A DNA stretch of 59,896 nucleotides from an uncultured archaeon. GTDB lineage: Archaea > Iainarchaeota > Iainarchaeia > Iainarchaeales > CAZJHM01. The stretch covers positions 1 to 59,896 of the forward strand of contig CAZJHM010000001.1 in assembly GCA_964545925.1 (NCBI GenBank). The letters run 5' to 3'. Under the pieces are notes generated by a model that worked only from the letters and a program-made list of their open reading frames with translations, made no database searches and had not been told where the DNA came from. The position numbers and the translations under genes were made by a program. Positions 1 to 59,896 of this stretch are shown here, piece by piece. Position 1 is the first letter of the stretch. Every line of letters begins with the position of its first letter.

Positions 1-91
1 TTAAGACAATTGCTGCGACTAAGATTGCTCCTCCGATAATTAGTAGATATTCTAAAGAACCTTGATATTTTTCTTTGAGAAATTTAAGCAT
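1..91 (-). CDS. small protein with archaeal class III (type IV pilin-like) signal peptide; 3' end runs off the window
   Basis: Reverse-strand ATG at 91-89. Translation MLKFLKEKYQGSLEYLLIIGGAILVAAIVL... has a basic N-terminus, a QGS site and a hydrophobic helix. Absent from the ORF track because it is truncated. Confidence 0.5.
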   Translation of the reverse strand, partial: MLKFLKEKYQGSLEYLLIIGGAILVAAIVL

Positions 92-356
92 AAGATAATT
101 AGAATTAAGAGATTAAAAAGGATTTTCTTTTTGGGAAAAATGAAAAAATCCAAGAAAAAGTTTGTTTATATAGGAATATATACATAAACTGAAAATCAAA
201 GAGCAAAAAACCTTTATAAACCTTTCCAAATGAAAAATAGTTATATCCCTTAAATAACTCCTGAAGAAATTCAGGCACACTGTATCTGAAATAAAACTTT
301 TCGGATGTAAATGCCAAATCTATTTTAAGATTTAGGCAAAAAGGAGTATTGTTGGT

Positions 357-1361
357 ATGGCAACATTAAATAAACCAAGATCTGGTTCATTGGCATATTA
401 TCCAAGGAAAAAAGCAAAAAGGATTATGGCTAATTATAAGACTGCTCCTAAAACAGACAAATCAGAACCTATTTCAATAATGGGATATAAGGTAGGAATG
501 CTTCATATTATTGCTACTAATGTAAGAGACAAAAGCACTACAAAAGGAAGAAAAATAAATATTCCTTGTACTGTTATTGAAGTTCCTGATGTAAAGATTT
601 TTGGAATTAGATTTTTGAAAGATAAAAAACCAATTGCTGATATCTTGGCTGAGAAACAAGATAAAGAATTGAAAAGAAAAATAGTTGCACTTTTAAAGAA
701 AGGTAAAAAAAGATTAAAGAATGAAAAAGAAAAAAAAGGAAAGAAAATTGAAGACTGTATAGCAATTACAGATAATTTGAAATTATTGGCACATACAAAC
801 CCTGCAGAAACAGGAATTGGAAAAAAGAAGCCAGATGTTTTTGAGATAATAATCGGTGGAAAATTAGAAGATAAAATAAATTATGCAAAAGAAAAGTTAG
901 GGAAGACAATAAGTTTAACTGAAATATTTAAAGAAAAAGATTTAATTGACATAAGAGGAGTTACAAAAGGAAAAGGAATGCAAGGTCCAGTTAAAAGATT
1001 TGGTGTAAAAATACACAGACCTAAAGCAAAGAAACAAAGAATTGTTGGTTCTATTTCTCCTTGGCATCCAGCAACAATTATGTGGACTGTCCCAAGACCA
1101 GGACAAATGGGATTCCATACAAGAACAGAGTATAACAAGCAAATTCTTATGGTAGGAGATAAAAATTCAATTGAAAAAATAAATCCAAAAGGAGGATTTA
1201 AGAAATATGGAAATGTTAAAAATAATTTTTTGATTGTAACTGGTTCAGTAAGTGGCCCTAGCAAAAGAATTGTTGCAATAAGAAAAGCTTTGAGACCAAC
1301 CAAACCAAAACTTTTGGTTGATAAAATAGATTATATTTCTACAGGAGTTGAGACAGAATGA
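357..1361 (+). CDS. rpl3: 50S ribosomal protein L3 (uL3)
   Basis: N-terminus PRSGSLAYYPRKKA is typical of archaeal uL3. First gene of the conserved L3-L4-L23-L2 order. AAAGGAG lies upstream of the ATG. Confidence 0.95.
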   Translation: MATLNKPRSGSLAYYPRKKAKRIMANYKTAPKTDKSEPISIMGYKVGMLHIIATNVRDKSTTKGRKINIPCTVIEVPDVKIFGIRFLKDKKPIADILAEKQDKELKRKIVALLKKGKKRLKNEKEKKGKKIEDCIAITDNLKLLAHTNPAETGIGKKKPDVFEIIIGGKLEDKINYAKEKLGKTISLTEIFKEKDLIDIRGVTKGKGMQGPVKRFGVKIHRPKAKKQRIVGSISPWHPATIMWTVPRPGQMGFHTRTEYNKQILMVGDKNSIEKINPKGGFKKYGNVKNNFLIVTGSVSGPSKRIVAIRKALRPTKPKLLVDKIDYISTGVETE

Positions 1362-2149
1362 AGGCAAATATTCTTTCATTGGCTGGAAAAAAAGTAAGAG
1401 AAATTGAACTTCCAGAAGTTTTCAAAACACCTGTAAATACTAATTTGATAAAAAGAGATGTTCTAAGCACACAAAGTAAAAAAAAGCAACCAAAAGGCTC
1501 ATATCCAAGAGCTGGAAAAAATGCAGTTGTTATATACAGAGGTTACAGAGGATTGCCAACACCTGAAAGAAGTATTAATGTTGAAAAAGCAAGATTACCA
1601 AGAAGAAAAGACAAAAGACATTTATTATATGGAAATGTTGGAAGAGTTCCACAAGCAGTAGGAGGAAGAGCAGGACATCCACCAAAAGCTGAAAAAGTTA
1701 TTGCTGAAAAAATAAATAAAAAAGAAAGAAAAAAAGCAAGAGATTCAGCTATAGCTGCAACAGCAGACAAGAAATATGTAAAGAAAAGATATGGTATGGA
1801 ATTTGAAGTTCCTATTATTATTGAAACAGGAATAGAGAAATTAAAGAAAACAAAAGAAATAGAAGAAATACTTAAAGTACTGAAATTAGATAATATGGTT
1901 GAAAAAGCAAAAAATTACAGACAAGAAAGAGCAGGAAGAGGAAAAGCAAGAGGAAGAAAAAGAAAATCTAGAAAATATTTACTTTTAGTTTATGCGGATG
2001 AAAAAAGCGGATTAAAGAAAATAAGAAATATAGAAGGTTTGGAAACAATTGCAATTAGAAATATTAATACAAATAGTTTGGCTCCAGGAGCAGAACCAGG
2101 AAGATTAGTTATATGGAGTGAAGAAGCAATAAAGAGGATGATGAAATGA
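1358..2149 (+). CDS. rpl4: 50S ribosomal protein L4 (uL4)
   Basis: PQAVGGRAGHPPKAEK motif; 4-nt overlap with rpl3; synteny. Confidence 0.93.
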   Translation: MKANILSLAGKKVREIELPEVFKTPVNTNLIKRDVLSTQSKKKQPKGSYPRAGKNAVVIYRGYRGLPTPERSINVEKARLPRRKDKRHLLYGNVGRVPQAVGGRAGHPPKAEKVIAEKINKKERKKARDSAIAATADKKYVKKRYGMEFEVPIIIETGIEKLKKTKEIEEILKVLKLDNMVEKAKNYRQERAGRGKARGRKRKSRKYLLLVYADEKSGLKKIRNIEGLETIAIRNINTNSLAPGAEPGRLVIWSEEAIKRMMK

Positions 2150-2424
2150 GTTCATTAGAAAAAGCAATTGGAAGAAATACAGTAAAATATCCAATGGTTA
2201 CTGAAAAGAATATGAATGCTTTGGAACAAGAAAATAAAATTACATTTATAGTTGATAAAAAAGCAACAAAAAAGGAAATAAAAGAAGATGTTGAAAGAGA
2301 ATTTAATGTAAAGATAGAAAAAATAAATCTTCTAAACGATATGAAAGGAAGAAAAAAAGCAATTGTAAAACTTAAAAAAGAATATAAAGCTTCAGATTTA
2401 GCAACTAAATTAAAGATGGTGTAA
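2146..2424 (+). CDS. rpl23: 50S ribosomal protein L23 (uL23)
   Basis: 92 aa with YPMVTEKNMN...ITFIVDKKATKKEIK pattern; synteny. Confidence 0.92.
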   Translation: MSSLEKAIGRNTVKYPMVTEKNMNALEQENKITFIVDKKATKKEIKEDVEREFNVKIEKINLLNDMKGRKKAIVKLKKEYKASDLATKLKMV

Positions 2425-3132
2425 ATGGGTAAACGTCTAATACAACAAAGAAGAGGAAAAGGAGGAACTAGATATATTGCTGTGAAAAGAAATGTTGCTG
2501 TGAAATATTTACCTGAACAAGAAGGATATTTGAAAGGAGAAATAACAGATATATTTAATGATATAGGAAGACCAGTTCCAATTGCTGAAATAATATTTGA
2601 AAACGGAAAAAAGATGTATAATTTAGCACCTGAAGGAATGTTTGTTGGACAAAAAATAGAAATAGGGGAAAAAGTCCAAATAGAAATTGGAAACACATGT
2701 TCATTAAAAAATATTCCAGAAGGATGTCCTATCTATAATATTGAATTAAATGTAAATGATGGCGGAAAGTTAATAAAAGCTGGAGGAACATATGCTCTTT
2801 TGGTTGCAAAAGACGAAAGATATGCTTACATAAAATTAAGAAGTGGAAAAAGTAAGAAAATTCCACTAACTGCAAGAGCAACAATTGGAAATATCGCAGG
2901 TTCAGGAAGAAGAGACAAACCAATGATAAAAGCAGGAGTTAAATTCTTCTCCAAAAAAGCAAAACATAAGAAACATGTCACAGTTAGAGGAGTTGCAATG
3001 AATGCAACAAACCACCCATTTGGAGGAGGACAACATCATCCTGGAAAGAGTAAAAGTACAGCAAGAAATGCTCCACCAGGAAGAAAGGTTGGTGCAATTG
3101 CTTCAAAAAGAACAGGAAGGAGGAAGAAGTAA
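2425..3132 (+). CDS. rpl2: 50S ribosomal protein L2 (uL2)
   Basis: GGGQHHPGKSKSTARNAPPGRKVG C-terminal signature. Confidence 0.96.
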   Translation: MGKRLIQQRRGKGGTRYIAVKRNVAVKYLPEQEGYLKGEITDIFNDIGRPVPIAEIIFENGKKMYNLAPEGMFVGQKIEIGEKVQIEIGNTCSLKNIPEGCPIYNIELNVNDGGKLIKAGGTYALLVAKDERYAYIKLRSGKSKKIPLTARATIGNIAGSGRRDKPMIKAGVKFFSKKAKHKKHVTVRGVAMNATNHPFGGGQHHPGKSKSTARNAPPGRKVGAIASKRTGRRKK

Positions 3133-3525
3133 ATGGCAAAAGAATTTACCTTTAAAGGAAAGACAATTGAACAATTGGAAAGAATGTCTTTGGAAGAGTT
3201 CTCTGTATTGGTTCCTGCAAGAGCCCGCAGAACTTTAAAAAGACAAGGTTTAGATAAACAAATATTAAAGAAAATTGAACAATCAAAAAAATCAAATGGA
3301 AAGAAAATGGTAAGGACACACAGAAGAGATTTGATAATTGTTCCACAATTTGTCGGAGCAAAATTTGCTATTTACAGAGGAAATGAATTTCAAATTGTAG
3401 AAATACAAAATGAAATGTTAGGACATTATTTAGGAGAATATGTTTTAACTAGAAAACGCTTACAACATGGAAAGGCTGGAATAGGTGCAACAAAATCAAG
3501 CACAGCTTCAGCAACAAGAAAGTGA
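3133..3525 (+). CDS. rps19: 30S ribosomal protein S19 (uS19)
   Basis: 130 aa with TFKGKTIEQL...RRTLKR and GHYLGEYVLTRK motifs; synteny. Confidence 0.94.
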   Translation: MAKEFTFKGKTIEQLERMSLEEFSVLVPARARRTLKRQGLDKQILKKIEQSKKSNGKKMVRTHRRDLIIVPQFVGAKFAIYRGNEFQIVEIQNEMLGHYLGEYVLTRKRLQHGKAGIGATKSSTASATRK

Positions 3526-3529
3526 TAAA

Positions 3530-3997
3530 ATGAAAAAAAATTATAACTACAAAGATAAAGAAGGAGAAAAAACAGCAAAAGCAAGATTAAGCAATGCTCC
3601 TTTGTCTTTGAAGTTCAGCACAGAATTTGGAAGAGAATTAAAGGGAATGAAAACAAAGAAAGCAATTGCATTCTTGGAAAGAATAATTGAAGAAAAAGAT
3701 TTCCTTCCTTTAAAGAAATATCATGGAAAAGTTGCACATAGAAAAGGAGAAGCTAAATCAGGAGTAAAATCAGGAAGATATCCAAAAAATACAACAAAAG
3801 AATTGATAAAACTTATAAAAAATGTTGAGGCAAATGCAGATGCAAAAGGAATGGATAAAGAAAATTTGATTATTCTTCATATGCATGCTTGCCAAGGATT
3901 AAAAAGAATTTTCCATCAGGCAAAAGGAAAGATTGGCGGAAAAGCAAGAATACATAAATCAACAAATGTGGAAATAACTGTGAGGGAAAATAAATGA
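3530..3997 (+). CDS. rpl22: 50S ribosomal protein L22 (uL22)
   Basis: Track ORF is 3485-3997. The ATG at 3530, just after the rps19 stop, gives MKKNYNYKDKEGEKTAKARLSNAPLSLKF. Synteny supports the call. Confidence 0.9.
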   Translation: MKKNYNYKDKEGEKTAKARLSNAPLSLKFSTEFGRELKGMKTKKAIAFLERIIEEKDFLPLKKYHGKVAHRKGEAKSGVKSGRYPKNTTKELIKLIKNVEANADAKGMDKENLIILHMHACQGLKRIFHQAKGKIGGKARIHKSTNVEITVRENK

Positions 3998-4827
3998 TAG
4001 AAAAACAGTTTGTAAGTAAGACATTAGGAAGAGTCAAACTTAAGAAATTCTTGGACAAGATATTGGACAAGGCAGGGTTGGTAGATATAGAATTAATCAA
4101 AACCCCTTTAGTTACAAGAATTATACTTTATGTTACAAGACCTGGATTTGCAATTGGAAAAGGTGGAAAAAATATAAGAGTATTATCAGAAGCATTAAAG
4201 AAAGAATATGGAATTGACAATCCACAAATTGAAATTGAACCTGTGAAAGATGCAAGATTAAATGCAAAGGTTGTTGCAGATAAAATAAAAAATATGATTG
4301 AATCAGGACAAAATTGGAGAAATGTTGCATTTAAAGCAGCAAGAGATTTACAAACAGCAAATGCACAAGGATTTGAAATACTAATGGCTGGAGCTTTGGG
4401 AGGAAAAGGACAAAGAAAAAGAAAGCATAGAATAGTTGAAGGATATATGAAAAAAGTTGGAGAGCAAATATCAATGGTAGACCATGCTCAAGTACATTCA
4501 TTTACAAAAATAGGTGTAATAGGAATAAAAGTCAGTATAATTAAACCAAATATTATTTTCCCAGATAAGGTAAATATTGTTGAAAAAATAAAAAAGAAAA
4601 TGGAAAATGAAACAATAAAAGACATAAAAGAAGCTCAAGAAATTGAAAAAGCAAAAGAAGAAATAATTCAAGCAGTTGAAAAATCAAAAGATGAAGAGAA
4701 AAAAACTGAAGAACCAAAAAAAGAAGATAAACCAAAAATAGAGAAAAAACCAAAAAAAGCAAAGCCTGTAAAGAAAAGTGAAGAGAAAAAATCTGTGAAA
4801 GAAAAGAAAGAGGAAGATAAGAAATGA
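3994..4827 (+). CDS. rps3: 30S ribosomal protein S3 (uS3) with long K/E-rich C-terminal tail
   Basis: KH-domain motif RPGFAIGKGGKNIR; synteny. The last ~80 aa are lysine/glutamate low-complexity sequence. Confidence 0.94.
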   Translation: MIEKQFVSKTLGRVKLKKFLDKILDKAGLVDIELIKTPLVTRIILYVTRPGFAIGKGGKNIRVLSEALKKEYGIDNPQIEIEPVKDARLNAKVVADKIKNMIESGQNWRNVAFKAARDLQTANAQGFEILMAGALGGKGQRKRKHRIVEGYMKKVGEQISMVDHAQVHSFTKIGVIGIKVSIIKPNIIFPDKVNIVEKIKKKMENETIKDIKEAQEIEKAKEEIIQAVEKSKDEEKKTEEPKKEDKPKIEKKPKKAKPVKKSEEKKSVKEKKEEDKK

Positions 4828-5021
4828 AAACTAAGCAGATAAGAGAAATGGCAAAAGAGGAAATAATCAATAGTATAAAGAAAGATAAAGAAGAGCTTCA
4901 GAAAGAATTAGGGCAAAAAGAAAGAGGAATAAGACCTGAAAAACCAAAGAGAATTAATGCTTTAAAGAAAGATATTGCAAGAAAACTTACAATATTAAAA
5001 GAAAAAGAGGTGAAGAAATAG
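4824..5021 (+). CDS. rpl29: 50S ribosomal protein L29 (uL29)
   Basis: 65 aa, MKTKQIREMAKEEI...; synteny after S3. Confidence 0.9.
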   Translation: MKTKQIREMAKEEIINSIKKDKEELQKELGQKERGIRPEKPKRINALKKDIARKLTILKEKEVKK

Positions 5022-5023
5022 GA

Positions 5024-5329
5024 ATGGATGATATATGCCCAAAATGTGGGTTGCCGAAAAGCATTTGTGTCTGCACAGAAATAACAAAAGAAGACCAGCA
5101 GATAACAATCAAAAAAGATGCTAAAAGATTTGGTAAGATTGTGACAATAATCTCAGGATTGGACAAAAGTTCTGATACAAAAGGATTGATAAAAGAATTG
5201 AAGAGAAAATTTGCTTGCGGCGGAACACTAAAAAACAATGAAATCATCTTACAAGGAGACCATAAAGACAAGACAAAGGATTTCCTAATAAGTAAAGGAT
5301 ATAAACAAAGTTCAATTGTGGTAAAATGA
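5024..5329 (+). CDS. translation initiation factor aSUI1 (eIF1 family)
   Basis: N-terminal CPKCG...CVC zinc knuckle plus the SUI1 core KRKFACGGTLKNNEIILQGDHKDK. Confidence 0.9.
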   Translation: MDDICPKCGLPKSICVCTEITKEDQQITIKKDAKRFGKIVTIISGLDKSSDTKGLIKELKRKFACGGTLKNNEIILQGDHKDKTKDFLISKGYKQSSIVVK

Positions 5330-5562
5330 TAACAAAAAAAGATGAATTTATTGGAGAAAAAATAGAAATAATAAAAAGCACAGACATAAACAAAAAGGGC
5401 ATAAAGGGATTAATTGTTGATGAAACAAAAAATCTGTTCATTCTTATAACCGAGGATGGGGAAAAAAGAATTCCAAAAAAAGAAATAACCTTCAAGATAA
5501 AAGGACAAATATTTGAAGGTAGGGAACTTCTGAAAAGACCTTGGGAGAGAATTAAAATTTAG
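5326..5562 (+). CDS. rnp1: RNase P protein component 1 (Rpp29/Pop4)
   Basis: 78 aa with IGEKIEIIKSTD...GIKGLIVDETKNLFILIT, an Sm-like barrel pattern. Conserved position between SUI1/L29 and S17. Confidence 0.8.
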   Translation: MITKKDEFIGEKIEIIKSTDINKKGIKGLIVDETKNLFILITEDGEKRIPKKEITFKIKGQIFEGRELLKRPWERIKI

Positions 5563-5572
5563 GTGAAATAAA

Positions 5573-5863
5573 ATGGATGAAAAATGTAATGATAAAAGAT
5601 GTCCCATACACGGGGAAACAAGTATAAGAGGAAATATCCTAAGAGGAAAAGTTTTGAGTGCAAAAGCAGATAAGACAGTAACTGTTGAACAAGAAATAAC
5701 ACATTACATTAAAAAATATGAAAGATATATGAAAAAGAAAACAAAAATACATGCACATAATCCTAAATGCATAAATGCAAAAGAAGGAGATATTGTGGAA
5801 ATAGGAGAGACAAAAAAATTAAGTAAGACAAAAAATTTTATTGTTCTAAAGGTGATTAAATGA
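5573..5863 (+). CDS. rps17: 30S ribosomal protein S17 (uS17)
   Basis: CNDKRCPIHGETSIRG...KTVTVEQE motif; AGGTGA upstream. Confidence 0.93.
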   Translation: MDEKCNDKRCPIHGETSIRGNILRGKVLSAKADKTVTVEQEITHYIKKYERYMKKKTKIHAHNPKCINAKEGDIVEIGETKKLSKTKNFIVLKVIK

Positions 5864-6258
5864 AAGCAATTAGTGCAAAAATGACAAAGACATTACAGCA
5901 AGGAACATATATGACATGTGCAGATAATAGTGGAGCAAAAATTGTCAAACTTATTTCAGTTTATAATTATAAAGGAAAAAAAAGAAGACATCCAACAGCA
6001 GGAATAGCAGACAAAGTTCAAGTTGTTGTAAAGAAAGGAAAACCTGATATGAGAAAAAAAGTTGAAAAAGCAGTTGTTGTAAGAGTTACAAAAGAATATA
6101 GAAGAACAGATGGAATAAGAATAAAATTTGAAGATAATGCAGTTGTTCTTATAGATGATAAAGGACTCCCAAAAGCAAGTGAAATAAAAGGAGTAGTTGC
6201 AAAAGAAGTTGGGGAAAGATGGCCAAAGATAGCAAGCACAGCCCCAGTTGTTGTTTAA
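5860..6258 (+). CDS. rpl14: 50S ribosomal protein L14 (uL14)
   Basis: 132 aa with CADNSGAK...IKFEDNAVVLID motifs. Confidence 0.95.
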   Translation: MKAISAKMTKTLQQGTYMTCADNSGAKIVKLISVYNYKGKKRRHPTAGIADKVQVVVKKGKPDMRKKVEKAVVVRVTKEYRRTDGIRIKFEDNAVVLIDDKGLPKASEIKGVVAKEVGERWPKIASTAPVVV

Positions 6259-6268
6259 GGTGTTAAAA

Positions 6269-6637
6269 ATGAATCCAAAAAGTAGTAAACCAAGAAAACA
6301 AAGGAAATGGATGGCAAACAAACCATTGCATCAAAAAGGAAAAGATTTGAGAGCTCCTTTGGATAAGAAACTTAGAGAAAAATTTAGAAAGAGAAGTTTA
6401 ACAATAAGAAAAGGGGATGAAGTAGAGGTAAGAAAAGGTTCAAATAAAGGAAAGAAAGGAAAAGTTGTAAAAGTTTCTTCAGAAAAAGGTTTTGTTTATA
6501 TTGAAAAAGTTGTCAGAAAAAAGATAAACGGAGAGGAAATTATGATTCCTTTCAGAGCAGAAAATTTAAAAATAATTGTTCCTGAAACAAGCGATTCAAA
6601 AAGAATAAAGAAAAAAGGTGAAAAGAATGGCAAATAA
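6269..6637 (+). CDS. rpl24: 50S ribosomal protein L24 (uL24)
   Basis: Track ORF is 6248-6637. The ATG at 6269 is preceded by AAGGTG. KOW motif IRKGDEVEVRKGSNKGKKGKV. Confidence 0.9.
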   Translation: MNPKSSKPRKQRKWMANKPLHQKGKDLRAPLDKKLREKFRKRSLTIRKGDEVEVRKGSNKGKKGKVVKVSSEKGFVYIEKVVRKKINGEEIMIPFRAENLKIIVPETSDSKRIKKKGEKNGK

Positions 6638-7343
6638 AGGAGAAAGAAAAAAACAAAAAAGAATAAGTCAGGAAAAACATGTGAGAATAAAAAGGAAAGA
6701 ATTTGCTTGGACAATAAGAACAATCTCAGGGGGATACAGAAAAGATGAAGCAATAGCACTTGGAATAGTTTTAAGAGAAGTAATTGGAAAAGCAAAGAAT
6801 CTTAGAGAAGTAAAAGCAATGCTTCAAAAAGGAATTGTTAAAATTGATGGAAAAACAAGAAGAGATTACAGATTACCAATCGGACTTTTCTCAGTAATTG
6901 ATTTAGAGGAAGAAACATATAGATTAATTGTTGATCAAAAAGGAAGATTTATAGTTGAGAAAATAAAGAAAACAGATGAAAAAATAATAGAAGTTTATTC
7001 AAAGAAAAAAATAAAAGAAGGAAAAATAAATTTGAAATTTAATGATGGAACAAATATAGTAGTAGAAAAAACTGCTCTGAAGGTTGGAGATTGTGTGCTT
7101 TATGATTTTGCAAACGGAAAGATAAAAGAAGAAATTCCATTTGAGAAAAATTCTATTGTATATATATACAAAGGAGTTAACAGTGGAAAGATTGGAAAAA
7201 TAAAAGAAATAATAGAATCTAACCAAAAAAAGAAAAAGATAATCACTTTGCAAATAGGAGAAAAAGAAATACAGACAATCAAAGACAAAGTTATAGTTAT
7301 AGGCAAAACAAAACCTGTTTTAGAGATTGGTGAAAAGAAATGA
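6627..7343 (+). CDS. rps4e: 30S ribosomal protein S4e (eS4)
   Basis: Track ORF starts at the GTG at 6618. The ATG at 6627 gives MANKGERKKQKR, and AAGGTG lies 6 nt upstream. Confidence 0.92.
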   Translation: MANKGERKKQKRISQEKHVRIKRKEFAWTIRTISGGYRKDEAIALGIVLREVIGKAKNLREVKAMLQKGIVKIDGKTRRDYRLPIGLFSVIDLEEETYRLIVDQKGRFIVEKIKKTDEKIIEVYSKKKIKEGKINLKFNDGTNIVVEKTALKVGDCVLYDFANGKIKEEIPFEKNSIVYIYKGVNSGKIGKIKEIIESNQKKKKIITLQIGEKEIQTIKDKVIVIGKTKPVLEIGEKK

Positions 7344-7840
7344 AAGAAATAAAAATTGAAAAAGTAACCCTGAACATGGGAGTAGGTCCAAATCCTGATG
7401 ATATGAAAAAAGGAAAGCAGATTATTCAGTCAATCAGTGGAGGAAGAAAACCAATAGAAACAGAAGCAAAAGTAAGATTGCCTACATGGGGAATAAGACC
7501 AGGACTTCCAATAGGATTAAAAATTACATTAAGAAGAAAAGAAGCAAGAGATTTTTTAATTACTGCATTGAAAACAAAAGAAAACAAAATTAAAAATCAG
7601 AGTTTTGACAATGCTGGAAATTTTGGATTTGGAATAAGAGAACATATTGATTTACCAGGAGTAAAATATGATCCAAAAATAGGAATAAAAGGATTGGATA
7701 TATTAGTGACACTTGAAAGAAAAGGTTATTCTATAAAAAGAAGAAAAATAAAAAAATCAAAAATAGGAAAAAATCATATAATCAGCAAACAAGAAGCAAT
7801 AGATTTTATGAAAAAAGAGTTTGGAGTTGAAGTTATATGA
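7340..7840 (+). CDS. rpl5: 50S ribosomal protein L5 (uL5)
   Basis: 166 aa, [11 protein letters not shown]...[14 protein letters not shown]. Confidence 0.94.
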
Positions 7841-8007
7841 GTATAAATAAAGAGAAAAAAGAAAAAGTAATGATTAAAAAAAGAGAAAGAAGATGCAAAC
7901 TCTGTGGAAAAGGAAAAGGAAACATAATAAGAAAATACAATATTAATCTTTGTAGACAGTGTTTTAAGGAACATGCAATGGAGTTGAAATTTAAGAAATA
8001 TCAATAG
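7837..8007 (+). CDS. rps14: 30S ribosomal protein S14 type Z (uS14)
   Basis: 56-aa ORF, below the track cutoff, read by hand: [56 protein letters not shown]. CxxC...CxxC zinc ribbon. Expected position between L5 and S8. Confidence 0.9.
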
Positions 8008-8019
8008 CAGGTGAAAAAA

Positions 8020-8409
8020 ATGAGTAGAGATGTTATAGCAGATGCATTGGTTCATATAACAAACAGCGAAAAAGCCGCAAAGACAGAATGCAGATTTAAG
8101 CCTGCTTCAAAACTTTTGGGAGAAGTTCTCAAACTTCTACAAAAAGAAGGATATATTGGAGAGTTTGAATATATAGAAAATAAAAAAGGCGGCGAATATG
8201 TGATTCAATTACAAGGAAAAATAAACATGTCCAAAGCAATAAAACCAAGATATGCTGTTAAGAAAGATGATATTGAAAAATTTGAAAAAAGTTTTTTGCC
8301 AGCATTTGATATCGGGATATTAATAATCTCCACTCCACAAGGAGTTATGACAAACAAAGAAACAAAGAAAAAAGAGATAGGAGGAAGGTTGATTGCTTAT
8401 GTCTATTAA
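8020..8409 (+). CDS. rps8: 30S ribosomal protein S8 (uS8)
   Basis: Track ORF starts at the GTG at 8011. The ATG at 8020 gives [19 protein letters not shown], preceded by CAGGTGA. Confidence 0.93.
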
Positions 8410-8941
8410 AATTGAAAGAAAAGTCGTATTGCCACAAGGAATAACAGCTGAAATAAAGGGGCTTAATATAAAGATTCAAGGCCCAAAAGGAACAGTTGAA
8501 AGACAATTCAGGGCAACAGGAATAGAGATACTTAAAGGGGAAAATGAACTGATTGTTAAAGGAAATGAAAAAAAGAAAGTAATTGGGGCAAAAGCAGGAG
8601 CATTACAAGCACACTTAAAAAATATGGTTGATGGTGCAGAAAAAGGATTTATTTCAAAACTTGCAGTTGTTTATAGTCACTTCCCAATGAATGTTTCAGT
8701 AAAGGAAAACAGAGTAGAAATAACAAACTTCACAGGAGAAAAACAACCAAGAATAGCAAAAATTGTATTAGGAACAAAAGTCAGCATAAAGGGAAAAGAC
8801 ATAACAGTTGAAGGAAATGATATTGAAGCTGTTGGACAGACAGCTGCAAACATGGAACAAGCTACAAAAGTCAGAAACAAAGATAGAAGAATTTATTTTG
8901 ATGGAATTTATATTACTGAAAAAGCCCATAAGGTGTTGTAA
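8399..8941 (+). CDS. rpl6: 50S ribosomal protein L6 (uL6)
   Basis: ATG at 8399 (track uses the TTG at 8393). ...[21 protein letters not shown]...; synteny. Confidence 0.93.
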
Positions 8942-9433
8942 ATGGATGAAATAAAGAAAATTGCGCAAAAAATAAAGAAAAAACAGAAACTACCTGTTTT
9001 CAGAGGAAGATTTGGAAAGCGCAAACTAAGAAGAAGAAGCAAAGAAAAATGGAACAAATGGAGAAGACCAAGAGGAACAGATATATTATTAAGAAAAGAT
9101 GATGGTTCAATTCCAAAAATAGGATACAGTAGACCTTCAGAAATAAGAGGTTTTCATCCAAGTGGAATGGAAATAATTTATATTGGGACACCAAAAGAAC
9201 TTGAAAATATAGGAAAAGAAAAAATAGTTGTAATTAAAGGAAAAGTTGGTGGGAAAAAAAGAATAGAAATAGTAAAAAAAGCTGAAGAATTAGGAATTAA
9301 AGTTTCAAACAAAGGAAAACAAAAAGAAGAAAAGAAAATTAAGGAAAAACCAAAAATTGAAGAAAAGATAAAGAAAGAAACAGTCAAAAAAGAAGAAAAG
9401 CCAAAAAAGGTGAAAAAGAATGCATCTAAATAA
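8942..9433 (+). CDS. rpl32e: 50S ribosomal protein L32e (eL32) with K-rich C-terminal tail
   Basis: FRGRFGKRKLRRRSKEKWNKWRRPRGTD signature. Confidence 0.92.
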   Translation: MDEIKKIAQKIKKKQKLPVFRGRFGKRKLRRRSKEKWNKWRRPRGTDILLRKDDGSIPKIGYSRPSEIRGFHPSGMEIIYIGTPKELENIGKEKIVVIKGKVGGKKRIEIVKKAEELGIKVSNKGKQKEEKKIKEKPKIEEKIKKETVKKEEKPKKVKKNASK

Positions 9434-9872
9434 AGCAAAAGAACTTGCAGCAGATATATTAGGAATAGGAAAAACAAGAGTTAAAATAAAAACCCAAGAT
9501 TCTGCAAAGATAAAGGATGCTATGACAAGAGAAGACATAAGAGTTTTGATTAATGAAGGTTTGATTGGAAAAGATAATCAAAATGAACAAAGTAGAGGAA
9601 GAGCAAGAAAGAGAATGATTAAGAAAAAGAAAGGAAGAGGAGGAGGAAAAGGAAAAAGAAAAGGAACTAAAAAAGCAAGAGCAAAAGTTGAAAGAGCATG
9701 GGTAGATAGAGTAAGAGGTTTAAGAAAAAGATTAAAAGAATTGAAAAAAGAAATGCCTGAAGAAGTGAAAAAACTTAACTATACAAAAATAAAGAAAAAA
9801 ATAAAAGGGAATTATTTTAGAGGAAAAAGATATTTGGAGAACTATGTTAAAAAAGAAGGTGCTGAACAATGA
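9420..9872 (+). CDS. rpl19e: 50S ribosomal protein L19e (eL19)
   Basis: KELAADILGIGKTRVKI N-terminus and basic middle region. Confidence 0.92.
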   Translation: MHLNKAKELAADILGIGKTRVKIKTQDSAKIKDAMTREDIRVLINEGLIGKDNQNEQSRGRARKRMIKKKKGRGGGKGKRKGTKKARAKVERAWVDRVRGLRKRLKELKKEMPEEVKKLNYTKIKKKIKGNYFRGKRYLENYVKKEGAEQ

Positions 9873-10384
9873 AAAAAACTTTTGCTACAAAATTTAATAG
9901 AAGAATAGAAAAAAAGACAAATTATAGGAAAAGACTTGGTTTTGCAAAAAGTGGAACAGAAAAAGCAATATTTAGAAGAACAAACAAAAGAATAATTGGA
10001 CAAATAGTTACATATTTACCAAAAGGAGACATAACAATTACACAAGCTGAATCAAAAGAATTCTCAAAAATAGAACCAAAAATAGCTGGAAAAAATCTTC
10101 CAAGTGCATATTTAACAGGATTGCTTTTAGGAAAAAGAGCAATGGAAAAAGGAATTCAAAAAGCAAATTTAGATATTGGATTTTACACACCAGTGCATAA
10201 AGGAAAATGGTGTGCATTCCTAAAAGGATTATTGGAAGCAGGAATGGATATAAAGCACGAAGAAAAAATAATTCCAAGCACAGATAGATTATATGGAAAA
10301 CATATTTCAGAAGAAATTGTAAAAAAAGTTGAAGAAATAAAAAAAATGATTAATGAAGGAAAGTTTAACAAGGTGAATAAATGA
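9869..10384 (+). CDS. rpl18: 50S ribosomal protein L18 (uL18)
   Basis: FNRRIEKKTNYRKRL...RRTNKRIIGQIV pattern; synteny. Confidence 0.92.
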   Translation: MKKTFATKFNRRIEKKTNYRKRLGFAKSGTEKAIFRRTNKRIIGQIVTYLPKGDITITQAESKEFSKIEPKIAGKNLPSAYLTGLLLGKRAMEKGIQKANLDIGFYTPVHKGKWCAFLKGLLEAGMDIKHEEKIIPSTDRLYGKHISEEIVKKVEEIKKMINEGKFNKVNK

Positions 10385-11031
10385 ATCCAGAAGACAAAGC
10401 AGAAAAATTTAAGGATTGGGTTCCAAAAACAGAGCTTGGAAAGAAAGTTCTGTCTGGGCAAGTAAAATCTTTGGAAGAGATATTGAAAAAAGGTAACAAG
10501 ATACAAGAGCCTGAAATTGTGGATTATTTAACAGATTTAAAAGAAGAAATAATAGATATAAGAAAAACAACAAGAGTTGTTAGAGCTGGAAGAAAATTTT
10601 CATTTGCAGCTGCTATATTAGTAGGAGATGAAAATGGAGTAATAGGATTGGGAACAGCAAAAGACAAAGAAAGATTACAAGCAATAAAAAAAGCAGCAAA
10701 AAAAGCAAGATTGGAAATAATAAAAATTGATAAAGGATGTGGAAGTTGGGAATGCCAATGCGGAACAAAGCACAGTATTCCTTTTAAAACAGAAGGAAAA
10801 TCAGGTTCAGTAAAGATGATACTTTCTCCTGCTCCAAAAGGAACAGGATTAGTTGTTGGAAAAAATGTTAAAATTATTTTCCAATTTGCAGGAATAAAAG
10901 ATGTTTGGAGTAAAACATTTGGTTCAACAGATACAAGATTGAGTTTTGTAAGAGCAACAATTGATGCTTTGAAAAACATTAATAATATGAAACTTTCAAA
11001 TGATATAGAGAGAAAAATAAAAGGTGACTGA
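10381..11031 (+). CDS. rps5: 30S ribosomal protein S5 (uS5)
   Basis: RVVRAGRKFSFAAAILVGDENGVIGLGTAKDKE motif. Confidence 0.94.
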   Translation: MNPEDKAEKFKDWVPKTELGKKVLSGQVKSLEEILKKGNKIQEPEIVDYLTDLKEEIIDIRKTTRVVRAGRKFSFAAAILVGDENGVIGLGTAKDKERLQAIKKAAKKARLEIIKIDKGCGSWECQCGTKHSIPFKTEGKSGSVKMILSPAPKGTGLVVGKNVKIIFQFAGIKDVWSKTFGSTDTRLSFVRATIDALKNINNMKLSNDIERKIKGD

Positions 11032-11419
11032 ATTGTACGGAGTAATTTGGATAAGAGGAATAATAAAGGCAAAACCAAGAGTAAGGAAAACATTGGAATC
11101 TTTAGGTTTGGATAAAAAGAACTCTCTCGCAATTATTCCTGAAGACAGGAAAAAAATGCTTAAAATAATTGAAGGATTTGTCACATATGGAGAAATAAAC
11201 AAAGAAACTTTGACAAAAATAATAAAAAAGAAATTGAAAATTGAAAATCCTGAGAAAAAAGCCGAGAAAATACTAAAAGGAGAAGAAAAAGTTGTTTTCC
11301 ATTTAAGACCTCCAAGCAAAGGATTTGAAAGAGGAGGAATAAAAAAATTCTATAAAGAAGGTGGAGCAATAGGATATAGAGGCTCAGATATAAATCAATT
11401 ATTAGGAAGGATGATTTAA
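11024..11419 (+). CDS. rpl30: 50S ribosomal protein L30 (uL30)
   Basis: ...YGVIWIRGIIKAKPRVRKTLESLGL. The start is either the GTG at 11024 or the TTG at 11033 (GGTG 6 nt upstream). Confidence 0.88.
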   Translation: MTELYGVIWIRGIIKAKPRVRKTLESLGLDKKNSLAIIPEDRKKMLKIIEGFVTYGEINKETLTKIIKKKLKIENPEKKAEKILKGEEKVVFHLRPPSKGFERGGIKKFYKEGGAIGYRGSDINQLLGRMI

Positions 11420-11833
11420 ATGGTTGAAAGAAAAAGAAGAAAACTTAACAAATTAAGGGGCAAAAGAACCCATGGAAAAGGAGACACAAAAAACAAAAGA
11501 GGAGGAGGCTCAAGAGGAGGAAGAGGAAAAGCTGGCTCTCATAAACATAAATATAATTTATATTGTTATGATTTCGGAACTGAAAGAAAAAGAATTATTG
11601 CAAAAAAAGCACTTGTTGCTTTGAATATAGATGAATTAAACAAAATAGTGGAAAAGAAAATTGAAGAAGGAAAAATAAAAGACATAGAAGAAATTCATAT
11701 AGATGGAAAAGAATGGAAAATAGATAAGATTTTAGGAAGAGGAAATCCAAGATATAATTATTTTTTTGAAAATATCCAACTAAGTAAAAAGGCTGATGAA
11801 AAACTAAATATGTTTGAAAGTGAGGATAAATGA
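11420..11833 (+). CDS. rpl15: 50S ribosomal protein L15 (uL15)
   Basis: LNKLRGKRTHGKGDTKNKRGGGSRGGRGKAG N-terminus. Confidence 0.92.
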   Translation: MVERKRRKLNKLRGKRTHGKGDTKNKRGGGSRGGRGKAGSHKHKYNLYCYDFGTERKRIIAKKALVALNIDELNKIVEKKIEEGKIKDIEEIHIDGKEWKIDKILGRGNPRYNYFFENIQLSKKADEKLNMFESEDK

Positions 11834-13200
11834 ATCTCCTACATGCACTAGAGCCTATTTATTCATTAATTCCTACTATTAAGGCTCCTGTTAAAGAGAT
11901 TCCAATAACAAAAAAATTAATGTGGGCAGGAATTGCACTTTTAATATTTTATGCTATGGGAGAAATTGGAGTAATAGGTATTTCTTCTACTGCTGAAGCT
12001 CAATTAAAACAATTTCAAATAATTCTTGCAAGTAAAATGGGAAGCATAATAACTTTGGGAATTGGCCCAATTGTTATGGCATCTATATTTTTACAACTTT
12101 TAATGGGGGCAGGATTATTTACAATGGATAGAAATAATCCTACAGATAGAGCAAGATTTCAAGGATTGCAAAAACTGCTTGCTATTATTTTATGTTTTAT
12201 AGAAGGAATAATGTATATGGCAGGATTTTTAGTTCCTGCAGAAGGAATGTGGTTAGTTGTTCTTATACAAATTGCCTTAGGTGGAATTATACTTATTTAT
12301 TTAGATGAAATTGTAAGTAAATATGGAATAGGTTCAGGAGTTGGATTGTTTATTGCTGGTGGAGTAAGTGCTTCTTTTTTCTGGCAAGTATTAAGACCTC
12401 CAATTGAAACAGCTATTGAAAGAATTGACCCAGGATTAATATTTTCATTTATAGAATCATTATCTACTGGTGCAGACTTTACTCTTTTCTTTCCATTAAT
12501 AATGGCAATAATTGTTTATATTGGAATAATAATTATTGAAGGAATACATGTAAATATTCCTTTGGCAATGGGAGTAAAAGGAGTAGGAGGAAGATATCCA
12601 ATAAAATTATTATATGTTTCAAATATGCCTATTATATTAGCTGTTGCTTTGTTTGCAAACTTTCACTTGTGGGCAAACTTTACTACAGGAATTCCTATTT
12701 TAAGTTCAATATTATCTGGATTAGCTTGGGCTACAACTGCTCCAAATGGTTTGTTTATAGATATAATTAGGAATGTTTCAGCAGAAGGAATAGGTGTTCT
12801 TTTAGTTGACCCTTTATCAGGATTAATCTTACAAGGAATTTCATATACTATTATGCTTGTTATTGCATCAGTTGTATTTGGAATATTTTGGGTAGATATG
12901 AGTGGACAAGGTTCAGAAGCAATTTCAAACCAGTTAATGAGTTCAGGAATGCACATACCCGGATTTAGAAAAGATCCAAGAATAATAAAATCAATATTAG
13001 ACAGATATATTCCTACAATAACTATTTTAGGTTCAATATTTGTTGCTCTATTAGCTGCAATTGGAGACATGACTTTGGGAACATTAACTTCTGGAATAGG
13101 AATACTTCTTACAGTAGGAATAATTTACAGATTATATGAAGAATTAGCAAAAGAGCAACTTGTTCAAACACATCCTTTGCTCGGGAAAATATTTAAATGA
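11830..13200 (+). CDS. secY: preprotein translocase subunit SecY
   Basis: 456-aa polytopic membrane protein directly after L15; ...GIGPIVMASIFLQLL... motif. Confidence 0.95.
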   Translation: MNLLHALEPIYSLIPTIKAPVKEIPITKKLMWAGIALLIFYAMGEIGVIGISSTAEAQLKQFQIILASKMGSIITLGIGPIVMASIFLQLLMGAGLFTMDRNNPTDRARFQGLQKLLAIILCFIEGIMYMAGFLVPAEGMWLVVLIQIALGGIILIYLDEIVSKYGIGSGVGLFIAGGVSASFFWQVLRPPIETAIERIDPGLIFSFIESLSTGADFTLFFPLIMAIIVYIGIIIIEGIHVNIPLAMGVKGVGGRYPIKLLYVSNMPIILAVALFANFHLWANFTTGIPILSSILSGLAWATTAPNGLFIDIIRNVSAEGIGVLLVDPLSGLILQGISYTIMLVIASVVFGIFWVDMSGQGSEAISNQLMSSGMHIPGFRKDPRIIKSILDRYIPTITILGSIFVALLAAIGDMTLGTLTSGIGILLTVGIIYRLYEELAKEQLVQTHPLLGKIFK

Positions 13201-13272
13201 AAGGTTTTTAAAGGTTGAGGGATAAAAAATGTTTAATACTAAAAAAAGATTTCTTTTTTGTGTGGTGAGCAA

Positions 13273-13746
13273 ATGTTAATAAATCCAATAATAGATATAA
13301 CCCTAATTGCCTTAGCTGTAAGCATGTTCACATTTATAATACAGGAAAAAACAGGGGCAAAAAAGAAGATGGAACAGTCAAAAAAACAAATGGATGAATT
13401 AAAAAAGAAAATTGATGATTTGCAGAAAAATCCTGAAAAAAACAAAAAAGAAATTGAGAACTTAACACATGAAATGCTAAAAAATTCAGCAGAAACAATG
13501 AAGGCAAGTTTTGGGACAATGAAATACACAATGATTCCCGTCTTAATTGTATTTATTTTAACAGGTTGGGTATATGGAGAAGAAACAATTGTCTTTCCTG
13601 AACCTATGGTTATACCTTGGTTTGGAGAAGGATTTTCAATAGTTCTTTACACAAGCACAAATTGGTTTGGATGGTATATTCTTATTTCACTTGTTTCAAG
13701 TATAATTATTAATTTAGTTGGAAAAAGGTTGATAAAACATGACTAG
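13273..13746 (+). CDS. DUF106 / EMC3-TMCO1-like membrane protein (archaeal YidC/Oxa1-like insertase candidate)
   Basis: TM helix, then a K/E-rich coiled segment, then two more hydrophobic segments. Conserved position between secY and rpl34e. Track ORF starts at the TTG at 13258; an ATG is at 13273. Confidence 0.6.
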   Translation: MLINPIIDITLIALAVSMFTFIIQEKTGAKKKMEQSKKQMDELKKKIDDLQKNPEKNKKEIENLTHEMLKNSAETMKASFGTMKYTMIPVLIVFILTGWVYGEETIVFPEPMVIPWFGEGFSIVLYTSTNWFGWYILISLVSSIIINLVGKRLIKHD

Positions 13747-14074
13747 AAATTTCCAGAAAACATTGAAAAGAAAAAAAAGATGCACACCTAAGAAAACAAA
13801 GGTTTATTATGTTAGAGAAAAAACTGGAAAAAGAATTTGTGGTTTATGTTCAGGCATATTAATGGGAATACCACATGGAAAAACAGATTCTAAAATTAAT
13901 GCATTAAGTAAAACAGAAAAAAGACCATCTGTTCCATTCGGGGGAGTATTATGCTCAAAATGCAGAAGGAAAATAATATCTGAAAAAGTAAAGATTGAAG
14001 CAGGAATAAAAAAAATTGATGATTTAGAACATAACACTAAGAAATTTGTAAAACAAGTGATAAGAAATGACTGA
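13739..14074 (+). CDS. rpl34e: 50S ribosomal protein L34e (eL34)
   Basis: RCTPKKTKVYYVREKTGKRICGLCSGILMGIPHG...KRPSVPFGGVLCSKC. Confidence 0.9.
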   Translation: MTRNFQKTLKRKKRCTPKKTKVYYVREKTGKRICGLCSGILMGIPHGKTDSKINALSKTEKRPSVPFGGVLCSKCRRKIISEKVKIEAGIKKIDDLEHNTKKFVKQVIRND

Positions 14075-14282
14075 AAACGGAAGAATTTGCATAATATTAG
14101 CAGGAAGAAGAGCCGGAAAACATTGTATAATGATTGGAGAAAAAGATGGGATGTCTTTGATTTTATTAGCAAATGGCAAAAAAAGAAAATGTAACCCAAA
14201 ACACTTATGGCTTACTGAAAAAAAGATTGAAACAAAAGAAGAAGGAAAAATTCAAGAAAAGTTAAAGGAGTTGGATAAATAA
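14067..14282 (+). CDS. rpl14e: 50S ribosomal protein L14e (eL14)
   Basis: KOW-like GRICIILAGRRAGKHCIMIGEKDG; synteny. Confidence 0.85.
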   Translation: MTENGRICIILAGRRAGKHCIMIGEKDGMSLILLANGKKRKCNPKHLWLTEKKIETKEEGKIQEKLKELDK

Positions 14283-14749
14283 TGGCAGTCAAAGACTTAG
14301 ATTTAATTGTTAGAATAGTAAACAAAGATTTAGATGGAAAACAAAATGTTGCAAGAGCTCTTACAGATATAAAAGGAATTGGAACAAGAATGGGAGAAAA
14401 TATAGCCAAACAATTAAATAAAGAAACAGGATTTAGTTTAAGAGAAAAAATTGGAAATATAGGAGAAAAAGAAAAGAAAGTTCTTGAAGATATAATTGAA
14501 AATCCAACAAAACATGGATTAAAAGAATATCACTTAAACAGAAGAAAAGATATAGAAACCGGAGAAAACAAACATAAGATAATGGGAGACTGGGACTTTA
14601 GTATAAGACAAGACAAACAAAGAGAAGGAAAAACAAAATCATACAAAGGATTAAGACATACTTGGGGTTTAACAGTCAGAGGACAGAAAACAAAATCAAC
14701 TCATAGAAAAAGAGGCGGAATTGTCGGTGTTGTAAAGAAAGACAAATAG
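14282..14749 (+). CDS. rps13: 30S ribosomal protein S13 (uS13)
   Basis: IVRIVNKDLDGKQNVARALTDIKGIGTRMGENI. Confidence 0.94.
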   Translation: MAVKDLDLIVRIVNKDLDGKQNVARALTDIKGIGTRMGENIAKQLNKETGFSLREKIGNIGEKEKKVLEDIIENPTKHGLKEYHLNRRKDIETGENKHKIMGDWDFSIRQDKQREGKTKSYKGLRHTWGLTVRGQKTKSTHRKRGGIVGVVKKDK

Positions 14750-14758
14750 GTGAAATAA

Positions 14759-15346
14759 ATGGGAGACCCAAAAAAAATCAGAAAAACATATTCAAGACCT
14801 ATGAAAAGATGGGATAAAGATAGAATAATAGAAGAAGGAAAACTTGTTGAAACTTATGGACTAAGGAATAAAAAAGAAATTGCAAAAGCTCGTTCTCTAC
14901 TTTCAAGAAAAAGAAGTGTTGCTAGAGAATTATTGGGCTCTCCAAACAAAGACAAAGAAGAAAAGCTTATGAACAGTTTGAGAAGAATAGGAATTCTTTC
15001 TACAAATGCAAATTTGGATGATATTTTATCTCTTACAATTGAACCTTTATTGGAAAGAAGATTACAAACAATTGTTTTCAAAAAAGGATTAGCAAATACA
15101 ATTGAACAAGCAAGACAATTGGTTGTTCATAGACACATTGTTGTTAATGGTAGCATTGTTAATGCTCCAGGATATATAGTAAAAAAAGAAGAAGAAAAAA
15201 CAATTGCATACAAAAAAAGTGAAATGAAAGATAAGATAATGCCAAAGAAAAAAATGCATATAGAAAAACAAGAAGAGAAAAAAGAGTCACTCAAAGAAAA
15301 ATTTGAGGCAGTAAAACCAAAAGAAGAGGTAATAAAAAATGAGTAA
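14759..15346 (+). CDS. rps4: 30S ribosomal protein S4 (uS4) with K/E-rich tail
   Basis: [23 protein letters not shown]...; S4 domain [14 protein letters not shown]. Confidence 0.94.
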
Positions 15347-15725
15347 AAAAGGTATAGTTCATATTTATTCCTCATTTAACAACACAATAATATTACTTAC
15401 TGATGTTACTGGGGCAGAAGTAATTGCACAAAGTAGTGGAGGACAAGTTGTTAAAGCACAACATAAAGAATCAAGTCCTTTTGCAGCAATGAAAGCATCA
15501 GAGATAGTTGCTGAAAGAGCAAAAGAAAGAGGATTTGTTGAAGTTGATGTAAGAGTTAGAGGAGCTGGAGGAAACAGAACAAAAAACCCTGGACAAGGTG
15601 CAGAAGCAGCAATAAAAAGCTTAACAAGAAATGGATTAATGATAAGGAATATTGAAAATGTAACTCCTTTACCACATGATGGATGTAGAAAGAAAAAAAG
15701 ATATAGAGGAAAGAAAAACAGGTGA
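15339..15725 (+). CDS. rps11: 30S ribosomal protein S11 (uS11)
   Basis: [24 protein letters not shown]...[15 protein letters not shown]. Confidence 0.95.
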
Positions 15726-15729
15726 TTAT

Positions 15730-16479
15730 GTGAATATAAAAAAGCTCGGAGAAGAAAACAGAAACTTTGGTTTTTTGGTAGAGGATACAACAATAGAGTA
15801 TATGAATGCCCTAAGAAGAACAATAATGTCACATACTCCTTGCTTAGCAATTGACAAAGTATTAGTCTCTGCAAATGATGGAGTAATATTTGATGAAATG
15901 CTATCTCACAGAATAGGACTTATACCTTTAACAACACCAGAGGAATATAAGAAAAAATCAAAAGTAAAATTAGTATTAGAGAAAAAAGGTCCTGGGGATG
16001 TATATTCAAAAGACATAAAAAGTTCAGACACAGCAGTTCATCCTTTAAGCGAAGACATACTCATAACAAAATTAAGAGACAATGAAGAATTAAGATTGGA
16101 AATGTCTGCAAGAATGGGAGTTGGAAAAGAACATTCAAAATGGCAACCAGCAATTGTTTCATATTCACAAATATTTGCACTTAAGAACTCAAAAAAACCA
16201 CAGTTATTGAAAAAAGCACAAGAGTCATGTCCTGAAGCTGTAATTCAATCAACTGCAAATAAAATTAAGATAGCAGATAGAAAAAAGTGTCTTGCATGCA
16301 CAGCATGTAAGGAACTCTTAGAAGATAATGACACAGAAATAGAACATGATGAAAATGCTTTTGTCCTGTATATTGAGCCTTTGGGACAAATAGAACTATC
16401 TATTCTTATAGATAAAGCAGTTGATTCAATAGAAGAAAAGCTCGATGAACTAGAAGAAGAATTAAAAAAGATTGCATAG
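15730..16479 (+). CDS. rpoD: DNA-directed RNA polymerase subunit D (Rpo3)
   Basis: EDTTIEYMNALRRTIMSHTPCLAID. Cys cluster CPEAV...CLACTAC (Fe-S-type domain). Likely GTG start at 15730 after CAGGTGA; the track ORF starts at 15676. Confidence 0.9.
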   Translation: MNIKKLGEENRNFGFLVEDTTIEYMNALRRTIMSHTPCLAIDKVLVSANDGVIFDEMLSHRIGLIPLTTPEEYKKKSKVKLVLEKKGPGDVYSKDIKSSDTAVHPLSEDILITKLRDNEELRLEMSARMGVGKEHSKWQPAIVSYSQIFALKNSKKPQLLKKAQESCPEAVIQSTANKIKIADRKKCLACTACKELLEDNDTEIEHDENAFVLYIEPLGQIELSILIDKAVDSIEEKLDELEEELKKIA

Positions 16480-16492
16480 AATAATTTACTAT

Positions 16493-16576
16493 GCAGGGGT
16501 TCCCGAGCGGCCAAAGGGGCAGGACTTAAGATCCTGTGGCTTAGTGCCTTCGGCGGTTCGAATCCGCCTCCCTGCA
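16493..16576 (+). tRNA. tRNA-Leu (anticodon UAA), long variable arm, no intron, no encoded CCA
   Basis: Hand-folded. Acceptor GCAGGGG/TCCCTGC; anticodon stem CAGGA/TCCTG with loop CTTAAGA; T-arm GGCGG-TTCGAAT-CCGCC. It is a GC-rich island in AT-rich sequence. Confidence 0.9.
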
Positions 16577-16604
16577 TTTGAGTTATAAGAAAAAGTGATA
16601 AGAA

Positions 16605-16946
16605 ATGAAATCGAATATAAAAGAAAATACAATAAGAAAACTAGAAGAGTTTGGAAGAAAAAATAAAATAAAACTCTGGAAAGATGTTTCAGAGAGATTG
16701 AAAAAACCATCAAGAAAAAAACCAACAATTAATCTTTGGAAAATAGGAAAATTAGCAACAGAAGGAAAATATCTTTTAGTTTATGGAAAAATTCTCGGAA
16801 CAGGAGATTTAGATGTTCCTGTAAATATAATATATAATGAAATAAGTGAAAAAGCAAAAAAGAAGATTGAAGAAAAAGGAGGAAAAACAGTTTTCCTAGT
16901 TGATGCTTTAGACATTAAACCTGAAAAGATAGTGATTGTAAAATGA
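16605..16946 (+). CDS. rpl18e: 50S ribosomal protein L18e (eL18)
   Basis: LWKDVSERLKKPSRKKPTINLWKIGKLA; synteny before L13. Confidence 0.9.
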   Translation: MKSNIKENTIRKLEEFGRKNKIKLWKDVSERLKKPSRKKPTINLWKIGKLATEGKYLLVYGKILGTGDLDVPVNIIYNEISEKAKKKIEEKGGKTVFLVDALDIKPEKIVIVK

Positions 16947-17359
16947 TTGTCGTAGATGCAAAAAATAAAATTGCTGGAAGATTAGCAACAGAAATCAGTA
17001 AAAGAGCTTTAAATGGAGAAGAAATTGCTGTTGTAAATTCAGAACAAGCAATATTAACAAACCCTGATGCTTTTTTGGAAAGAATGAAAATCAGAGTAAA
17101 AATGCAAACCAAAGGAAATCCACATAAAAGTCCTAAGTTTAGTAGAATGCCAGAAAGAATTATGAAAAGAATAATAAGAGGAATGATTAATCACAAATCA
17201 GCAAGAGGAAGAACAGCATTTAAAAAAATAAAAACATATATTGGAAAACCAGCAGATATTAAAGGAGAAATTATAGACATGCCTTTTGCAGAATACAAAG
17301 GCTCTGGAAAAACAAGAACAATTGGAGAAATAAGTAAAGAATTAGGAGCAAAATGGTGA
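16943..17359 (+). CDS. rpl13: 50S ribosomal protein L13 (uL13)
   Basis: VVDAKNKIAGRLATEISKRALNGEEIAVVNSEQ. Confidence 0.93.
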   Translation: MIVVDAKNKIAGRLATEISKRALNGEEIAVVNSEQAILTNPDAFLERMKIRVKMQTKGNPHKSPKFSRMPERIMKRIIRGMINHKSARGRTAFKKIKTYIGKPADIKGEIIDMPFAEYKGSGKTRTIGEISKELGAKW

Positions 17360-17363
17360 TATA

Positions 17364-17771
17364 ATGGTTAAAAAGAAAGTCATATATGCAAAAGCTAAAA
17401 AAAAGACAGCGATTGCAAAAGGAAATGCTGTAGAAGGAAAAGGTAAAATAAGAATCAATAGTGAAGATATAAATATAATCCAACCTGAAATACTTAAAAA
17501 ATATGTTATGGAACCAATTCTTATCTGTGAAACTCCTATAGAATGGGACATGAAAATAGAAGTAAAAGGAGGAGGAAGAGTTTCACAAATGAGTGCAGCA
17601 CGCTCAGTTATTGCAAAATTAATTATTGAAATTGCAAAGAAAGACAAAAAATTAAAAAGAAAATTTATTGAATATGACAGGGTTTTATTGATTGATGACC
17701 CAAGAAGAAAAGAAGCAAAAAAACCTCTTGGGAAAGGAGCAAGAGCTAGAAAACAAATGAGTAAAAGGTGA
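17364..17771 (+). CDS. rps9: 30S ribosomal protein S9 (uS9)
   Basis: GKRKTAIA-like KAKKKTAIAKG...GGGRVSQMSAARSVIAK...ARARKQMSKR C-terminus. Confidence 0.94.
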   Translation: MVKKKVIYAKAKKKTAIAKGNAVEGKGKIRINSEDINIIQPEILKKYVMEPILICETPIEWDMKIEVKGGGRVSQMSAARSVIAKLIIEIAKKDKKLKRKFIEYDRVLLIDDPRRKEAKKPLGKGARARKQMSKR

Positions 17772-17971
17772 TTATTTTGATAATACCAATAAGATGCTTT
17801 ACATGTGGAAAAGAAATTGCAACAGAATATAAGAAATATAAACAACTTTTGGAAGAAGGAAAGACTCCGAAAGAAGCTTTGGATTATTTGGGACTAACAA
17901 GATATTGTTGCAGAAAAATGATTTTGACTCATGTTGAAACAATTGATGATGTAATAAAATATAAGGTGTAA
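17768..17971 (+). CDS. rpoN: DNA-directed RNA polymerase subunit N (Rpo10)
   Basis: IPIRCFTCGKEI...LTRYCCRKMILTHVE. The start is the GTG at 17768 or the TTG at 17777 (giving MIIPIRCFTCG). Confidence 0.9.
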   Translation: MIILIIPIRCFTCGKEIATEYKKYKQLLEEGKTPKEALDYLGLTRYCCRKMILTHVETIDDVIKYKV

Positions 17972-17973
17972 AA

Positions 17974-18654
17974 ATGACTGAAGAATACTTAGTGGATAAT
18001 GAAAGATATTTGAAGACAGGAACACATATAGGGACTAGATTTAAGAGTGAAGGAATGAAAAAATTCATTTACAAAACAAGACCTGATAAAATCAAAGTAA
18101 TGGAAATAAAGACAATTGATGAAAGAATAAGACAAGGAGTTGAGTTTATATCAAATTATGAAACTGAGAAAATAGTTGTTGTTTCAAGACGTCCATATTC
18201 ACAAAAACCAGCAAAAATGTTTGCAGAATTAATTGGAGCAAAAGCAATAACAGGAAGATTTGTTCCTGGGGTTTTTACAAATCCATCTACAAAAAGATTT
18301 TTTGAACCTTCAATTGTTTTTGTTGCAGACCCAGAGATAGACAAACAAGCAGTTGTTGAAGCAAAAAAATTAAATGTTCCAGTAATTGCTTTATGTTCTA
18401 CAAATAACGATACAAACAACATTGATTTTATTGTGCCAATAAACAACAAAGGCAGAAAAAGCTTGGCTTTGGTGTTTTGGCTTTTCACAAGAGAGTATTT
18501 GAAGAAAAAAGGAATAATAAAAATAGATACTGATTTCAAAGTTAATCCAGATGCATTTGAATATGAAATAAAGCAAGAGAAAACTGAGAATTCTGAGAAA
18601 ATAAGAAGACAAAATAGAGGAAGATTTCCAAGAGGGAATAGGAGAGAAAGATGA
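17974..18654 (+). CDS. rps2: 30S ribosomal protein S2 (uS2)
   Basis: YLKTGTHIGTRFKSEGMKKFIYKTRPD...; AAGGTG upstream. Confidence 0.94.
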   Translation: MTEEYLVDNERYLKTGTHIGTRFKSEGMKKFIYKTRPDKIKVMEIKTIDERIRQGVEFISNYETEKIVVVSRRPYSQKPAKMFAELIGAKAITGRFVPGVFTNPSTKRFFEPSIVFVADPEIDKQAVVEAKKLNVPVIALCSTNNDTNNIDFIVPINNKGRKSLALVFWLFTREYLKKKGIIKIDTDFKVNPDAFEYEIKQEKTENSEKIRRQNRGRFPRGNRRER

Positions 18655-19397
18655 GAAATTATCTTTTTTCAGATTATTTCTATCCTTCTAAAAATTTGAA
18701 AGACACAATAAAATCTTTTTCAATAAAATACAAAGGAGATGCTGATATAGTTATATCTCCACATGCTGGATATAAATATTCAGGTAAAACTTCTGCATTA
18801 TCTATTTCTCACTTACAAAAATCTCAAGAGTATGTTCTTTTAGGTCCAAGCCATAATGGAATTGGAGAGATTACAATCAGTACTGAGGATTGGGAAACTC
18901 CTCTCGGAGTAGTGAAAAACAGCGAAAAAACAAAAGAAGTCTTGAAAGAGATAGGGACAGAAAATAACTCTGCTCATTATCAAGAACATTCTTTGGAAAT
19001 TATCTTACCTTTAATGCAAAATTATCTAAAAAAATTTAAAATTATTCCAATTAATCTAAATGTTCAAAAGAAATCTAAGCTAGAAGAGCTCTCAGAAATT
19101 TTATTTAAATTAAAAATTCCAATTGTTGTTTCTTGTGACTTTTCTCATTATTTAAGTCCTGAAAATGCGAAAAAAAATGATTATGATGCAATAGATTCTT
19201 TGTTGAAAGAAAAACCTGATGAGTTTTATAAAAAAGTTGTTGAAAAAAAATATTCAATTTGTGGTTACCAAGGTGTTTTTGTTGCTTCTTTAATTGCTAA
19301 GAAAAAGAAATTAAAACCAGAGTTATTAGAATATACTCAATCAATAGGAGAAAAAGTTGTAGGTTATTCTTCAATTATATATAAAGATTATACATAA
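18651..19397 (+). CDS. MEMO1-family protein (AmmeMemoRadiSam system protein B-like)
   Basis: YFYPS...VISPHAGYKYSGKTSA...LGPSHNG...CDFSHY motifs. Position after rps2. Confidence 0.75.
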   Translation: MRNYLFSDYFYPSKNLKDTIKSFSIKYKGDADIVISPHAGYKYSGKTSALSISHLQKSQEYVLLGPSHNGIGEITISTEDWETPLGVVKNSEKTKEVLKEIGTENNSAHYQEHSLEIILPLMQNYLKKFKIIPINLNVQKKSKLEELSEILFKLKIPIVVSCDFSHYLSPENAKKNDYDAIDSLLKEKPDEFYKKVVEKKYSICGYQGVFVASLIAKKKKLKPELLEYTQSIGEKVVGYSSIIYKDYT

Positions 19398-19440
19398 AAC
19401 TAAACAAAAAGAATAAATATGCTTCCTTTCATCTATTTAT

Positions 19441-20127
19441 ATGACTGTTAATTTAAGTGAGTTAAACCTGAAAAAAATAGGATTAACTAAATATGAGATA
19501 AATACTATAAATGCAATGCTCAAATTGAAAGAATCAACTCCTCCAAATATAAGCAGAGTTGCAGGAATACCTAAAACAAGAATATATGATGTTTTAGAAA
19601 AACTAGAGGAAGAAGGATTTGTAATGCAAGTCTCAGATAGTCCTAAGATATTTAGATTACATAAAATAAAGGAAGCTTTACAAAAAAGAACAGATGAAAG
19701 AAAAAATGAATTGCAAGAAATAGATGGATTATTAAAACAGTTTTCTGACCCTGACTTAGAAGAAGAAGCTGAACAATTAATTAAATTAAAAACAGAAAGA
19801 GATATGGAAAGAGTCATATTACAAGAATTAGGAAAAGCAAAAGAAGGTGTTGTTGCATTTACTAATTTAAAACCAGGAAATAAAAAAATAATCTCAATTT
19901 TAAAAGAATTAAGTCAGAAAAAAGATGTTAAAGTCATAAATGCAAATAATGAGATGCATGGTTTAAATGCTGTACACAAACCACATGATTTACATGCATA
20001 TATAATTGATGATTCTAGATTGTTAATGGGATTAAATAAAGAACCTAATTATAATTTAGCTGTATTAAACAACAAGCATATGATAAATGCACTTAAATCT
20101 TATTTTGAACAAAATTGGAAAAAATAA
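19441..20127 (+). CDS. TrmB-family transcriptional regulator
   Basis: N-terminal wHTH LTKYEINTINAMLKLKESTPPNISRVAGIPKTRIYDVLEKLEEEGFV. Confidence 0.7.
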   Translation: MTVNLSELNLKKIGLTKYEINTINAMLKLKESTPPNISRVAGIPKTRIYDVLEKLEEEGFVMQVSDSPKIFRLHKIKEALQKRTDERKNELQEIDGLLKQFSDPDLEEEAEQLIKLKTERDMERVILQELGKAKEGVVAFTNLKPGNKKIISILKELSQKKDVKVINANNEMHGLNAVHKPHDLHAYIIDDSRLLMGLNKEPNYNLAVLNNKHMINALKSYFEQNWKK

Positions 20128-21699
20128 TTAAGAATGAGTAAATCTGAAAAATTCAGAATCTTTTTTACAGAACCCATATTTAGAGAAATAGACATATTCT
20201 TTTTGTTTTTCTATGGATTTCTCAGTGTAATATTCTTTCTTTTGGGAATTTTTCTCAAGAATAAAAATTTTCAAAGGCTCAGAAATCCAATCAACAATTA
20301 TTTTTGTGTCTTTTTCTGAAGGTATTGCTTGGCAATTTTTGATTTCAAAATTTCCTAATTCCCTGAACTTGACTAAGCCTTTAGCCTCAGAAGGAATAAA
20401 AACTTTTGAAATTTTATATTTCAAATTATCTTTTTCTATTTTATACTCTTTATCCAGCTGAATTTCACGAATATTTTTAAAAAGAGGGAATCTTTGACAA
20501 CCCTCAATTAAAGAGCGATTGTAGTTTTCAAGTTTAGCTGAATCATAGTTTGCATCAGATGTAGTTGTCCCCATATCTAAAATTAAATGTTTGATTGCTT
20601 CTGGTTTTATTCCTCTTTTTCTTAAAGCCTCTAAAGTCAATAAGCGAGGGTCATCCCAGCCTGTGTATTTGCCTTCTTTTATTCCTTTAAGAATTTCTGA
20701 TTTAGAAATTGGGTATTCTTTGGAAATTATTCTTCCATAATGAATGCAAAAAGGGTATTCCCAATTAAAAATCTTATAAAGGAATTTTTGTTTTGTAGCA
20801 TTTTGTTCATGTTCTTGTCCTCTTATAATCAAAGTTATATCTTCAAACTTATCTTCTAAAGCTGAAGAAAAATTATAAGATGGCCAAATATGTTTGTCTT
20901 TAACAAATGGATGAATTGGATTATCTACTATTTTAGCTAACCACCAATCTCTTACACTTGGATCCTTGTGCTTTAAGTCTGTCTTTAAACGAAGAACTGC
21001 TTCTCCCTCTTTATAAGTATGATTAAGCATCTTAGCAAATTCTTTTTCCTGCTCTTTAGAATTTTTAGAACGACATGGGCAAGGTTCTCCTTTTCTTGTT
21101 AATTCTCTCCATTTTTCAGATTTACATATGCAAACATATGCTTGCCCAAGAGAAACAAGTTTTTGCATATAATCATAATATTTTTCCATATTGTCTGTTG
21201 CAAAATAAAATTTGTCTGGTTTTGTTCCTAACCATTCCAAATTTTCAATAAATATTTTCTTACTGTCTGAAAGTATTTTTTTTATTTTTGGGTCTGTGTC
21301 ATCTAAACGAAGTGTAAACTTACCAGAATATTTACGAGAGTATTCATAACAAAGAATTGCTGCCCTTGCATGTCCTATATGTGGATGAGCACTTGGATTT
21401 GGAGCAAATCTTGTAATTGCTTTTTTTAAGTTTGGGATTTCAGGCAAACCTTCTGGTTTCTCTTGAGGTTTAAGCTCATAATCATTTTCAAACTTTTTGT
21501 ATTCAGATTCAATAATAGAAAAAGAAAGAGAATTTACTTTTTCAACTTGTTCTTTGGAGATTTTTATCAAATTAGAAGCATCTTTTCCATGCAAAGCAAT
21601 TAATTTGCCTACGACTGCTCCTTGGCTAGCTTTTCCTTTATGAAGAAAAGCATTTTTTATGGCATATCTATAAGCATCTTTCTCAATTTTAGAAGGCAT
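20128..21699 (-). CDS. gltX: glutamyl-tRNA synthetase (archaeal type)
   Basis: Class I HIGH motif RFAPNPSAHPHIGHARAA; 523 aa, the size of the archaeal/eukaryal GluRS family. Confidence 0.88.
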   Translation of the reverse strand: MPSKIEKDAYRYAIKNAFLHKGKASQGAVVGKLIALHGKDASNLIKISKEQVEKVNSLSFSIIESEYKKFENDYELKPQEKPEGLPEIPNLKKAITRFAPNPSAHPHIGHARAAILCYEYSRKYSGKFTLRLDDTDPKIKKILSDSKKIFIENLEWLGTKPDKFYFATDNMEKYYDYMQKLVSLGQAYVCICKSEKWRELTRKGEPCPCRSKNSKEQEKEFAKMLNHTYKEGEAVLRLKTDLKHKDPSVRDWWLAKIVDNPIHPFVKDKHIWPSYNFSSALEDKFEDITLIIRGQEHEQNATKQKFLYKIFNWEYPFCIHYGRIISKEYPISKSEILKGIKEGKYTGWDDPRLLTLEALRKRGIKPEAIKHLILDMGTTTSDANYDSAKLENYNRSLIEGCQRFPLFKNIREIQLDKEYKIEKDNLKYKISKVFIPSEAKGLVKFRELGNFEIKNCQAIPSEKDTKIIVDWISEPLKIFILEKNSQKKEYYTEKSIEKQKEYVYFSKYGFCKKDSEFFRFTHS

Positions 21700-21756
21700 A
21701 AAATAATAAGCAAAGACAATAAATTAAACCTTTTGTTAGAGAAAAAGACAATAAAA

Positions 21757-21772
21757 AACCTTTTTAAAGGTT
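21757..21772. promoter_or_regulatory. palindromic TATA-like element in the gltX / rpl7ae divergent intergenic region
   Basis: AACCTTT-TT-AAAGGTT, a perfect 7-bp inverted repeat around TTTTTAAA. It lies between divergent genes. Function is inferred. Confidence 0.35.
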
Positions 21773-21843
21773 GTGAAGAAGAAGTTTATTAATCAATAAT
21801 CTAATTTTGGATTATTGCCTATGACTTTAAGGAGGTAATAAAA

Positions 21844-22194
21844 ATGGCTATGTCTGAGAACATGGTTAAGGAACAAATTAATCTTTTAACTAGTATAAAA
21901 CAAAAAAGAGGAAAAATAAAGATTGGTGTTAATGAGGTAACCAAAACAATTGAAAGAGGAAGTGCTAAATTTGTTGTTATAGCAGATGATGTAAATCCTA
22001 AAGAACTTGTTGCTCATTTGCCAATAATAGCAAAAGAAAAAGGAATTGCTATTTCACACACACCTGCAAAGGAAGATTTGGGAAAGGCAGTTGGACTAAA
22101 AGTAGGTACTTCAGCTATTGCTATTGTAGATGAAGGAGAAAATAAAGCTGAGCTCCAAAAATTTATTGAAAAGCTCAAAGCAATGAAAGAGTGA
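21844..22194 (+). CDS. rpl7ae: 50S ribosomal protein L7Ae (K-turn binding)
   Basis: GVNEVTKTIERGSAKFVVIADDVNPKELVAHLP; AAGGAGGT SD upstream. Confidence 0.94.
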   Translation: MAMSENMVKEQINLLTSIKQKRGKIKIGVNEVTKTIERGSAKFVVIADDVNPKELVAHLPIIAKEKGIAISHTPAKEDLGKAVGLKVGTSAIAIVDEGENKAELQKFIEKLKAMKE

Positions 22195-22199
22195 TGTAA

Positions 22200-22415
22200 A
22201 TGGCAGACGAAAGAGGAACTCCTGCAGAAGTTGTTGAAATAATAAAAAGAACAGGAGTGCATGGAGAAATAACCCAAGTTCTTTGTAAGATTCTCGAAGG
22301 AAGAGAAGAAGGCAGAGTAAAAAGAAGAAATGTTAAAGGTTTAGTAAAAAATGGAGATATAATTATTCTCTTGAATACTGAACACGAAGCAAAGGACATA
22401 AAGGGAGGAAGATAA
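22200..22415 (+). CDS. rps28e: 30S ribosomal protein S28e (eS28)
   Basis: [29 protein letters not shown]...RNVKG. Confidence 0.93.
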
Positions 22416-22416
22416 A

Positions 22417-22692
22417 ATGGAATGTACTTTCTGTAAAGAAAACATAAAACCTGGAACAGGGCTTATTTATGTCAAAAAAGAAGGAGCTGTTTTTTATTTT
22501 TGTTCTAAAAAATGCGAAAGAAACCTTTTGAACCTAAGAAGAAATCCTGCAAAACTCAAATGGATAAAAAAAGAAGAAAAAATAAAAAGAGAAAAAGAAG
22601 AAGTAATAGAAAAGAAAAGAGAAAGAAAAACAAAAGATAAGACAAAAACAAGAAAAAGAAGAGAAAGACAAAAGGTGAAAAAAAGTGAGTGA
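22417..22692 (+). CDS. rpl24e: 50S ribosomal protein L24e (eL24) with basic tail
   Basis: CTFCKENIKPGTGLIYVKKEGAVFYFCSKKCERN. Confidence 0.92.
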   Translation: MECTFCKENIKPGTGLIYVKKEGAVFYFCSKKCERNLLNLRRNPAKLKWIKKEEKIKREKEEVIEKKRERKTKDKTKTRKRRERQKVKKSE

Positions 22693-23104
22693 AAAGACTC
22701 TTGTTATAATAAAACCAGATGCAATGGGAAGAAAAATTGCTGGAAGAGTTATCTCAAGAATAGAAGACAAAGGCTTGAGAATAATTGGAGCAAAAATGAT
22801 GCATTTGGATGACGAGATTCTTGGAAAACACTATGCAGAACATAAAGAGAAACCTTTCTATGGAAAATTGGTGGGGTTTATGAAAACCCTACCTGTTATT
22901 GTTTTTGTTATAGAAGGGGAGAGAGCTATAGATGTAATGAGAAAACTTGCTGGTCCGACCTATGGAGTAGAAGCCCCAGCAGGAACAATTAGAGGAGATT
23001 TTGCTTTAAATGTGACTGAGAGTATTGTACATGCAAGCGACTCAAAAGAAAGTGCTGAAAGAGAAATAAAAATATTCTTCAAAAAAGAGGAGATATTTGA
23101 ATAA
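22685..23104 (+). CDS. ndk: nucleoside diphosphate kinase
   Basis: EKTLVIIKPDAMGR...GTIRGDFA...VHASDS motifs; GTG start. Confidence 0.92.
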   Translation: MSEKTLVIIKPDAMGRKIAGRVISRIEDKGLRIIGAKMMHLDDEILGKHYAEHKEKPFYGKLVGFMKTLPVIVFVIEGERAIDVMRKLAGPTYGVEAPAGTIRGDFALNVTESIVHASDSKESAEREIKIFFKKEEIFE

Positions 23105-24860
23105 GTGGAGTTTGAGAAGAGTGATCAGACAACCAATAATAACTGTTTTAGGGCATGTTGACCATGGTAAAACTCTTCTCTTAGACAGAATAAGAGGAAC
23201 AACAGTTGCAGAAAAAGAAGCTGGAGCAATTACTCAACATATAGGAGCAACGGAAATCCCAGCTGAGATAATTCAAAAAATATCAGGGGAATTATTAAAA
23301 AAATATAATTTTCAATTAGGAATTCCTGGATTGTTGTTTATTGATACACCTGGACACGAAGCATTCACAAGTTTAAGAACAAGAGGAGGAAGTATTGCTG
23401 ATTTAGCTATATTAGTAATAGATATAAATCAAGGAATACAAAAACAAACAAAAGAAGCAATTGAAATCTTGAAAAATTTCAAGACTCCTTTTATAATTGC
23501 AGTAAATAAAATAGACAAAATATATGGATGGAAAACATCAAAAGGAAGTTTTAGTGAAAATGAAGAAAAGCAAACAGAAGATGCAAAGCAAATAATGGAA
23601 GAAAAAATATATAGATTAGTTGGAGAAATTTATAATTTAGGATTTAATTCTGAAAGATTTGATAGATGCAAAGATTTTACAAAAGAAATATCTATTGTTC
23701 CTGTATCTGCAATGTCTGGAGAAGGGTTTCCTGAACTTTTAATGTTGATTACAGGATTAAGTCAAAAATTTCTAAAAGAAAATTTAAACATAAAAGAAGA
23801 TGAAAAAGGAAAAGGGACTATTTTGGAAGTAAAAGAAGAAAGGGGAATGGGAACAACAATTGATGTTATTCTTTATTCTGGGAAAATTAAAACAAATGAT
23901 AAAATCGGAGTTATAACACACAGCGGAGTTAAAGAAACTAAAATAAGAGCATTATTAAAACCTAAAGCAATGGAAGAAATGAGACTAACAAAAGAAAGGT
24001 TTCAAAGAGTTGAAGAAGTTCAAGCAGCAAGTGGAATAAAAATATCTGCCCCTGATTTAGAAGGAGTTATTGCTGGTTCTCCTTTGATTGTTATTAAAAC
24101 AGGAAAAGAAATTGAAGAACTTAAAAAAGAAATGAAGGATATAAAGATAAATACAGAACAAGAAGGAGTAATAATTAAAGCAGATACTTTAGGTTCTTTG
24201 GAAGCAATGATTGTGCTAATTAAAGAAAAAGGAATACATATAGCAAAAGCAGATATTGGAGAGATAACAAAAAAAGATGTATTGGAAGCTAAAATAATAA
24301 AGGAAAAAAACTACTACAATGGGATAATACTTGGATTTAATGTAAAAGTAGATTTGGTTGCTTTGGAAGAAGCTGGAAAAAATGATATTAAAATCTTTCA
24401 GGATAATGTGATATATAAGATACTAGAAGACTATGATATCTGGTATTCAAAAGAAAAAGAAAGAGAAAAAATAAGGATAATTGATGAAATTGGATATCCT
24501 TGTAAAATGAGATTTTTAGAAGGGTGTTGTTTTAGAAATTGCAAACCTGCAATTATAGGAATAAGAATTTTAGAGGGAAAATTAAAAAAAGGAATTAAAA
24601 TAATGAATAAAGAAAAAGAAGAAATAGGAGAAGTAAAGGAAATACAAGCAAATGGTAAAGATATAGAAGAAGCTATTGAAGGACAAGAAGTTGCAATCTC
24701 AATAGACAATGGGAATATAGGAAAGAACTTAAAAGAGAATGAGGTTCTATATACATATATATCCCTAAAAGATTTAGTTAAGCTTGAACAAATCAAGGAA
24801 CATTTGGATAAAGAAGTTTATCCTGTTTTGGAGGAAATAAAAAAAATAATAAGGAGTTGA
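23097..24860 (+). CDS. infB: translation initiation factor aIF5B (IF-2 family GTPase)
   Basis: PIITVLGHVDHGKTLLLDRIRGT, DTPGHEAF, NKID motifs. The true start may be the TTG at 23112 or the GTG at 23121. Confidence 0.93.
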   Translation: MNKWSLRRVIRQPIITVLGHVDHGKTLLLDRIRGTTVAEKEAGAITQHIGATEIPAEIIQKISGELLKKYNFQLGIPGLLFIDTPGHEAFTSLRTRGGSIADLAILVIDINQGIQKQTKEAIEILKNFKTPFIIAVNKIDKIYGWKTSKGSFSENEEKQTEDAKQIMEEKIYRLVGEIYNLGFNSERFDRCKDFTKEISIVPVSAMSGEGFPELLMLITGLSQKFLKENLNIKEDEKGKGTILEVKEERGMGTTIDVILYSGKIKTNDKIGVITHSGVKETKIRALLKPKAMEEMRLTKERFQRVEEVQAASGIKISAPDLEGVIAGSPLIVIKTGKEIEELKKEMKDIKINTEQEGVIIKADTLGSLEAMIVLIKEKGIHIAKADIGEITKKDVLEAKIIKEKNYYNGIILGFNVKVDLVALEEAGKNDIKIFQDNVIYKILEDYDIWYSKEKEREKIRIIDEIGYPCKMRFLEGCCFRNCKPAIIGIRILEGKLKKGIKIMNKEKEEIGEVKEIQANGKDIEEAIEGQEVAISIDNGNIGKNLKENEVLYTYISLKDLVKLEQIKEHLDKEVYPVLEEIKKIIRS

Positions 24861-24866
24861 TAAATA

Positions 24867-25247
24867 ATGAAAATAATTGTTTCAGACCCAAAAACAAAAA
24901 AGGCTTATCAGTTTACATCTGACCAGTCCTCCTTTATAGGAAAAAGAATAGGGGACAAGGTTCAGTTGGATTCTCTTGGCCTAAGTGGATATGAAGGAGA
25001 AATAAGAGGAGGTTCAGATAAACAAGGGTTTCCAATGAAACCAAGTTTAGATGGGACTATGAGAAAAAAAATCCTAATGGGAAAAGGAATAGGATTAAGG
25101 AAAACAGAAAAAGGAGAAAGAACAAGGAAAAATGTTAGAGGAAACAATATAAGTTCCGAAATTGAACAAATAAATGTAAAGATAATAAAACAAGGTTCAG
25201 TTTCAATTGAAGAAGTTGCTCCTAAAAAGGAAGAGGAAAAGAAATGA
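24867..25247 (+). CDS. rps6e: 30S ribosomal protein S6e (eS6)
   Basis: MKIIVSDPKTKKAYQF...RGGSDKQGFPM. Confidence 0.92.
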   Translation: MKIIVSDPKTKKAYQFTSDQSSFIGKRIGDKVQLDSLGLSGYEGEIRGGSDKQGFPMKPSLDGTMRKKILMGKGIGLRKTEKGERTRKNVRGNNISSEIEQINVKIIKQGSVSIEEVAPKKEEEKK

Positions 25248-26407
25248 GTCAGGCTGAAATAAACATAGGAATGATTGGACATGTGGACCATGGAAAAACC
25301 ACATTAACTCAAGCTATAAGTGGAAAATGGACAGATACTTATAGTGAAGAAATCAAAAGAGGAATCTCAATAAGATTAGGGTATGCGGATGTAGAAATAC
25401 ATAGATGTTCAGGGTGTAAAACACTCTACACCAATAAGAAATCTTGCCCTGTTTGTGGAAAAAAAGGAAAATTGGAAAGAATAATTTCAATTGTTGATGC
25501 TCCAGGACACGAAACTTTGATGACTACTATGTTATCAGGAGCAGCAATAATGGATGCAGCTATATTAGTCATATCTGCAAATGAGAAATGCCCACAACCA
25601 CAAACAAAAGAACATCTTTTGGCTATCAAACTTGCTGGAATCAAGAAAATAATCATTGCTCAGACAAAGGTTGATTTAGTAACTGAGGAAAAAGCATTAG
25701 CTAACAAGAAAGATATTGAAAAATTTCTAGAAGAAAATGATTACAAGGCAAAGATAATTCCTGTGGTTGCTCCCTTTAACATAAATATAGATGTATTATT
25801 AGAAACAATTCAAAATGAGATACCTACTATTGAAAGAGATAAAAACAAACCTTTGCAAATGTATGCAATAAGAAGTTTTGATGTTAATAAACCAGGAATA
25901 AAAATAAAAGATATGAAAGGGGGGGTTATTGGTGGAGCAATATTGCATGGAGAATTAAAAGAAGGAGATTTATTAGATATGGTTCCAGGACTAAATGAAG
26001 ATATAACAGAAATAAAAGCAATTTCTCTTTCTGCATCCGGAGGAAAACTGAAAAATGCAGTAGCTGGGGGTTTGATAGCAATTGGAACTGAGATAGACCC
26101 AAGCTTTTCACAAGGAGATAGACTAAAAGGAGTTATTCTAGGAAAAAAAGGTTCATTACCAGAACCAAAAAGTAATCTGGAATTAGAATATACTGATTTA
26201 GGAAGAACTGAAGAACTAAGAACAAATGAAACTATTGTAATTACTGTTGGAGCTTTGGTAACAACTGCTTTGGTTACTGAATACACTAAAAAGAAAATTA
26301 AATTAAATGCAAGACAAAAACTATGTTTTAAAAAAGGGCAAAAAATAGCTATAAGCAAAAAAACAGGAAATAGATGGGCTTTGGCTGGCTATGGTGTAGT
26401 TATATGA
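25244..26407 (+). CDS. translation initiation factor aIF2 gamma subunit
   Basis: NIGMIGHVDHGKTTL, zinc ribbon CSGC...CPVCG, DAPGHE, QTKVD. Confidence 0.94.
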   Translation: MSQAEINIGMIGHVDHGKTTLTQAISGKWTDTYSEEIKRGISIRLGYADVEIHRCSGCKTLYTNKKSCPVCGKKGKLERIISIVDAPGHETLMTTMLSGAAIMDAAILVISANEKCPQPQTKEHLLAIKLAGIKKIIIAQTKVDLVTEEKALANKKDIEKFLEENDYKAKIIPVVAPFNINIDVLLETIQNEIPTIERDKNKPLQMYAIRSFDVNKPGIKIKDMKGGVIGGAILHGELKEGDLLDMVPGLNEDITEIKAISLSASGGKLKNAVAGGLIAIGTEIDPSFSQGDRLKGVILGKKGSLPEPKSNLELEYTDLGRTEELRTNETIVITVGALVTTALVTEYTKKKIKLNARQKLCFKKGQKIAISKKTGNRWALAGYGVVI

Positions 26408-26778
26408 AATTTATAATTGATACAAATGTGTTGGTTTATATGGTTAAAGAAAAAAGAGATATATTTAAGCAGATATTTGAAAATTACGGGGAAAAAAGCG
26501 AAATATATATTCTGGAAGAAGCTGAAAAAGAACTGGCTATTCTAGAAAAAAGAAAAGTAGTGAAAACCAATGTTTTAAAAAGTATACTCCGCAAATACAA
26601 TATAGGGAAAACATCATTTTCTCTTAAAAAAGCTGACTCTCAGTTAATAGAGGCAGCAAAAAATAATTATATTATAATTACAAATGACCGTGCTCTTCAA
26701 AAAGAAATAAAAGAGAATGGGGGAAGATTTTTAGTTTTTGGTAAAAAAGGTTTAATGAATATTGATGAGGTGCTCTGA
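26404..26778 (+). CDS. PIN-domain protein (conserved neighbour of aIF2-gamma and rpoE)
   Basis: MKFIIDTNVLVYM...IITNDRALQKE. The ATG at 26404 overlaps the upstream stop; the track ORF starts at 26374. Confidence 0.75.
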   Translation: MKFIIDTNVLVYMVKEKRDIFKQIFENYGEKSEIYILEEAEKELAILEKRKVVKTNVLKSILRKYNIGKTSFSLKKADSQLIEAAKNNYIIITNDRALQKEIKENGGRFLVFGKKGLMNIDEVL

Positions 26779-27368
26779 TGTATTATTATGTAAAGATAAA
26801 AGAAAAAGTTGGGATACACCCAAAGTTTATAAAAAGTGATTTAAAGCAGTCAACTTTAGATGCTTTAAGAGAACAATATGACGGAACAATTGTACCAAAT
26901 ATAGGGTTGGTTGTTTCAGTTGATTCTGTTGATAAAATAGGAGACGGAAAAATTGTTCCAGGAGATGCAAATATTTATTACACAGCAGAGGCAGGATTAA
27001 TTGTTTATGAGCCTAAGATTCATGAAACAGTTGAAGCAACTATTTCAGATATAGTTGAATTTGGGGCTTTTGCCAAAATTGGACCTGTTGAAGGATTAGT
27101 TCATGTAAGTCAAATAATGGAAGATTTCATTAATTATGATGCTAAACAAGCCGCATTTGTTGGTAAAAAAACCAAAAAGAAATTAATGGCAAAAGATAAT
27201 GTTATTGCAAAAATTGTAACTGTATCTATGAAAGGAAATACATCTGGTTCAAAGATTGGACTAACAATGAGACAAAATGCTTTAGGAAAAGAAGAATGGA
27301 TGAGTCAAGATGCAAAAGAAAAAAGAGACACAACAAAGAAAACAAAAAAGAAAGGCGGTAAAAAATGA
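26778..27368 (+). CDS. rpoE: DNA-directed RNA polymerase subunit E (Rpo7) with S1 domain
   Basis: Size and S1-like segment VEATISDIVEFGAFAKIGPVEGLVHVSQI; synteny. Confidence 0.88.
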   Translation: MYYYVKIKEKVGIHPKFIKSDLKQSTLDALREQYDGTIVPNIGLVVSVDSVDKIGDGKIVPGDANIYYTAEAGLIVYEPKIHETVEATISDIVEFGAFAKIGPVEGLVHVSQIMEDFINYDAKQAAFVGKKTKKKLMAKDNVIAKIVTVSMKGNTSGSKIGLTMRQNALGKEEWMSQDAKEKRDTTKKTKKKGGKK

Positions 27369-27562
27369 GTAAAGAAAAAGCATGTAAGATTTGCAGAAGA
27401 GTCTTGGAAGAAGAAGAAAAAAAGTGTCCAATATGTGGAGAAAATCAGACAACAAGTTTATGGTCAGGTTATATCTATATAATAGATACTGAAAAAAGTG
27501 ATATAGCAAAAAAAATGAAAATTGCTAGTCCAGGAAAATATGCAATAAAGCTTAATAGGTGA
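27365..27562 (+). CDS. spt4: transcription elongation factor Spt4 (RpoE'')
   Basis: CKICRRV...CPICG zinc ribbon followed by WSGYIYIID. Confidence 0.88.
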   Translation: MSKEKACKICRRVLEEEEKKCPICGENQTTSLWSGYIYIIDTEKSDIAKKMKIASPGKYAIKLNR

Positions 27563-27566
27563 TAAT

Positions 27567-27869
27567 ATGCAATTAAAAGAAATAAAAGTAACAAATAACA
27601 AAATTTTGAATAGAAAAGAATTGATTTTAGAGACAGAAGGAAAAATAGTTCCTGATAGAAAAAAAACAATTGAGGCAATATCTCTACATTATAATACTAG
27701 TAAAGATAAAATTTCATTAGATAAGATTGATGCAAGTTATGGAAACAACAAAATAAAGATAAATGCAAAAATTTATGGTTCTGCTGAAGAACTTAACAGA
27801 ATTGAGAATAAATATTTGGCAAAAAGAATAAAAGGTGAAAAAGATGGCAAAGAAGAAGGGAAAGACTGA
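27567..27869 (+). CDS. rps24e: 30S ribosomal protein S24e (eS24)
   Basis: [14 protein letters not shown]...; synteny; AGGTGA upstream. Confidence 0.88.
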
Positions 27870-28056
27870 GAGAAAAGGTAAAAAGCAAAGAAAGATACAT
27901 GCAAAACCAAGTAAATCAAAACATTATAAAGTTTCTGGAGATTCAATAACAAGAACAAACAGAGCTTGTGCCAAATGTGGAGCCGGAGTATTTATGGCTA
28001 GCCATAAAGACAGATGGACATGTGGTGCTTGCGGATATACAGAAATGAAAAAATAA
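27844..28056 (+). CDS. rps27ae: 30S ribosomal protein S27ae (eS31)
   Basis: [26 protein letters not shown] zinc ribbon. ATG at 27844 after AAGGTGA; the track uses the GTG at 27835. Confidence 0.9.
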
Positions 28057-28068
28057 TTTTTTCTTTTT
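28057..28068 (+). terminator. oligo-T archaeal terminator candidate after rps27ae
   Basis: TTTTTTCTTTTT directly after the stop codon, followed by a 120-nt gap before kae1. Confidence 0.5.
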
Positions 28069-28179
28069 GGGAAAATTTTATTAAAAAAATATTCTTCTTA
28101 GGTTAATTAAAAAAAAGAGTTATGTAAGAAGATTCTACATAAAAAGAAGAGTTTTAAACTTACAGATTCTAAGAAAGAT

Positions 28180-29208
28180 ATGATTGCTTTAGGAATTGAA
28201 TCAACTGCTCACACAATTGGAATAGGAATTGTACAAGACAAAAAAATCTTGGCTAATTGTAAAAGACAATTTAAAACAAAACAAGGCGGAATAAAACCAA
28301 GAGAAGCAGCAGACTTTATTTTGGAAAATTTCAAAGAAGTTTTAGAAGAAGCATTGGAAAAAGCAAAAGTAGAAATAAAAGATATTGATGTAATTGGGTT
28401 TGCTAAAGGTCCTGGACTAGGCCCTTGTTTAGATAATGGGGCTGTCGGAGCTCGCACTTTGGCTTTGGAATATAAAAAACCATTAATTGGAGTAAATCAT
28501 GCAATTGCTCATTTAGAAATTGGAAAATTAGATACTGGTGCTAAAAATCCAATCTTTGTTTATGCAAGTGGAGCAAATACCCAAATAATTGGATATTACA
28601 AAAAAAAATACAGAGTTTATGGGGAAACATTAGATATTGGAATTGGGAATATGCTTGATATGTATGGGAGATATTTAGGACTAGGTTTTCCAGCTGGCCC
28701 AGAGATAGACAAATTGTATTTTCAAGGAAAAAAGTATATTCAAATGCCATATACTATAAAAGGAATGGATTTGAATTTCAGTGGGTTATTAACTTCTGCA
28801 CAAGGAAAAAAAGGAACAAAAGAAGACTTAGCATATAGTGTAATGCATACTGCTTTTGCAATGCTTACAGAAGTAACTGAAAGAGCATTAGCCCATACTG
28901 GAAAAAAAGAAGTTTTAGTAATTGGAGGAGTAGCTTCAAGCAAGGCTCTAAAAGAAATGATGGAAAAAATGTGTGAAGAAAGAAAAGCCAAGGCTTTCTT
29001 CCCTAAAAAGGAAGTTTGTGTGGATAATGGAGCAATGATAGCTTATTTAACTTTGTTGATGAAAAAAGCAGGAGTAAAACAAACAATAAAGCAAACAGAA
29101 ACAAACCAGAATTTCAGAATAGACTATGAGGATATTTCTTGGATAAATGATCAGAAATATAATAAAGAGGAAAGCCAATCAAAGTTAAAATTGAAATATA
29201 AAAAATAG
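28180..29208 (+). CDS. kae1: tRNA N6-adenosine threonylcarbamoyltransferase Kae1
   Basis: MIALGIESTAHTIGIGIV..., NHAIAHLE, VIGGVASS motifs. The C-terminal ~30 aa overlap the convergent permease gene. Confidence 0.92.
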   Translation: MIALGIESTAHTIGIGIVQDKKILANCKRQFKTKQGGIKPREAADFILENFKEVLEEALEKAKVEIKDIDVIGFAKGPGLGPCLDNGAVGARTLALEYKKPLIGVNHAIAHLEIGKLDTGAKNPIFVYASGANTQIIGYYKKKYRVYGETLDIGIGNMLDMYGRYLGLGFPAGPEIDKLYFQGKKYIQMPYTIKGMDLNFSGLLTSAQGKKGTKEDLAYSVMHTAFAMLTEVTERALAHTGKKEVLVIGGVASSKALKEMMEKMCEERKAKAFFPKKEVCVDNGAMIAYLTLLMKKAGVKQTIKQTETNQNFRIDYEDISWINDQKYNKEESQSKLKLKYKK

Positions 29209-30394
29209 TTGTTAAAGGTAAAGAAAAGAAAAGAATTAAGTTTGCAATAATTGCTAATATTCCGAGTATTGAAATTCCTTTAATTGAAGGTAAATTAAAT
29301 ATTTTTCTCATTGGGAAGTCATATTTAGTTTTTATATAAGATAAGTTTGTGGCAATAAAAACTATGAACACTCCTGCTGTTGTCATCTCAGCTAAAAATT
29401 CTATATTTCCTGAAAAAAGGAGGATTAAAGAAAAAGCTCCAGCAATAAAGATTGAGAAAACAGGAGTTTGGGTTTTAGTTGAGACTTTAGAGAAAATAGA
29501 AGGAAGAACTTTGTTCATTCCTAAACCATAAAATTGACGAGAAGTAGCAATTGAAGTATTAAGAACTGTGTTTCCTGTTGCAGCCAAAGCAATCAGACTT
29601 AGTAAAAGAAAGGCATTTGGACCCATAAGAACATGAGCAACATCGGCCAAAGGAACTTTTGACTGAGCCAAAGTTTCAGCTGGAATAACACTTACTGCCA
29701 CTATTGAAATCAAAATATAAATTATAGAAGAAATAAGCACAGAATAAAGTATTGCTTTTGGAACATTTTTTCTTGGTTCTTTGATTTCTTCTGCTATATT
29801 TGCAACTTCTTCAAAACCTATAAAAGCAAAAAACATAATAGAGGCAGCATAAAAAAGAGGGGGAATTTCAAAAACAAAATAATCTACTGAGCCTATGGAG
29901 CCTGCTCCGAAAAAGACAATTAAAAGCAAACCTATAATTGCAGAAATAGTAAGAAGCATATTTATTCCCAAAGATTGTTTTATTCCAATTGCATTAATAA
30001 TAGTTACAAAAATAATTAAGAAAATAGAGATATAAAGAGGAGGAACTCCTATTAAAGGAGAAAGATAATTTCCAAAAGCAACAGAAACTGTTGCAATTGC
30101 AAAAAGAGCACTTAAGATTACAAGCCAACTGATTATAAAAGCAAATCTTCTTGAGCCAAAAGATTTTGTAATATAAACATATTCGGCAGCTTCTTTTGGA
30201 AAAAAAGAAGAAAGTTCAGCATAGCAAAAAGCTGTTAAAGCAGCAATTGCTGCTCCAAGAAGAAAACTTATCCAAAGTGCATTACCTGCAATTCCAGCTC
30301 CAATTCCAACCAAAGCATATATCCCAGCTCCAACTATTGTTCCCACTCCATAAAATACTGCTTCCTTAAGTGAGACATTTCTGTTTAATCCCAT
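29114..30394 (-). CDS. APC-superfamily amino acid/polyamine permease
   Basis: 426 aa with ~12 hydrophobic segments; GVGTIVGAGIYALVG N-terminal motif. Confidence 0.8.
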   Translation of the reverse strand: MGLNRNVSLKEAVFYGVGTIVGAGIYALVGIGAGIAGNALWISFLLGAAIAALTAFCYAELSSFFPKEAAEYVYITKSFGSRRFAFIISWLVILSALFAIATVSVAFGNYLSPLIGVPPLYISIFLIIFVTIINAIGIKQSLGINMLLTISAIIGLLLIVFFGAGSIGSVDYFVFEIPPLFYAASIMFFAFIGFEEVANIAEEIKEPRKNVPKAILYSVLISSIIYILISIVAVSVIPAETLAQSKVPLADVAHVLMGPNAFLLLSLIALAATGNTVLNTSIATSRQFYGLGMNKVLPSIFSKVSTKTQTPVFSIFIAGAFSLILLFSGNIEFLAEMTTAGVFIVFIATNLSYIKTKYDFPMRKIFNLPSIKGISILGILAIIANLILFFSLPLTTIFYISILTLIGFPLYYISDHLSKKYPHSLF

Positions 30395-30396
30395 AA

Positions 30397-31056
30397 TTAA
30401 ACCCTTATTTTTTTAGTTGTTTTATAAAGATAATATAAAATTAGCATTATAAAAGCAAAGATTGCAATATTTCCCAAAGTAGAAAAAGGAGGGTAAATTC
30501 CCATTTCAATCCAATTGATTATTGAAACTTCTGGGTCTAAATATGCCCAAATTGCCAAGACTATTACAACTATAAAAATAAAATCAACCAAAAGCAAAGT
30601 AAGTTTTTTGAAATCTTTTAAGTTTCTTTTGAATGCATCTTTTGTAAGAGAAGTTGTTTGTCTCTGAGCTTCTAAAATAGGATTGAATTTCTTTTCAAGA
30701 AGTTTGTAAAGCAAAAAAATTGCTAGAAAAATAACTGCTAATGGAAAAACTTGTCCTGTCTCTATTGCTCCTGTTTTGTAATAATTCTCGGAGAAAGAAT
30801 AAACTAAATAAACAAAAAGGAAAACAAAAAATGTTTCTATTGCTATTAAAGAATAAATTGTTCTTTTTTTGTATTCTTTTAAATCATTGATTTTGTTTTT
30901 TTCTGTGATATTTTTTGTAGAAGGAAATTTAGAAACAAATGTTCTCTTTTTCTTGGATTTTTTTTTCTTTGAATTAGTATTATTTCTAATTGTAGGCATT
31001 ATAAGATAAGAAAAAAGGTATATAAAAACATTTTGATTGGGTTTTTCAGAAATCAA
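30397..31056 (-). CDS. hypothetical membrane protein
   Basis: Basic K-rich N-terminal region followed by 4-5 hydrophobic helices. The TTG start overlaps the upstream stop; an alternative ATG is at 30999. No recognisable motif. Confidence 0.5.
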   Translation of the reverse strand: MISEKPNQNVFIYLFSYLIMPTIRNNTNSKKKKSKKKRTFVSKFPSTKNITEKNKINDLKEYKKRTIYSLIAIETFFVFLFVYLVYSFSENYYKTGAIETGQVFPLAVIFLAIFLLYKLLEKKFNPILEAQRQTTSLTKDAFKRNLKDFKKLTLLLVDFIFIVVIVLAIWAYLDPEVSIINWIEMGIYPPFSTLGNIAIFAFIMLILYYLYKTTKKIRV

Positions 31057-31457
31057 TCAAATTCTTCATCCAGATGTTTAGCTAATTCATGCATACGGGA
31101 AAAAATAGAATCAACTTCATCTTCTAAGTCTCTGACTAAATCATAGAATGACTGTCTGCGAACAAAATAAAATCTTCCATTTTTAACAACTAAGCCTCTT
31201 TCCATTAAATTGTTTAAATGATTAATAACTGAACCACGAGACATTCCTACTTTTTTTGCTAAATCAGTTGAGGAAAGTTTATCTCCTTGTTTATTAGAAA
31301 TATAAACTGTACGAAATACAGAAGAAGCAACTTTGTCTTTGTCTATGTTTTCAAAGATTCCAAATGAACGACAAAACCATCTAAAAATTTCATCACTATC
31401 ATCTGAATAGGGACGAGGGCTTTTCCTTATGATTATCTTTAGTCCTTCTTGTTCCAT
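31053..31457 (-). CDS. winged-helix transcriptional regulator
   Basis: LSSTDLAKKVGMSRGSVINHLNNLMERGLVVKNGRFYFV HTH-wing pattern. Divergent from grpE. Confidence 0.65.
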   Translation of the reverse strand: MEQEGLKIIIRKSPRPYSDDSDEIFRWFCRSFGIFENIDKDKVASSVFRTVYISNKQGDKLSSTDLAKKVGMSRGSVINHLNNLMERGLVVKNGRFYFVRRQSFYDLVRDLEDEVDSIFSRMHELAKHLDEEFD

Positions 31458-31541
31458 ACTATAAAAAGGCAGAGAAAGGGTTTTAAATATTTTGATTATA
31501 TAGTTTAGTTATTGACTAAGGAGTTTAGACAGGGGAAAAAT

Positions 31542-32048
31542 ATGAATAAAGAACTAGAAAAACAAGAAGAAGTAATAAAACAAGACATAAAGCAATTGAA
31601 AAAAGAAATTGAGGATTACAAAGATGTTGCTAAAAAAATGGAATCAGAAATAGAAGATTACAAAGATGTAACAAAAAGATTACAAGCAGACTTTGAAAAC
31701 TATATAAAAAGAATTGAGAAAGAAAAAGATATAATAAAAAGAAATACTGAGATTTCATTTATTAAAAATTTCATTCCAATAATTGAAACAATTGAAAAAG
31801 CATCTGAGAAAAACAAAGAAATTTTGCCTTTAATGGAACAAACTAAACAAATAATGAAATCAATAGAATTGGAAGAAATAGAAAATAAATATTTTAATCC
31901 TGAAAAACATGAAGCAATAATGACTGAAAAGAAAACTGAAAAAGATGGAGAAATTTTAGAAATTTTTCAGAAAGGTTATACTTACAAAGGATATGTTGTA
32001 AAACCATCTAAAGTAAAAGTAAATTTAAGAGGTGTAGATAATGACTAA
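31542..32048 (+). CDS. grpE: nucleotide exchange factor GrpE
   Basis: [12 protein letters not shown]...[19 protein letters not shown] at 31542; the track uses the TTG at 31512. Confidence 0.9.
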
Positions 32049-33837
32049 AATAATAGGTATTGATTTAGGAACAAGTAATTCAGCAGCTTCTGTTTTAACT
32101 GCTGGAAAACCAACAATTATACCCAGTAAAGAAGGAGCAAGCCAATATGGAAAATCATTTCCAAGTATTGTTGCTTTTGATAAAGAAGGAAAAGTTGTAG
32201 TTGGAGAGCCAGCAAGAAGACAAGCTGTAACTAATCCTGAAAAAACATTTACTGGATTTAAAAGAAAAATGGGAACAGATTACAAATACAAAGCAAATGG
32301 AAAAGAATATACTCCTCAACAATTATCTGCATTTGTTTTAAGAAAGATAAAAGAAGATGCAGAAGAATTCTTGGGGGAAAAAGTTGAAAAAGCAGTTATA
32401 ACTGTACCTGCTTATTTTGATGACAACCAAAGACAAGCAACAAAAGATGCAGGAAAAATTGCAGGATTAGAAGTTGTTAGAATAGTTAATGAACCAACAG
32501 CTGCATCTTTGGCTTATGGTTTAGATAAACAAAAAACAATGAAAGTTTTAGTATTTGATTTAGGAGGAGGAACATTAGATGTAACTATTATGGAAATGAG
32601 TGATGGAGTCTTTGAAGTCAAGTCCACAAGTGGAGACACTGAATTAGGAGGAAGAGATATGGATGAAGTTCTTCTGAAATATGTTTTAGAAGAATTCAAA
32701 AAACAAGAAGGACTGGATTTGGAAAAAGACAAAGTTGCAATGCAAAGAGTAAACGATGCAGTTGAAAAAGCAAAGATTGAGTTAAGCACTGTTTTAGAAA
32801 CAGACATTAATTTACCTTATATAACTGCAGATAATTCAGGCCCAAAACATTTGAATATGAAAATAACAAGAGCTAAACTAGAACAATTAATTGACCCATT
32901 GATAAAAAGATGTGAAAAACCTTTAAGAACTGCAATGGCAGATGCAAAAATGCAAGCCTCAGATATACATAAGATAATCTTAGTTGGAGGGCCAACAAGA
33001 ATGCCAGTTGTTCAAAAGTTTTTAGAAAAAATATTAGGAACAAAAGTTGAAAGAGGAATAGACCCAATGGAAAGTGTTGCTATGGGTGCTGCTGTGCAAG
33101 CAGGAGTTTTATCAGGAGAAGTGAAAGATGTTCTTTTACTAGATGTAACTCCATTGACTTTGGGAATAGAAACCTTAGGAGCAGTTGCAACTCCTTTGAT
33201 TGAAAGAAACACAACTATACCTACTAAAAAAAGCCAAATATTTTCAACAGCTTCTGATAATCAGACAACTGTAGACATACATATTGTGCAAGGAGAAAGA
33301 CCAATGGCAAAAGACAATCGTTCATTAGGAAGATTCCAATTAACAGGAATAGCTCCTGCACCAAAAGGAATGCCTCAGATTGAAGTTACATTTGATATAG
33401 ATGCAAATGGAATATTAAATGTAACTGCAAAAGACAAAGGAACAGGAAAAGAACAAAGTATAAAGATTGTTTCAGGAGTAAAGCTTTCAGATTCAGAAGT
33501 TGAGAAAATGAAAAAAGAAGCTGAAATACATGCTGAAGAAGACAAGAAAAGAAAACAAGAAATAGAAGTCTTTAATACTGCTGAATCTTTGGTTTTCCAA
33601 ACTGGGAAAGTATTAGAAGACTATAAAGACAAATTAAAAGATGAAGAAAAAGCAAACCTAGTAAAACATAAAGAAGAACTAGAAGAAGAATTGAAAAAAG
33701 AGCCAAAGAATTATGAGGAAATAAAAAGAAAAGCAGATGAATTGCAAAATAAACTAATGGATATAGGAAGAAATATCTATCAGCAAGGTTCTAATGAGCA
33801 AAAGCCAGAAGACGATAATCAGGAAAACAAGCAATAG
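32041..33837 (+). CDS. dnaK: chaperone DnaK (Hsp70)
   Basis: [30 protein letters not shown] signatures. Confidence 0.97.
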
Positions 33838-33839
33838 GT

Positions 33840-34832
33840 ATGAAAATGACAAAAGACTATTACAGTATACTAGGTATTCCTAAAAAGGCATCACAAGAGG
33901 AAATAAGCAAAGCATATAAAAATCTGGCAAAAAAATACCATCCAGACTTGAATAAAGAAGCAGGAGCTGAGGAGAAATTCAAAGAAGTAACAAAAGCATA
34001 TGAGACTTTAAAAGATTCTAAAAAAAGAGAAATGTATGATAGGTTTGGGGATTCATATGAAAGAGCTTCTGGTTTTAGCCAAGGAGGATTTGATTTCTCA
34101 GATATATTTAGAGGAATGGGATTTGATTTTGAGAGTTCTGGTTTTGGGTTCTCGGACTTTTTTGGAGGACAAGGATTTGGAACATCTGAAAGAAGACAAA
34201 CTCAAACCTATGCTGAAATAGTAATAGAATTTATGGATGCTGTTAAAGGAAAAGAAATTGAAGTCGAAATTCCAGAGTTTGAGAAATGTTCAAGTTGTAA
34301 TGGAACTGGGCAAGAAAGAAAAGAAATGAGAAGTCCGTTTGGTTTGTTTATGATGCAAGGAGCTTGCGGAAGATGTGGGGGAACAGGGAAAATTGAAAAA
34401 AAAGGTAAAAAAGAAAAAGTAAAAATTGAAATTCCAGCTGGAGTTTTAAATGGGGAGAGAATAAAAAATAAAGATATTATTTTTGTAGTCCGAATAAAAC
34501 CTCACAAATACTATAAGAGAGATGGTAATGATTTGTATATAGAAATTCCTATTGGAATATCAGAAGCAATGCTTGGGACAGAAATTGAAGTTCCAAGTCC
34601 ATATGGAAAAGAAAAACTAAAGATTCCAGCAAATACAAATGAGGGAACTATATTAAGGATTAAAGGAAAAGGAATAAAAGATTCAAGAAATTATGTAGGT
34701 GATTTATACATAAAAATCATCTTGGAATTACCTAAAAACCTCTCTAAGAAACAAAAACAAATTCTTCAAGATTTTTTGGAAGAAGAAAAATCCTCAATAA
34801 CTGAAAAAAGAAAGAAGATTTTTTTCAATTAA
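33840..34832 (+). CDS. dnaJ: co-chaperone DnaJ with reduced zinc-finger domain
   Basis: J domain DYYSILGI...KYHPD, G/F region, but only two CxxCxGxG motifs ([16 protein letters not shown]). Confidence 0.9.
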
Positions 34833-34849
34833 AGGTTTTTATGATAAAA

Positions 34850-35425
34850 TTAAAGATATCTAGCTCTTTTTTCTATTTTCTCAACTTGAGATTCTACTTC
34901 TTTGTCTGCATACCCGCGAATTATCTCTTGCCAAGCTTTGGAAAGTTCAGGATGAGTAGAAGAAAATGTCTTTTTGAGATTTAACAAATCAACTGCTTTG
35001 TCTTCCAAACGAGAAGAACGGAAAGACAAACCAAAATCAATAAAAAATAGTTTTTTTCCATCTACAAGAATATTTGAACTAGTTAAATCCCCATGGATTA
35101 AGCCTCCTTTATGCATTTGAGAGATTTGTTTGCCTAAAAGAAAACAAAGGGTTTTGTAATTAAGAGGGGAAAGAAAAGTTTGAAGTTTTTCATAAGGCAA
35201 ATATTCTAAAAAAAGAGTTGTTTCTTTTTTAGAAACAACACTTGGAGAATTTAAGCCTAAACGACGAGAATAAGAGAGGGATTTTTCTTCTCTATTTGTT
35301 CTTTGTAATCTGATTTCTTTGTCTAAAAAAGGATTTCTGTAAGATTTAGAAAGTCTTTCTTTCTTTATTATTCCATCTGAAAGAGAAATTACTGCTTCTG
35401 CTCCTTGATAAAGTATTTTATCCAT
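34850..35425 (-). CDS. bud32: Kae1-associated kinase Bud32
   Basis: LYQGAEAVISL..., IHGDLTSSNILV, IDFGLS kinase motifs. ATG at 35425; the track ORF extends to 35464. Confidence 0.85.
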   Translation of the reverse strand: MDKILYQGAEAVISLSDGIIKKERLSKSYRNPFLDKEIRLQRTNREEKSLSYSRRLGLNSPSVVSKKETTLFLEYLPYEKLQTFLSPLNYKTLCFLLGKQISQMHKGGLIHGDLTSSNILVDGKKLFFIDFGLSFRSSRLEDKAVDLLNLKKTFSSTHPELSKAWQEIIRGYADKEVESQVEKIEKRARYL

Positions 35426-35536
35426 AAAACTAAAAGCAAAACACAGCTTTTTAAACCTTTTCAAAGGAAAAATAAATATACGATTTAAAGACAGCTTTCC
35501 AATACCAATAGGACTGGAAAGAAAAAGGTGTTTTAA

Positions 35537-36031
35537 ATGACAAAAAAAGAAGACGAAATAGTGGAAGATATTGTTGAAGAACTAAAGGAAGAAGAAAAGA
35601 AAGCTGAGAAAAAACCTAAAAAAGAAAAGAAAAGAAAAATAAGAGAATTCTCAGATTTAAAGCCAGAAGAAGTAAAGGCAATTATACTTGACTTAAATAA
35701 TAAAGGAAAGACAAAAAGTGAGATAGGAGTAATACTAAGAGAACAACATGGAGTTCCAAAAGCAAGTGTTATACTTAAAAAATCAATTGGAGAATTTTTA
35801 AAGGAAGAAAAAATAACTCAAGATATACCTGAAGACTTAATGAGTTTAATAAGGAAAAATGTTTCATTAAAATCACATTTAGGAACTAATAAAAAAGACT
35901 ATACTGCAAAAAGAGGATATGAATTATCTCTTTCAAAAATTAGAAGATTAGTCAAATACTATAAAATGAATAAAAAACTCCCAGATAAATGGGTTTATAC
36001 AGATGAAATCGGAACTTTATTGGTGAAGTAA
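35537..36031 (+). CDS. rps15: 30S ribosomal protein S15 (uS15/S13e) with K/E-rich N-terminal extension
   Basis: EEVKAIILDLNNKGKTKSEIGVILREQHGVPK...; C-terminal S15 helix region. Confidence 0.9.
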   Translation: MTKKEDEIVEDIVEELKEEEKKAEKKPKKEKKRKIREFSDLKPEEVKAIILDLNNKGKTKSEIGVILREQHGVPKASVILKKSIGEFLKEEKITQDIPEDLMSLIRKNVSLKSHLGTNKKDYTAKRGYELSLSKIRRLVKYYKMNKKLPDKWVYTDEIGTLLVK

Positions 36032-36132
36032 AATGTTTAAGATAAAAATCCAAAAAGACAATAAAATAGTTAGCCAAGGTAATTATACAGCTAAAGAAAT
36101 AGACAAAATAATAATGGAGTTAGGTGAATAAG

Positions 36133-36750
36133 ATGGCAAAAGAAAAAACAACTGAAAAACCAACAAAAAAGAATGCTCCTAAAACAAAGGTTAATGTTGA
36201 TAAATGGAAAAGAAAAATAAATGTAAGAATAATTGCTGATAAAAATTTTGATAACAAAGAATTGGGAGAAACAATGGCAACAAAGCCAGAAAATATAATT
36301 GGAAGAAAAATAAAAGTTAATATGGCTGATTTAACAGGACAAAGACAAAAAAGACATGTAAAAATTATATTTGCAATAAAATCAATTGAAGGAAATTTAG
36401 CAAAGACTCAAGCAATGGGATTTGATACTTCTCATGGATATCTTTCAAGAATAGTCAGAAAAAGAAACAGTAAGATAAGCACTATTTTAATAGATAAAAC
36501 AAAAGATAAAAAAACTGTAAAAACAACATTGACTGCAGTTGCAGGAGTAAAAGTTCCAGAAAGCACAGAAAAAGAAATAAGAAAAACTCTAACTACTGAC
36601 TTAAAAGAAGAAATGAACAAAAAGGATTTTGATTTATTTCTTCAAGAACTTTTATTTGGGGGATTTGTGTCTCGCTTGTTTAAAAAGATAAACAAAGTTG
36701 CTCCAATAAAAAGAATTGAGATTGAAAAAGTATTAGTTCTCAAGGAATAG
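36133..36750 (+). CDS. rps3ae: 30S ribosomal protein S3Ae (eS1)
   Basis: VDKWKRKINVRIIA...NIIGRKIKVNMADLTG. ATG at 36133 after AGGTGA; the track uses the GTG at 36124. Confidence 0.9.
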   Translation: MAKEKTTEKPTKKNAPKTKVNVDKWKRKINVRIIADKNFDNKELGETMATKPENIIGRKIKVNMADLTGQRQKRHVKIIFAIKSIEGNLAKTQAMGFDTSHGYLSRIVRKRNSKISTILIDKTKDKKTVKTTLTAVAGVKVPESTEKEIRKTLTTDLKEEMNKKDFDLFLQELLFGGFVSRLFKKINKVAPIKRIEIEKVLVLKE

Positions 36751-36752
36751 AT

Positions 36753-37427
36753 ATGATTTCTGCTTTGACAATTGCAATTTTTGTTTTTTTATTCTTAGTT
36801 TTTGTAATTGCTATTTACTTCAAAAAGCTAGATATCAAAGGAGGAATATTAGCATTTATTTTAGGAATAACTATATATTTCTATCAAGGTTTGTTTATTT
36901 TGGTTCCCATTTTAGTCTTCTTTATATCATCAACAGTAATTGATGCTTTTAAAAAGAAAAAACATAAAGCAAGAGGAATAGGAAATGTTTTAGGTAACTT
37001 GGGTGTGGCTCTTTTGCTTCTTTTAATTGAATTTATTTCAGGATATACATTAATTGTTCCTATATATGCTTCTATTGCTGGAGCTTTCTCTGATACTATT
37101 TCTTCTGAATTAGGAATGTTTTCAAAAGAAAAACCAATAGATATAGTTACAAGGAAAAATGTTAAAAAAGGGACAAATGCTGGAATAACTATTTTTGGAA
37201 CTTTGTGCGGATTAATTGCAGCTTTTATTCTCTCAGGAATCTTCTTTTACTTCACTGGTTTGCTAAAAGAAGCAATAATAATTGGAATTGCAGGATTTGC
37301 AGGAACTATAATTGATTCTTTATTAGGAAAGCTTGAGAATAAAGGAAAATTAGAAAATGACCAAGTCAACTTCTTAGCCACAGCTGGTTCAGGATTAATA
37401 GCTTGGCTAATTCTTATTCTGATTTGA
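36753..37427 (+). CDS. DUF92 / TMEM19-family integral membrane protein (family of plant phytyl-phosphate kinase VTE6)
   Basis: Polytopic; FFISSTVIDAFKKKKHKARGIGNVLGNLGVA resembles the DUF92 core. Starts 3 nt after the rps3ae stop. Confidence 0.6.
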   Translation: MISALTIAIFVFLFLVFVIAIYFKKLDIKGGILAFILGITIYFYQGLFILVPILVFFISSTVIDAFKKKKHKARGIGNVLGNLGVALLLLLIEFISGYTLIVPIYASIAGAFSDTISSELGMFSKEKPIDIVTRKNVKKGTNAGITIFGTLCGLIAAFILSGIFFYFTGLLKEAIIIGIAGFAGTIIDSLLGKLENKGKLENDQVNFLATAGSGLIAWLILILI

Positions 37428-37466
37428 ATAGTTCTGATTTAAAAAAACTATGGTTTTCTTTCTTAT

Positions 37467-37961
37467 ATGATTGAACTATTAAGATTGTTTTTGATAATAG
37501 TTCCTATGTATTGTGCTAATGGTTCTGCTTTAGTTTTTGGGGGTAAAAAACCTTTAGATTTTGGGATTAAATTTATTGATAAAAAACCTATTTTTGGCAA
37601 AGGAAAAACAATAAAAGGAAGTTTAGCTGGATTAGGAGCAGGGACTCTGGCAGGAACACTTTTATTTGCTTTTGGTTTAGGATTTGAAAATTACTTGTTA
37701 TTTTCTTTCTTGTCTTCTTTAGGAGCTATATTTGGAGATTTAGTAGGCTCATTTATAAAAAGAAGAATAAATATTGCTCCTGGAAAAGACTTATTTCTTA
37801 TAGATCAATTAGATTTTGTAATTGGAGCTCTTTTATTCACTTACGGAATATTATATCCTAGTATTTATGAAATATCAGCAATTATAATATTGACAATATT
37901 TATGCATAAAGCAACTAATTATTTGGCTTTTGTATTGAAACTTAAAAAGGTGCCTTGGTGA
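37467..37961 (+). CDS. carS: CDP-archaeol synthase (CarS, DUF46)
   Basis: MYCANGSALVFGG..PLDFG, GKGKTIKGSLAG, GDLVGSFIKRR, IDQLDF and the C-terminal KKVPW closely parallel characterised archaeal CarS. Confidence 0.9.
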   Translation: MIELLRLFLIIVPMYCANGSALVFGGKKPLDFGIKFIDKKPIFGKGKTIKGSLAGLGAGTLAGTLLFAFGLGFENYLLFSFLSSLGAIFGDLVGSFIKRRINIAPGKDLFLIDQLDFVIGALLFTYGILYPSIYEISAIIILTIFMHKATNYLAFVLKLKKVPW

Positions 37962-38413
37962 AATACAAATTTATCATAAAATTCTTGATTATCTTTCTTC
38001 TATTGCAATATTTAATACTTAATATAGATCTAATTGGTTTAGAAACAACAATAGCACAAATAGAAGGAAAAATATTGGGTTTGGAAAATTTTAACAATGT
38101 GATTTTAAAAGAAGATATAGCTTTTGTAATTGGCCCAAACTGCACTGGATTATTGAATTCAGCAATATTAGTTGCTTTAGTTTTTTCATTTAGAAAACCT
38201 AAACTTGATAAGAAAATAATGTTTTTAGCAGCAGGAATATCTATCATACTTCTAGTAAATTTGATAAGATTATATTTAATTTTGCTTGCTCCTAGCGAAT
38301 ATGTTTCTATATTACACACTTTAAGTTGGTATATTAATTCTATTATAGTTCTTGGGTTATGGTATTGGTTTATGAAAAAGGAACTAAAGTCATTTAATGA
38401 ACTAAAAGAATGA
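37955..38413 (+). CDS. mini exosortase/archaeosortase-family protein
   Basis: 152 aa, 4-5 TM segments. Ordered Cys-Arg-His motifs of the family: IGPNCTGLLNS, VNLIRLYLILL, ILHTLSWY. The start overlaps the carS stop. Confidence 0.65.
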   Translation: MVKYKFIIKFLIIFLLLQYLILNIDLIGLETTIAQIEGKILGLENFNNVILKEDIAFVIGPNCTGLLNSAILVALVFSFRKPKLDKKIMFLAAGISIILLVNLIRLYLILLAPSEYVSILHTLSWYINSIIVLGLWYWFMKKELKSFNELKE

Positions 38414-38442
38414 TTTATATTCCTTTAAGACAAAAATAGTAT

Positions 38443-39171
38443 ATGCCGCCAAGCGAAAAATTATTAAAAGATTTACAAAAAGGACTGTCTGAATTAACTA
38501 GATATATAGAAAAAAACAAGATAGAAACAATAGTAATTACTGGGAAAAGTGCATTTATTGCAAGAAACTTATTAAGGGAATATTGGATTCAGACTAGAAA
38601 TCCAATGATAGATAGAATAAAATTCTTCAGTTTAGGGGACAGAACAAGCCAAATGAAACAACGAATTTTTGAGGAAAAAAAAGAAAAATCTTATGTTCTA
38701 CAAACAGAAGATATAGAATGGTTTAAAGGAATAGATGGGGGAAAATTAGCAAAAACTCTTGAAAAAGAAAAAAACAAAAGAGTAATGATTTTAGACGAGG
38801 TTGTGTCAAGTGGAAGAACTCTATTTTTATTAAAACAGATTTTTAAATCAATGGGGTTTAAAGACATTAAATTAGCAGCCATAGGTTCTTTAGATTTAAA
38901 GTATAATTCTGAAGTTAAAAGAAATGTATTTGTGCCTAAAGTATTACAATACAGAAGAGATATTATCTATTTATATGGATTAAGAAGAAAACTTTATAGC
39001 TATGTAACAAATCAAGACAAACCTAGAAGAACACAGGAATATCTAAGAGAACTTGCTCAAACAGAAAATCTAAAAAATAAAAAAATAGTGGATAGATTTG
39101 GAGAATATGTAAGAGAAAATCCTGAACCACTTAAAAAAGGATTTTTCAGAAGATTGTTTAGAAGATATTAG
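38443..39171 (+). CDS. phosphoribosyltransferase-like protein
   Basis: Near-canonical PRPP-binding loop VMILDEVVSSGRT (DE instead of DD). The rest has no recognisable motif. Confidence 0.5.
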   Translation: MPPSEKLLKDLQKGLSELTRYIEKNKIETIVITGKSAFIARNLLREYWIQTRNPMIDRIKFFSLGDRTSQMKQRIFEEKKEKSYVLQTEDIEWFKGIDGGKLAKTLEKEKNKRVMILDEVVSSGRTLFLLKQIFKSMGFKDIKLAAIGSLDLKYNSEVKRNVFVPKVLQYRRDIIYLYGLRRKLYSYVTNQDKPRRTQEYLRELAQTENLKNKKIVDRFGEYVRENPEPLKKGFFRRLFRRY

Positions 39172-40763
39172 TCTTTGATTAACATCTTTATTACTTCTCC
39201 ATAAGCTGGACGAGTAATTAAAATTCCAACTAAAACACCTAAGATAGTTGTTATTGCAAAACCAACTAATTTTCCTAAACCATATCCCATTAAAATCAAA
39301 GGAGACATTGTTGCAATAACTGTTGCAGCAGCTGCAACTATAATAAAAAAAGCTTTCTTTATACGGGAAGAAACTGTTAAACTTTCATCTTCTTTTCTTC
39401 TTTCAAGAACTTCATCAGCAATAACTATTTGATCATCAACTCCTGTTCCAACTGAAGCTAATAAACCAGCAACTGCCCCTAAGTCAAGTTTACTGATTAA
39501 GGAAACTAAAGCAGTTGTAATAAATACTTCACTTATTCCTGTTAAAATAATTGGAATTACAATTTCTTTTGTTCTATATCTTATATAAAGAACTAATGCA
39601 ACTGTTAATAAAGCAATTAAACCTATAATTCCTGCTACAAGCAAGAAATTCTGCCCTAATAAAGGAGAAATAACTTCTTTGCTTATGCTTTTGACTGGAG
39701 CAGATAAAGAGCCTGAATCTAAAATAATTTCCATATCTTGTCTTTCGCTTTTTGCTTTATCTAAACTATCTGCATATCCTCTAATTAAGAGTTTGCTCAT
39801 TAAAGTTGCTTGAGAAACATTTGCAACATCCATATTTGCAACATCTTCCTGCAAAGAAACTACACTTCTTAAACCTGAAGCATTTACTATCCATGGTTTT
39901 TCAGACTCAGTTTCTATAACTTTTACATCAAAACCATTGTTTTCTAAATATTCTCTTAAACTAGATAAATCAGGAGTTATAATTACTTTATCTTTTCCAG
40001 TTGCTAAAAGTTGTTGTTTTTGTGCGTCTGTTAATATTCCATCTGAAACTAAAACATAATCTGTGTTTATTTGTTCAAGAATTTCTTCTATACTTGAATC
40101 TTTTGGAACTATTCCTTCAACTCCATATTCTAAAAGAGAATTATCTTCTGAATAAATTTCTGTACTTAATAAAAGAACTGAGTCTAAAGGACGGTCAATA
40201 AAGAAATAAACATACTCACAATCATATTGCTTTCCACCTGAACTATTCAAAGAAGAAAGCTCACATCTATGGAAAGTTCCTTCTGTGAATTTCTTTGCCC
40301 CTGAAGAACTTAAAACAAAAGGTAAAGTCCAAGAATAAGAACCATCTGAATTTCTAGTTATTGAATAACCTTGAGATGCATCTTTTAAAACTTTGATTAT
40401 ATCATCTCCTGTTAAAATTGCTTGTCCATCCAAAACAGATTCAAAAACTCCTTGCTTTCTTAACAAGCTTTCAATTCTTGCTATTGTTTCAGGATTTGTT
40501 TCTGCCATTTGAGCTAGAACAAAATCATCTCCAAAGAAAGAAACTGTTGTGTCTTTTAATCCTGTCCAATCTAAACGACTTTCAATTGTTTTAACTAATC
40601 TAGCTTTTTCTTCAGGACTAGTAATTGATTTATCAAACTGAATTTGGAACATTGTTCCTCCTTCAAAATCAATTCCAAAATCTATACCTCTGAAAGAAAT
40701 TATTAAAAAAGAAAAGATAAGCATTACTGCAACTAAAAGTAATTTATAGTTTTTAAGATTCAT
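39168..40763 (-). CDS. secD: protein-export membrane protein SecD
   Basis: N-terminal TM, large extracytoplasmic domain, C-terminal 5-TM bundle. 4-nt overlaps with secF and the upstream gene. Confidence 0.85.
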   Translation of the reverse strand: MNLKNYKLLLVAVMLIFSFLIISFRGIDFGIDFEGGTMFQIQFDKSITSPEEKARLVKTIESRLDWTGLKDTTVSFFGDDFVLAQMAETNPETIARIESLLRKQGVFESVLDGQAILTGDDIIKVLKDASQGYSITRNSDGSYSWTLPFVLSSSGAKKFTEGTFHRCELSSLNSSGGKQYDCEYVYFFIDRPLDSVLLLSTEIYSEDNSLLEYGVEGIVPKDSSIEEILEQINTDYVLVSDGILTDAQKQQLLATGKDKVIITPDLSSLREYLENNGFDVKVIETESEKPWIVNASGLRSVVSLQEDVANMDVANVSQATLMSKLLIRGYADSLDKAKSERQDMEIILDSGSLSAPVKSISKEVISPLLGQNFLLVAGIIGLIALLTVALVLYIRYRTKEIVIPIILTGISEVFITTALVSLISKLDLGAVAGLLASVGTGVDDQIVIADEVLERRKEDESLTVSSRIKKAFFIIVAAAATVIATMSPLILMGYGLGKLVGFAITTILGVLVGILITRPAYGEVIKMLIKD

Positions 40764-41836
40764 AATGTTCCACCTTTAGAACTTAGATATTTAAGCAAAA
40801 TTGGAGCATTCATTAACCAAGTTGAGATTATGTCTCCAAACAATCCAAAAAGAAGAACTATTGCTAAATTAAAGATTACATTTACTTGCATGAAATATGA
40901 GACAATAACCATTGTTAAAAGAGCACAAACAGTTGTCAAAGTCATTGTAAGTCCTGTTTTCATACTAAGGACTGTTTCTTTTCTTAAAGCATGTTTAGAA
41001 CTTGTTAAACGACTTGTTAGCATTATATCTGTATCAACTGAATATCCAATTAACATTAAAAGAGCAGGAATACTTGAAAGAGACAAAGGAATTTGGAAAA
41101 GAGCCATAAAAGCTAAAGCACTCATAATATCAAAAAAAGCAGCAAGTATAATTGCTAGACTTAAAACTGGGTCTCTGAAAAAGAAGAAAATAACTAAAAC
41201 AATTAAAACTATAGAAACCAAACTAAGATTGATAGCTGTTTGCCAGAAAGTATCTCCTAAAGTTGGGGCTATATCTTCTTTTTGGAAAGCTAAAGTTTTA
41301 ACTACAAACTTCTTTTCTATATTTGAAACAATAAAATCAGAATAGGATTTCTGGGCATCATAATAACCTTGTTCTAAAATTGTAAATGCTTTAGAATAAT
41401 CATTTGAAGAAATAAAAGAATCATATTCTTGTTTTTGCTTGAAATAACTGCCTAAAAAAGAAACTGTTTTGCCCATTTCTTTTTTTGCTTCTTCTGGATT
41501 ATCTGAAATTAAAGACTTTGCTGTTGAAAGAGAAAGTTCTGCATCTTCCAAAAACTTTGCTCCGGAATATTCAATTGTTAAACCATTTGAATTAGGAGCA
41601 CTAACTGAATAAACTTTAAGTTCTTGTATATCTAAAGATTGCAAAAGATAAGCTTCTACTTCTTTTGCATCAACTGGTTTGTCTAATTTAAGTATAATCA
41701 TAGAACCTCCTTTGAGTTCTATTCCACGGGGAACTGTTGGAAATATGAAAATTAAATATACAAAAAGAAGGAAAAACAAGGCAGGGATAACCATAAGACG
41801 CATATAATTGCCTTTATAGATATCTATACCAATCAT
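40760..41836 (-). CDS. secF: protein-export membrane protein SecF
   Basis: IELKGGSMIILKL periplasmic head plus a 5-TM C-terminal bundle. Archaeal secF-secD order. Confidence 0.85.
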   Translation of the reverse strand: MIGIDIYKGNYMRLMVIPALFFLLFVYLIFIFPTVPRGIELKGGSMIILKLDKPVDAKEVEAYLLQSLDIQELKVYSVSAPNSNGLTIEYSGAKFLEDAELSLSTAKSLISDNPEEAKKEMGKTVSFLGSYFKQKQEYDSFISSNDYSKAFTILEQGYYDAQKSYSDFIVSNIEKKFVVKTLAFQKEDIAPTLGDTFWQTAINLSLVSIVLIVLVIFFFFRDPVLSLAIILAAFFDIMSALAFMALFQIPLSLSSIPALLMLIGYSVDTDIMLTSRLTSSKHALRKETVLSMKTGLTMTLTTVCALLTMVIVSYFMQVNVIFNLAIVLLFGLFGDIISTWLMNAPILLKYLSSKGGTL

Positions 41837-41961
41837 TTACAACCCCTTTTTATAAGATTGATAAACAACAAAACATATAAAAAGCATTTCCTCCGGCTTT
41901 TTCTTTAAAAAAATCAGAAGAAAACAAATAATCTTTTATAGTTTAAAAGCAGAATATAGAT

Positions 41962-42189
41962 ATGGGAATAGAAAAAAAAGACATTGGATTATTGATTGGA
42001 ATCTTCTTAATAATTGCTGTCTTGGGATTTAGTGTTTTGCAAATAACAGGAAAAGAATATTTCTCATATAAGGAAATTATTGGAAAAGGAATAAGTCAAA
42101 TGCAAGAAAACATTGGAAAAGAAAAAGTGGAAATGCAGGAATTTTCAGGAGGGGAAAAAATTTCCACTAAAAAATCAGAATATACATAA
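41962..42189 (+). CDS. small membrane-anchored hypothetical protein
   Basis: 75 aa. Single N-terminal TM (LLIGIFLIIAVLGFSVLQI) then a polar tail. No homology recognisable. Confidence 0.4.
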   Translation: MGIEKKDIGLLIGIFLIIAVLGFSVLQITGKEYFSYKEIIGKGISQMQENIGKEKVEMQEFSGGEKISTKKSEYT

Positions 42190-42320
42190 ATTAGTTTAGA
42201 AAAACAAGCAAAAACAAGAGATATACATAATAAAAGTTCGACTTCCAATCTCTTTCCTAAGGTAAAAAACAGATATCTAATCAAATACTATTATTAAAAA
42301 ATAGAACTGTATATAGGTAC

Positions 42321-43532
42321 ATGTTGCAAGAAAAAAATATATTTGAGGCAATTTTGGCTGATAGCCGTGTGTTCAAAAACAGGGATATTATAACTCCTTA
42401 TTACACTCCTGAAAGACTACCTTTTAGAGAAAAACAAATAGAAGAAATTTCAAAATCTCTTTCAGTTGTTTTACAAGGTTCTAAACCTGATAATATATTC
42501 TTATATGGGCAAGTAGGAACAGGAAAAACTGCAAGTATTAATTATGTTAGTAAACATTTGAAAGAATATACAGATGCAAGAAAATTGCCTGTGGAAATTA
42601 TTTATATAAATTGTATAAAATGTAATACTGAGTTCAAAGCACTTTCAAAAGCACTTAAAAGATTCTATCCTTTAAATGAGTTTAATGGATTTGGAAGTTC
42701 TCAGTTATATGATAAACTATTTGAAAAAATACAGGAGAAAAAAGCAAATTTAATACTTATATTTGATGAAATTGACAAACTAAGAAACTCAGAATTAAAT
42801 GATATGATATATTCTTTAACAAGAGCAAACACTGAATTAGAAACAGGAGCTATTTCAATAATTGGAATAAGCAATAATTTGAGATTTAAAGAAAACTTAG
42901 ATGTAAGAACAAGAAGTTCATTATGTGAAAAAGAAATGGTATTTCCTCCATATAATGCTGAAGAACTAAGAGCTATTATAAGAGATAGAATTGAAATTGC
43001 TTTTTTTCCAGAAGTTGTCCAAGAATCAGCCATTAGTCTAGCCTCTGCTTTTTCAGCAAAAGAATCAGGAGATGCAAGAACTGCAGTAATGTTAATGCTT
43101 AGAGCTGGGGAGATTGCAGAAAAAGAGGGGATTGAAAAAGTCACTGACCGCGAGGTTAGTTTGGCTAAAAAGCTTGTGGAAGAGGAGATTATCTTAAGGA
43201 TGATTTCCTCTCTCCCTAAGCATCCACAGATACTCTTGTTAGGAATAAGCAGACTAACAAAAGACAAAGGGGCACAAAAAAGAATACAAGAAAACAATGA
43301 AGTTTTTCTTTTTAGTGGAGAAGTCTATAAAGAATATGAAAGAATGTGCAATCAATTAAGAGAAAATGCACTAACTGCTAGAAGATATAGACAATATGTA
43401 AATGAATTAGAAACTTATGGAATAATCTTGACAACTGGTTCTGGAAAAGGAATAAGAGGAAACACAAGACTGATTAAGTTAGCATTTGAACCTGATTCTG
43501 TCCAAAAGATTATTGAAAGAAATCTTCTTTGA
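42321..43532 (+). CDS. cdc6: Orc1/Cdc6 replication initiator
   Basis: Walker A LYGQVGTGKTA, Walker B LIFDEIDKL, C-terminal winged helix. Confidence 0.93.
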   Translation: MLQEKNIFEAILADSRVFKNRDIITPYYTPERLPFREKQIEEISKSLSVVLQGSKPDNIFLYGQVGTGKTASINYVSKHLKEYTDARKLPVEIIYINCIKCNTEFKALSKALKRFYPLNEFNGFGSSQLYDKLFEKIQEKKANLILIFDEIDKLRNSELNDMIYSLTRANTELETGAISIIGISNNLRFKENLDVRTRSSLCEKEMVFPPYNAEELRAIIRDRIEIAFFPEVVQESAISLASAFSAKESGDARTAVMLMLRAGEIAEKEGIEKVTDREVSLAKKLVEEEIILRMISSLPKHPQILLLGISRLTKDKGAQKRIQENNEVFLFSGEVYKEYERMCNQLRENALTARRYRQYVNELETYGIILTTGSGKGIRGNTRLIKLAFEPDSVQKIIERNLL

Positions 43533-43627
43533 AAAATTTTTTCTAGGAAAAGATTGAACAATTTTAAGACTCAAAAAAACAAAAGCATACCAGAAAGATT
43601 TATAAGAAAGCTTGGATAAAGAAAGAT

Positions 43628-44347
43628 ATGGAAGCAATTGTTTTAGCAGGTGGAAGAGGAGTCAGATTAAGACATTTAACAGAGAATAATCCAAAGGCTT
43701 TAGTTGAGATAAAAGGAAAAAGTTTGTTGGAATACACTTTAGATAATCTAGTTATTGCTGGAGTTAAAAAAACAGTTATTGTTATTGGATATTTAGGGGA
43801 AAAAATAAAAGAAAAAATAGGAAAAGAATACAAAGGAATGGAAATTGTTTATGCTTTGCAAAAAGAACCTTTGGGTTCAGGACATGCAATGATAATGGCT
43901 GAACCATATATTACAAAAGATAGATTTTTTCTATGTAGTTGCGATATAATCTTTGCAACATGGATATATGAGAAATTAGCAAGAGAAGAAGAAGTTTTAG
44001 TCACAAGATATATTTATGGAGACCCCTCTAGATTTGGAGTGGTTGTTTCAGAAGATGGGTTCTTGAAAGAAATAAGAGAAAAACCAAAAGATTTACCTGA
44101 AGGTAAATATTCAATAAATGCATTTTTGCATATTTGCAGAAAAGATATATTTGACTATTTGAAAAAGATTGAGAAAATAGAAGGGAAAGAAATACATTAT
44201 GTTGATGCTTTGAAAGAAAGCAATAAAAAAAGAACAATAAAAACAATACCTTACAAAGGCCCAATTGTTGATGTATCTACTCCTGAAGAAGTAGAAGAAG
44301 CTAATAAAAGAACAGAAATGGAATTCCCTGAAGTGAAAGAAATATGA
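43628..44347 (+). CDS. sugar-1-phosphate nucleotidylyltransferase
   Basis: AIVLAGGRGVRLRHLTENNPKALVEI N-terminal NTP-transferase signature. Confidence 0.85.
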   Translation: MEAIVLAGGRGVRLRHLTENNPKALVEIKGKSLLEYTLDNLVIAGVKKTVIVIGYLGEKIKEKIGKEYKGMEIVYALQKEPLGSGHAMIMAEPYITKDRFFLCSCDIIFATWIYEKLAREEEVLVTRYIYGDPSRFGVVVSEDGFLKEIREKPKDLPEGKYSINAFLHICRKDIFDYLKKIEKIEGKEIHYVDALKESNKKRTIKTIPYKGPIVDVSTPEEVEEANKRTEMEFPEVKEI

Positions 44348-45264
44348 CTATTTTAGTAACAGGGGGAGCTGGGCATATAGGCTCTAATCTGATTAGAAAA
44401 ATTAAAGGAAAGATTATTTGTCTAGATTCTTTATATTCTGGGAAAAAAGAGAATTTACCAAAAAATAAGAATCTGAGATTTAAGAAATATGATATAAGAA
44501 AACCTTTTAGCACAAAAGAAAAGATTGAGGAAATATGGCATTTGGCTTGCCCAGCTTCCCCTCCTTTTTATATGAATGAATCATTATATACTCTTGAAAC
44601 AAGTGTCCAAGGAACAATTAATATGTTGGAATTAGCTAGGAAAAAAGATTCTAAGATTCTTTTTACCTCTACCTCGGAAGTTTATGGAAATCCTTTGGAA
44701 CATCCTCAGAAAGAAACTTATTATGGAAATGTAAACACTTTAGGTCCAAGAAGTTGCTATGATGAAGGAAAAAGAGTTGCTGAAACTTTCTGTTATGAAT
44801 ACCAGAAAAAATATGGAGTAGACATAAAGATTGCTAGATTATTCAATACTTATGGAAGTTACATGCGCCCAGACGATGGAAGAGTTGTTTCATCTTTTAT
44901 CTACAATTCTTTGAAAGGAAAGGAATTAGAGATATATGGAGATGGAAAGCAAACTCGTTCTTTTACTTATGTTGATGATACTTTAGAAGGATTAATGAAA
45001 TTTATGGATTTAGGAAAGAAATATATGGGCCCAATAAATATTGGTTCTGTGGAAGAGCATAGTGTTTCAGAATTAGCTGAGATAATTGCTGAAGAAACAG
45101 GAAACAAGAAAAAGATTGTCTACAAAGGATTGCCTAAAGACGACCCTTACAAAAGAAAACCAGACATAAGCAGAGCCAAAGAAATTCTAAAATGGAAACC
45201 TAAGACAAGTTTAAGAAATGGGATTAAAAAGACTGTTTCTTTTTTCAGAGAGAACTATATTTAG
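44344..45264 (+). CDS. UDP-glucuronate decarboxylase (UDP-xylose synthase)-like SDR
   Basis: ILVTGGAGHIGSNL Rossmann motif plus the YDEGKRVAET catalytic motif typical of UXS. Confidence 0.8.
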   Translation: MTILVTGGAGHIGSNLIRKIKGKIICLDSLYSGKKENLPKNKNLRFKKYDIRKPFSTKEKIEEIWHLACPASPPFYMNESLYTLETSVQGTINMLELARKKDSKILFTSTSEVYGNPLEHPQKETYYGNVNTLGPRSCYDEGKRVAETFCYEYQKKYGVDIKIARLFNTYGSYMRPDDGRVVSSFIYNSLKGKELEIYGDGKQTRSFTYVDDTLEGLMKFMDLGKKYMGPINIGSVEEHSVSELAEIIAEETGNKKKIVYKGLPKDDPYKRKPDISRAKEILKWKPKTSLRNGIKKTVSFFRENYI

Positions 45265-45774
45265 ATATTTTTCAGAGACAAAGTCTGATAATCCATTACG
45301 AGAAAAAAGTTTTTTTATTCTTAAATTTTTGATTTCTTTAAATCCATTTTTCAAGGCAACTCTTTGACTTCCTTTGTTTTCAGGATGAGTACAGATAACA
45401 AGAAGTTTAGGAACAGAAGAATCTCTCTTAGCTTTTTTCTCCAATCTTTCTAAAATTTGTTTAAGAGCAGATGTAGTTATTCCTTTGCCCCAATATTTTT
45501 TACTTATACCATAACCTATTTCTATATAGGAAATTTCTTTTTTGAAATTAGGCATAACTCCTATAAAACCAACTAATTTATTGTGGAAAAAGATTGCAAA
45601 GTCTTTGCGGGACTTGTCTGCTAAAAAATCTTTAATTATTTTCTTTTCTTCAGCTAAAGAAGAAGGTGGTTTATGACTCCAGTATCTGAGAAAGTCTTTG
45701 TCTTTAAGGATTTTGTAAAAAGCAGAAGCATAAGAAACCTGAAAAGGTTTTAGTAAGACATCAGTATTTTTCAT
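45211..45774 (-). CDS. GNAT-family N-acetyltransferase (RimJ/RimL-like)
   Basis: IGYGISKKYWGKGITTSALKQIL and HPENKGSQRVALKNGF motifs. Start chosen at MKNTDV; the track ORF extends to 45837. Confidence 0.8.
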   Translation of the reverse strand: MKNTDVLLKPFQVSYASAFYKILKDKDFLRYWSHKPPSSLAEEKKIIKDFLADKSRKDFAIFFHNKLVGFIGVMPNFKKEISYIEIGYGISKKYWGKGITTSALKQILERLEKKAKRDSSVPKLLVICTHPENKGSQRVALKNGFKEIKNLRIKKLFSRNGLSDFVSEKYLNIVLSEKRNSLFNPIS

Positions 45775-46648
45775 GTTTTGTGTCCTCATATGAAAATGCT
45801 TTTCCTTGCCCTGCCAAGATAGAACGAAGAGTAACATAATTGATTGTTCTTTCTATGTCTTCTTTTCTAGTTGACATTGACTTTACTTGTTGAGAGAGAA
45901 CCTCTAAGAATGTGCGGGATTTGGAAAGAAGATGCACAAAAAATCTTTTGTCTAACCCTGCTTTTTGAACTATTTCTTGGAAGTTTATTCCTCCTCTGTA
46001 TTTTTTACCAAGTCTTTTCAAATCAGTTGAACTTAAATTAAATTTTCCTTCGGAAAATTTTTTAAGAATAGGCAAATCCATTAATGGAAAAACCAATTGA
46101 GAAGTAGCTATCTGATGTTTCAAGTCAGGGGAATGGAAGCTTGTATTTACAACTTCAAAATAATCAGATAATCCTCTTTCTCTCAAATAATCTTCAATTG
46201 CTTGTTTTCTAAATTCACTAATTCCAGATAAACCATATACTCCTAAAACACAAATTTTGAATCTGTTAGAAGGATTAAATTTCTTACCAAAACTACTCCG
46301 GAAAATCATGCTATTTATTTCTTTTAAAATGTCTCTTTCTTGTCTTAGTAAATTACCCCATTTAGAAAAATTTTTGTCAAAAAAAGATTTTGAACAGTGT
46401 TTTGGGAAGTTCTCCAATTGTTCAGGACTAACTTCTTGTTTTAATTGAAATGTTTTTAAAGCCCCATTTTCAAAATGAGTTAAAAGAATATTCAAAGTTG
46501 GATTAGGAATTACTCTAGAAGGAAGAGGTTGTTTTTCAGGTTTTAATTTAGAAAAAAACTCTCTTGGTAATCTTTTTGTTTGTTCTTTATTTTCTCCCTG
46601 AATTCCATTTATTTTTCTTTGAAAAGGATTTAATTTGCGAGGAGGCAT
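45761..46648 (-). CDS. hypothetical protein, co-directional and immediately downstream of ispH
   Basis: Long ORF with normal amino-acid composition and no motif I recognise. ATG at 46648; the track's TTG at 46681 overlaps the ispH stop. Confidence 0.6.
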   Translation of the reverse strand: MPPRKLNPFQRKINGIQGENKEQTKRLPREFFSKLKPEKQPLPSRVIPNPTLNILLTHFENGALKTFQLKQEVSPEQLENFPKHCSKSFFDKNFSKWGNLLRQERDILKEINSMIFRSSFGKKFNPSNRFKICVLGVYGLSGISEFRKQAIEDYLRERGLSDYFEVVNTSFHSPDLKHQIATSQLVFPLMDLPILKKFSEGKFNLSSTDLKRLGKKYRGGINFQEIVQKAGLDKRFFVHLLSKSRTFLEVLSQQVKSMSTRKEDIERTINYVTLRSILAGQGKAFSYEDTKHEKY

Positions 46649-46677
46649 ATAAAACAAAGACAAAAAGAAAATAAAAA

Positions 46678-47583
46678 TCAATCGATTTTGAAGTCTGCAG
46701 CTATTTCTTGCATACCTATAACTCTCATCTTGTCTACTTGTTCTGCTTGCCCACCAAGTTTAATTACAACTTCTTTGATTGAAAAGTCAGGTGTTGAGGC
46801 TCCAGCAGTTATTCCTATGCGAGAGTGAGAAAGTGCTTTTGAAGAATCTAATTCTGTAGCATCTTCTATATGAAGAGTTTCTACATGTTCAGAACAAGCT
46901 TTTGCTAACTTCTGAGTATTTGAACTATGCTTTCCTCCTATGACTATCATTAAGTCAACCTTCTTTGCAAGCTCTATTGCCGAAGCCCTGTGCATAATGC
47001 TTGCTATGCAAATTGTGTTATAAACTTCCATTAGTTTGGCATCTTGAGCTATTGCTCCAACTATATCTCCAAAAACTTTTTGCAAGTGAGTTGTTTGAGA
47101 AACAACCCCGACTTTTTTTTCTTTTAAATCAGGAAGTTCATCTAAAGAATTAACTGCTATTCCTTTTTGAGTATGACTTAAAATCCCAGTTACTTCAGGA
47201 TGAGAAGATTTTCCAACAACAACAACTTTGTATCCTTTTCTCTCTAACATATCTGCTTTTTTCTGGACATCCAAGACAAATGGACAAGTTGCATCTATGT
47301 ATTTTGCTCCCATTTCTTTCAATTGAGAATATGTTTCTTTTGGCTCTCCATGTGCTCTAATAATAACAATTGAATCATGTGGATTTTTTATTTCATCTAA
47401 AGATTGAATTTCTTCAATTCCTTTTTCTCTTAACCACTCAGACATTGCATTATTGTGAACTAATTGCCCCAAAACAAGAATTTTCTTGGATGGGTTTTCT
47501 TCTTTTGCTTTTAAAGCTAGTTTAACAGAATTAATAACTCCAAAACAAAAACCTGAATTATCTGCAACTATTATTTCAGTCAT
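46678..47583 (-). CDS. ispH: 4-hydroxy-3-methylbut-2-enyl diphosphate reductase (IspH/LytB)
   Basis: ADNSGFCFGV, DATCPFV, YNTIC (three cluster cysteines), VIGGKHSSNTQKL. Confidence 0.92.
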   Translation of the reverse strand: MTEIIVADNSGFCFGVINSVKLALKAKEENPSKKILVLGQLVHNNAMSEWLREKGIEEIQSLDEIKNPHDSIVIIRAHGEPKETYSQLKEMGAKYIDATCPFVLDVQKKADMLERKGYKVVVVGKSSHPEVTGILSHTQKGIAVNSLDELPDLKEKKVGVVSQTTHLQKVFGDIVGAIAQDAKLMEVYNTICIASIMHRASAIELAKKVDLMIVIGGKHSSNTQKLAKACSEHVETLHIEDATELDSSKALSHSRIGITAGASTPDFSIKEVVIKLGGQAEQVDKMRVIGMQEIAADFKID

Positions 47584-47602
47584 TTTTAAACAACCTCGTA
47601 CA

Positions 47603-47626
47603 ATTGTCTAAATATATATAGACAAT
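47603..47626. promoter_or_regulatory. 24-bp palindrome in the ispH / dxr divergent promoter region
   Basis: ATTGTCTA-AATATATA-TAGACAAT, perfect 8-bp arms around an AT-only core, in the 80-bp gap between divergent MEP genes. Confidence 0.5.
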
Positions 47627-47663
47627 CGAAATACTTTTAAACCTCCTTTTTCATTAAACATAT

Positions 47664-48803
47664 ATGAAAGAACTAATTGTAATGGGTTCAACTGGGTCAA
47701 TTGGAACTCAGACACTGGATGTCGTAAGACAGCACAAGGAAAAATACAAAATAATTGGATTGTCTGCAAACAGTAGTATAGACAAACTAATGGAACAAGC
47801 AAAAGAATTCAATGTTGAGAATATTGCTATTGTTAATAAAGAAAAAGCTGATGAGTTTGAGGAAAAAACAAAACTAAATGTAATGAAAGGAGAAAAAGGA
47901 TTATTAGAAATAGCTGAAATAAAAAGTGATATTTTTGTTAATAGTGTTGTTGGAGCTGCAGGTTTGAAACCTACATTAAAAGCTTTGGAAAACACAGGAA
48001 GAATGGCTATAGCTAATAAAGAGACTTTGGTTGTTGCTGGAGATTTAGTAATGCCTAAAGCAAAAGAACTAGGAGTTGAGTTATTGCCTATTGATTCTGA
48101 ACATTCTGCTCTTTTTCAGTGTTTGCAAGGAAACAACCAAAAAGACATAAAGAGATTAATAATAACTTGTTCAGGCGGAAGTTTCAGAGACACACCTCCT
48201 GAAAAACTAAAAGAAATGACTGCTAAAGAAGCTTTGAATCATCCAACTTGGAGCATGGGAGCAAAGATAACAATTGATTCAGCTACTTTGTTTAACAAAG
48301 GATTAGAAGTTATTGAAGCACATTTCTTGTTTGATATGCCTTATGACAAGATAGAAACTGTTATGCATCCTCAAAGTATAATTCATAGTATGATTGAATA
48401 CAGAGATGGAAGTATAATGGGACAATTAGGACAACATGATATGAGGATACCTATTGTTTATTCTTTGAGCTGGCCTGAAAGGATTGACTTGAATGTTGAA
48501 AAATTAGATTTTGTTAAATTAGGACAACTGACTTTTAGACAAATAGACCATCAGACTTTTCCTGCATTAAATTTAGCTTATGAAGTTGGAAGAAAAGCAG
48601 GAACAGCAAGAGCAGTAATGAATGCTGCAAATGAAGAAGCTGTATATGCTTTCTTAGATGGAAAGATAAAATTCTTGGAAATATACAAAAATGTAAAAGA
48701 TGCAGTTGATAATCACAAGTTTATGCAAAAGCCAAATATTGATGAACTTTTAGAAGCAGATAAATGGGCAAGAGAATATGTTAGAGGGAAAATAAATGGA
48801 TAA
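47664..48803 (+). CDS. dxr: 1-deoxy-D-xylulose 5-phosphate reductoisomerase
   Basis: GSTGSIGTQTLDV, IDSEHSALFQC, NKGLEVIEAHFLF. Confidence 0.95.
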   Translation: MKELIVMGSTGSIGTQTLDVVRQHKEKYKIIGLSANSSIDKLMEQAKEFNVENIAIVNKEKADEFEEKTKLNVMKGEKGLLEIAEIKSDIFVNSVVGAAGLKPTLKALENTGRMAIANKETLVVAGDLVMPKAKELGVELLPIDSEHSALFQCLQGNNQKDIKRLIITCSGGSFRDTPPEKLKEMTAKEALNHPTWSMGAKITIDSATLFNKGLEVIEAHFLFDMPYDKIETVMHPQSIIHSMIEYRDGSIMGQLGQHDMRIPIVYSLSWPERIDLNVEKLDFVKLGQLTFRQIDHQTFPALNLAYEVGRKAGTARAVMNAANEEAVYAFLDGKIKFLEIYKNVKDAVDNHKFMQKPNIDELLEADKWAREYVRGKING

Positions 48804-49482
48804 TATTGGTGTTATTCTTGCTGCTGGTTTAGGAGCAAGAATGAACTTAGGTTACAATAAAGCTCTTTTGGAAATTTATGGTAAGCCAGTTATCTACTAT
48901 ACTCTGGAATCTTTTGAAAAAAGCCAAATAGATGGAATTATTCTAGTTGTAAAAGAAGATGAAAAAGAAACAATGAAAGAAATAGTTGACAAATATGGAT
49001 TTAAAAAAGTCAAGAAGATTGTAGAAGGAGGAAAAAGAAGGCAAGACAGTTCTTTGAATGGAATAAAAGCTGCAAAAGAAATAAGGGGGAAAAATGTTTA
49101 TGTTCAAGATGGAGCAAGATGTTTGATAACTCCTGAGCAGATAAATGAAATGATAAAAATAATGGAAAAAGAAGAATGTTGCACAGCAGGAACAAAAGAA
49201 AAAAACACAATGAAAGAAGTAGATTCTGAGAAAAGAATTGTCAGGACTGTGCCAAGAGATAATTTAATGGAAATGCAAACTCCACAAGCTTCTCGAACTG
49301 ATTTACTATTAGAAGCATTTGAAAAATTGGGAGACAAAGATATAACAGATGAAAATATGGCTTTGGAAAATTTAGGCAAAAATCCTTTAGTTTATGATTC
49401 TGGTTCTGCAAATATCAAGATAACTGTTCAAGATGATATTCCAATTGCTGAGGCAATATTAAAGAGGCAGGGAAGATGTTAA
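48796..49482 (+). CDS. ispD: 2-C-methyl-D-erythritol 4-phosphate cytidylyltransferase
   Basis: GVILAAGLGARM N-terminus, GGKRRQDS, MQTPQ motif. Confidence 0.9.
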   Translation: MDNIGVILAAGLGARMNLGYNKALLEIYGKPVIYYTLESFEKSQIDGIILVVKEDEKETMKEIVDKYGFKKVKKIVEGGKRRQDSSLNGIKAAKEIRGKNVYVQDGARCLITPEQINEMIKIMEKEECCTAGTKEKNTMKEVDSEKRIVRTVPRDNLMEMQTPQASRTDLLLEAFEKLGDKDITDENMALENLGKNPLVYDSGSANIKITVQDDIPIAEAILKRQGRC

Positions 49483-49967
49483 TAGGATTAGGTGTAGATA
49501 GCCACAGATTTGAGGAACAAAAAACAAAACCTTTTGTTCTAGGAGGAGTGGAGTTTGACGAACCTTTGTCTATGAAAGCTAATAGTGATGGAGATTTAAT
49601 ATTACATGCTTTATGTAATGCAATTGGCTCCGCAATTGGAGAAGGAAGTCTTTCTAATTATGCTGATAAAATGTGCTTGGAACAAGGAATAAAAGACTCA
49701 AAAGAATATCTTAAATTTATTTTAAAAGAGGCAGAAAAAAAAGGATGGAAAGTAAAGCAGGTTGTTGTTTCTTTGGAGTGCAAGAAACCTAAGATTGAAG
49801 TCAAAAGAGAAAAAATTCAGGAATCTTTGGCTAAACTTTTAAATGTAAAAAAAGAAAAGATAGGGATTACTGCAACTTCAGGAGAAGGATTAACTGATGT
49901 GGGAAGAGGAGATGGAATCTATTGCATAGTAAATATTTTGATGGGGAGATTAAATGAAAACTCTTAA
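49476..49967 (+). CDS. ispF: 2-C-methyl-D-erythritol 2,4-cyclodiphosphate synthase (divergent)
   Basis: IGLGVDSHRF, SDGDLILHAL and GITATSGEGL..GRGDGI match IspF. The Zn-ligand His of AHSDGD is Asn here (ANSDGD), and the FPDTD loop is not recognisable. Confidence 0.8.
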   Translation: MLIGLGVDSHRFEEQKTKPFVLGGVEFDEPLSMKANSDGDLILHALCNAIGSAIGEGSLSNYADKMCLEQGIKDSKEYLKFILKEAEKKGWKVKQVVVSLECKKPKIEVKREKIQESLAKLLNVKKEKIGITATSGEGLTDVGRGDGIYCIVNILMGRLNENS

Positions 49968-50787
49968 TGCTTATGCTAAATTAAATTTATTATTAGACTT
50001 TTATGGGAAAAGAACAAATGGATATCATGAAGTTAATTTTGTAAATACTCCTATTTCTTTGGCAACTGAATTAAATGTAAAATATAATGATTCAGGAGAG
50101 ATTAGATTAAAGTCTGAAAACAATATTCCTTTAGATGAAAATAACTTTATACATAAGATAATCTCAAGAATAAAAGAAAACTACTCTTTAGATTTTGGAA
50201 TAGAAGTTGAAATTAAAAAAGGAAAAGAATTTGCTGGATTAGGAATTGGAAGTTCAGAAACTGCAAAAATACTAAATGAACTAAATGAAAAGTTTCAGTT
50301 GAAATTAATGGAATCAGAAAGAGCTGAATTAATTAAAGATATAACTTCAGATGGTTGTTTTTCAATCTATGAAAAACCAGCTGTTGTTAGAGGATTTGGA
50401 GAAAGAGTTTTTCCGCTCCGAAAAATAGAAATGCATGGAGTAGTTTTTGGAGTTCCTGCTGAAGTTCCTGAAAAGAAAACAAAATGGATGTATGGAAAAA
50501 TAACAAAAGAAATGTTTACTCCTGTTGATTGTTTGCCTATAGTAAAAGCTATAATGGAAAATAATTGGCAAGGAATAAAATCAAACTTGCATAATTTCTT
50601 TGAGAAACTGGATATTCCAGAATACAAAGAAAGTTTTGATTTAATAAAAGAACTAAGAAAAGACGGATATGGTTCAATATTGGCAGGTTCTGGCCCAACT
50701 GTTTTTGCTATTTGCAAAAACAAAGAACAAGCAGAAGAACTTTCCAATAAATATAAATATGATAGCAAAGTAATAGAGGCGGTGTAA
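49954..50787 (+). CDS. ispE: 4-diphosphocytidyl-2-C-methyl-D-erythritol kinase
   Basis: AYAKLNLLLDFYGKRTNGYHEV plus the GHMP loop GLGIGSSETA and GSGPTVFA. Confidence 0.88.
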   Translation: MKTLNAYAKLNLLLDFYGKRTNGYHEVNFVNTPISLATELNVKYNDSGEIRLKSENNIPLDENNFIHKIISRIKENYSLDFGIEVEIKKGKEFAGLGIGSSETAKILNELNEKFQLKLMESERAELIKDITSDGCFSIYEKPAVVRGFGERVFPLRKIEMHGVVFGVPAEVPEKKTKWMYGKITKEMFTPVDCLPIVKAIMENNWQGIKSNLHNFFEKLDIPEYKESFDLIKELRKDGYGSILAGSGPTVFAICKNKEQAEELSNKYKYDSKVIEAV

Positions 50788-51858
50788 ATGGAAATAAAAA
50801 GAAAAAAAACTAGACAAGTTTCAGTTGGAAAAGTTAAAGTTGGAGGTAATAGTCCAATAAGTGTGCAAAGTATGTGTGATACAAAAACACATGATGCAAA
50901 AGCAACTATTTCACAAATACATAGTCTGGAAGAAGTTGGATGTGAGATAATAAGAGTTGCTGTTCCTGATATGGAAGCTGCAAAAGCATTGAAAGAAATA
51001 AAAGAAAACATAAACATACCTTTGGTTGCAGATATACATTTTGATTATCGCTTAGCTTTGGAAAGTGCTAAGTATGTTGATAAAATAAGAATAAATCCTG
51101 GAAATATTGGAGATAAAGAAAAAACAAAAATGGTTGTAAATGATTGTAAAGAAAGAGGATTGCCTATAAGAATAGGAGTTAATTCTGGTTCTGTTGAACA
51201 AGACTTGTTGGAGAAATATGGACATCCAACTCCTGAGGCAATGGTTGAATCAGCTATGAAGCATGTTAAGATTCTGGAGGATTTAGATTTCCAAGACACA
51301 ATGATATCTGTAAAAGCAAGCAATGTTCCTGGAACAATTGATGCATATACAATTCTTTCAGAAAGAGTTGATTATCCTTTGCATGTGGGAGTAACAGAAG
51401 CAGGAACTGAATTTCAAGGAGCAATTAAATCCTCAGTTGGAATTGGATATTTGTTAGCAAATGGAATAGGAGATACAATAAGGGTTTCTTTAACTGGAGA
51501 TGTTGCGAAAGAAGTAGAAGCAGGATATGGGATTCTTAAATCTTTGAATCTAAGGACAAGAGGAGTGAATATAACCTCATGCCCAACCTGCGGAAGAACT
51601 CAGATAAACTTGGTTGCTTTAGCAAAAAAAGTTGAAGAACTAACCAAAGGAATAAAAGAGCCTGTTCATATTGCAGTAATGGGTTGTATAGTTAATGGAA
51701 TAGGAGAAGGAAAAGAAGCGGATATAGGAATAGCTGGAGGAAAAAATCAAGGAGTAATTTTCAAGAAAGGAGAGATAATAAGAAAGTGTGAAGAAAGTGA
51801 GTTATTAGATGCATTTATGGAAGAACTGGATAGGTTATTAGAAGAAAGAAAAAAGTAA
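50788..51858 (+). CDS. ispG: 4-hydroxy-3-methylbut-2-enyl diphosphate synthase (IspG/GcpE)
   Basis: RKKTRQVSVGKVKVGGNSPISVQSM, SCPTCGRT, MGCIVNGIGEG. Confidence 0.95.
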   Translation: MEIKRKKTRQVSVGKVKVGGNSPISVQSMCDTKTHDAKATISQIHSLEEVGCEIIRVAVPDMEAAKALKEIKENINIPLVADIHFDYRLALESAKYVDKIRINPGNIGDKEKTKMVVNDCKERGLPIRIGVNSGSVEQDLLEKYGHPTPEAMVESAMKHVKILEDLDFQDTMISVKASNVPGTIDAYTILSERVDYPLHVGVTEAGTEFQGAIKSSVGIGYLLANGIGDTIRVSLTGDVAKEVEAGYGILKSLNLRTRGVNITSCPTCGRTQINLVALAKKVEELTKGIKEPVHIAVMGCIVNGIGEGKEADIGIAGGKNQGVIFKKGEIIRKCEESELLDAFMEELDRLLEERKK

Positions 51859-51874
51859 AATAGAAGGTGGTAGT

Positions 51875-53692
51875 GTGATTCTGGATAAAATAGAAAGCCC
51901 TAAGGATGTCAAGAAATTGACTATTCCTGAAATGGAGCAATTAGCTCAAGAAATAAGAGAGGAAATGATTGCAAGTGTAACTAAAACTGGTGGGCATCTG
52001 GCTCCTAATCTGGGAGCAATTGAATCAATAATTGCTATGCATTTTGTTTATGATGTTCCTAAAGACAAAGTTATATTTGATGTTGGACATCAAGCTTATG
52101 CTCATAAAATGCTGACTGGAAGAAGAAAGCAAATGGGAAGTTTAAGACAGTTTAAAGGAATAGCTGGATTTTTGGAAAGAGAAGAAAGCCAGTATGATGT
52201 TTTTGGAGCTGGACATACATCTACTTCTATTAGTGCAGCAACTGGATTTGCAATTGCCAAGAAACTAAAAAAAGAAACAAATGAAGTTATTGCATATATA
52301 GGAGATGGAGCATTGACAGGAGGAATGGCTTATGAGGCTTTGAATTTTGCTGGACATCATAGATTGAATTTAACAGTTATATTAAACGACAATAAAATTA
52401 GTATATCCCCAAATGTTGGAGCAATGAGCAAACATCTAAAAAGATTAAGTGATATATCTGCAAATGGAAGAGTAGATGTTGAAACTATATTTGAAAAAAT
52501 GGGTTTTACTTATTTAGGCCCTATAGATGGACATAATATATCTGAATTAATTGCAATGCTGGAAGAAAGCAAAAAAATAAAGACACCTGTGATTATACAT
52601 ACCTTGACAAAAAAAGGAAAAGGATTGAAAGAAGCAGAGGAAGACCCAACCAAATATCATGGAGTATCTTGTATGGTTGGAGAAAAATCAGCTGGAAAAA
52701 AATCAATCAGTTATTCAAATGTGTTTGGAGAAACTTTATCAAAGTTTGCAGAAGAAGATGATAGTATAATAGGCATAACTGCTGCAATGGCAAATGGAAC
52801 AGGAATGATAAAATTTGCTGAAAAATTTCATGAAAGATTTTTTGATGTTGGAATTGCTGAACAACAAGCAGTAACTATGGCTGCTGGTTTAGCTGCTTCT
52901 GGATACAAAGCATGTCCAGCAATATATTCAACTTTTTTGCAAAGAGCATTTGACCAAATACAGCAAGATGTTGATTTGCAGAATTTACCTGTTAAATTTT
53001 TCATAGACAGAGCTGGATTGGTTGGAGAAGATGGAGCAACACATCATGGAACTTTGGATATTGCTTATTTGAGTATGCTTCCAAATATGACAGTAATGGC
53101 TCCAAAAGATTCATTTGAACTAAAAAGAATGATAAAAACATCTTTGAATTATGATAAAGGTCCAACTGCTGTTAGATATCCAAAAGGAGCATGTGAAAAA
53201 GAAGGAAAAGAAGAAGGAAAAATTGAGAATTTAGAAATAGGGAAAGCAGAAGTTTATTCAGAAGGTAGTGATTTAAATATTGTTTCTCTCGGAGCAATAA
53301 CTCCTATTGCTGATTCAGCTTTGGACAAGATAAATGGAAGTGTCGGATTAGTAAATGCAAGATTTGCAAAACCATTTGATGAAAACATGATTGAAAGATT
53401 AGCTAAAAAAGCTCCTCTTTTGATTATAGAAGAAGGAACAATTATCTCTGGTTTTTCAGCAAACATAGCTTTGCACTTGCAACAGAAAGGAATAGATGCC
53501 CAATTGAAAGTTTTAGCAATTCCTGATAGATATATAAGACATGCAACAAGAGAAGAACAACTGGATATGCTTGGATTTAATTCAGAGAATATTGCCAAAA
53601 TTTCAAATGAGATAATAAAAGGAAACTCTCCTTTGTTTGCACCAGAAGATTATAAAGAACTTGTTAGACAATATAATAACAAAGATAAGTGA
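51875..53692 (+). CDS. dxs: 1-deoxy-D-xylulose 5-phosphate synthase
   Basis: GGHLAPNLGAIE, DVGHQAYAHKMLTGR, GDGALTGGMAYEALN. GTG start preceded by AAGGTGG. Confidence 0.95.
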   Translation: MILDKIESPKDVKKLTIPEMEQLAQEIREEMIASVTKTGGHLAPNLGAIESIIAMHFVYDVPKDKVIFDVGHQAYAHKMLTGRRKQMGSLRQFKGIAGFLEREESQYDVFGAGHTSTSISAATGFAIAKKLKKETNEVIAYIGDGALTGGMAYEALNFAGHHRLNLTVILNDNKISISPNVGAMSKHLKRLSDISANGRVDVETIFEKMGFTYLGPIDGHNISELIAMLEESKKIKTPVIIHTLTKKGKGLKEAEEDPTKYHGVSCMVGEKSAGKKSISYSNVFGETLSKFAEEDDSIIGITAAMANGTGMIKFAEKFHERFFDVGIAEQQAVTMAAGLAASGYKACPAIYSTFLQRAFDQIQQDVDLQNLPVKFFIDRAGLVGEDGATHHGTLDIAYLSMLPNMTVMAPKDSFELKRMIKTSLNYDKGPTAVRYPKGACEKEGKEEGKIENLEIGKAEVYSEGSDLNIVSLGAITPIADSALDKINGSVGLVNARFAKPFDENMIERLAKKAPLLIIEEGTIISGFSANIALHLQQKGIDAQLKVLAIPDRYIRHATREEQLDMLGFNSENIAKISNEIIKGNSPLFAPEDYKELVRQYNNKDK

Positions 53693-53696
53693 TAAT

Positions 53697-55682
53697 ATGA
53701 TTGAAAAACTTTTTTATCCTAAAAGTATAGCTGTTGTGGGAACTTCAGAAAACCCTGCAAAAGTTGGTTATTCTGTTTTAAAAAACATAAAAGAAAGTTT
53801 CAAGGGGGAAGTTTATCCTGTAAATCCAAAAGCAGAAGAAATTCTTGGATTAAAAACTTACAAGTCTGTTTCTGATATTCCAGAAAGTTTTGATTTAGTT
53901 GTAATTATTGTCCCTGCTGCTTTTGTTTCTGAGGTTTTAAAAGAATCTGGTAAGAAAGGAGTAAAAGCAGGAATAGTAATAAGTGCTGGATTCAGGGAAA
54001 TTGGAAAACAAGGAGAAGAGTTGGAAAAACAAATAACTGAAATTGCAGAGAAATATAAGATAAGTTTGCTTGGTCCTAATTGTTTAGGACTTCTAAATTC
54101 AGACAATAAACTAAATGCAGCATTTGTGATTGATGGAATAAAAAAAGGAAAAACAGCATTTGTTTCTCAGAGTGGAGCTTTGTGCACAGCAATAATAGAC
54201 TGGGCACAAGAACAAGATTTTGGATTTAGTAAATTTGTAAGCATAGGGAATAAAGCAGTTTTAGATGAATCTGATTTATTAGAATATCTAAACAAAGACA
54301 AAGAAACAGAAGTTATATTGATGTATTTAGAAACAATAAAAAATGGAAAAAAGTTTATGAAAGAAGCCATGGAATCAGACAAGCCAATTGTTCTCTTAAA
54401 GGCAGGAAAAACAGATTATGGAAAAAAAGCTGCAATGAGTCATACAGGTTCAATGATATCAGGCAATGAGATTTACAAGGCAGTTTACAAGAAAACAGGA
54501 ATAATAGAAGCAGAGACAATAGAGGAAATGTTTGAGATATGCAAGCTTTTAATTGAAGGTAAAAAAGCAAAACCAAGAACATTAGGAATAATAACAAATG
54601 CAGGAGGAGTTGGAGTTATATCTGCAGATAGTGCATTTGGTGAAGGAATCTTGCTTCCAGAAATTGATTCTAAAAAAATCAAGGAAAAACTTCCAAGAGC
54701 TTCAGGAAACAATCCTTTGGATGTTATTGGGGATGCAAAATCTGAAGATTATAAAAAAGCAATTGAACTCTTTTTGGAGTCTGAGAAAATTGGTTCTTTG
54801 TTAATTTTATTGACTCCTCAGTCAGTGACTGAGATAGAAGAAACAGCCAAAGAAATAATAAAGGCAAGCAAAAAAAACAACAAGCCAATTGTTGCATGTT
54901 TCTTAGGGGGCAAAAGAGTTAAAGAAGCAAGAAAAATATTGTCTGAAAATAAAATTCCAAATTTTGATTTTCCTGAAAAAGCTGTAAAGGCAATTGCAGG
55001 ATTAATGAATGAGAAGAAAAAGTATTTTATACATAAAGGAGAAAAATTAAATTTAGAAGAACCAAAGTCTTTGGAAGAATCATTTAGATTATTGCAAAAG
55101 ATTGGAATCCCAGTTGCTAACTTTTGTACAGGAGGGAAAAAAGAGATAACAATAAGAGCAAGAAATTTCAGATATCCTTCTGTTTTAAAGTTTGATGCAA
55201 ATATAGCCCATAAAACTGAATATGGAATAGTCAAGATTATAAATAATGAAAAAGAATTTAATGAAGGAATTGAAAAAATGGAAAAAATAGTTAGAAAAAA
55301 CAAGTTAGAGGGAAAATATATTTTGCAGGAAAAAATAGAAGGAAAGTCAATAATTATTGGAGCAGTTAAAAATGAGAGTTTTGGGACAGTGGTAAATCTA
55401 GGAGCAGGGGGAATATATACAGAAGTCTTGAAAGACAATTCTCTTGCTTTAACTCCTTTGCCAAGAAATGAGATTAAAGAAATGCTTGAATCTTTGAAAA
55501 CATACAAACTATTAGAAGGAGTTAGAGGAGAAAAAGCAGTGGATATAAATTCTATTATAGAGATAACTGAAAAAATTGCTGAAGTAGTTGAAAATAGCAG
55601 GATAAAAGAGATGGAAATAAATCCAATAATTGTGAATGAAAAAGGAGCTTGGGCAGTTGATGCTTTATTTAAGTTTGAATAG
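53697..55682 (+). CDS. ADP-forming acetyl-CoA synthetase (fused alpha/beta, NDP-forming acyl-CoA synthetase family)
   Basis: SIAVVGTSENPAKVG CoA-binding motif, LLGPNCLGLLN, SHTGSM phosphohistidine loop, C-terminal ATP-grasp. ATG at 53697, 4 nt after the dxs stop. Confidence 0.88.
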   Translation: MIEKLFYPKSIAVVGTSENPAKVGYSVLKNIKESFKGEVYPVNPKAEEILGLKTYKSVSDIPESFDLVVIIVPAAFVSEVLKESGKKGVKAGIVISAGFREIGKQGEELEKQITEIAEKYKISLLGPNCLGLLNSDNKLNAAFVIDGIKKGKTAFVSQSGALCTAIIDWAQEQDFGFSKFVSIGNKAVLDESDLLEYLNKDKETEVILMYLETIKNGKKFMKEAMESDKPIVLLKAGKTDYGKKAAMSHTGSMISGNEIYKAVYKKTGIIEAETIEEMFEICKLLIEGKKAKPRTLGIITNAGGVGVISADSAFGEGILLPEIDSKKIKEKLPRASGNNPLDVIGDAKSEDYKKAIELFLESEKIGSLLILLTPQSVTEIEETAKEIIKASKKNNKPIVACFLGGKRVKEARKILSENKIPNFDFPEKAVKAIAGLMNEKKKYFIHKGEKLNLEEPKSLEESFRLLQKIGIPVANFCTGGKKEITIRARNFRYPSVLKFDANIAHKTEYGIVKIINNEKEFNEGIEKMEKIVRKNKLEGKYILQEKIEGKSIIIGAVKNESFGTVVNLGAGGIYTEVLKDNSLALTPLPRNEIKEMLESLKTYKLLEGVRGEKAVDINSIIEITEKIAEVVENSRIKEMEINPIIVNEKGAWAVDALFKFE

Positions 55683-55736
55683 AGTTCCAAAAACTTTTTA
55701 TAAAGTGTTTTATTTAATTAACTAACAGGTGAGCAA

Positions 55737-57011
55737 ATGAAAATCTCAGTTATCGGAGCAGGATATGTTGGATTAGTAACAGCAGCTGGTTTGTCTAAGA
55801 TTGGGCATACTGTTGTCTGCCAAGACATAGACAAAGAAAAGATTGCGGAATTGAAGAAAGGGCAGATGCCTATTTATGAAGAAGGATTAGAAGAGATAAT
55901 CAAAGATGAAATGAAAAAAGGAAGGATTGAATTTACTTTAGATTGTAAAGAAGCAATTGATAAAAGTGAGATAATATTTATTGCTGTTGGAACTCCTCCT
56001 TTGGATAGTGGAGAGACGGACTTAAGATACATAGAATCTGTTTCTAAAGAGATAGGGGGAAAAACAAAAGCAGATAAAACAATTGTGATTAAAAGTACTG
56101 TTCCTGTTGGAACTTCTAAAAAAGTCAAAGAATGGCTAGGGGAAAAGAATAAGTTTGAAGTTGTAAATAATCCTGAGTTTCTGAGAGAAGGAACAGCAAT
56201 AAAAGATTTTCTTGAACCAGACAGAATAGTTATTGGTGGTTCAGAGAAAGCTTGTTCTTTGCTAAAAGAAGTTTATGCTCCAATTGATTGTCCAGTCCTT
56301 TGCACAGATAATGAAAGTGCTGAGATAATCAAATATGCAAGCAATTCTTTTTTAGCAACCAAGATTTCCTTTATAAATTTGGTTTCTAGGTTATGCGAAA
56401 AGACAAGTGCAAATATAAAAGATGTAGCAAAAGGAGTTGGAATGGATAGCCGAATAGGCTCAAAATTTCTAATGGCTGGATTGGGATATGGAGGTTCCTG
56501 CTTTCCAAAAGATGTGGATTCTTTTATTTATACTGCTCGTGAAAAAGGTTTGGATTTTGGATTATTTGAGGAAACCCATAAAATAAACAAAGAACAAAGA
56601 ATTATGTTTTTTGAGAAAATTAAAAAAGAACTTGGAGATTTAAATGGAAAGAAAATTGCAGTTTTGGGATTAGCTTTCAAACCAAATACAGATGATATGC
56701 GAGAAGCTCCAAGTATAGATATTCTTAAGATGCTGAGAAAAGAAAAAGCTGAGATACATGCTTATGACCCAATTGCTGAAGAAAATGCCAAGAAAAGTAT
56801 TGATGGATTAAAGACATATCCAAATATATATGAAACTATGGATAATGCAGATGTTCTTGTAATACTTACTGATTGGGCTGAATTCAGAGAAATGGATTTC
56901 TCTAAGATTAAAAAATTATTGAAAAACCCTCTGATTATAGATGGAAGAAATATGTTTGAGAAAATTGAAGGATTTAGATATGTTTCAATAGGTAGAAAAA
57001 CCAAAGAATAG
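55737..57011 (+). CDS. ugd: UDP-glucose 6-dehydrogenase
   Basis: MKISVIGAGYVGLVTAAG, NPEFLREG, GGSCFPKD catalytic Cys motif. Confidence 0.94.
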   Translation: MKISVIGAGYVGLVTAAGLSKIGHTVVCQDIDKEKIAELKKGQMPIYEEGLEEIIKDEMKKGRIEFTLDCKEAIDKSEIIFIAVGTPPLDSGETDLRYIESVSKEIGGKTKADKTIVIKSTVPVGTSKKVKEWLGEKNKFEVVNNPEFLREGTAIKDFLEPDRIVIGGSEKACSLLKEVYAPIDCPVLCTDNESAEIIKYASNSFLATKISFINLVSRLCEKTSANIKDVAKGVGMDSRIGSKFLMAGLGYGGSCFPKDVDSFIYTAREKGLDFGLFEETHKINKEQRIMFFEKIKKELGDLNGKKIAVLGLAFKPNTDDMREAPSIDILKMLRKEKAEIHAYDPIAEENAKKSIDGLKTYPNIYETMDNADVLVILTDWAEFREMDFSKIKKLLKNPLIIDGRNMFEKIEGFRYVSIGRKTKE

Positions 57012-57031
57012 TTTTTTATTAAATCTTTTTT
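57012..57031 (+). terminator. oligo-T terminator candidate after ugd
   Basis: TTTTTT at 57012-57017 and again at 57026-57031, directly after the TAG stop. Confidence 0.45.
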
Positions 57032-57041
57032 ATAATAGATA

Positions 57042-57638
57042 ATGGGATTATTGAAATGGTTATTTTCAATTGGAATAAAAGAAAAAAGAATTGAAAACTT
57101 ACGAAAGACAAGAAATGTTCTTTTAGAAACAGTTAAAGAAATGGAAAAAGAGGCAAAGACTGATATTGAAAAAAGATATTATAAAGAAATGGTTAAGAGC
57201 ATAGAAAATACTCCTGTATTTTTTGTGCCTGGAAAGGTTCTTTCTGCTAGAAAAACTAATCAAGGAACAAGTGCAATAATGGGAGGAAATGTGGTTAAAG
57301 TTTTCTTTGAAAAACAAAAAGGATTAGTAAGACAAAATTATATTGTTCTTCCATCTAAACATCTTTTTGAAGGAAGTAAGTTGAGCAAACAAGGATTACT
57401 TACTTTATTGCATGAATATGGGCATCTTCAAGGTAATGCTGGAGAAAGAATTGCAGATGCTTTAATGTTAAACATAGGGCTCAGACTTGGGCTCCCAAAA
57501 GAAAGTGTACTAAGGCATTTTAGTGGCAGACATGAAATATTAGGGCAAGCATATCCATTATACATAAAAAAGATTTTAGAATCAAGAAAACCCAAAAAAC
57601 AAACACCTTTTGTTCCTAAACAAAGAAAAATAGTTTAA
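57042..57638 (+). CDS. hypothetical protein with HExxH motif (putative zinc metallopeptidase)
   Basis: LLHEYGHLQG is the only recognisable motif; 198 aa. Confidence 0.45.
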   Translation: MGLLKWLFSIGIKEKRIENLRKTRNVLLETVKEMEKEAKTDIEKRYYKEMVKSIENTPVFFVPGKVLSARKTNQGTSAIMGGNVVKVFFEKQKGLVRQNYIVLPSKHLFEGSKLSKQGLLTLLHEYGHLQGNAGERIADALMLNIGLRLGLPKESVLRHFSGRHEILGQAYPLYIKKILESRKPKKQTPFVPKQRKIV

Positions 57639-58585
57639 AACCATTGTCTTTTTTTAAAGAAAAATAACATTGTAAACATAAGCCCAACCATTAAAAAAAT
57701 TATAAACCAAAATCCAAATTCCCACTCTGAAATAGGAAGAAATTTAAAATTCATTCCATAGATTCCAGTGATAACTGAAAGAGGAAGCATAACTGTCGCA
57801 ATTACTGAAAGAACTTTCATTATTTCATTCATTTTGTTTGATAAAACAGACATGTGTAAATCAATCAATCCTCTTAATCCTTCCATATCTGAGTCTAATT
57901 CATCATTAATTCTTGCGCTTGTATCATACAAATCCCTATAGAAAGGTTGAGCTTTTTTGGAAATTAAATAACTGTCTAATCTGGAAAGAAGAAGGATTTT
58001 CTCCATAAAAATCAGAGAACTTCTTTTGATTTTATTTATTTTTTCCTTATCTGCAATTATTTCTGATAATTTTTTTGTATTTGCATTTTTAAGTATTATT
58101 TTCTCATATTCTTCTCTTTTTTTGTCTATTTGTTCTATTAAAGGAAGATAATTTTCAAGCTCTAAGCTGATTAATTCATGCAAAAGAAATTCTGGCCCTT
58201 TGTTTAAAAGATATGTGATTTTTTCTGTTTTATTTATGATTCTTTCTTCTGCATTTTTGCCTTTAGAATGAGCTGAAAGTAAGAATGTATCTCCCAAAAC
58301 AAAATCAACTTCATAATTTTTCATTTCTTTATTTATACCATACATTACAATCAAAATATAATCTTTGAAATCCTCTACTTTTGGCATTGCATTCTTTCTT
58401 TCAATATCTTCAATAGTCAATGAATGTAAATTAAGGGTTCTGCCTATTTCTTGAATTGTTTTTGATTCTGTTGTGTTTATATCTACCCAAAAAAAGATTT
58501 TCTTTTTGATAAACTCTTTTGTTTTTTTTGATGTGAATTTTTCCTTTTTCAATTTTTTATTTTCTATATAATATAATATACCCAT
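57635..58585 (-). CDS. corA: CorA-family magnesium transporter
   Basis: GIYGMNFKFLP signature followed by the terminal TM helix; 316 aa. Confidence 0.92.
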   Translation of the reverse strand: MGILYYIENKKLKKEKFTSKKTKEFIKKKIFFWVDINTTESKTIQEIGRTLNLHSLTIEDIERKNAMPKVEDFKDYILIVMYGINKEMKNYEVDFVLGDTFLLSAHSKGKNAEERIINKTEKITYLLNKGPEFLLHELISLELENYLPLIEQIDKKREEYEKIILKNANTKKLSEIIADKEKINKIKRSSLIFMEKILLLSRLDSYLISKKAQPFYRDLYDTSARINDELDSDMEGLRGLIDLHMSVLSNKMNEIMKVLSVIATVMLPLSVITGIYGMNFKFLPISEWEFGFWFIIFLMVGLMFTMLFFFKKRQWF

Positions 58586-58638
58586 ACTAAAAATAAAAGT
58601 TCATAGTTTAAATATTTTCCTTCTTTGTTTTTTAGGAA

Positions 58639-59208
58639 CTATTTTCTTCTGACTACAGCATATCCATCTGATATATCCACAACTGTTGAAGGTCTAGCTT
58701 TTCTTTTTCCCTCATAGATTACAAAGTCTATATGTTGCTTTACATTTTCATCTATATCTCCTAGTTCTTGCATAAACCTTCCTCCTGTTGTATTAACTGA
58801 AGTTGTTATTATTGGCAAATTTATTGTTTTTACTGCTTCAGTTATCCAATGGTTTGGCAAACGAATTCCCAGTGTTTTTGTTCTGAGATTTACATCATCA
58901 TGAACTGCTCCATCTTTTGATTTTAAAATTATAGTATATGGGCCCGGAAGTTTCAAAAGCCATTGATCAGCTGTTCCAGAAACTTCACAATTTTCAATTA
59001 CCCAATCTCTGCTCGGAGCAATAACTGAAAAAGGCCTATCTTTTTGTTTTTTCGCTTGTCTTAGTTTAAGTATTGCTTCAGGGTGTAAAGCTGAACAACC
59101 TATTCCATAGATTGTATCTGTTGGATATACAAAAATAGCTCCATTTTCTATTCTTTTTTTGTAGTCCTGCAGATTTTGCAGGAATTTTTGTTTTTCAATA
59201 ATCTCCAT
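58639..59208 (-). CDS. L-threonylcarbamoyladenylate synthase (Sua5/YrdC/TsaC, YrdC domain only)
   Basis: IFVYPTDTIYGIGCSA, KQKDRPFSVI, TSVNTTGG motifs. Confidence 0.88.
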   Translation of the reverse strand: MEIIEKQKFLQNLQDYKKRIENGAIFVYPTDTIYGIGCSALHPEAILKLRQAKKQKDRPFSVIAPSRDWVIENCEVSGTADQWLLKLPGPYTIILKSKDGAVHDDVNLRTKTLGIRLPNHWITEAVKTINLPIITTSVNTTGGRFMQELGDIDENVKQHIDFVIYEGKRKARPSTVVDISDGYAVVRRK

Positions 59209-59420
59209 TTTATCCCTCTGAGCCTATCCTAACCAATTAGAACAAAATGATTAATATAAAGATAAGGGATTTAGATGTAATAAATGGACAATATAAAGAG
59301 AATAAATTAAGAAATAAAGACACTATCAGAAAAAAGCTCTGTAGAACTCCTTTATAAAAGACTAATTTTTAACAAAAATTGAGAGAGAAGTATATTCTCT
59401 CTTCAATAAAGTATAATAAC

Positions 59421-59507
59421 TTTTTCTTCAAAATTGTCTTTTGGTAAAAATGTCTGAAAAATTTTTTCTTCAAAATTCTTTCTTTTTGGGGAATGTGTCT
59501 GAAAAAA
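59421..59507. repeat. imperfect tandem direct repeat (41 + 46 nt)
   Basis: Both units share TTTTTCTTCAAAATT ... (A/G)TGTCTGAAAAA. Located in the 432-nt intergenic region. Confidence 0.6.
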
Positions 59508-59515
59508 TTTTTTCT

Positions 59516-59575
59516 GGCTTCCTTGAAGCCAAACTTTTTTCTAATTTTTTATTTTTCTTTTGCTTTTTTTCTTTC
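59516..59575. terminator. GC hairpin plus T-rich tract (terminator-like)
   Basis: GGCTTC-CTT-GAAGCC, a perfect 6-bp stem at 59516-59530, followed by T-rich sequence on the + strand and by TTTTTT on the - strand. Confidence 0.4.
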
Positions 59576-59640
59576 TGAATTTTTCCTTTGAGAATTTGCT
59601 TTAAAACTTTTAGCCTTCTATACGAAACAAGAGTTCAGAT

Positions 59641-59895
59641 TCAAGAAAGACTACTGCAGCAACGAAACCCAATGTTGTTGCCCGCATTGGAAGAATCATT
59701 GTTCAAATACACTGAGAAAAGCCCAGCATCAGAACCATCGTACCAACTACCGCCACGTATGACAGCACGATTGGTTTTGGTTGGACCTGTATAAACTCCA
59801 TCATTTCCATATTTTAGGCTTTTTGTTGTTGTATTTCCCCATAATCCTGGTCCCCAATCTTCTGGGATTGTTGTGTCTTGAAAATATTGCCATCC
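59641..59895 (-). CDS. C-terminal fragment of a protein with an FGE-sulfatase/DUF1566-like RGGSW...GFRC domain; 5' end outside the window
   Basis: Hand translation of the reverse frame: ...GVYTGPTKTNRAVIRGGSWYDGSDAGLFSVYLNNDSSNAGNNIGFRCCSSLS*. Visibly GC-richer than the rest of the window. Not in the ORF track because there is no start in the window. Confidence 0.5.
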   Translation of the reverse strand, partial: GWQYFQDTTIPEDWGPGLWGNTTTKSLKYGNDGVYTGPTKTNRAVIRGGSWYDGSDAGLFSVYLNNDSSNAGNNIGFRCCSSLS

Positions 59896-59896
59896 T

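Follow-up and report, generated by a model that had tools for sequence, protein, structure and literature searches.

Why should the gene for a short archaeosortase-family protein begin within the last codons of carS, the gene for CDP-archaeol synthase, and does this arrangement tell us something about how archaea anchor proteins to lipids? Lipid attachment to protein C-termini by archaeosortases is still only a model. [quoted passage not shown] Here, we analyzed the locus in a 59,896-nt stretch of DNA from an uncultured archaeon of the Iainarchaeota (GCA_964545925.1, contig CAZJHM010000001.1), hereafter called the window, and compared it with related loci from other lineages.

The carS locus and its junction with the sortase gene

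A sequence-only reading had described positions 36753-38413 as a lipid/surface module, consisting of a DUF92 protein, CarS and a mini archaeosortase-like protein. All three ORFs are present where that reading placed them. The features of the region are as follows:

36124..36750, + strand: rps3ae (ribosomal protein S3ae; PF01015, E 1.3e-41), which ends 2 nt short of the DUF92 start
36753..37427, + strand: DUF92/COG1836 polytopic membrane protein, 224 aa (PF01940, 130.5 bits)
37438..37445, + strand: TATA-like TTTAAAAA, in the spacer of 39 nt between DUF92 and carS, ~25 nt 5' of the carS ATG
37467..37961, + strand: carS, CDP-archaeol synthase (CDP-2,3-bis-(O-geranylgeranyl)-sn-glycerol synthase), 164 aa (NF003114, PF01864, PDB 5GUF)
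37946..37961, + strand: candidate coupling junction AAGGTGCCTTGGTGA, with a Shine-Dalgarno-like AGGTG, the sortase start and the carS stop
37955..38413, + strand: minimal four-TM archaeosortase-family protein of an unnamed subfamily, 152 aa (TIGR04178)
38141..38143, + strand: codon of Cys63, putative catalytic nucleophile, CTG motif, predicted outer end of TM2
38258..38269, + strand: codons of Asn102 to Arg105, NxxR motif, predicted outer half of TM3
38315..38329, + strand: codons of His121 to Trp125, HxxxW motif, predicted outer end of TM4
39168..41836, - strand: secD/secF pair, convergent, 3' of the sortase gene (PF02355/PF07549)

Judged by sequence, the CarS of the window is a bona fide CDP-archaeol synthase. 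In profile searches it scored 168.2 bits against the equivalog cutoff of 148 for NF003114 and 142.8 bits (E 1.5e-41) with PF01864, and its residues 4-164 matched the solved CarS structure PDB 5GUF_A (E 8.6e-31). The equivalog-level score and the similarity to 5GUF thus bear out the identification made earlier. The sequence across the carS/sortase junction is AAAAAGGTGCCTTGGTGAAA; as the earlier reading had noted, the carS TGA (37959-37961) is overlapped by the sortase gene with either of its candidate starts, TTG 37955 or GTG 37958. All related loci likewise have a tGGTGA-type overlap or a gap of at most 31 nt, and carS and the sortase gene are probably translationally coupled. The TATA-like TTTAAAAA lies in a region of 28% GC and may, very tentatively, mark a separate promoter for the two genes. 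A scan of 35400-39300 for sigma-70 promoters and intrinsic terminators gave hits at chance level, with models that are not applicable to archaea.

Further genes lie 3' of the pair. A PRT-like gene at 38443-39171 was rejected as a member of the module because it is missing in every relative. The secD/secF genes directly follow the sortase gene in most Iainarchaeota-type relatives; we treat them as genomic context.

Family, conserved residues and predicted topology of the sortase

The 152-aa protein passes the TIGR04178 exosortase/archaeosortase signature (41.1 bits vs a cutoff of 23, residues 59-140), and so do 68 of 68 aligned relatives. With PF09721 of Pfam it remained below threshold (17.5 bits vs 25.7), and relatives passed. 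The alignment of 68 family members shows no variation at Cys63, Gly65, Asn102, Arg105 and Trp125, and His121 occurs in 67 of them. The three motifs pointed out earlier contain Cys63, Arg105 and His121, in this order, and the assignment of the protein to the exosortase/archaeosortase family holds with these conserved residues and the TIGR04178 score.

Placement within the family is a different matter. The best subfamily match was ArtD (TIGR04175), which aligned end to end (sortase residues 5-139 with positions 4-139 of the 150-position model) at 52.4 bits, far from its cutoff of 125. ArtD also outscored the other subfamily models for 65 of the 68 members, with a best E-value of 2.9e-14 in the family. 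Scores with ArtE (TIGR04124; 28 bits vs 95) and pacearchaeosortase (NF033505; 19.3 bits vs 80) were lower. The ArtA model (TIGR04125) did not match the window protein at E <= 1, and weakly matched only 27 of 68 relatives (best E 5.8e-10). Since scores were far under every subfamily cutoff, with none of the 68 members reaching one, the family is a separate, uncurated clade, and the protein belongs neither to ArtA nor to another named subfamily. The sequence-only reading had singled out the protein for being about half as long as ArtA-type enzymes. Its length has precedents, since the models of ArtB (TIGR04144), ArtD, ArtE and pacearchaeosortase already span 150-167 positions; if XrtX/XrtY/XrtH are counted as well, the models of this size class have 150-168 positions. 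What distinguishes the window protein from these named short sortases is its score, far below their cutoffs, even for the best-aligned ArtD.

An exhaustive HMMER search, with sequences clustered at 50% identity, assigned 123 clusters to the subfamily, from Iainarchaeota/Diapherotrites- and Micrarchaeota-labelled MAGs. Carriers of the family include GCA_054474095.1, GCA_021163505.1, GCA_030688545.1 and GCA_043806595.1, as well as Iainarchaeum MAGs. Other searches recovered much less: a word-indexed homolog search returned the query alone, its profile version 4 proteins, and a metagenome scan with a 6-sequence alignment 2 further loci. NCBI labels for family members are "hypothetical protein" or the generic "exosortase/archaeosortase family protein". 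With 123 homologous clusters and a confident AlphaFold2 model (pLDDT 95.5, pTM 0.88), the 152-aa ORF is a real gene and not a chance ORF. As judged from profile scores, its subfamily is a previously unnamed one of Iainarchaeota (Diapherotrites) and Micrarchaeota-labelled DPANN archaea.

The model has four long hydrophobic helices; helical segments span residues 2-23, 27-41, 66-78, 84-111 and 114-143, and a small three-stranded sheet occupies residues 44-58. The loop at 80-87 carries +5/-1 charges, both termini are basic, and region 24-60 carries +2/-6. This charge distribution suggests that Cys63, Arg105 and His121 are all in the outer-leaflet half of the membrane. Model and charges together put the three residues at the predicted outer face, as judged from topology. 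Neither a PDB sequence search nor a fold search with the model gave a meaningful match or a solved homologue. Overall, the protein is predicted to belong to the family as a minimal member with four helices and an intact catalytic site.

Conservation of the carS-sortase pair and of its neighbours

Co-occurrence of carS and the sortase gene across related genomes, which the sequence-only reading had suggested checking, was assessed in 16 distinct lineages (pairwise sortase identity: median 36%, minimum 23%), 15 of which had readable upstream DNA. In 15 of 15, carS was directly 5' of the sortase gene, whose start ranged from 7 nt inside the end of carS to 31 nt beyond it. Each locus contained exactly one sortase-family member, and in the 15 informative lineages every member found was beside carS. 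The sortase gene is therefore obligately paired with carS, directly 3' of it, in all lineages that could be read. The reverse does not hold throughout, as a check with the family HMM found no sortase beside CarS in four other lineages. A search for CarS-sortase fusions among long hits yielded none; these hits were N-terminally extended sortase-family proteins.

Such strict pairing could have a simple origin. The protein might be an ordinary protein-sorting archaeosortase whose position behind carS is an inherited gene order in a housekeeping membrane-biogenesis block, unconnected to CarS in mechanism or stoichiometry. Most of the lineages belong to one phylum, in whose loci a whole block (Bud32-S15-S3ae-DUF92-carS-sortase-SecDF) is syntenic, so that any single adjacency inside it is expected to be conserved to some degree and part of the conservation of the pair could be inheritance. 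Overlaps between unrelated genes are also common in compact DPANN genomes. In addition, haloarchaeal artA, pssA and pssD are unclustered even though they work together (PMC7157517), so clustering is not required for function. However, the block is broken in several places and never between carS and the sortase gene: an S49 peptidase gene has been inserted between DUF92 and carS, the PRT-like gene follows the sortase gene of the window, and SecD is relocated in locus L011. The pair also survives at sortase identities of 23-28% (loci L017 and L025). Locus L025, from the Micrarchaeota-labelled MAG GCA_043806595.1, has a sortase that reaches 103 bits with the family HMM and lies 6 nt from carS, and every other neighbour is different; it is the one out-of-context pair among the 15 lineages. 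Together with the lack of family members away from carS, these observations make inherited order a rather unlikely explanation.

The DUF92 gene is a looser neighbour. Membership in the DUF92 family, proposed earlier, is secure (PF01940: 130.5 bits vs 27.5, model positions 2-248 of 251), and the gene follows S3ae in 14 of 14 Iainarchaeota-type lineages whose locus extends that far. Co-transcription behind rps3ae, as proposed in the sequence-only reading, fits well only for S3ae-DUF92, with its 2-nt spacer: between DUF92 and carS, an opposite-strand S49 peptidase gene intervenes in most relatives, and the spacer of the window contains the TATA-like box. By analogy with its sole characterized relative, the plant phytyl-phosphate kinase VTE6, the DUF92 protein could be a CTP-dependent polyprenyl-phosphate kinase that would recycle geranylgeranyl phosphate to GGPP and form a lipid module with CarS. 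The function of VTE6 was itself predicted from COG1836 (PMC9782597). The DUF92 gene is less than ~1 kb from carS in all Iainarchaeota-type loci, and an alignment of 13 sequences has 27 invariant columns, including H71, R74, D114, E119 and D188, suggesting an enzyme. On the other hand, DUF92 is joined tightly to rps3ae rather than to carS, is not beside the pair in L025 or beside CarS in four other lineages, and scores 114.7 bits with TIGR00297, below the cutoff of 205.85. No PDB relative was found for it, and its single-sequence model had a pLDDT of 52. We regard the kinase role as possible but doubtful. DUF92 was also considered as a recently described lipidation enzyme and rejected, since AliA/AliB belong to other arCOGs and the paper describing them does not mention DUF92.

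The window also encodes a complete MEP operon (46678-53692), with all seven enzymes of this pathway. Dxs (685.8 bits vs 465.95), Dxr (498.6 vs 461), IspD (188.8 vs 181.3), IspF (143.3 vs 116.45) and IspG (501.6 vs 345) scored above their cutoffs; IspE was slightly under (129.6 vs 138.7), and IspH was identified by Pfam LYTB (275 bits). The bacterial precursor route noted in the sequence-only reading is thus present, and is not new, as MEP pathways of DPANN archaea have been published (PMC8421398, PMC12892359, PMC10936187).

A proposed role in lipid anchoring

On balance, we slightly favor the view that the 152-aa protein is a minimal transpeptidase-family enzyme, paired with carS, that lipid-anchors proteins by means of a CarS-derived archaeol lipid. 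A secreted protein would be kept in the membrane by its C-terminal helix. At the outer face, Cys63 would then cut just before this helix with the help of Arg105 and His121, to give a thioester intermediate. The nucleophilic headgroup of an archaeol-based lipid, derived from the CDP-archaeol made by CarS, would resolve the thioester, and the protein would end up lipid-anchored. Co-translation with CarS could ensure that the two enzymes are co-expressed, and possibly co-localized, at sites of membrane growth.

A stronger version of this proposal joins CarS and the mini-sortase physically into one membrane unit of two enzymes, in which the anchor comes directly from fresh CDP-archaeol or from a lipid produced from it in place. 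We consider such a unit quite improbable. If true, no smaller machine for protein lipidation would be known, and the unit would lend itself naturally to finding the lipid donor and the acceptor chemistry of archaeosortases.

Candidate substrates were scarce. No protein in the 60-kb window combined a signal peptide with a C-terminal tripartite tail, the scan returning antisense artefacts and multi-TM proteins, and no PGF-CTERM protein was seen in it. When the C-terminal signal scan covered all loci, one candidate emerged, a divergent 706-aa protein in L025 that has a signal peptide and ends in a motif-TM-tail arrangement; it did not match curated CTERM models, and its tail is weakly charged. 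Membrane-anchored extracytoplasmic serine proteases adjoin the pair: in Iainarchaeota this is S49/SppA, and in L025 it is a Lon_C protease whose gene overlaps the sortase stop. Profile searches of the window found no PssA/PssD-type headgroup enzymes.

The lack of clients in the window and in the Iainarchaeota flanks raises another alternative: the mini-sortase may be a lipid-directed partner of CarS, perhaps as an accessory subunit or as a thiol enzyme with CDP-archaeol or a headgroup intermediate as its substrate, and would then have no sorting-signal clients. This would fit a one-to-one, strict and overlapping pairing with a lipid enzyme, with exactly one family member per locus, and for reduced genomes, keeping up a sorting system that serves few clients could look expensive. 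However, the active site faces outward according to the model and the charge topology, whereas CarS/CdsA enzymes carry out their chemistry with cytoplasmic CTP. The full Cys/Arg/His set for peptide cleavage is conserved, and the adjoining extracytoplasmic proteases and the surface protein of L025 fit protein processing. Moreover, all characterized or curated members of the family are tied to C-terminal processing of proteins (PMC6098224). We therefore find a purely lipid-directed role very unlikely.

The lipid-anchoring proposal can be compared with known systems. In Haloferax volcanii, ArtA-dependent cleavage and lipidation need PssA and PssD, and artA-pssA-pssD are syntenic in Methanosarcina (PMC7157517). 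The ArtA system and the present one involve the same enzyme superfamily with conserved catalytic-type residues (PMC6098224), and in both the sortase gene is linked to CDP-archaeol metabolism, PssA consuming CDP-archaeol, the product of CarS. They differ in several respects. In the present locus the sortase is paired with CarS itself, whose step comes just before that of PssA, and the genes overlap, whereas artA-pssA-pssD are merely neighbours. The enzyme has ~150 aa and 4 TM helices in place of the larger multi-TM body of ArtA, no PGF-CTERM-like clients were found, and the host belongs to DPANN and not to Euryarchaeota. AliA/AliB provide another archaeal route for putting an archaeol-type lipid on secreted proteins, in both Euryarchaeota and DPANN, but they use an N-terminal lipobox cysteine and a thioether bond and are of an unrelated family (arCOG02177/02178), implying no homology to this locus (PMC12462473).

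The sequence-only reading was aware of no described coupling of carS and a sortase gene. The pairing with carS is indeed new, but the genomic link itself is not; because the artA-pssA-pssD linkage was already known (PMC7157517), we view the carS pairing as a new variant and not a new principle.

In this study, we report a sortase-carS gene order that extends the artA-pssA-pssD linkage and overturns nothing known. The analysis also defines an uncurated sortase subfamily that could receive its own annotation model, and a four-helix enzyme of 152 aa whose partner is fixed would lend itself well to structural and biochemical study. This independent and much tighter coupling of a sortase gene to carS, in another archaeal superphylum, strengthens the link of the family to archaeal phospholipid synthesis.

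The carS-sortase junction and the sortase subfamily

The window (GC ~30%) is an archaeal fragment with large ribosomal-protein operons, Bud32, S15, S3ae, Orc1/Cdc6 and SecD/SecF. Directly after ribosomal protein S2, 18651-19397 encodes a Memo-like protein (PF01875, E 5e-45). Three same-strand open reading frames were found at 36753-38413, exactly as the sequence-only reading had described them, and profile comparison bore out its assignment of each product:

36753-37427, co-directional: DUF92 membrane protein (PF01940, 130.5 bits vs cutoff 27.5; TIGR00297 below cutoff)
37467-37961, co-directional: CDP-archaeol synthase, carS (NF003114, 168.2 bits vs cutoff 148; 5GUF, the solved Aeropyrum CarS, E 8.6e-31)
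37955-38413, co-directional: sortase, a 152-aa hydrophobic protein of the exosortase/archaeosortase family (TIGR04178, 41.1 bits vs cutoff 23)

At the junction, AAAAAGGTGCCTTGGTGAAA, candidate sortase starts TTG 37955 and GTG 37958 are located within the final carS codons, with AGGTG just upstream. Both overlap the carS stop TGA 37959-37961, as had been claimed. Given how strongly the sense-strand protein is conserved, a 125-aa antisense ORF (37942-38319, minus strand) wholly inside the sortase gene is most likely spurious. Between the sortase and secD, a 242-aa gene (38443-39171) whose product weakly resembles phosphoribosyltransferases (PF00156, 25.1 bits vs cutoff 26.3) is inserted in the window genome and was present in none of the relatives.

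An exhaustive HMMER search over 1.84 billion cluster representatives detected sortase homologues in 123 clusters at E <= 1e-3, of which 64 also passed E <= 1e-10, and almost all are 140-215 aa long; a word-indexed homologue search returned the query alone. Members came from MAGs labelled Diapherotrites/Iainarchaeum or Micrarchaeota. In an alignment of 68 sequences, all of which matched TIGR04178, Phe6, Phe10, Cys63, Gly65, Asn102, Arg105 and Trp125 were invariant and His121 was present in 67. The ordered Cys/Arg/His motifs recognized earlier (PNCTG, NLIR, LHTLSW) were therefore retained. ArtD was the top named subfamily for 65 of the 68 members (best E-value 3e-14, far under its 125-bit cutoff), and ArtE, pacearchaeosortase, XrtX and other subfamily models scored lower. 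Because members miss the named-subfamily cutoffs and are labelled only 'hypothetical protein' or 'exosortase/archaeosortase family protein' in source databases, sequence comparison indicates that the sortase and its relatives are an uncurated subfamily. Its size, noted as about half that of ArtA, is indeed small but unexceptional, since the curated ArtD, ArtE, ArtB and pacearchaeosortase models fall in the same size class (150-167 positions). Some members (L003:5465-6055, at a relative's locus, and family-search matches P0136, P0146, P0148 and P0189) were called with 40-60 extra N-terminal residues in a frame overlapping the carS 3' end, which may reflect either gene-caller over-extension or a real longer overlap.

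An AlphaFold2 model built from the 68-sequence alignment was very confident (pLDDT 95.5, pTM 0.88), with helices at 2-23, 27-41, 66-78, 84-111 and 114-143 and three short strands within 44-58. No solved homologue was detected in PDB by sequence or fold search. Charges obey the positive-inside rule: basic charge marks both termini and, strongly, loop 80-87 (RKPKLDKK; +5/-1), with region 24-60 acidic (+2/-6) and loop 112-116 neutral to acidic. From this pattern we infer an N-in topology with four TM helices, in which Cys63 and His121 would sit where TM2 and TM4, respectively, begin, and Arg105 within the outer third of TM3; each of the three would be in the outer-leaflet half. Such a predicted placement is expected for an enzyme cutting just outside a C-terminal membrane anchor.

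Pairing of carS and sortase across lineages

Loci were sampled from contigs of the nearest CarS homologs and by using a sortase alignment to scan JGI metagenomes and the species genomes of GTDB; three divergent family members were added, and gene order was computed with window proteins as queries. De-duplication at 90% identity left 16 distinct sortase lineages (median pairwise identity 36%, minimum 23%). The co-occurrence check proposed by the sequence-only reading gave a uniform answer: in all 15 lineages with readable upstream sequence, carS immediately preceded the sortase, whose start ranged from 7 nt inside carS to 31 nt past its stop, often with a shared tGGTGA overlap.

Adjacency could be simple inheritance, since the wider block is also syntenic in Iainarchaeota-type loci: Bud32 - S15 - S3ae - DUF92 - (optional opposite-strand S49/SppA-NfeD peptidase) - carS - sortase - SecD/SecF (convergent). 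Changes within this block included the S49 peptidase (about half of lineages), the phosphoribosyltransferase-like gene 3' of the sortase (window only) and a moved SecD (locus L011), and none fell between carS and the sortase. Coupling was kept down to 23-28% sortase identity. In L025, a Micrarchaeota-labelled MAG (GCA_043806595.1), the sortase (103 bits on the family HMM) lies 6 nt after carS, and all other neighbours differ. The unbroken junction, its retention at such divergence and its retention in the different L025 neighbourhood argue for selection on the carS-sortase pair itself. In four other loci (from Methanobacterium, a Woesearchaeota MAG, a further Micrarchaeota MAG and the unassigned lineage L007), CarS had neither DUF92 nor sortase as neighbour, and the family HMM had no match there. 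No CarS-sortase fusion was found among family matches.

Upstream genes and isoprenoid supply

The DUF92 alignment had 27 invariant columns among 13 relatives, and no PDB relative was found. The one characterized relative, VTE6 of plants, is a phytyl-phosphate kinase that had been predicted from COG1836 (PMC9782597); by analogy, polyprenyl-phosphate kinase activity is possible. The claim that the module is co-transcribed behind rps3ae held in part. DUF92 is tightly joined to rps3ae (2-nt spacer), not to carS. Co-transcription is possible in the window genome; as a feature of the module it is not conserved, because an opposite-strand peptidase gene separates DUF92 from carS in many relatives and the L025 pair has no adjoining DUF92. 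The 39-nt DUF92-carS spacer of the window contains TTTAAAAA, about 25 nt 5' of the carS ATG. This could be the archaeal TATA box of a leaderless carS-sortase transcript, though at 28% GC strings of this kind are frequent. A sigma-70 promoter and terminator scan of the region gave chance-level results.

The full MEP set was identified in the window:

46678-47583, minus strand: IspH
47664-53692: Dxr, IspD, IspF, IspE, IspG and Dxs

Its base composition equals that of the rest of the window, and archaeal genes lie on both sides, including Orc1/Cdc6 and ADP-forming acetyl-CoA synthetase. Two further ORFs flank the region. At the thresholds used, 45761-46681 (minus strand, 306 aa) had no Pfam match, and 57042-57638 (plus strand, 198 aa) matched neither Pfam nor NCBIfam. 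The combination of bacterial-type precursor supply with archaeal lipid enzymes is real, but MEP is already on record in Woesearchaeota subgroups (PMC8421398), several Micrarchaeota orders (PMC12892359) and oxygen-deficient-zone DPANN MAGs, in a study that scored its own Iainarchaeota MAGs as MVA-type (PMC10936187). Given these reports and that scoring, a full operon in an Iainarchaeota-like genome may be a modest extension.

Proposed role and a candidate substrate

To our knowledge, all known roles of the exosortase/archaeosortase family involve C-terminal processing of secreted proteins. Neighbouring genes fit this theme: the pair is flanked by serine proteases that are anchored in the membrane and face outward, namely S49/SppA in Iainarchaeota and, in L025, a protease with a Lon_C domain. 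The S49/SppA-NfeD peptidase, with an N-terminal membrane anchor, is divergent between DUF92 and carS in about half of Iainarchaeota lineages and missing from the window; speculatively, it may clear the membrane peptide remaining after sortase cleavage.

L003:3897-4853, L005:4047-4955, L008:2941-3912 and L017:3415-4425 (loci of relatives), minus strand: S49/SppA-NfeD peptidase, between DUF92 and carS
L025:5525-6283, plus strand: signal-anchored Lon_C (S16) protease, start overlapping the sortase stop
L025:2271-4391, minus strand: 706-aa secreted CARDB-like protein, divergent, adjoining the carS-sortase pair

The 706-aa protein has a signal peptide, CARDB-like repeats and a C-terminal tail ending in GAGLEFPWKVAIIIVLLILIFVLLTKSDENYHV, in which GAGLEFPW is followed by a TM helix and KSDENYHV. 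It matched no curated CTERM model and is an uncurated candidate, the sole potential substrate seen. The suggested scan for C-terminal sorting signals, run on the window and locus flanks, otherwise came back empty: no comparable motif-TM-tail protein was present in the 60-kb window or in flanks of other loci.

The PGF-CTERM signal is the cleavage target of ArtA in Haloferax volcanii; the protein ends lipid-anchored, and conserved active-site residues are needed (PMC6098224). Cleavage and lipidation depend on PssA, which converts CDP-archaeol to archaetidylserine, and PssD, whose product is archaetidylethanolamine; the three genes are syntenic in Methanosarcina, and the ArtA thioester was proposed to be resolved by the ethanolamine amine (PMC7157517). 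Here, in contrast, the partner is CarS rather than PssA/PssD, one step earlier. Because CDP-archaeol, the CarS product, is the PssA substrate, the simplest reading by analogy is that the locus would represent the ArtA/PssA/PssD logic moved one step upstream, realized as an overlapping bicistron in compact Iainarchaeota and Micrarchaeota genomes. The activity of the sortase, the lipid that would serve as acceptor and a contact with CarS are putative.

The sequence-only reading knew of no description of the arrangement. A full-text literature search on archaeosortase and CDP-archaeol synthase found no account of the carS-sortase pair in the text retrieved, where the terms co-occurred only in abbreviation or reference lists, but artA-pssA-pssD linkage was already known (PMC7157517). 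The central idea, coupling of CarS to an enzyme of the archaeosortase family, withstood testing, and comparative data strengthen it. The sortase is best described as a minimal archaeosortase of an uncurated subfamily in DPANN whose obligate partner is carS, out-of-context examples being few. This partnership in a new subfamily therefore extends the known linkage between archaeosortases and the CDP-archaeol pathway, with the carS pairing as its new form.

Follow-up and report, generated by a model that had tools for sequence, protein, structure and literature searches.

The mevalonate pathway is the canonical archaeal route to IPP, and the question raised by the present locus is whether a set of bacterial-type MEP/DOXP genes lying among archaeal genes is a genuine and working part of its chromosome and, if so, where it came from and what its products may serve. 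The window, that is, the whole stretch of 59,896 nucleotides analyzed here, was read previously from its sequence alone, and that sequence-only reading proposed a seven-gene MEP block between archaeal flanks. The reading favored here, at a probability of roughly 85%, is that of a functional MEP/DOXP operon that descends from bacteria and has long resided in the chromosome of a DPANN archaeon of low GC, as suggested by gene identities, intact motifs, host-like codons, purifying selection and conservation in a second genome, the independent NCBI assembly GCA_054474095.1 (L073).

The block comprises seven intact ORFs (46678-53692), found exactly where the earlier reading had placed them. On the minus strand, ispH (LytB, HMBPP reductase, 301 aa; 46678..47583) is divergent from dxr (DXP reductoisomerase, 379 aa; 47664..48803, plus), the two being separated by an intergenic region of 80 nt (47584..47663, no strand); the database gene call for dxr starts at M7 (47682) and gives 373 aa. 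On the plus strand there follow ispD (MEP cytidylyltransferase, 228 aa; 48796..49482), ispF (MEcPP synthase, 163 aa; 49476..49967), ispE (CDP-ME kinase of the GHMP family, 277 aa; 49954..50787), ispG (GcpE, HMBPP synthase, 356 aa, two-domain bacterial type; 50788..51858) and dxs (DXP synthase, 605 aa, GTG start; 51875..53692). These six co-directional genes form one operon, their stop and start codons overlapping or abutting (dxr/ispD overlap by 8 nt, ispD/ispF by 7 nt and ispF/ispE by 14 nt, ispE and ispG abut, and 16 nt separate ispG from dxs), and every junction, the divergent ispH included, agrees with the previous description.

Identities were based on Pfam profiles together with NCBIfam/TIGR equivalog cut-offs; both resources assigned the ORFs to the expected families, six of the seven proteins scored above their equivalog cut-offs with IspE slightly under, and all of the signature motifs quoted earlier were present in the translations. 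IspH (Pfam LYTB, 6.6e-82; TIGR00216, 254.3 vs. cut-off 187.85) finds its best solved structure in Aquifex IspH (3dnf, 2e-57), with which its three cluster cysteines (GFCFGV, ATCPFV, NTIC) align. Dxr carries the three Dxr Pfam domains and the motifs GSTGSIG, DSEHSA and HPTWSMG (NF009114, 498.6 vs. 461; TIGR00243, 486 vs. 315.7). IspD (Pfam IspD, 1e-47; TIGR00453, 188.8 vs. 181.3) and IspF (Pfam YgbB, 5.6e-38; TIGR00151, 143.3 vs. 116.45) are encoded by separate, unfused genes, and both Zn-ligand motifs of IspF (DSHRF, SDGDLILHA) are there. IspG (Pfam GcpE, 1.6e-154; TIGR00612, 436.5 vs. 280.25; NF001540, 501.6 vs. 345) has its best PDB match in 3noy (6e-114), with CPTCGR and GC.VN.IGE aligned, and Dxs (TIGR00204, 685.8 vs. 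465.95) contains DXP_synthase_N, both transketolase domains and the motifs GGHLAPNLG, GDGALTGG, NDN and GEDGATHHG. IspE scored 129.6 against a TIGR00154 cut-off of 138.7; its best eight PDB sequences are all IspE (top 2v2q, 3.5e-17), and its Lys9 and Asp133 align with Aquifex IspE residues that we take to be catalytic. Its P-loop reads GLGIGSS, a Gly-to-Ile change, and among the seven genes ispE has diverged most.

The signals around the block look archaeal, with a TATA-like box and without intrinsic terminators. The 80-nt ispH-dxr region is probably a bidirectional archaeal promoter, a role suggested by its sequence: a near-perfect palindrome lies at 47603-47626 (ATTGTCTAAATA/TATATAGACAAT; 12-nt arms, 92% complementarity), the TATA-like box TTTTAAAC is situated ~25-30 nt 5' of the dxr ATG, and TAGACAATC..TTTTAAACC is kept in L073 at equal distance upstream of dxr. 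In a sigma-70 scan, sites were no commoner than in shuffled sequence. The GGTG ribosome-binding style described previously holds for ispG, for dxs (GGTGG at -10) and for a few host genes, but most genes have a looser purine-rich GAGG/GGAG, and dxr is without any purine-rich RBS-like stretch. Transcription from this region would produce one unit from dxr to dxs and, divergently, ispH. The unit probably runs on into the gene for an ADP-forming acetyl-CoA synthetase (ACD; 53697..55682, plus; CoA_binding, Succ_CoA_lig and ATP-grasp_5; TIGR02717, 4e-162), an enzyme outside the pathway, because its likely ATG is only 4 nt past the dxs stop; the listed TTG start of this ORF (53637) is probably over-extended, and ACD also follows dxs in L073. 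Directly downstream of ispH, with a 4-nt overlap, is an uncharacterized ORF (45761..46681, minus) that has no Pfam or NCBIfam match and has a homolog in equal position in L073 (244 aa, 36% identity), and after it comes a GNAT acetyltransferase (45211-45837).

The MEP pathway is typically bacterial, as are the nearest characterized homologs, and this would be expected if a bacterial fragment had been fused to archaeal DNA during assembly or binning. However, the block lies inside one 59.9-kb contig and has archaeal genes to its left and right, and Pfam matched in these flanks the Orc1/Cdc6, CarS, L7Ae, aIF2-gamma, RpoD (Rpb3-like), RpoE (Rpb7-like), Kae1 and RIO-type (Bud32-like) kinase that had been named before, along with aIF5B, L24e, S6e and S3Ae. 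Both junctions are found again in the diverged L073, an assembly at 56-81% amino-acid identity, where gene order is kept across the two borders of the block (S3Ae-DUF92-CarS-...-SecDF-Cdc6-NTP transferase-epimerase-GNAT-hypothetical-ispH on the left and dxr-ispD-ispF-ispE-ispG-dxs-ACD-...-CorA-Sua5 on the right), at identities of 70-81% for the MEP proteins (IspH 81%, Dxr 77%) and 34-78% for the flank proteins. A third, more distant contig (Logan ERR15087765_1559364) joins a seven-gene MEP cluster (L078) to an archaeal translation-gene block, L7Ae-L24e-NDK-aIF5B-S6e-aIF2-gamma-RpoE-Kae1, in the window's order. Composition gives the same picture, as GC (low in this host, about 30%), GC3 (0.155-0.220 for the MEP genes vs. 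0.171 +/- 0.028) and codon use (RSCU correlation with the remaining window, r = 0.965) are indistinguishable from the flanks. An artefact is thus exceedingly improbable, and the host-like composition, which the sequence-only reading had judged correctly, speaks against contamination and for an acquisition that is both functional and old. On dN/dS estimates against L073, the MEP genes are under purifying selection comparable to that on the flanking genes (0.11-0.24, from ispH to ispE, vs. 0.09-0.38), these ratios being rough at a dS of 0.9-1.5, near saturation.

If the operon is genuine, its genes may have been acquired from bacteria or passed down by vertical descent since an early ancestor, archaeal or DPANN. 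The latter possibility would accommodate their complete amelioration and their occurrence in several DPANN lineages. However, the archaeal distribution is sparse, DPANN enzymes fall inside bacterial clades in published phylogenies, and the window IspG is nearer to that of Bacillota (58-61% identity) than to the 408-aa type IspG of the archaeal contig carrying L078 (38%), and vertical descent is accordingly rated as very improbable. Identity to IspG of a Nanoarchaeia MAG is 62-63%, and 161 of 200 bootstraps of a neighbor-joining tree unite the window, L073 and Nanoarchaeia sequences in one clade. This clade sits amid those of Bacillota, the deeper nodes of the tree being without bootstrapping. 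Dxr, 52% identical between the window and a Micrarchaeia sequence, gave a putative archaeal group in 12 of 100 bootstraps. Bacterial ancestry is the preferred reading. The suggestion that the block is a transferable cassette found no mobile-element support, as the block has neither an integrase nor a tRNA next to it, and neither repeats at its flanks nor a break in composition.

The proposed route would begin with Dxs, forming DXP from pyruvate and glyceraldehyde-3-phosphate, and proceed through Dxr, IspD, IspE and IspF to MEcPP, which the [4Fe-4S] enzymes IspG and IspH would reduce to IPP and DMAPP with reducing partners presumably encoded elsewhere. The predicted enzymes would carry flux, and the route may replace the mevalonate route, as judged from the 60 kb of genome visible; no mevalonate-pathway families were found among the window ORFs checked, including every ORF of at least 200 aa outside the ribosomal-protein operon. 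CarS catalyzes an archaeal ether-lipid step that would consume products built from IPP and DMAPP, and its gene (37467..37961, plus; Pfam CarS-like, 1.5e-41), which lies 9 kb off beside that of a DUF92 membrane protein (36753-37427; Pfam, 9.1e-38) in a pair also present in L073, may be linked to the MEP block. IPP and DMAPP could supply archaeal isoprenoid lipids and/or polyprenyl carriers. The sink is uncertain, however, because the MEP-bearing Woesearchaeota of subgroup J lack GGGP and DGGGP synthases (Huang et al., PMC8421398), and it is possible, if rather unlikely, that the operon is functional but its IPP goes mainly into glycan carriers of the polyprenyl or dolichyl phosphate type, or into other small isoprenoids, with the bulk of the lipids being scavenged from a host. 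Nucleotide-sugar genes flanking the block (sugar-1-P nucleotidyltransferase and epimerase/dehydratase, 43628-45264; UDP-glucose dehydrogenase, 55737-57011) are consistent with such a scenario, as is a Nanoarchaeia MAG in which ispG-ispH has a polyprenyl synthetase on one side and an undecaprenyl-PP-synthase-type cis-prenyltransferase on the other. However, these neighbors may be coincidental, L073 being without UDP-glucose dehydrogenase at that position, and a dedicated archaeal phospholipid enzyme, CarS, is conserved nearby.

The host L3 and aIF5B have their nearest named relatives in Diapherotrites/Iainarchaeota (Iainarchaeum), and the top 120 matches include no Woesearchaeota; L3 identity is 47-53% to Diapherotrites-named proteins and 39% to the Micrarchaeia locus L077. 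Any novelty, which the sequence-only reading had implied but flagged as unconfirmed, is limited by earlier work, as co-located MEP genes with Firmicutes- or FCB-like donors have been reported in DPANN since 2017-2018 (PMC5383146, 2017; PMC6107057, 2018), with further reports (PMC8204110, 2021, where Castelle and Banfield, 2018, is cited for the DPANN MEP pathway; PMC8421398, 2021; PMC10936187, 2024; PMC12892359, 2025) spanning Woesearchaeota (2017-2021) and Micrarchaeota (2025). The window is a further example, and what may be new is a Diapherotrites/Iainarchaeota-like host, possibly a new lineage for the pathway outside Woesearchaeota and Micrarchaeota, with unfused ispD and ispF.

The block resembles the clusters of Woesearchaeota (Woesearchaeales, Nanoarchaeota) in its co-located, bacterial-type genes, its Firmicutes-like Dxr and IspG and the grouping of its IspG with that of a Nanoarchaeia MAG, but differs in its host, in its separate ispD and ispF, which most of subgroup J fuse as ispDF (Huang et al., PMC8421398), and in that the ORFs checked around it, which reach about 5 kb out in both directions, include no UbiA prenyltransferase. 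Micrarchaeota (Norongarragalinales, Zaosheniarchaeales and Micrarchaeales; PMC12892359) likewise have a complete, horizontally acquired bacterial MEP pathway in DPANN outside Woesearchaeales, although at L077 dxr stands alone beside a ribosomal-protein operon. Archaeal mevalonate pathways lead to the same end products, the IPP and DMAPP from which archaeal isoprenoid lipids are made, but the MEP enzymes of the window are non-homologous to theirs. Bacillota share all seven enzymes, an IspG with two domains and about 356 aa, and the best-matching NCBIfam models for Dxr (NF009114), IspH (NF000907, NF009024) and IspG (NF001540). Bacteria do usually scatter these genes, as had been claimed, with never more than two of the seven at 71 bacterial ispG loci (up to 10 kb of flank on each side; the typical neighbor is dxr, about 2 kb upstream), whereas the window holds all seven contiguously, in an archaeal host and with archaeal-looking signals.

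The seven MEP genes, read again from the window sequence, occupy the coordinates assigned to them by the earlier sequence-only reading, each as an uninterrupted ORF: ispH (46678-47583) on the minus strand and, on the plus strand, dxr (47664-48803), which opens the series, ispD (48796-49482), ispF (49476-49967), ispE (49954-50787), ispG (50788-51858) and dxs (51875-53692). The junctions are likewise as that reading described them, with overlaps of 8, 7 and 14 nt (the 7-nt overlap lying between ispD and ispF, which are separate ORFs), one abutment, one 16-nt gap and a spacer of 80 nt from which ispH and dxr diverge. In Pfam, every MEP ORF falls into its expected family, with E-values of 1e-38 to 1e-154 in six of the seven, and NCBIfam equivalog cut-offs are passed by Dxs (TIGR00204, 685.8 against 465.95, with the ThDP motifs GDG..NDN there), Dxr (TIGR00243, 486 against 315.7; NF009114, 498.6 against 461), IspD (TIGR00453, 188.8 against 181.3), IspF (TIGR00151, 143.3 against 116.45), IspG (NF001540, 501.6 against 345) and IspH (TIGR00216, 254.3 against 187.85). 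IspE is matched in Pfam by general GHMP kinase domains only (GHMP_kinases_C, 3.7e-11) and scores under its NCBIfam cut-off (TIGR00154, 129.6 against 138.7); it is named as IspE through NCBIfam and solved structures, its top eight PDB matches all being IspE. Its Lys9 and Asp133 align with Aquifex IspE residues that we take to be catalytic, its P-loop is slightly altered (GLGIGSS), and the predicted IspE function is backed by its place inside the operon and by a dN/dS of 0.24. IspG aligns with its best PDB match, 3noy, at 6e-114 with CPTCGR and GCIVNGIGE (GC.VN.IGE) conserved, and IspH aligns with the Aquifex IspH structure 3dnf at 2e-57 with the three cluster cysteines in place, such that the [4Fe-4S] ligand motifs of both enzymes are present in the window. 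From these alignments with solved structures, the active sites of IspH, IspG and IspE are judged intact.

The chromosome that carries these genes is archaeal by its content. Pfam recovers an archaeal ribosomal-protein operon (L3, L4 ... SecY) in the window, along with Rpb3-like RpoD, Rpb7-like RpoE, L7Ae, L24e, S6e, S3Ae, S15/S13e, aIF5B, aIF2-gamma, Kae1, a RIO-type kinase, Orc1/Cdc6 and CDP-archaeol synthase (CarS). GC content is even along the window (0.27-0.34), codon usage of the seven MEP genes correlates with that of the other 68 window ORFs at 0.965 (RSCU), their GC3 is 0.155-0.220 against 0.171 +/- 0.028 for the other ORFs, and the synonymous-codon likelihood of each MEP gene lies inside one SD of the host mean. 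Chaperones of bacterial type (GrpE-DnaK-DnaJ) and SecD/SecF are encoded in the window too (31512-34832 and 39168-41836); such a chaperone set in DPANN was noted by Castelle et al. (2021; PMC8204110).

An artefactual join between bacterial and archaeal DNA, by misassembly or contamination, can be ruled out for practical purposes because an independent assembly keeps both borders of the block and a third contig links an MEP cluster to archaeal genes. The former is the sibling contig JBMXLV010000010.1 (GCA_054474095.1, an accession for which no paper mentioning it was found), which retains the order of the window to the left of dxr (S3Ae-DUF92-CarS-exosortase-SecDF-Cdc6-NTP transferase-epimerase-GNAT-hypothetical-ispH) and to the right (dxr-ispD-ispF-ispE-ispG-dxs-ACD-...-CorA-Sua5, where ACD is an ADP-forming acetyl-CoA synthetase), at 70-81% identity for the MEP proteins and 34-78% for the flank proteins. 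The latter, a much more distant 73-kb Logan contig (ERR15087765_1559364), has a seven-gene MEP cluster and an archaeal S2-TrmB-GluRS-L7Ae-L24e-NDK-aIF5B-S6e-aIF2-gamma-RpoE-Kae1 block in the gene order of the window. The claim of an archaeal host with a block of host-like composition, as opposed to contamination, is thus upheld by the archaeal flanks, the matching GC and codon use and the junctions of the sibling.

Several flanking ORFs have counterparts in the sibling. DUF92, a family that includes phytyl-phosphate-kinase-like membrane proteins, is followed by CarS and a 152-aa ORF (together 36753-38413), the sibling counterpart of the last matching Exosortase_EpsH, and the three look like a small conserved lipid or membrane-anchoring gene group in both contigs. 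The ORF directly downstream of ispH (45761-46681, minus strand, 4-nt overlap) has no family match, is followed by a GNAT acetyltransferase, and has a 244-aa homolog of 36% identity at the same position in the sibling. A 198-aa ORF (57042-57638), also lacking a family match, carries a HEYGH (HExxH-type) motif, is 51% identical to the sibling ORF at the same position, and may encode a small metalloprotease.

The suggestion that the block is a transferable cassette was not borne out, as the hallmarks of a mobile element (integrase or transposase, tRNA, att-type repeats, compositional deviation) are absent. No integrase or transposase gene lies next to the block, no tRNA lies near it (the sole tRNA is 30 kb off), a direct-repeat search gave only low-complexity, AT-rich chance matches, and GC and codon use of the block match the host. 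Searches of plasmids with Dxr and of phages with IspG, judged on the matching genes themselves, detected no MEP cassette, the matches being isolated dxr genes (e.g., on Bacillus cereus-group megaplasmids) and isolated ispG genes, respectively.

Overlapping stop and start codons, together with purine-rich or GGTG-type sites preceding the internal genes, point to one co-transcribed unit. This operon probably runs on into the ACD gene (53637-55682), since the listed start of that ORF is a TTG inside dxs and the more plausible ATG, at 53697, lies 4 nt past the dxs stop; the dxs-ACD adjacency is kept in the sibling. Ahead of dxr there is no SD-like sequence; a TTTTAAAC box lies at about -25 to -30 and is kept in the sibling together with the upstream TAGACAATC. 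The ispH/dxr spacer contains a near-perfect 24-nt palindrome (47603-47626, 12+12 nt; ATTGTCTAAATA/TATATAGACAAT, centred on a ATATATAT stretch). Ahead of dxr, the sibling retains its right half-site TAGACAATC, and also a TTTTAAACC downstream of that, but not its left half. From sequence we infer candidate promoter and operator roles for this spacer, in which the palindrome may provide the operon with an operator or a TATA element. A sigma-70 scan of the window gave sites not above those in shuffled sequence and a scan for intrinsic (bacterial-type) terminators found zero, which fits archaeal rather than bacterial signals and tells little more; Rfam returned no riboswitch or other RNA family in the window apart from the one tRNA. 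Between window and sibling, dN/dS is 0.11-0.24 for the seven MEP genes and 0.09-0.38, the same range, for flanking host genes, these values being rough as dS is near saturation, and the mean MEP protein identity of about 75% is at the level of L3 (76%), aIF5B (74%) and Cdc6 (78%). The proposal of an ameliorated, functional bacterial-type pathway in an archaeon is supported, function being predicted from dN/dS and the intact motifs.

With regard to origin, the exact sequences of the window IspG and Dxr have no record in the assembly collection. An IspG scan of GTDB species representatives gave mostly bacterial matches, the best being Bacillota MAGs (60-61%), then Peptostreptococcus, Desulfovibrionaceae and Moraniibacteriota (57-58%), and the IspG of one 'Candidatus Nanoarchaeia archaeon' is 62-63% identical to that of the window. 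In a neighbour-joining tree, 161 of 200 bootstraps unite the window, sibling and Nanoarchaeia sequences in one clade, which is placed among Bacillota (Clostridia) sequences, the bootstrap figure applying to the clade itself. In the Nanoarchaeia locus, ispG-ispH are bordered by a polyprenyl synthetase on one side and a cis-prenyltransferase on the other, with archaeal Cbf5 nearby. The sole close relative of the window Dxr is that of the sibling (77%), all others (Bacillaceae, cyanobacteria, an 'archaeon' and a Micrarchaeia archaeon) being at most 55% identical; an 'archaeal-context' Dxr group of 16 sequences, recovered in only 12 of 100 neighbour-joining bootstraps, was dropped.

The seven genes of the window lie inside 7.0 kb, and similar clusters occur in the sibling and in four archaeal-context contigs (L076, L078, L079 and L080, where L078 is the Logan MEP cluster). 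In L078 and L080, as in the window, the core consists of dxr-ispD-ispF with ispH pointing away from it, L076 and L079 have variants of the compact core, and the MEP proteins of these four are only 29-56% identical to those of the window. At each of 71 bacterial ispG loci (up to 10 kb of flank per side) no more than two MEP genes were found, in keeping with the earlier statement that these genes are scattered in bacteria, which makes compaction an apparent trait of the archaeal carriers. The IspG of L078 (14437-15663), on a Diapherotrites-like contig, belongs to a 408-aa type and shares only 38% identity with the window IspG, itself 58-61% identical to Bacillota, and this difference in type hints at gene replacement or at separate MEP acquisitions among DPANN. 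Separately, a locus labelled 'Candidatus Methanomethylophilaceae archaeon' (L017, CAVAPR010000003.1) has an IspG nearly identical in the tree to those of Gastranaerophilales/Melainabacteria, and would seem to be a misbinned or mislabelled public entry, not a further archaeal MEP case.

That the host might be a Woesearchaeote of the published MEP clade was considered and rejected on the named best hits of L3 and aIF5B. After the sibling (76% and 74%), the best matches are at 53% for L3 and 60% for aIF5B; among the best 120 for each protein, all lineage-named matches are Diapherotrites, Iainarchaeum or 'ainarchaeum' (46-56% identity), the remainder are labelled 'archaeon' only, and none is from Woesearchaeota, Pacearchaeota, Nanoarchaeota or Micrarchaeota. 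The L3 of a Micrarchaeia locus shares 39% identity with that of the window. The apparent host lineage, called from best hits as opposed to phylogenomic placement, is Diapherotrites-like, and that the window represents a previously unreported MEP-bearing DPANN lineage is tentative, at odds of about two to one against.

A more far-reaching model, to which we assign a probability of roughly 0.35, is one in which a Diapherotrites/Iainarchaeota-related host outside the DPANN groups with reported MEP (Woesearchaeales and three Micrarchaeota orders) would have replaced the mevalonate route with the seven-gene MEP operon, and would use it to feed ether lipids via CarS. Irrespective of this model, the pathway most likely follows the textbook MEP scheme, in which pyruvate and GAP are converted to IPP and DMAPP, and these products would then supply archaeal isoprenoid lipids, polyprenyl carriers, or both; the lipid sink is proposed from CarS and DUF92 lying 9 kb away, and the carrier sink because nucleotide-sugar genes flank the MEP block. 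No mevalonate-pathway gene was found among the ORFs checked in the available 59.9 kb. Were the Diapherotrites/Iainarchaeota model correct, it would point to exchange and replacement of MEP genes among DPANN lineages after the original bacterial acquisition, since the window IspG groups with Nanoarchaeia and that of L078 is differently sourced.

Arguments about early cell evolution draw on a 'lipid divide', one part of which is the contrast between MEP in bacteria and mevalonate in archaea. Archaea whose own lipid enzymes are combined with a bacterial precursor pathway show that the two halves of this divide can be recombined, a point made earlier for Woesearchaeota and Micrarchaeota, and the compact 7-kb operon could be cloned as one unit for complementation or engineering. 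The implied novelty of archaeal MEP does not hold, as the phenomenon is already present in the 2017-2025 literature on DPANN. Groundwater DPANN were reported to use mevalonate or else MEP/DOXP (Ludington et al., 2017; PMC5383146), and MEP enzymes in a few DPANN were ascribed to transfer from FCB bacteria (Hoshino and Gaucher, 2018; PMC6107057). Castelle et al. (2021; PMC8204110), building on Castelle and Banfield (2018), reported that the MEP pathway is widespread among 52 Woesearchaeota that form a monophyletic clade, and that its genes are co-located. Huang et al. (2021; PMC8421398) found MEP confined to Woesearchaeota subgroups F and J, with ispDF mostly fused (most of subgroup J) and with Firmicutes as the closest relatives of Dxr and IspG. 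A 2024 study reported MEP in Woesearchaeota and Nanoarchaeota MAGs and mevalonate genes in Iainarchaeota (PMC10936187), and a 2025 study reported complete MEP in three Micrarchaeota orders, the pathway being 'formerly only detected in Woesearchaeales' (PMC12892359); PMC8561730 makes no mention of MEP.

The window shares with the Woesearchaeota-type clusters an archaeal host chromosome and co-located MEP genes. However, its host falls outside the Woesearchaeota MEP clade by L3 and aIF5B best hits, its ispD and ispF are separate whereas ispDF is mostly fused in subgroup J (PMC8421398), and no UbiA gene was found among the ORFs checked out to about 5 kb on either side of the block. The window fits the published DPANN phenomenon in every functional respect, and adds to it a further case that is well supported, contiguous throughout and strongly conserved, in an apparently different DPANN lineage.
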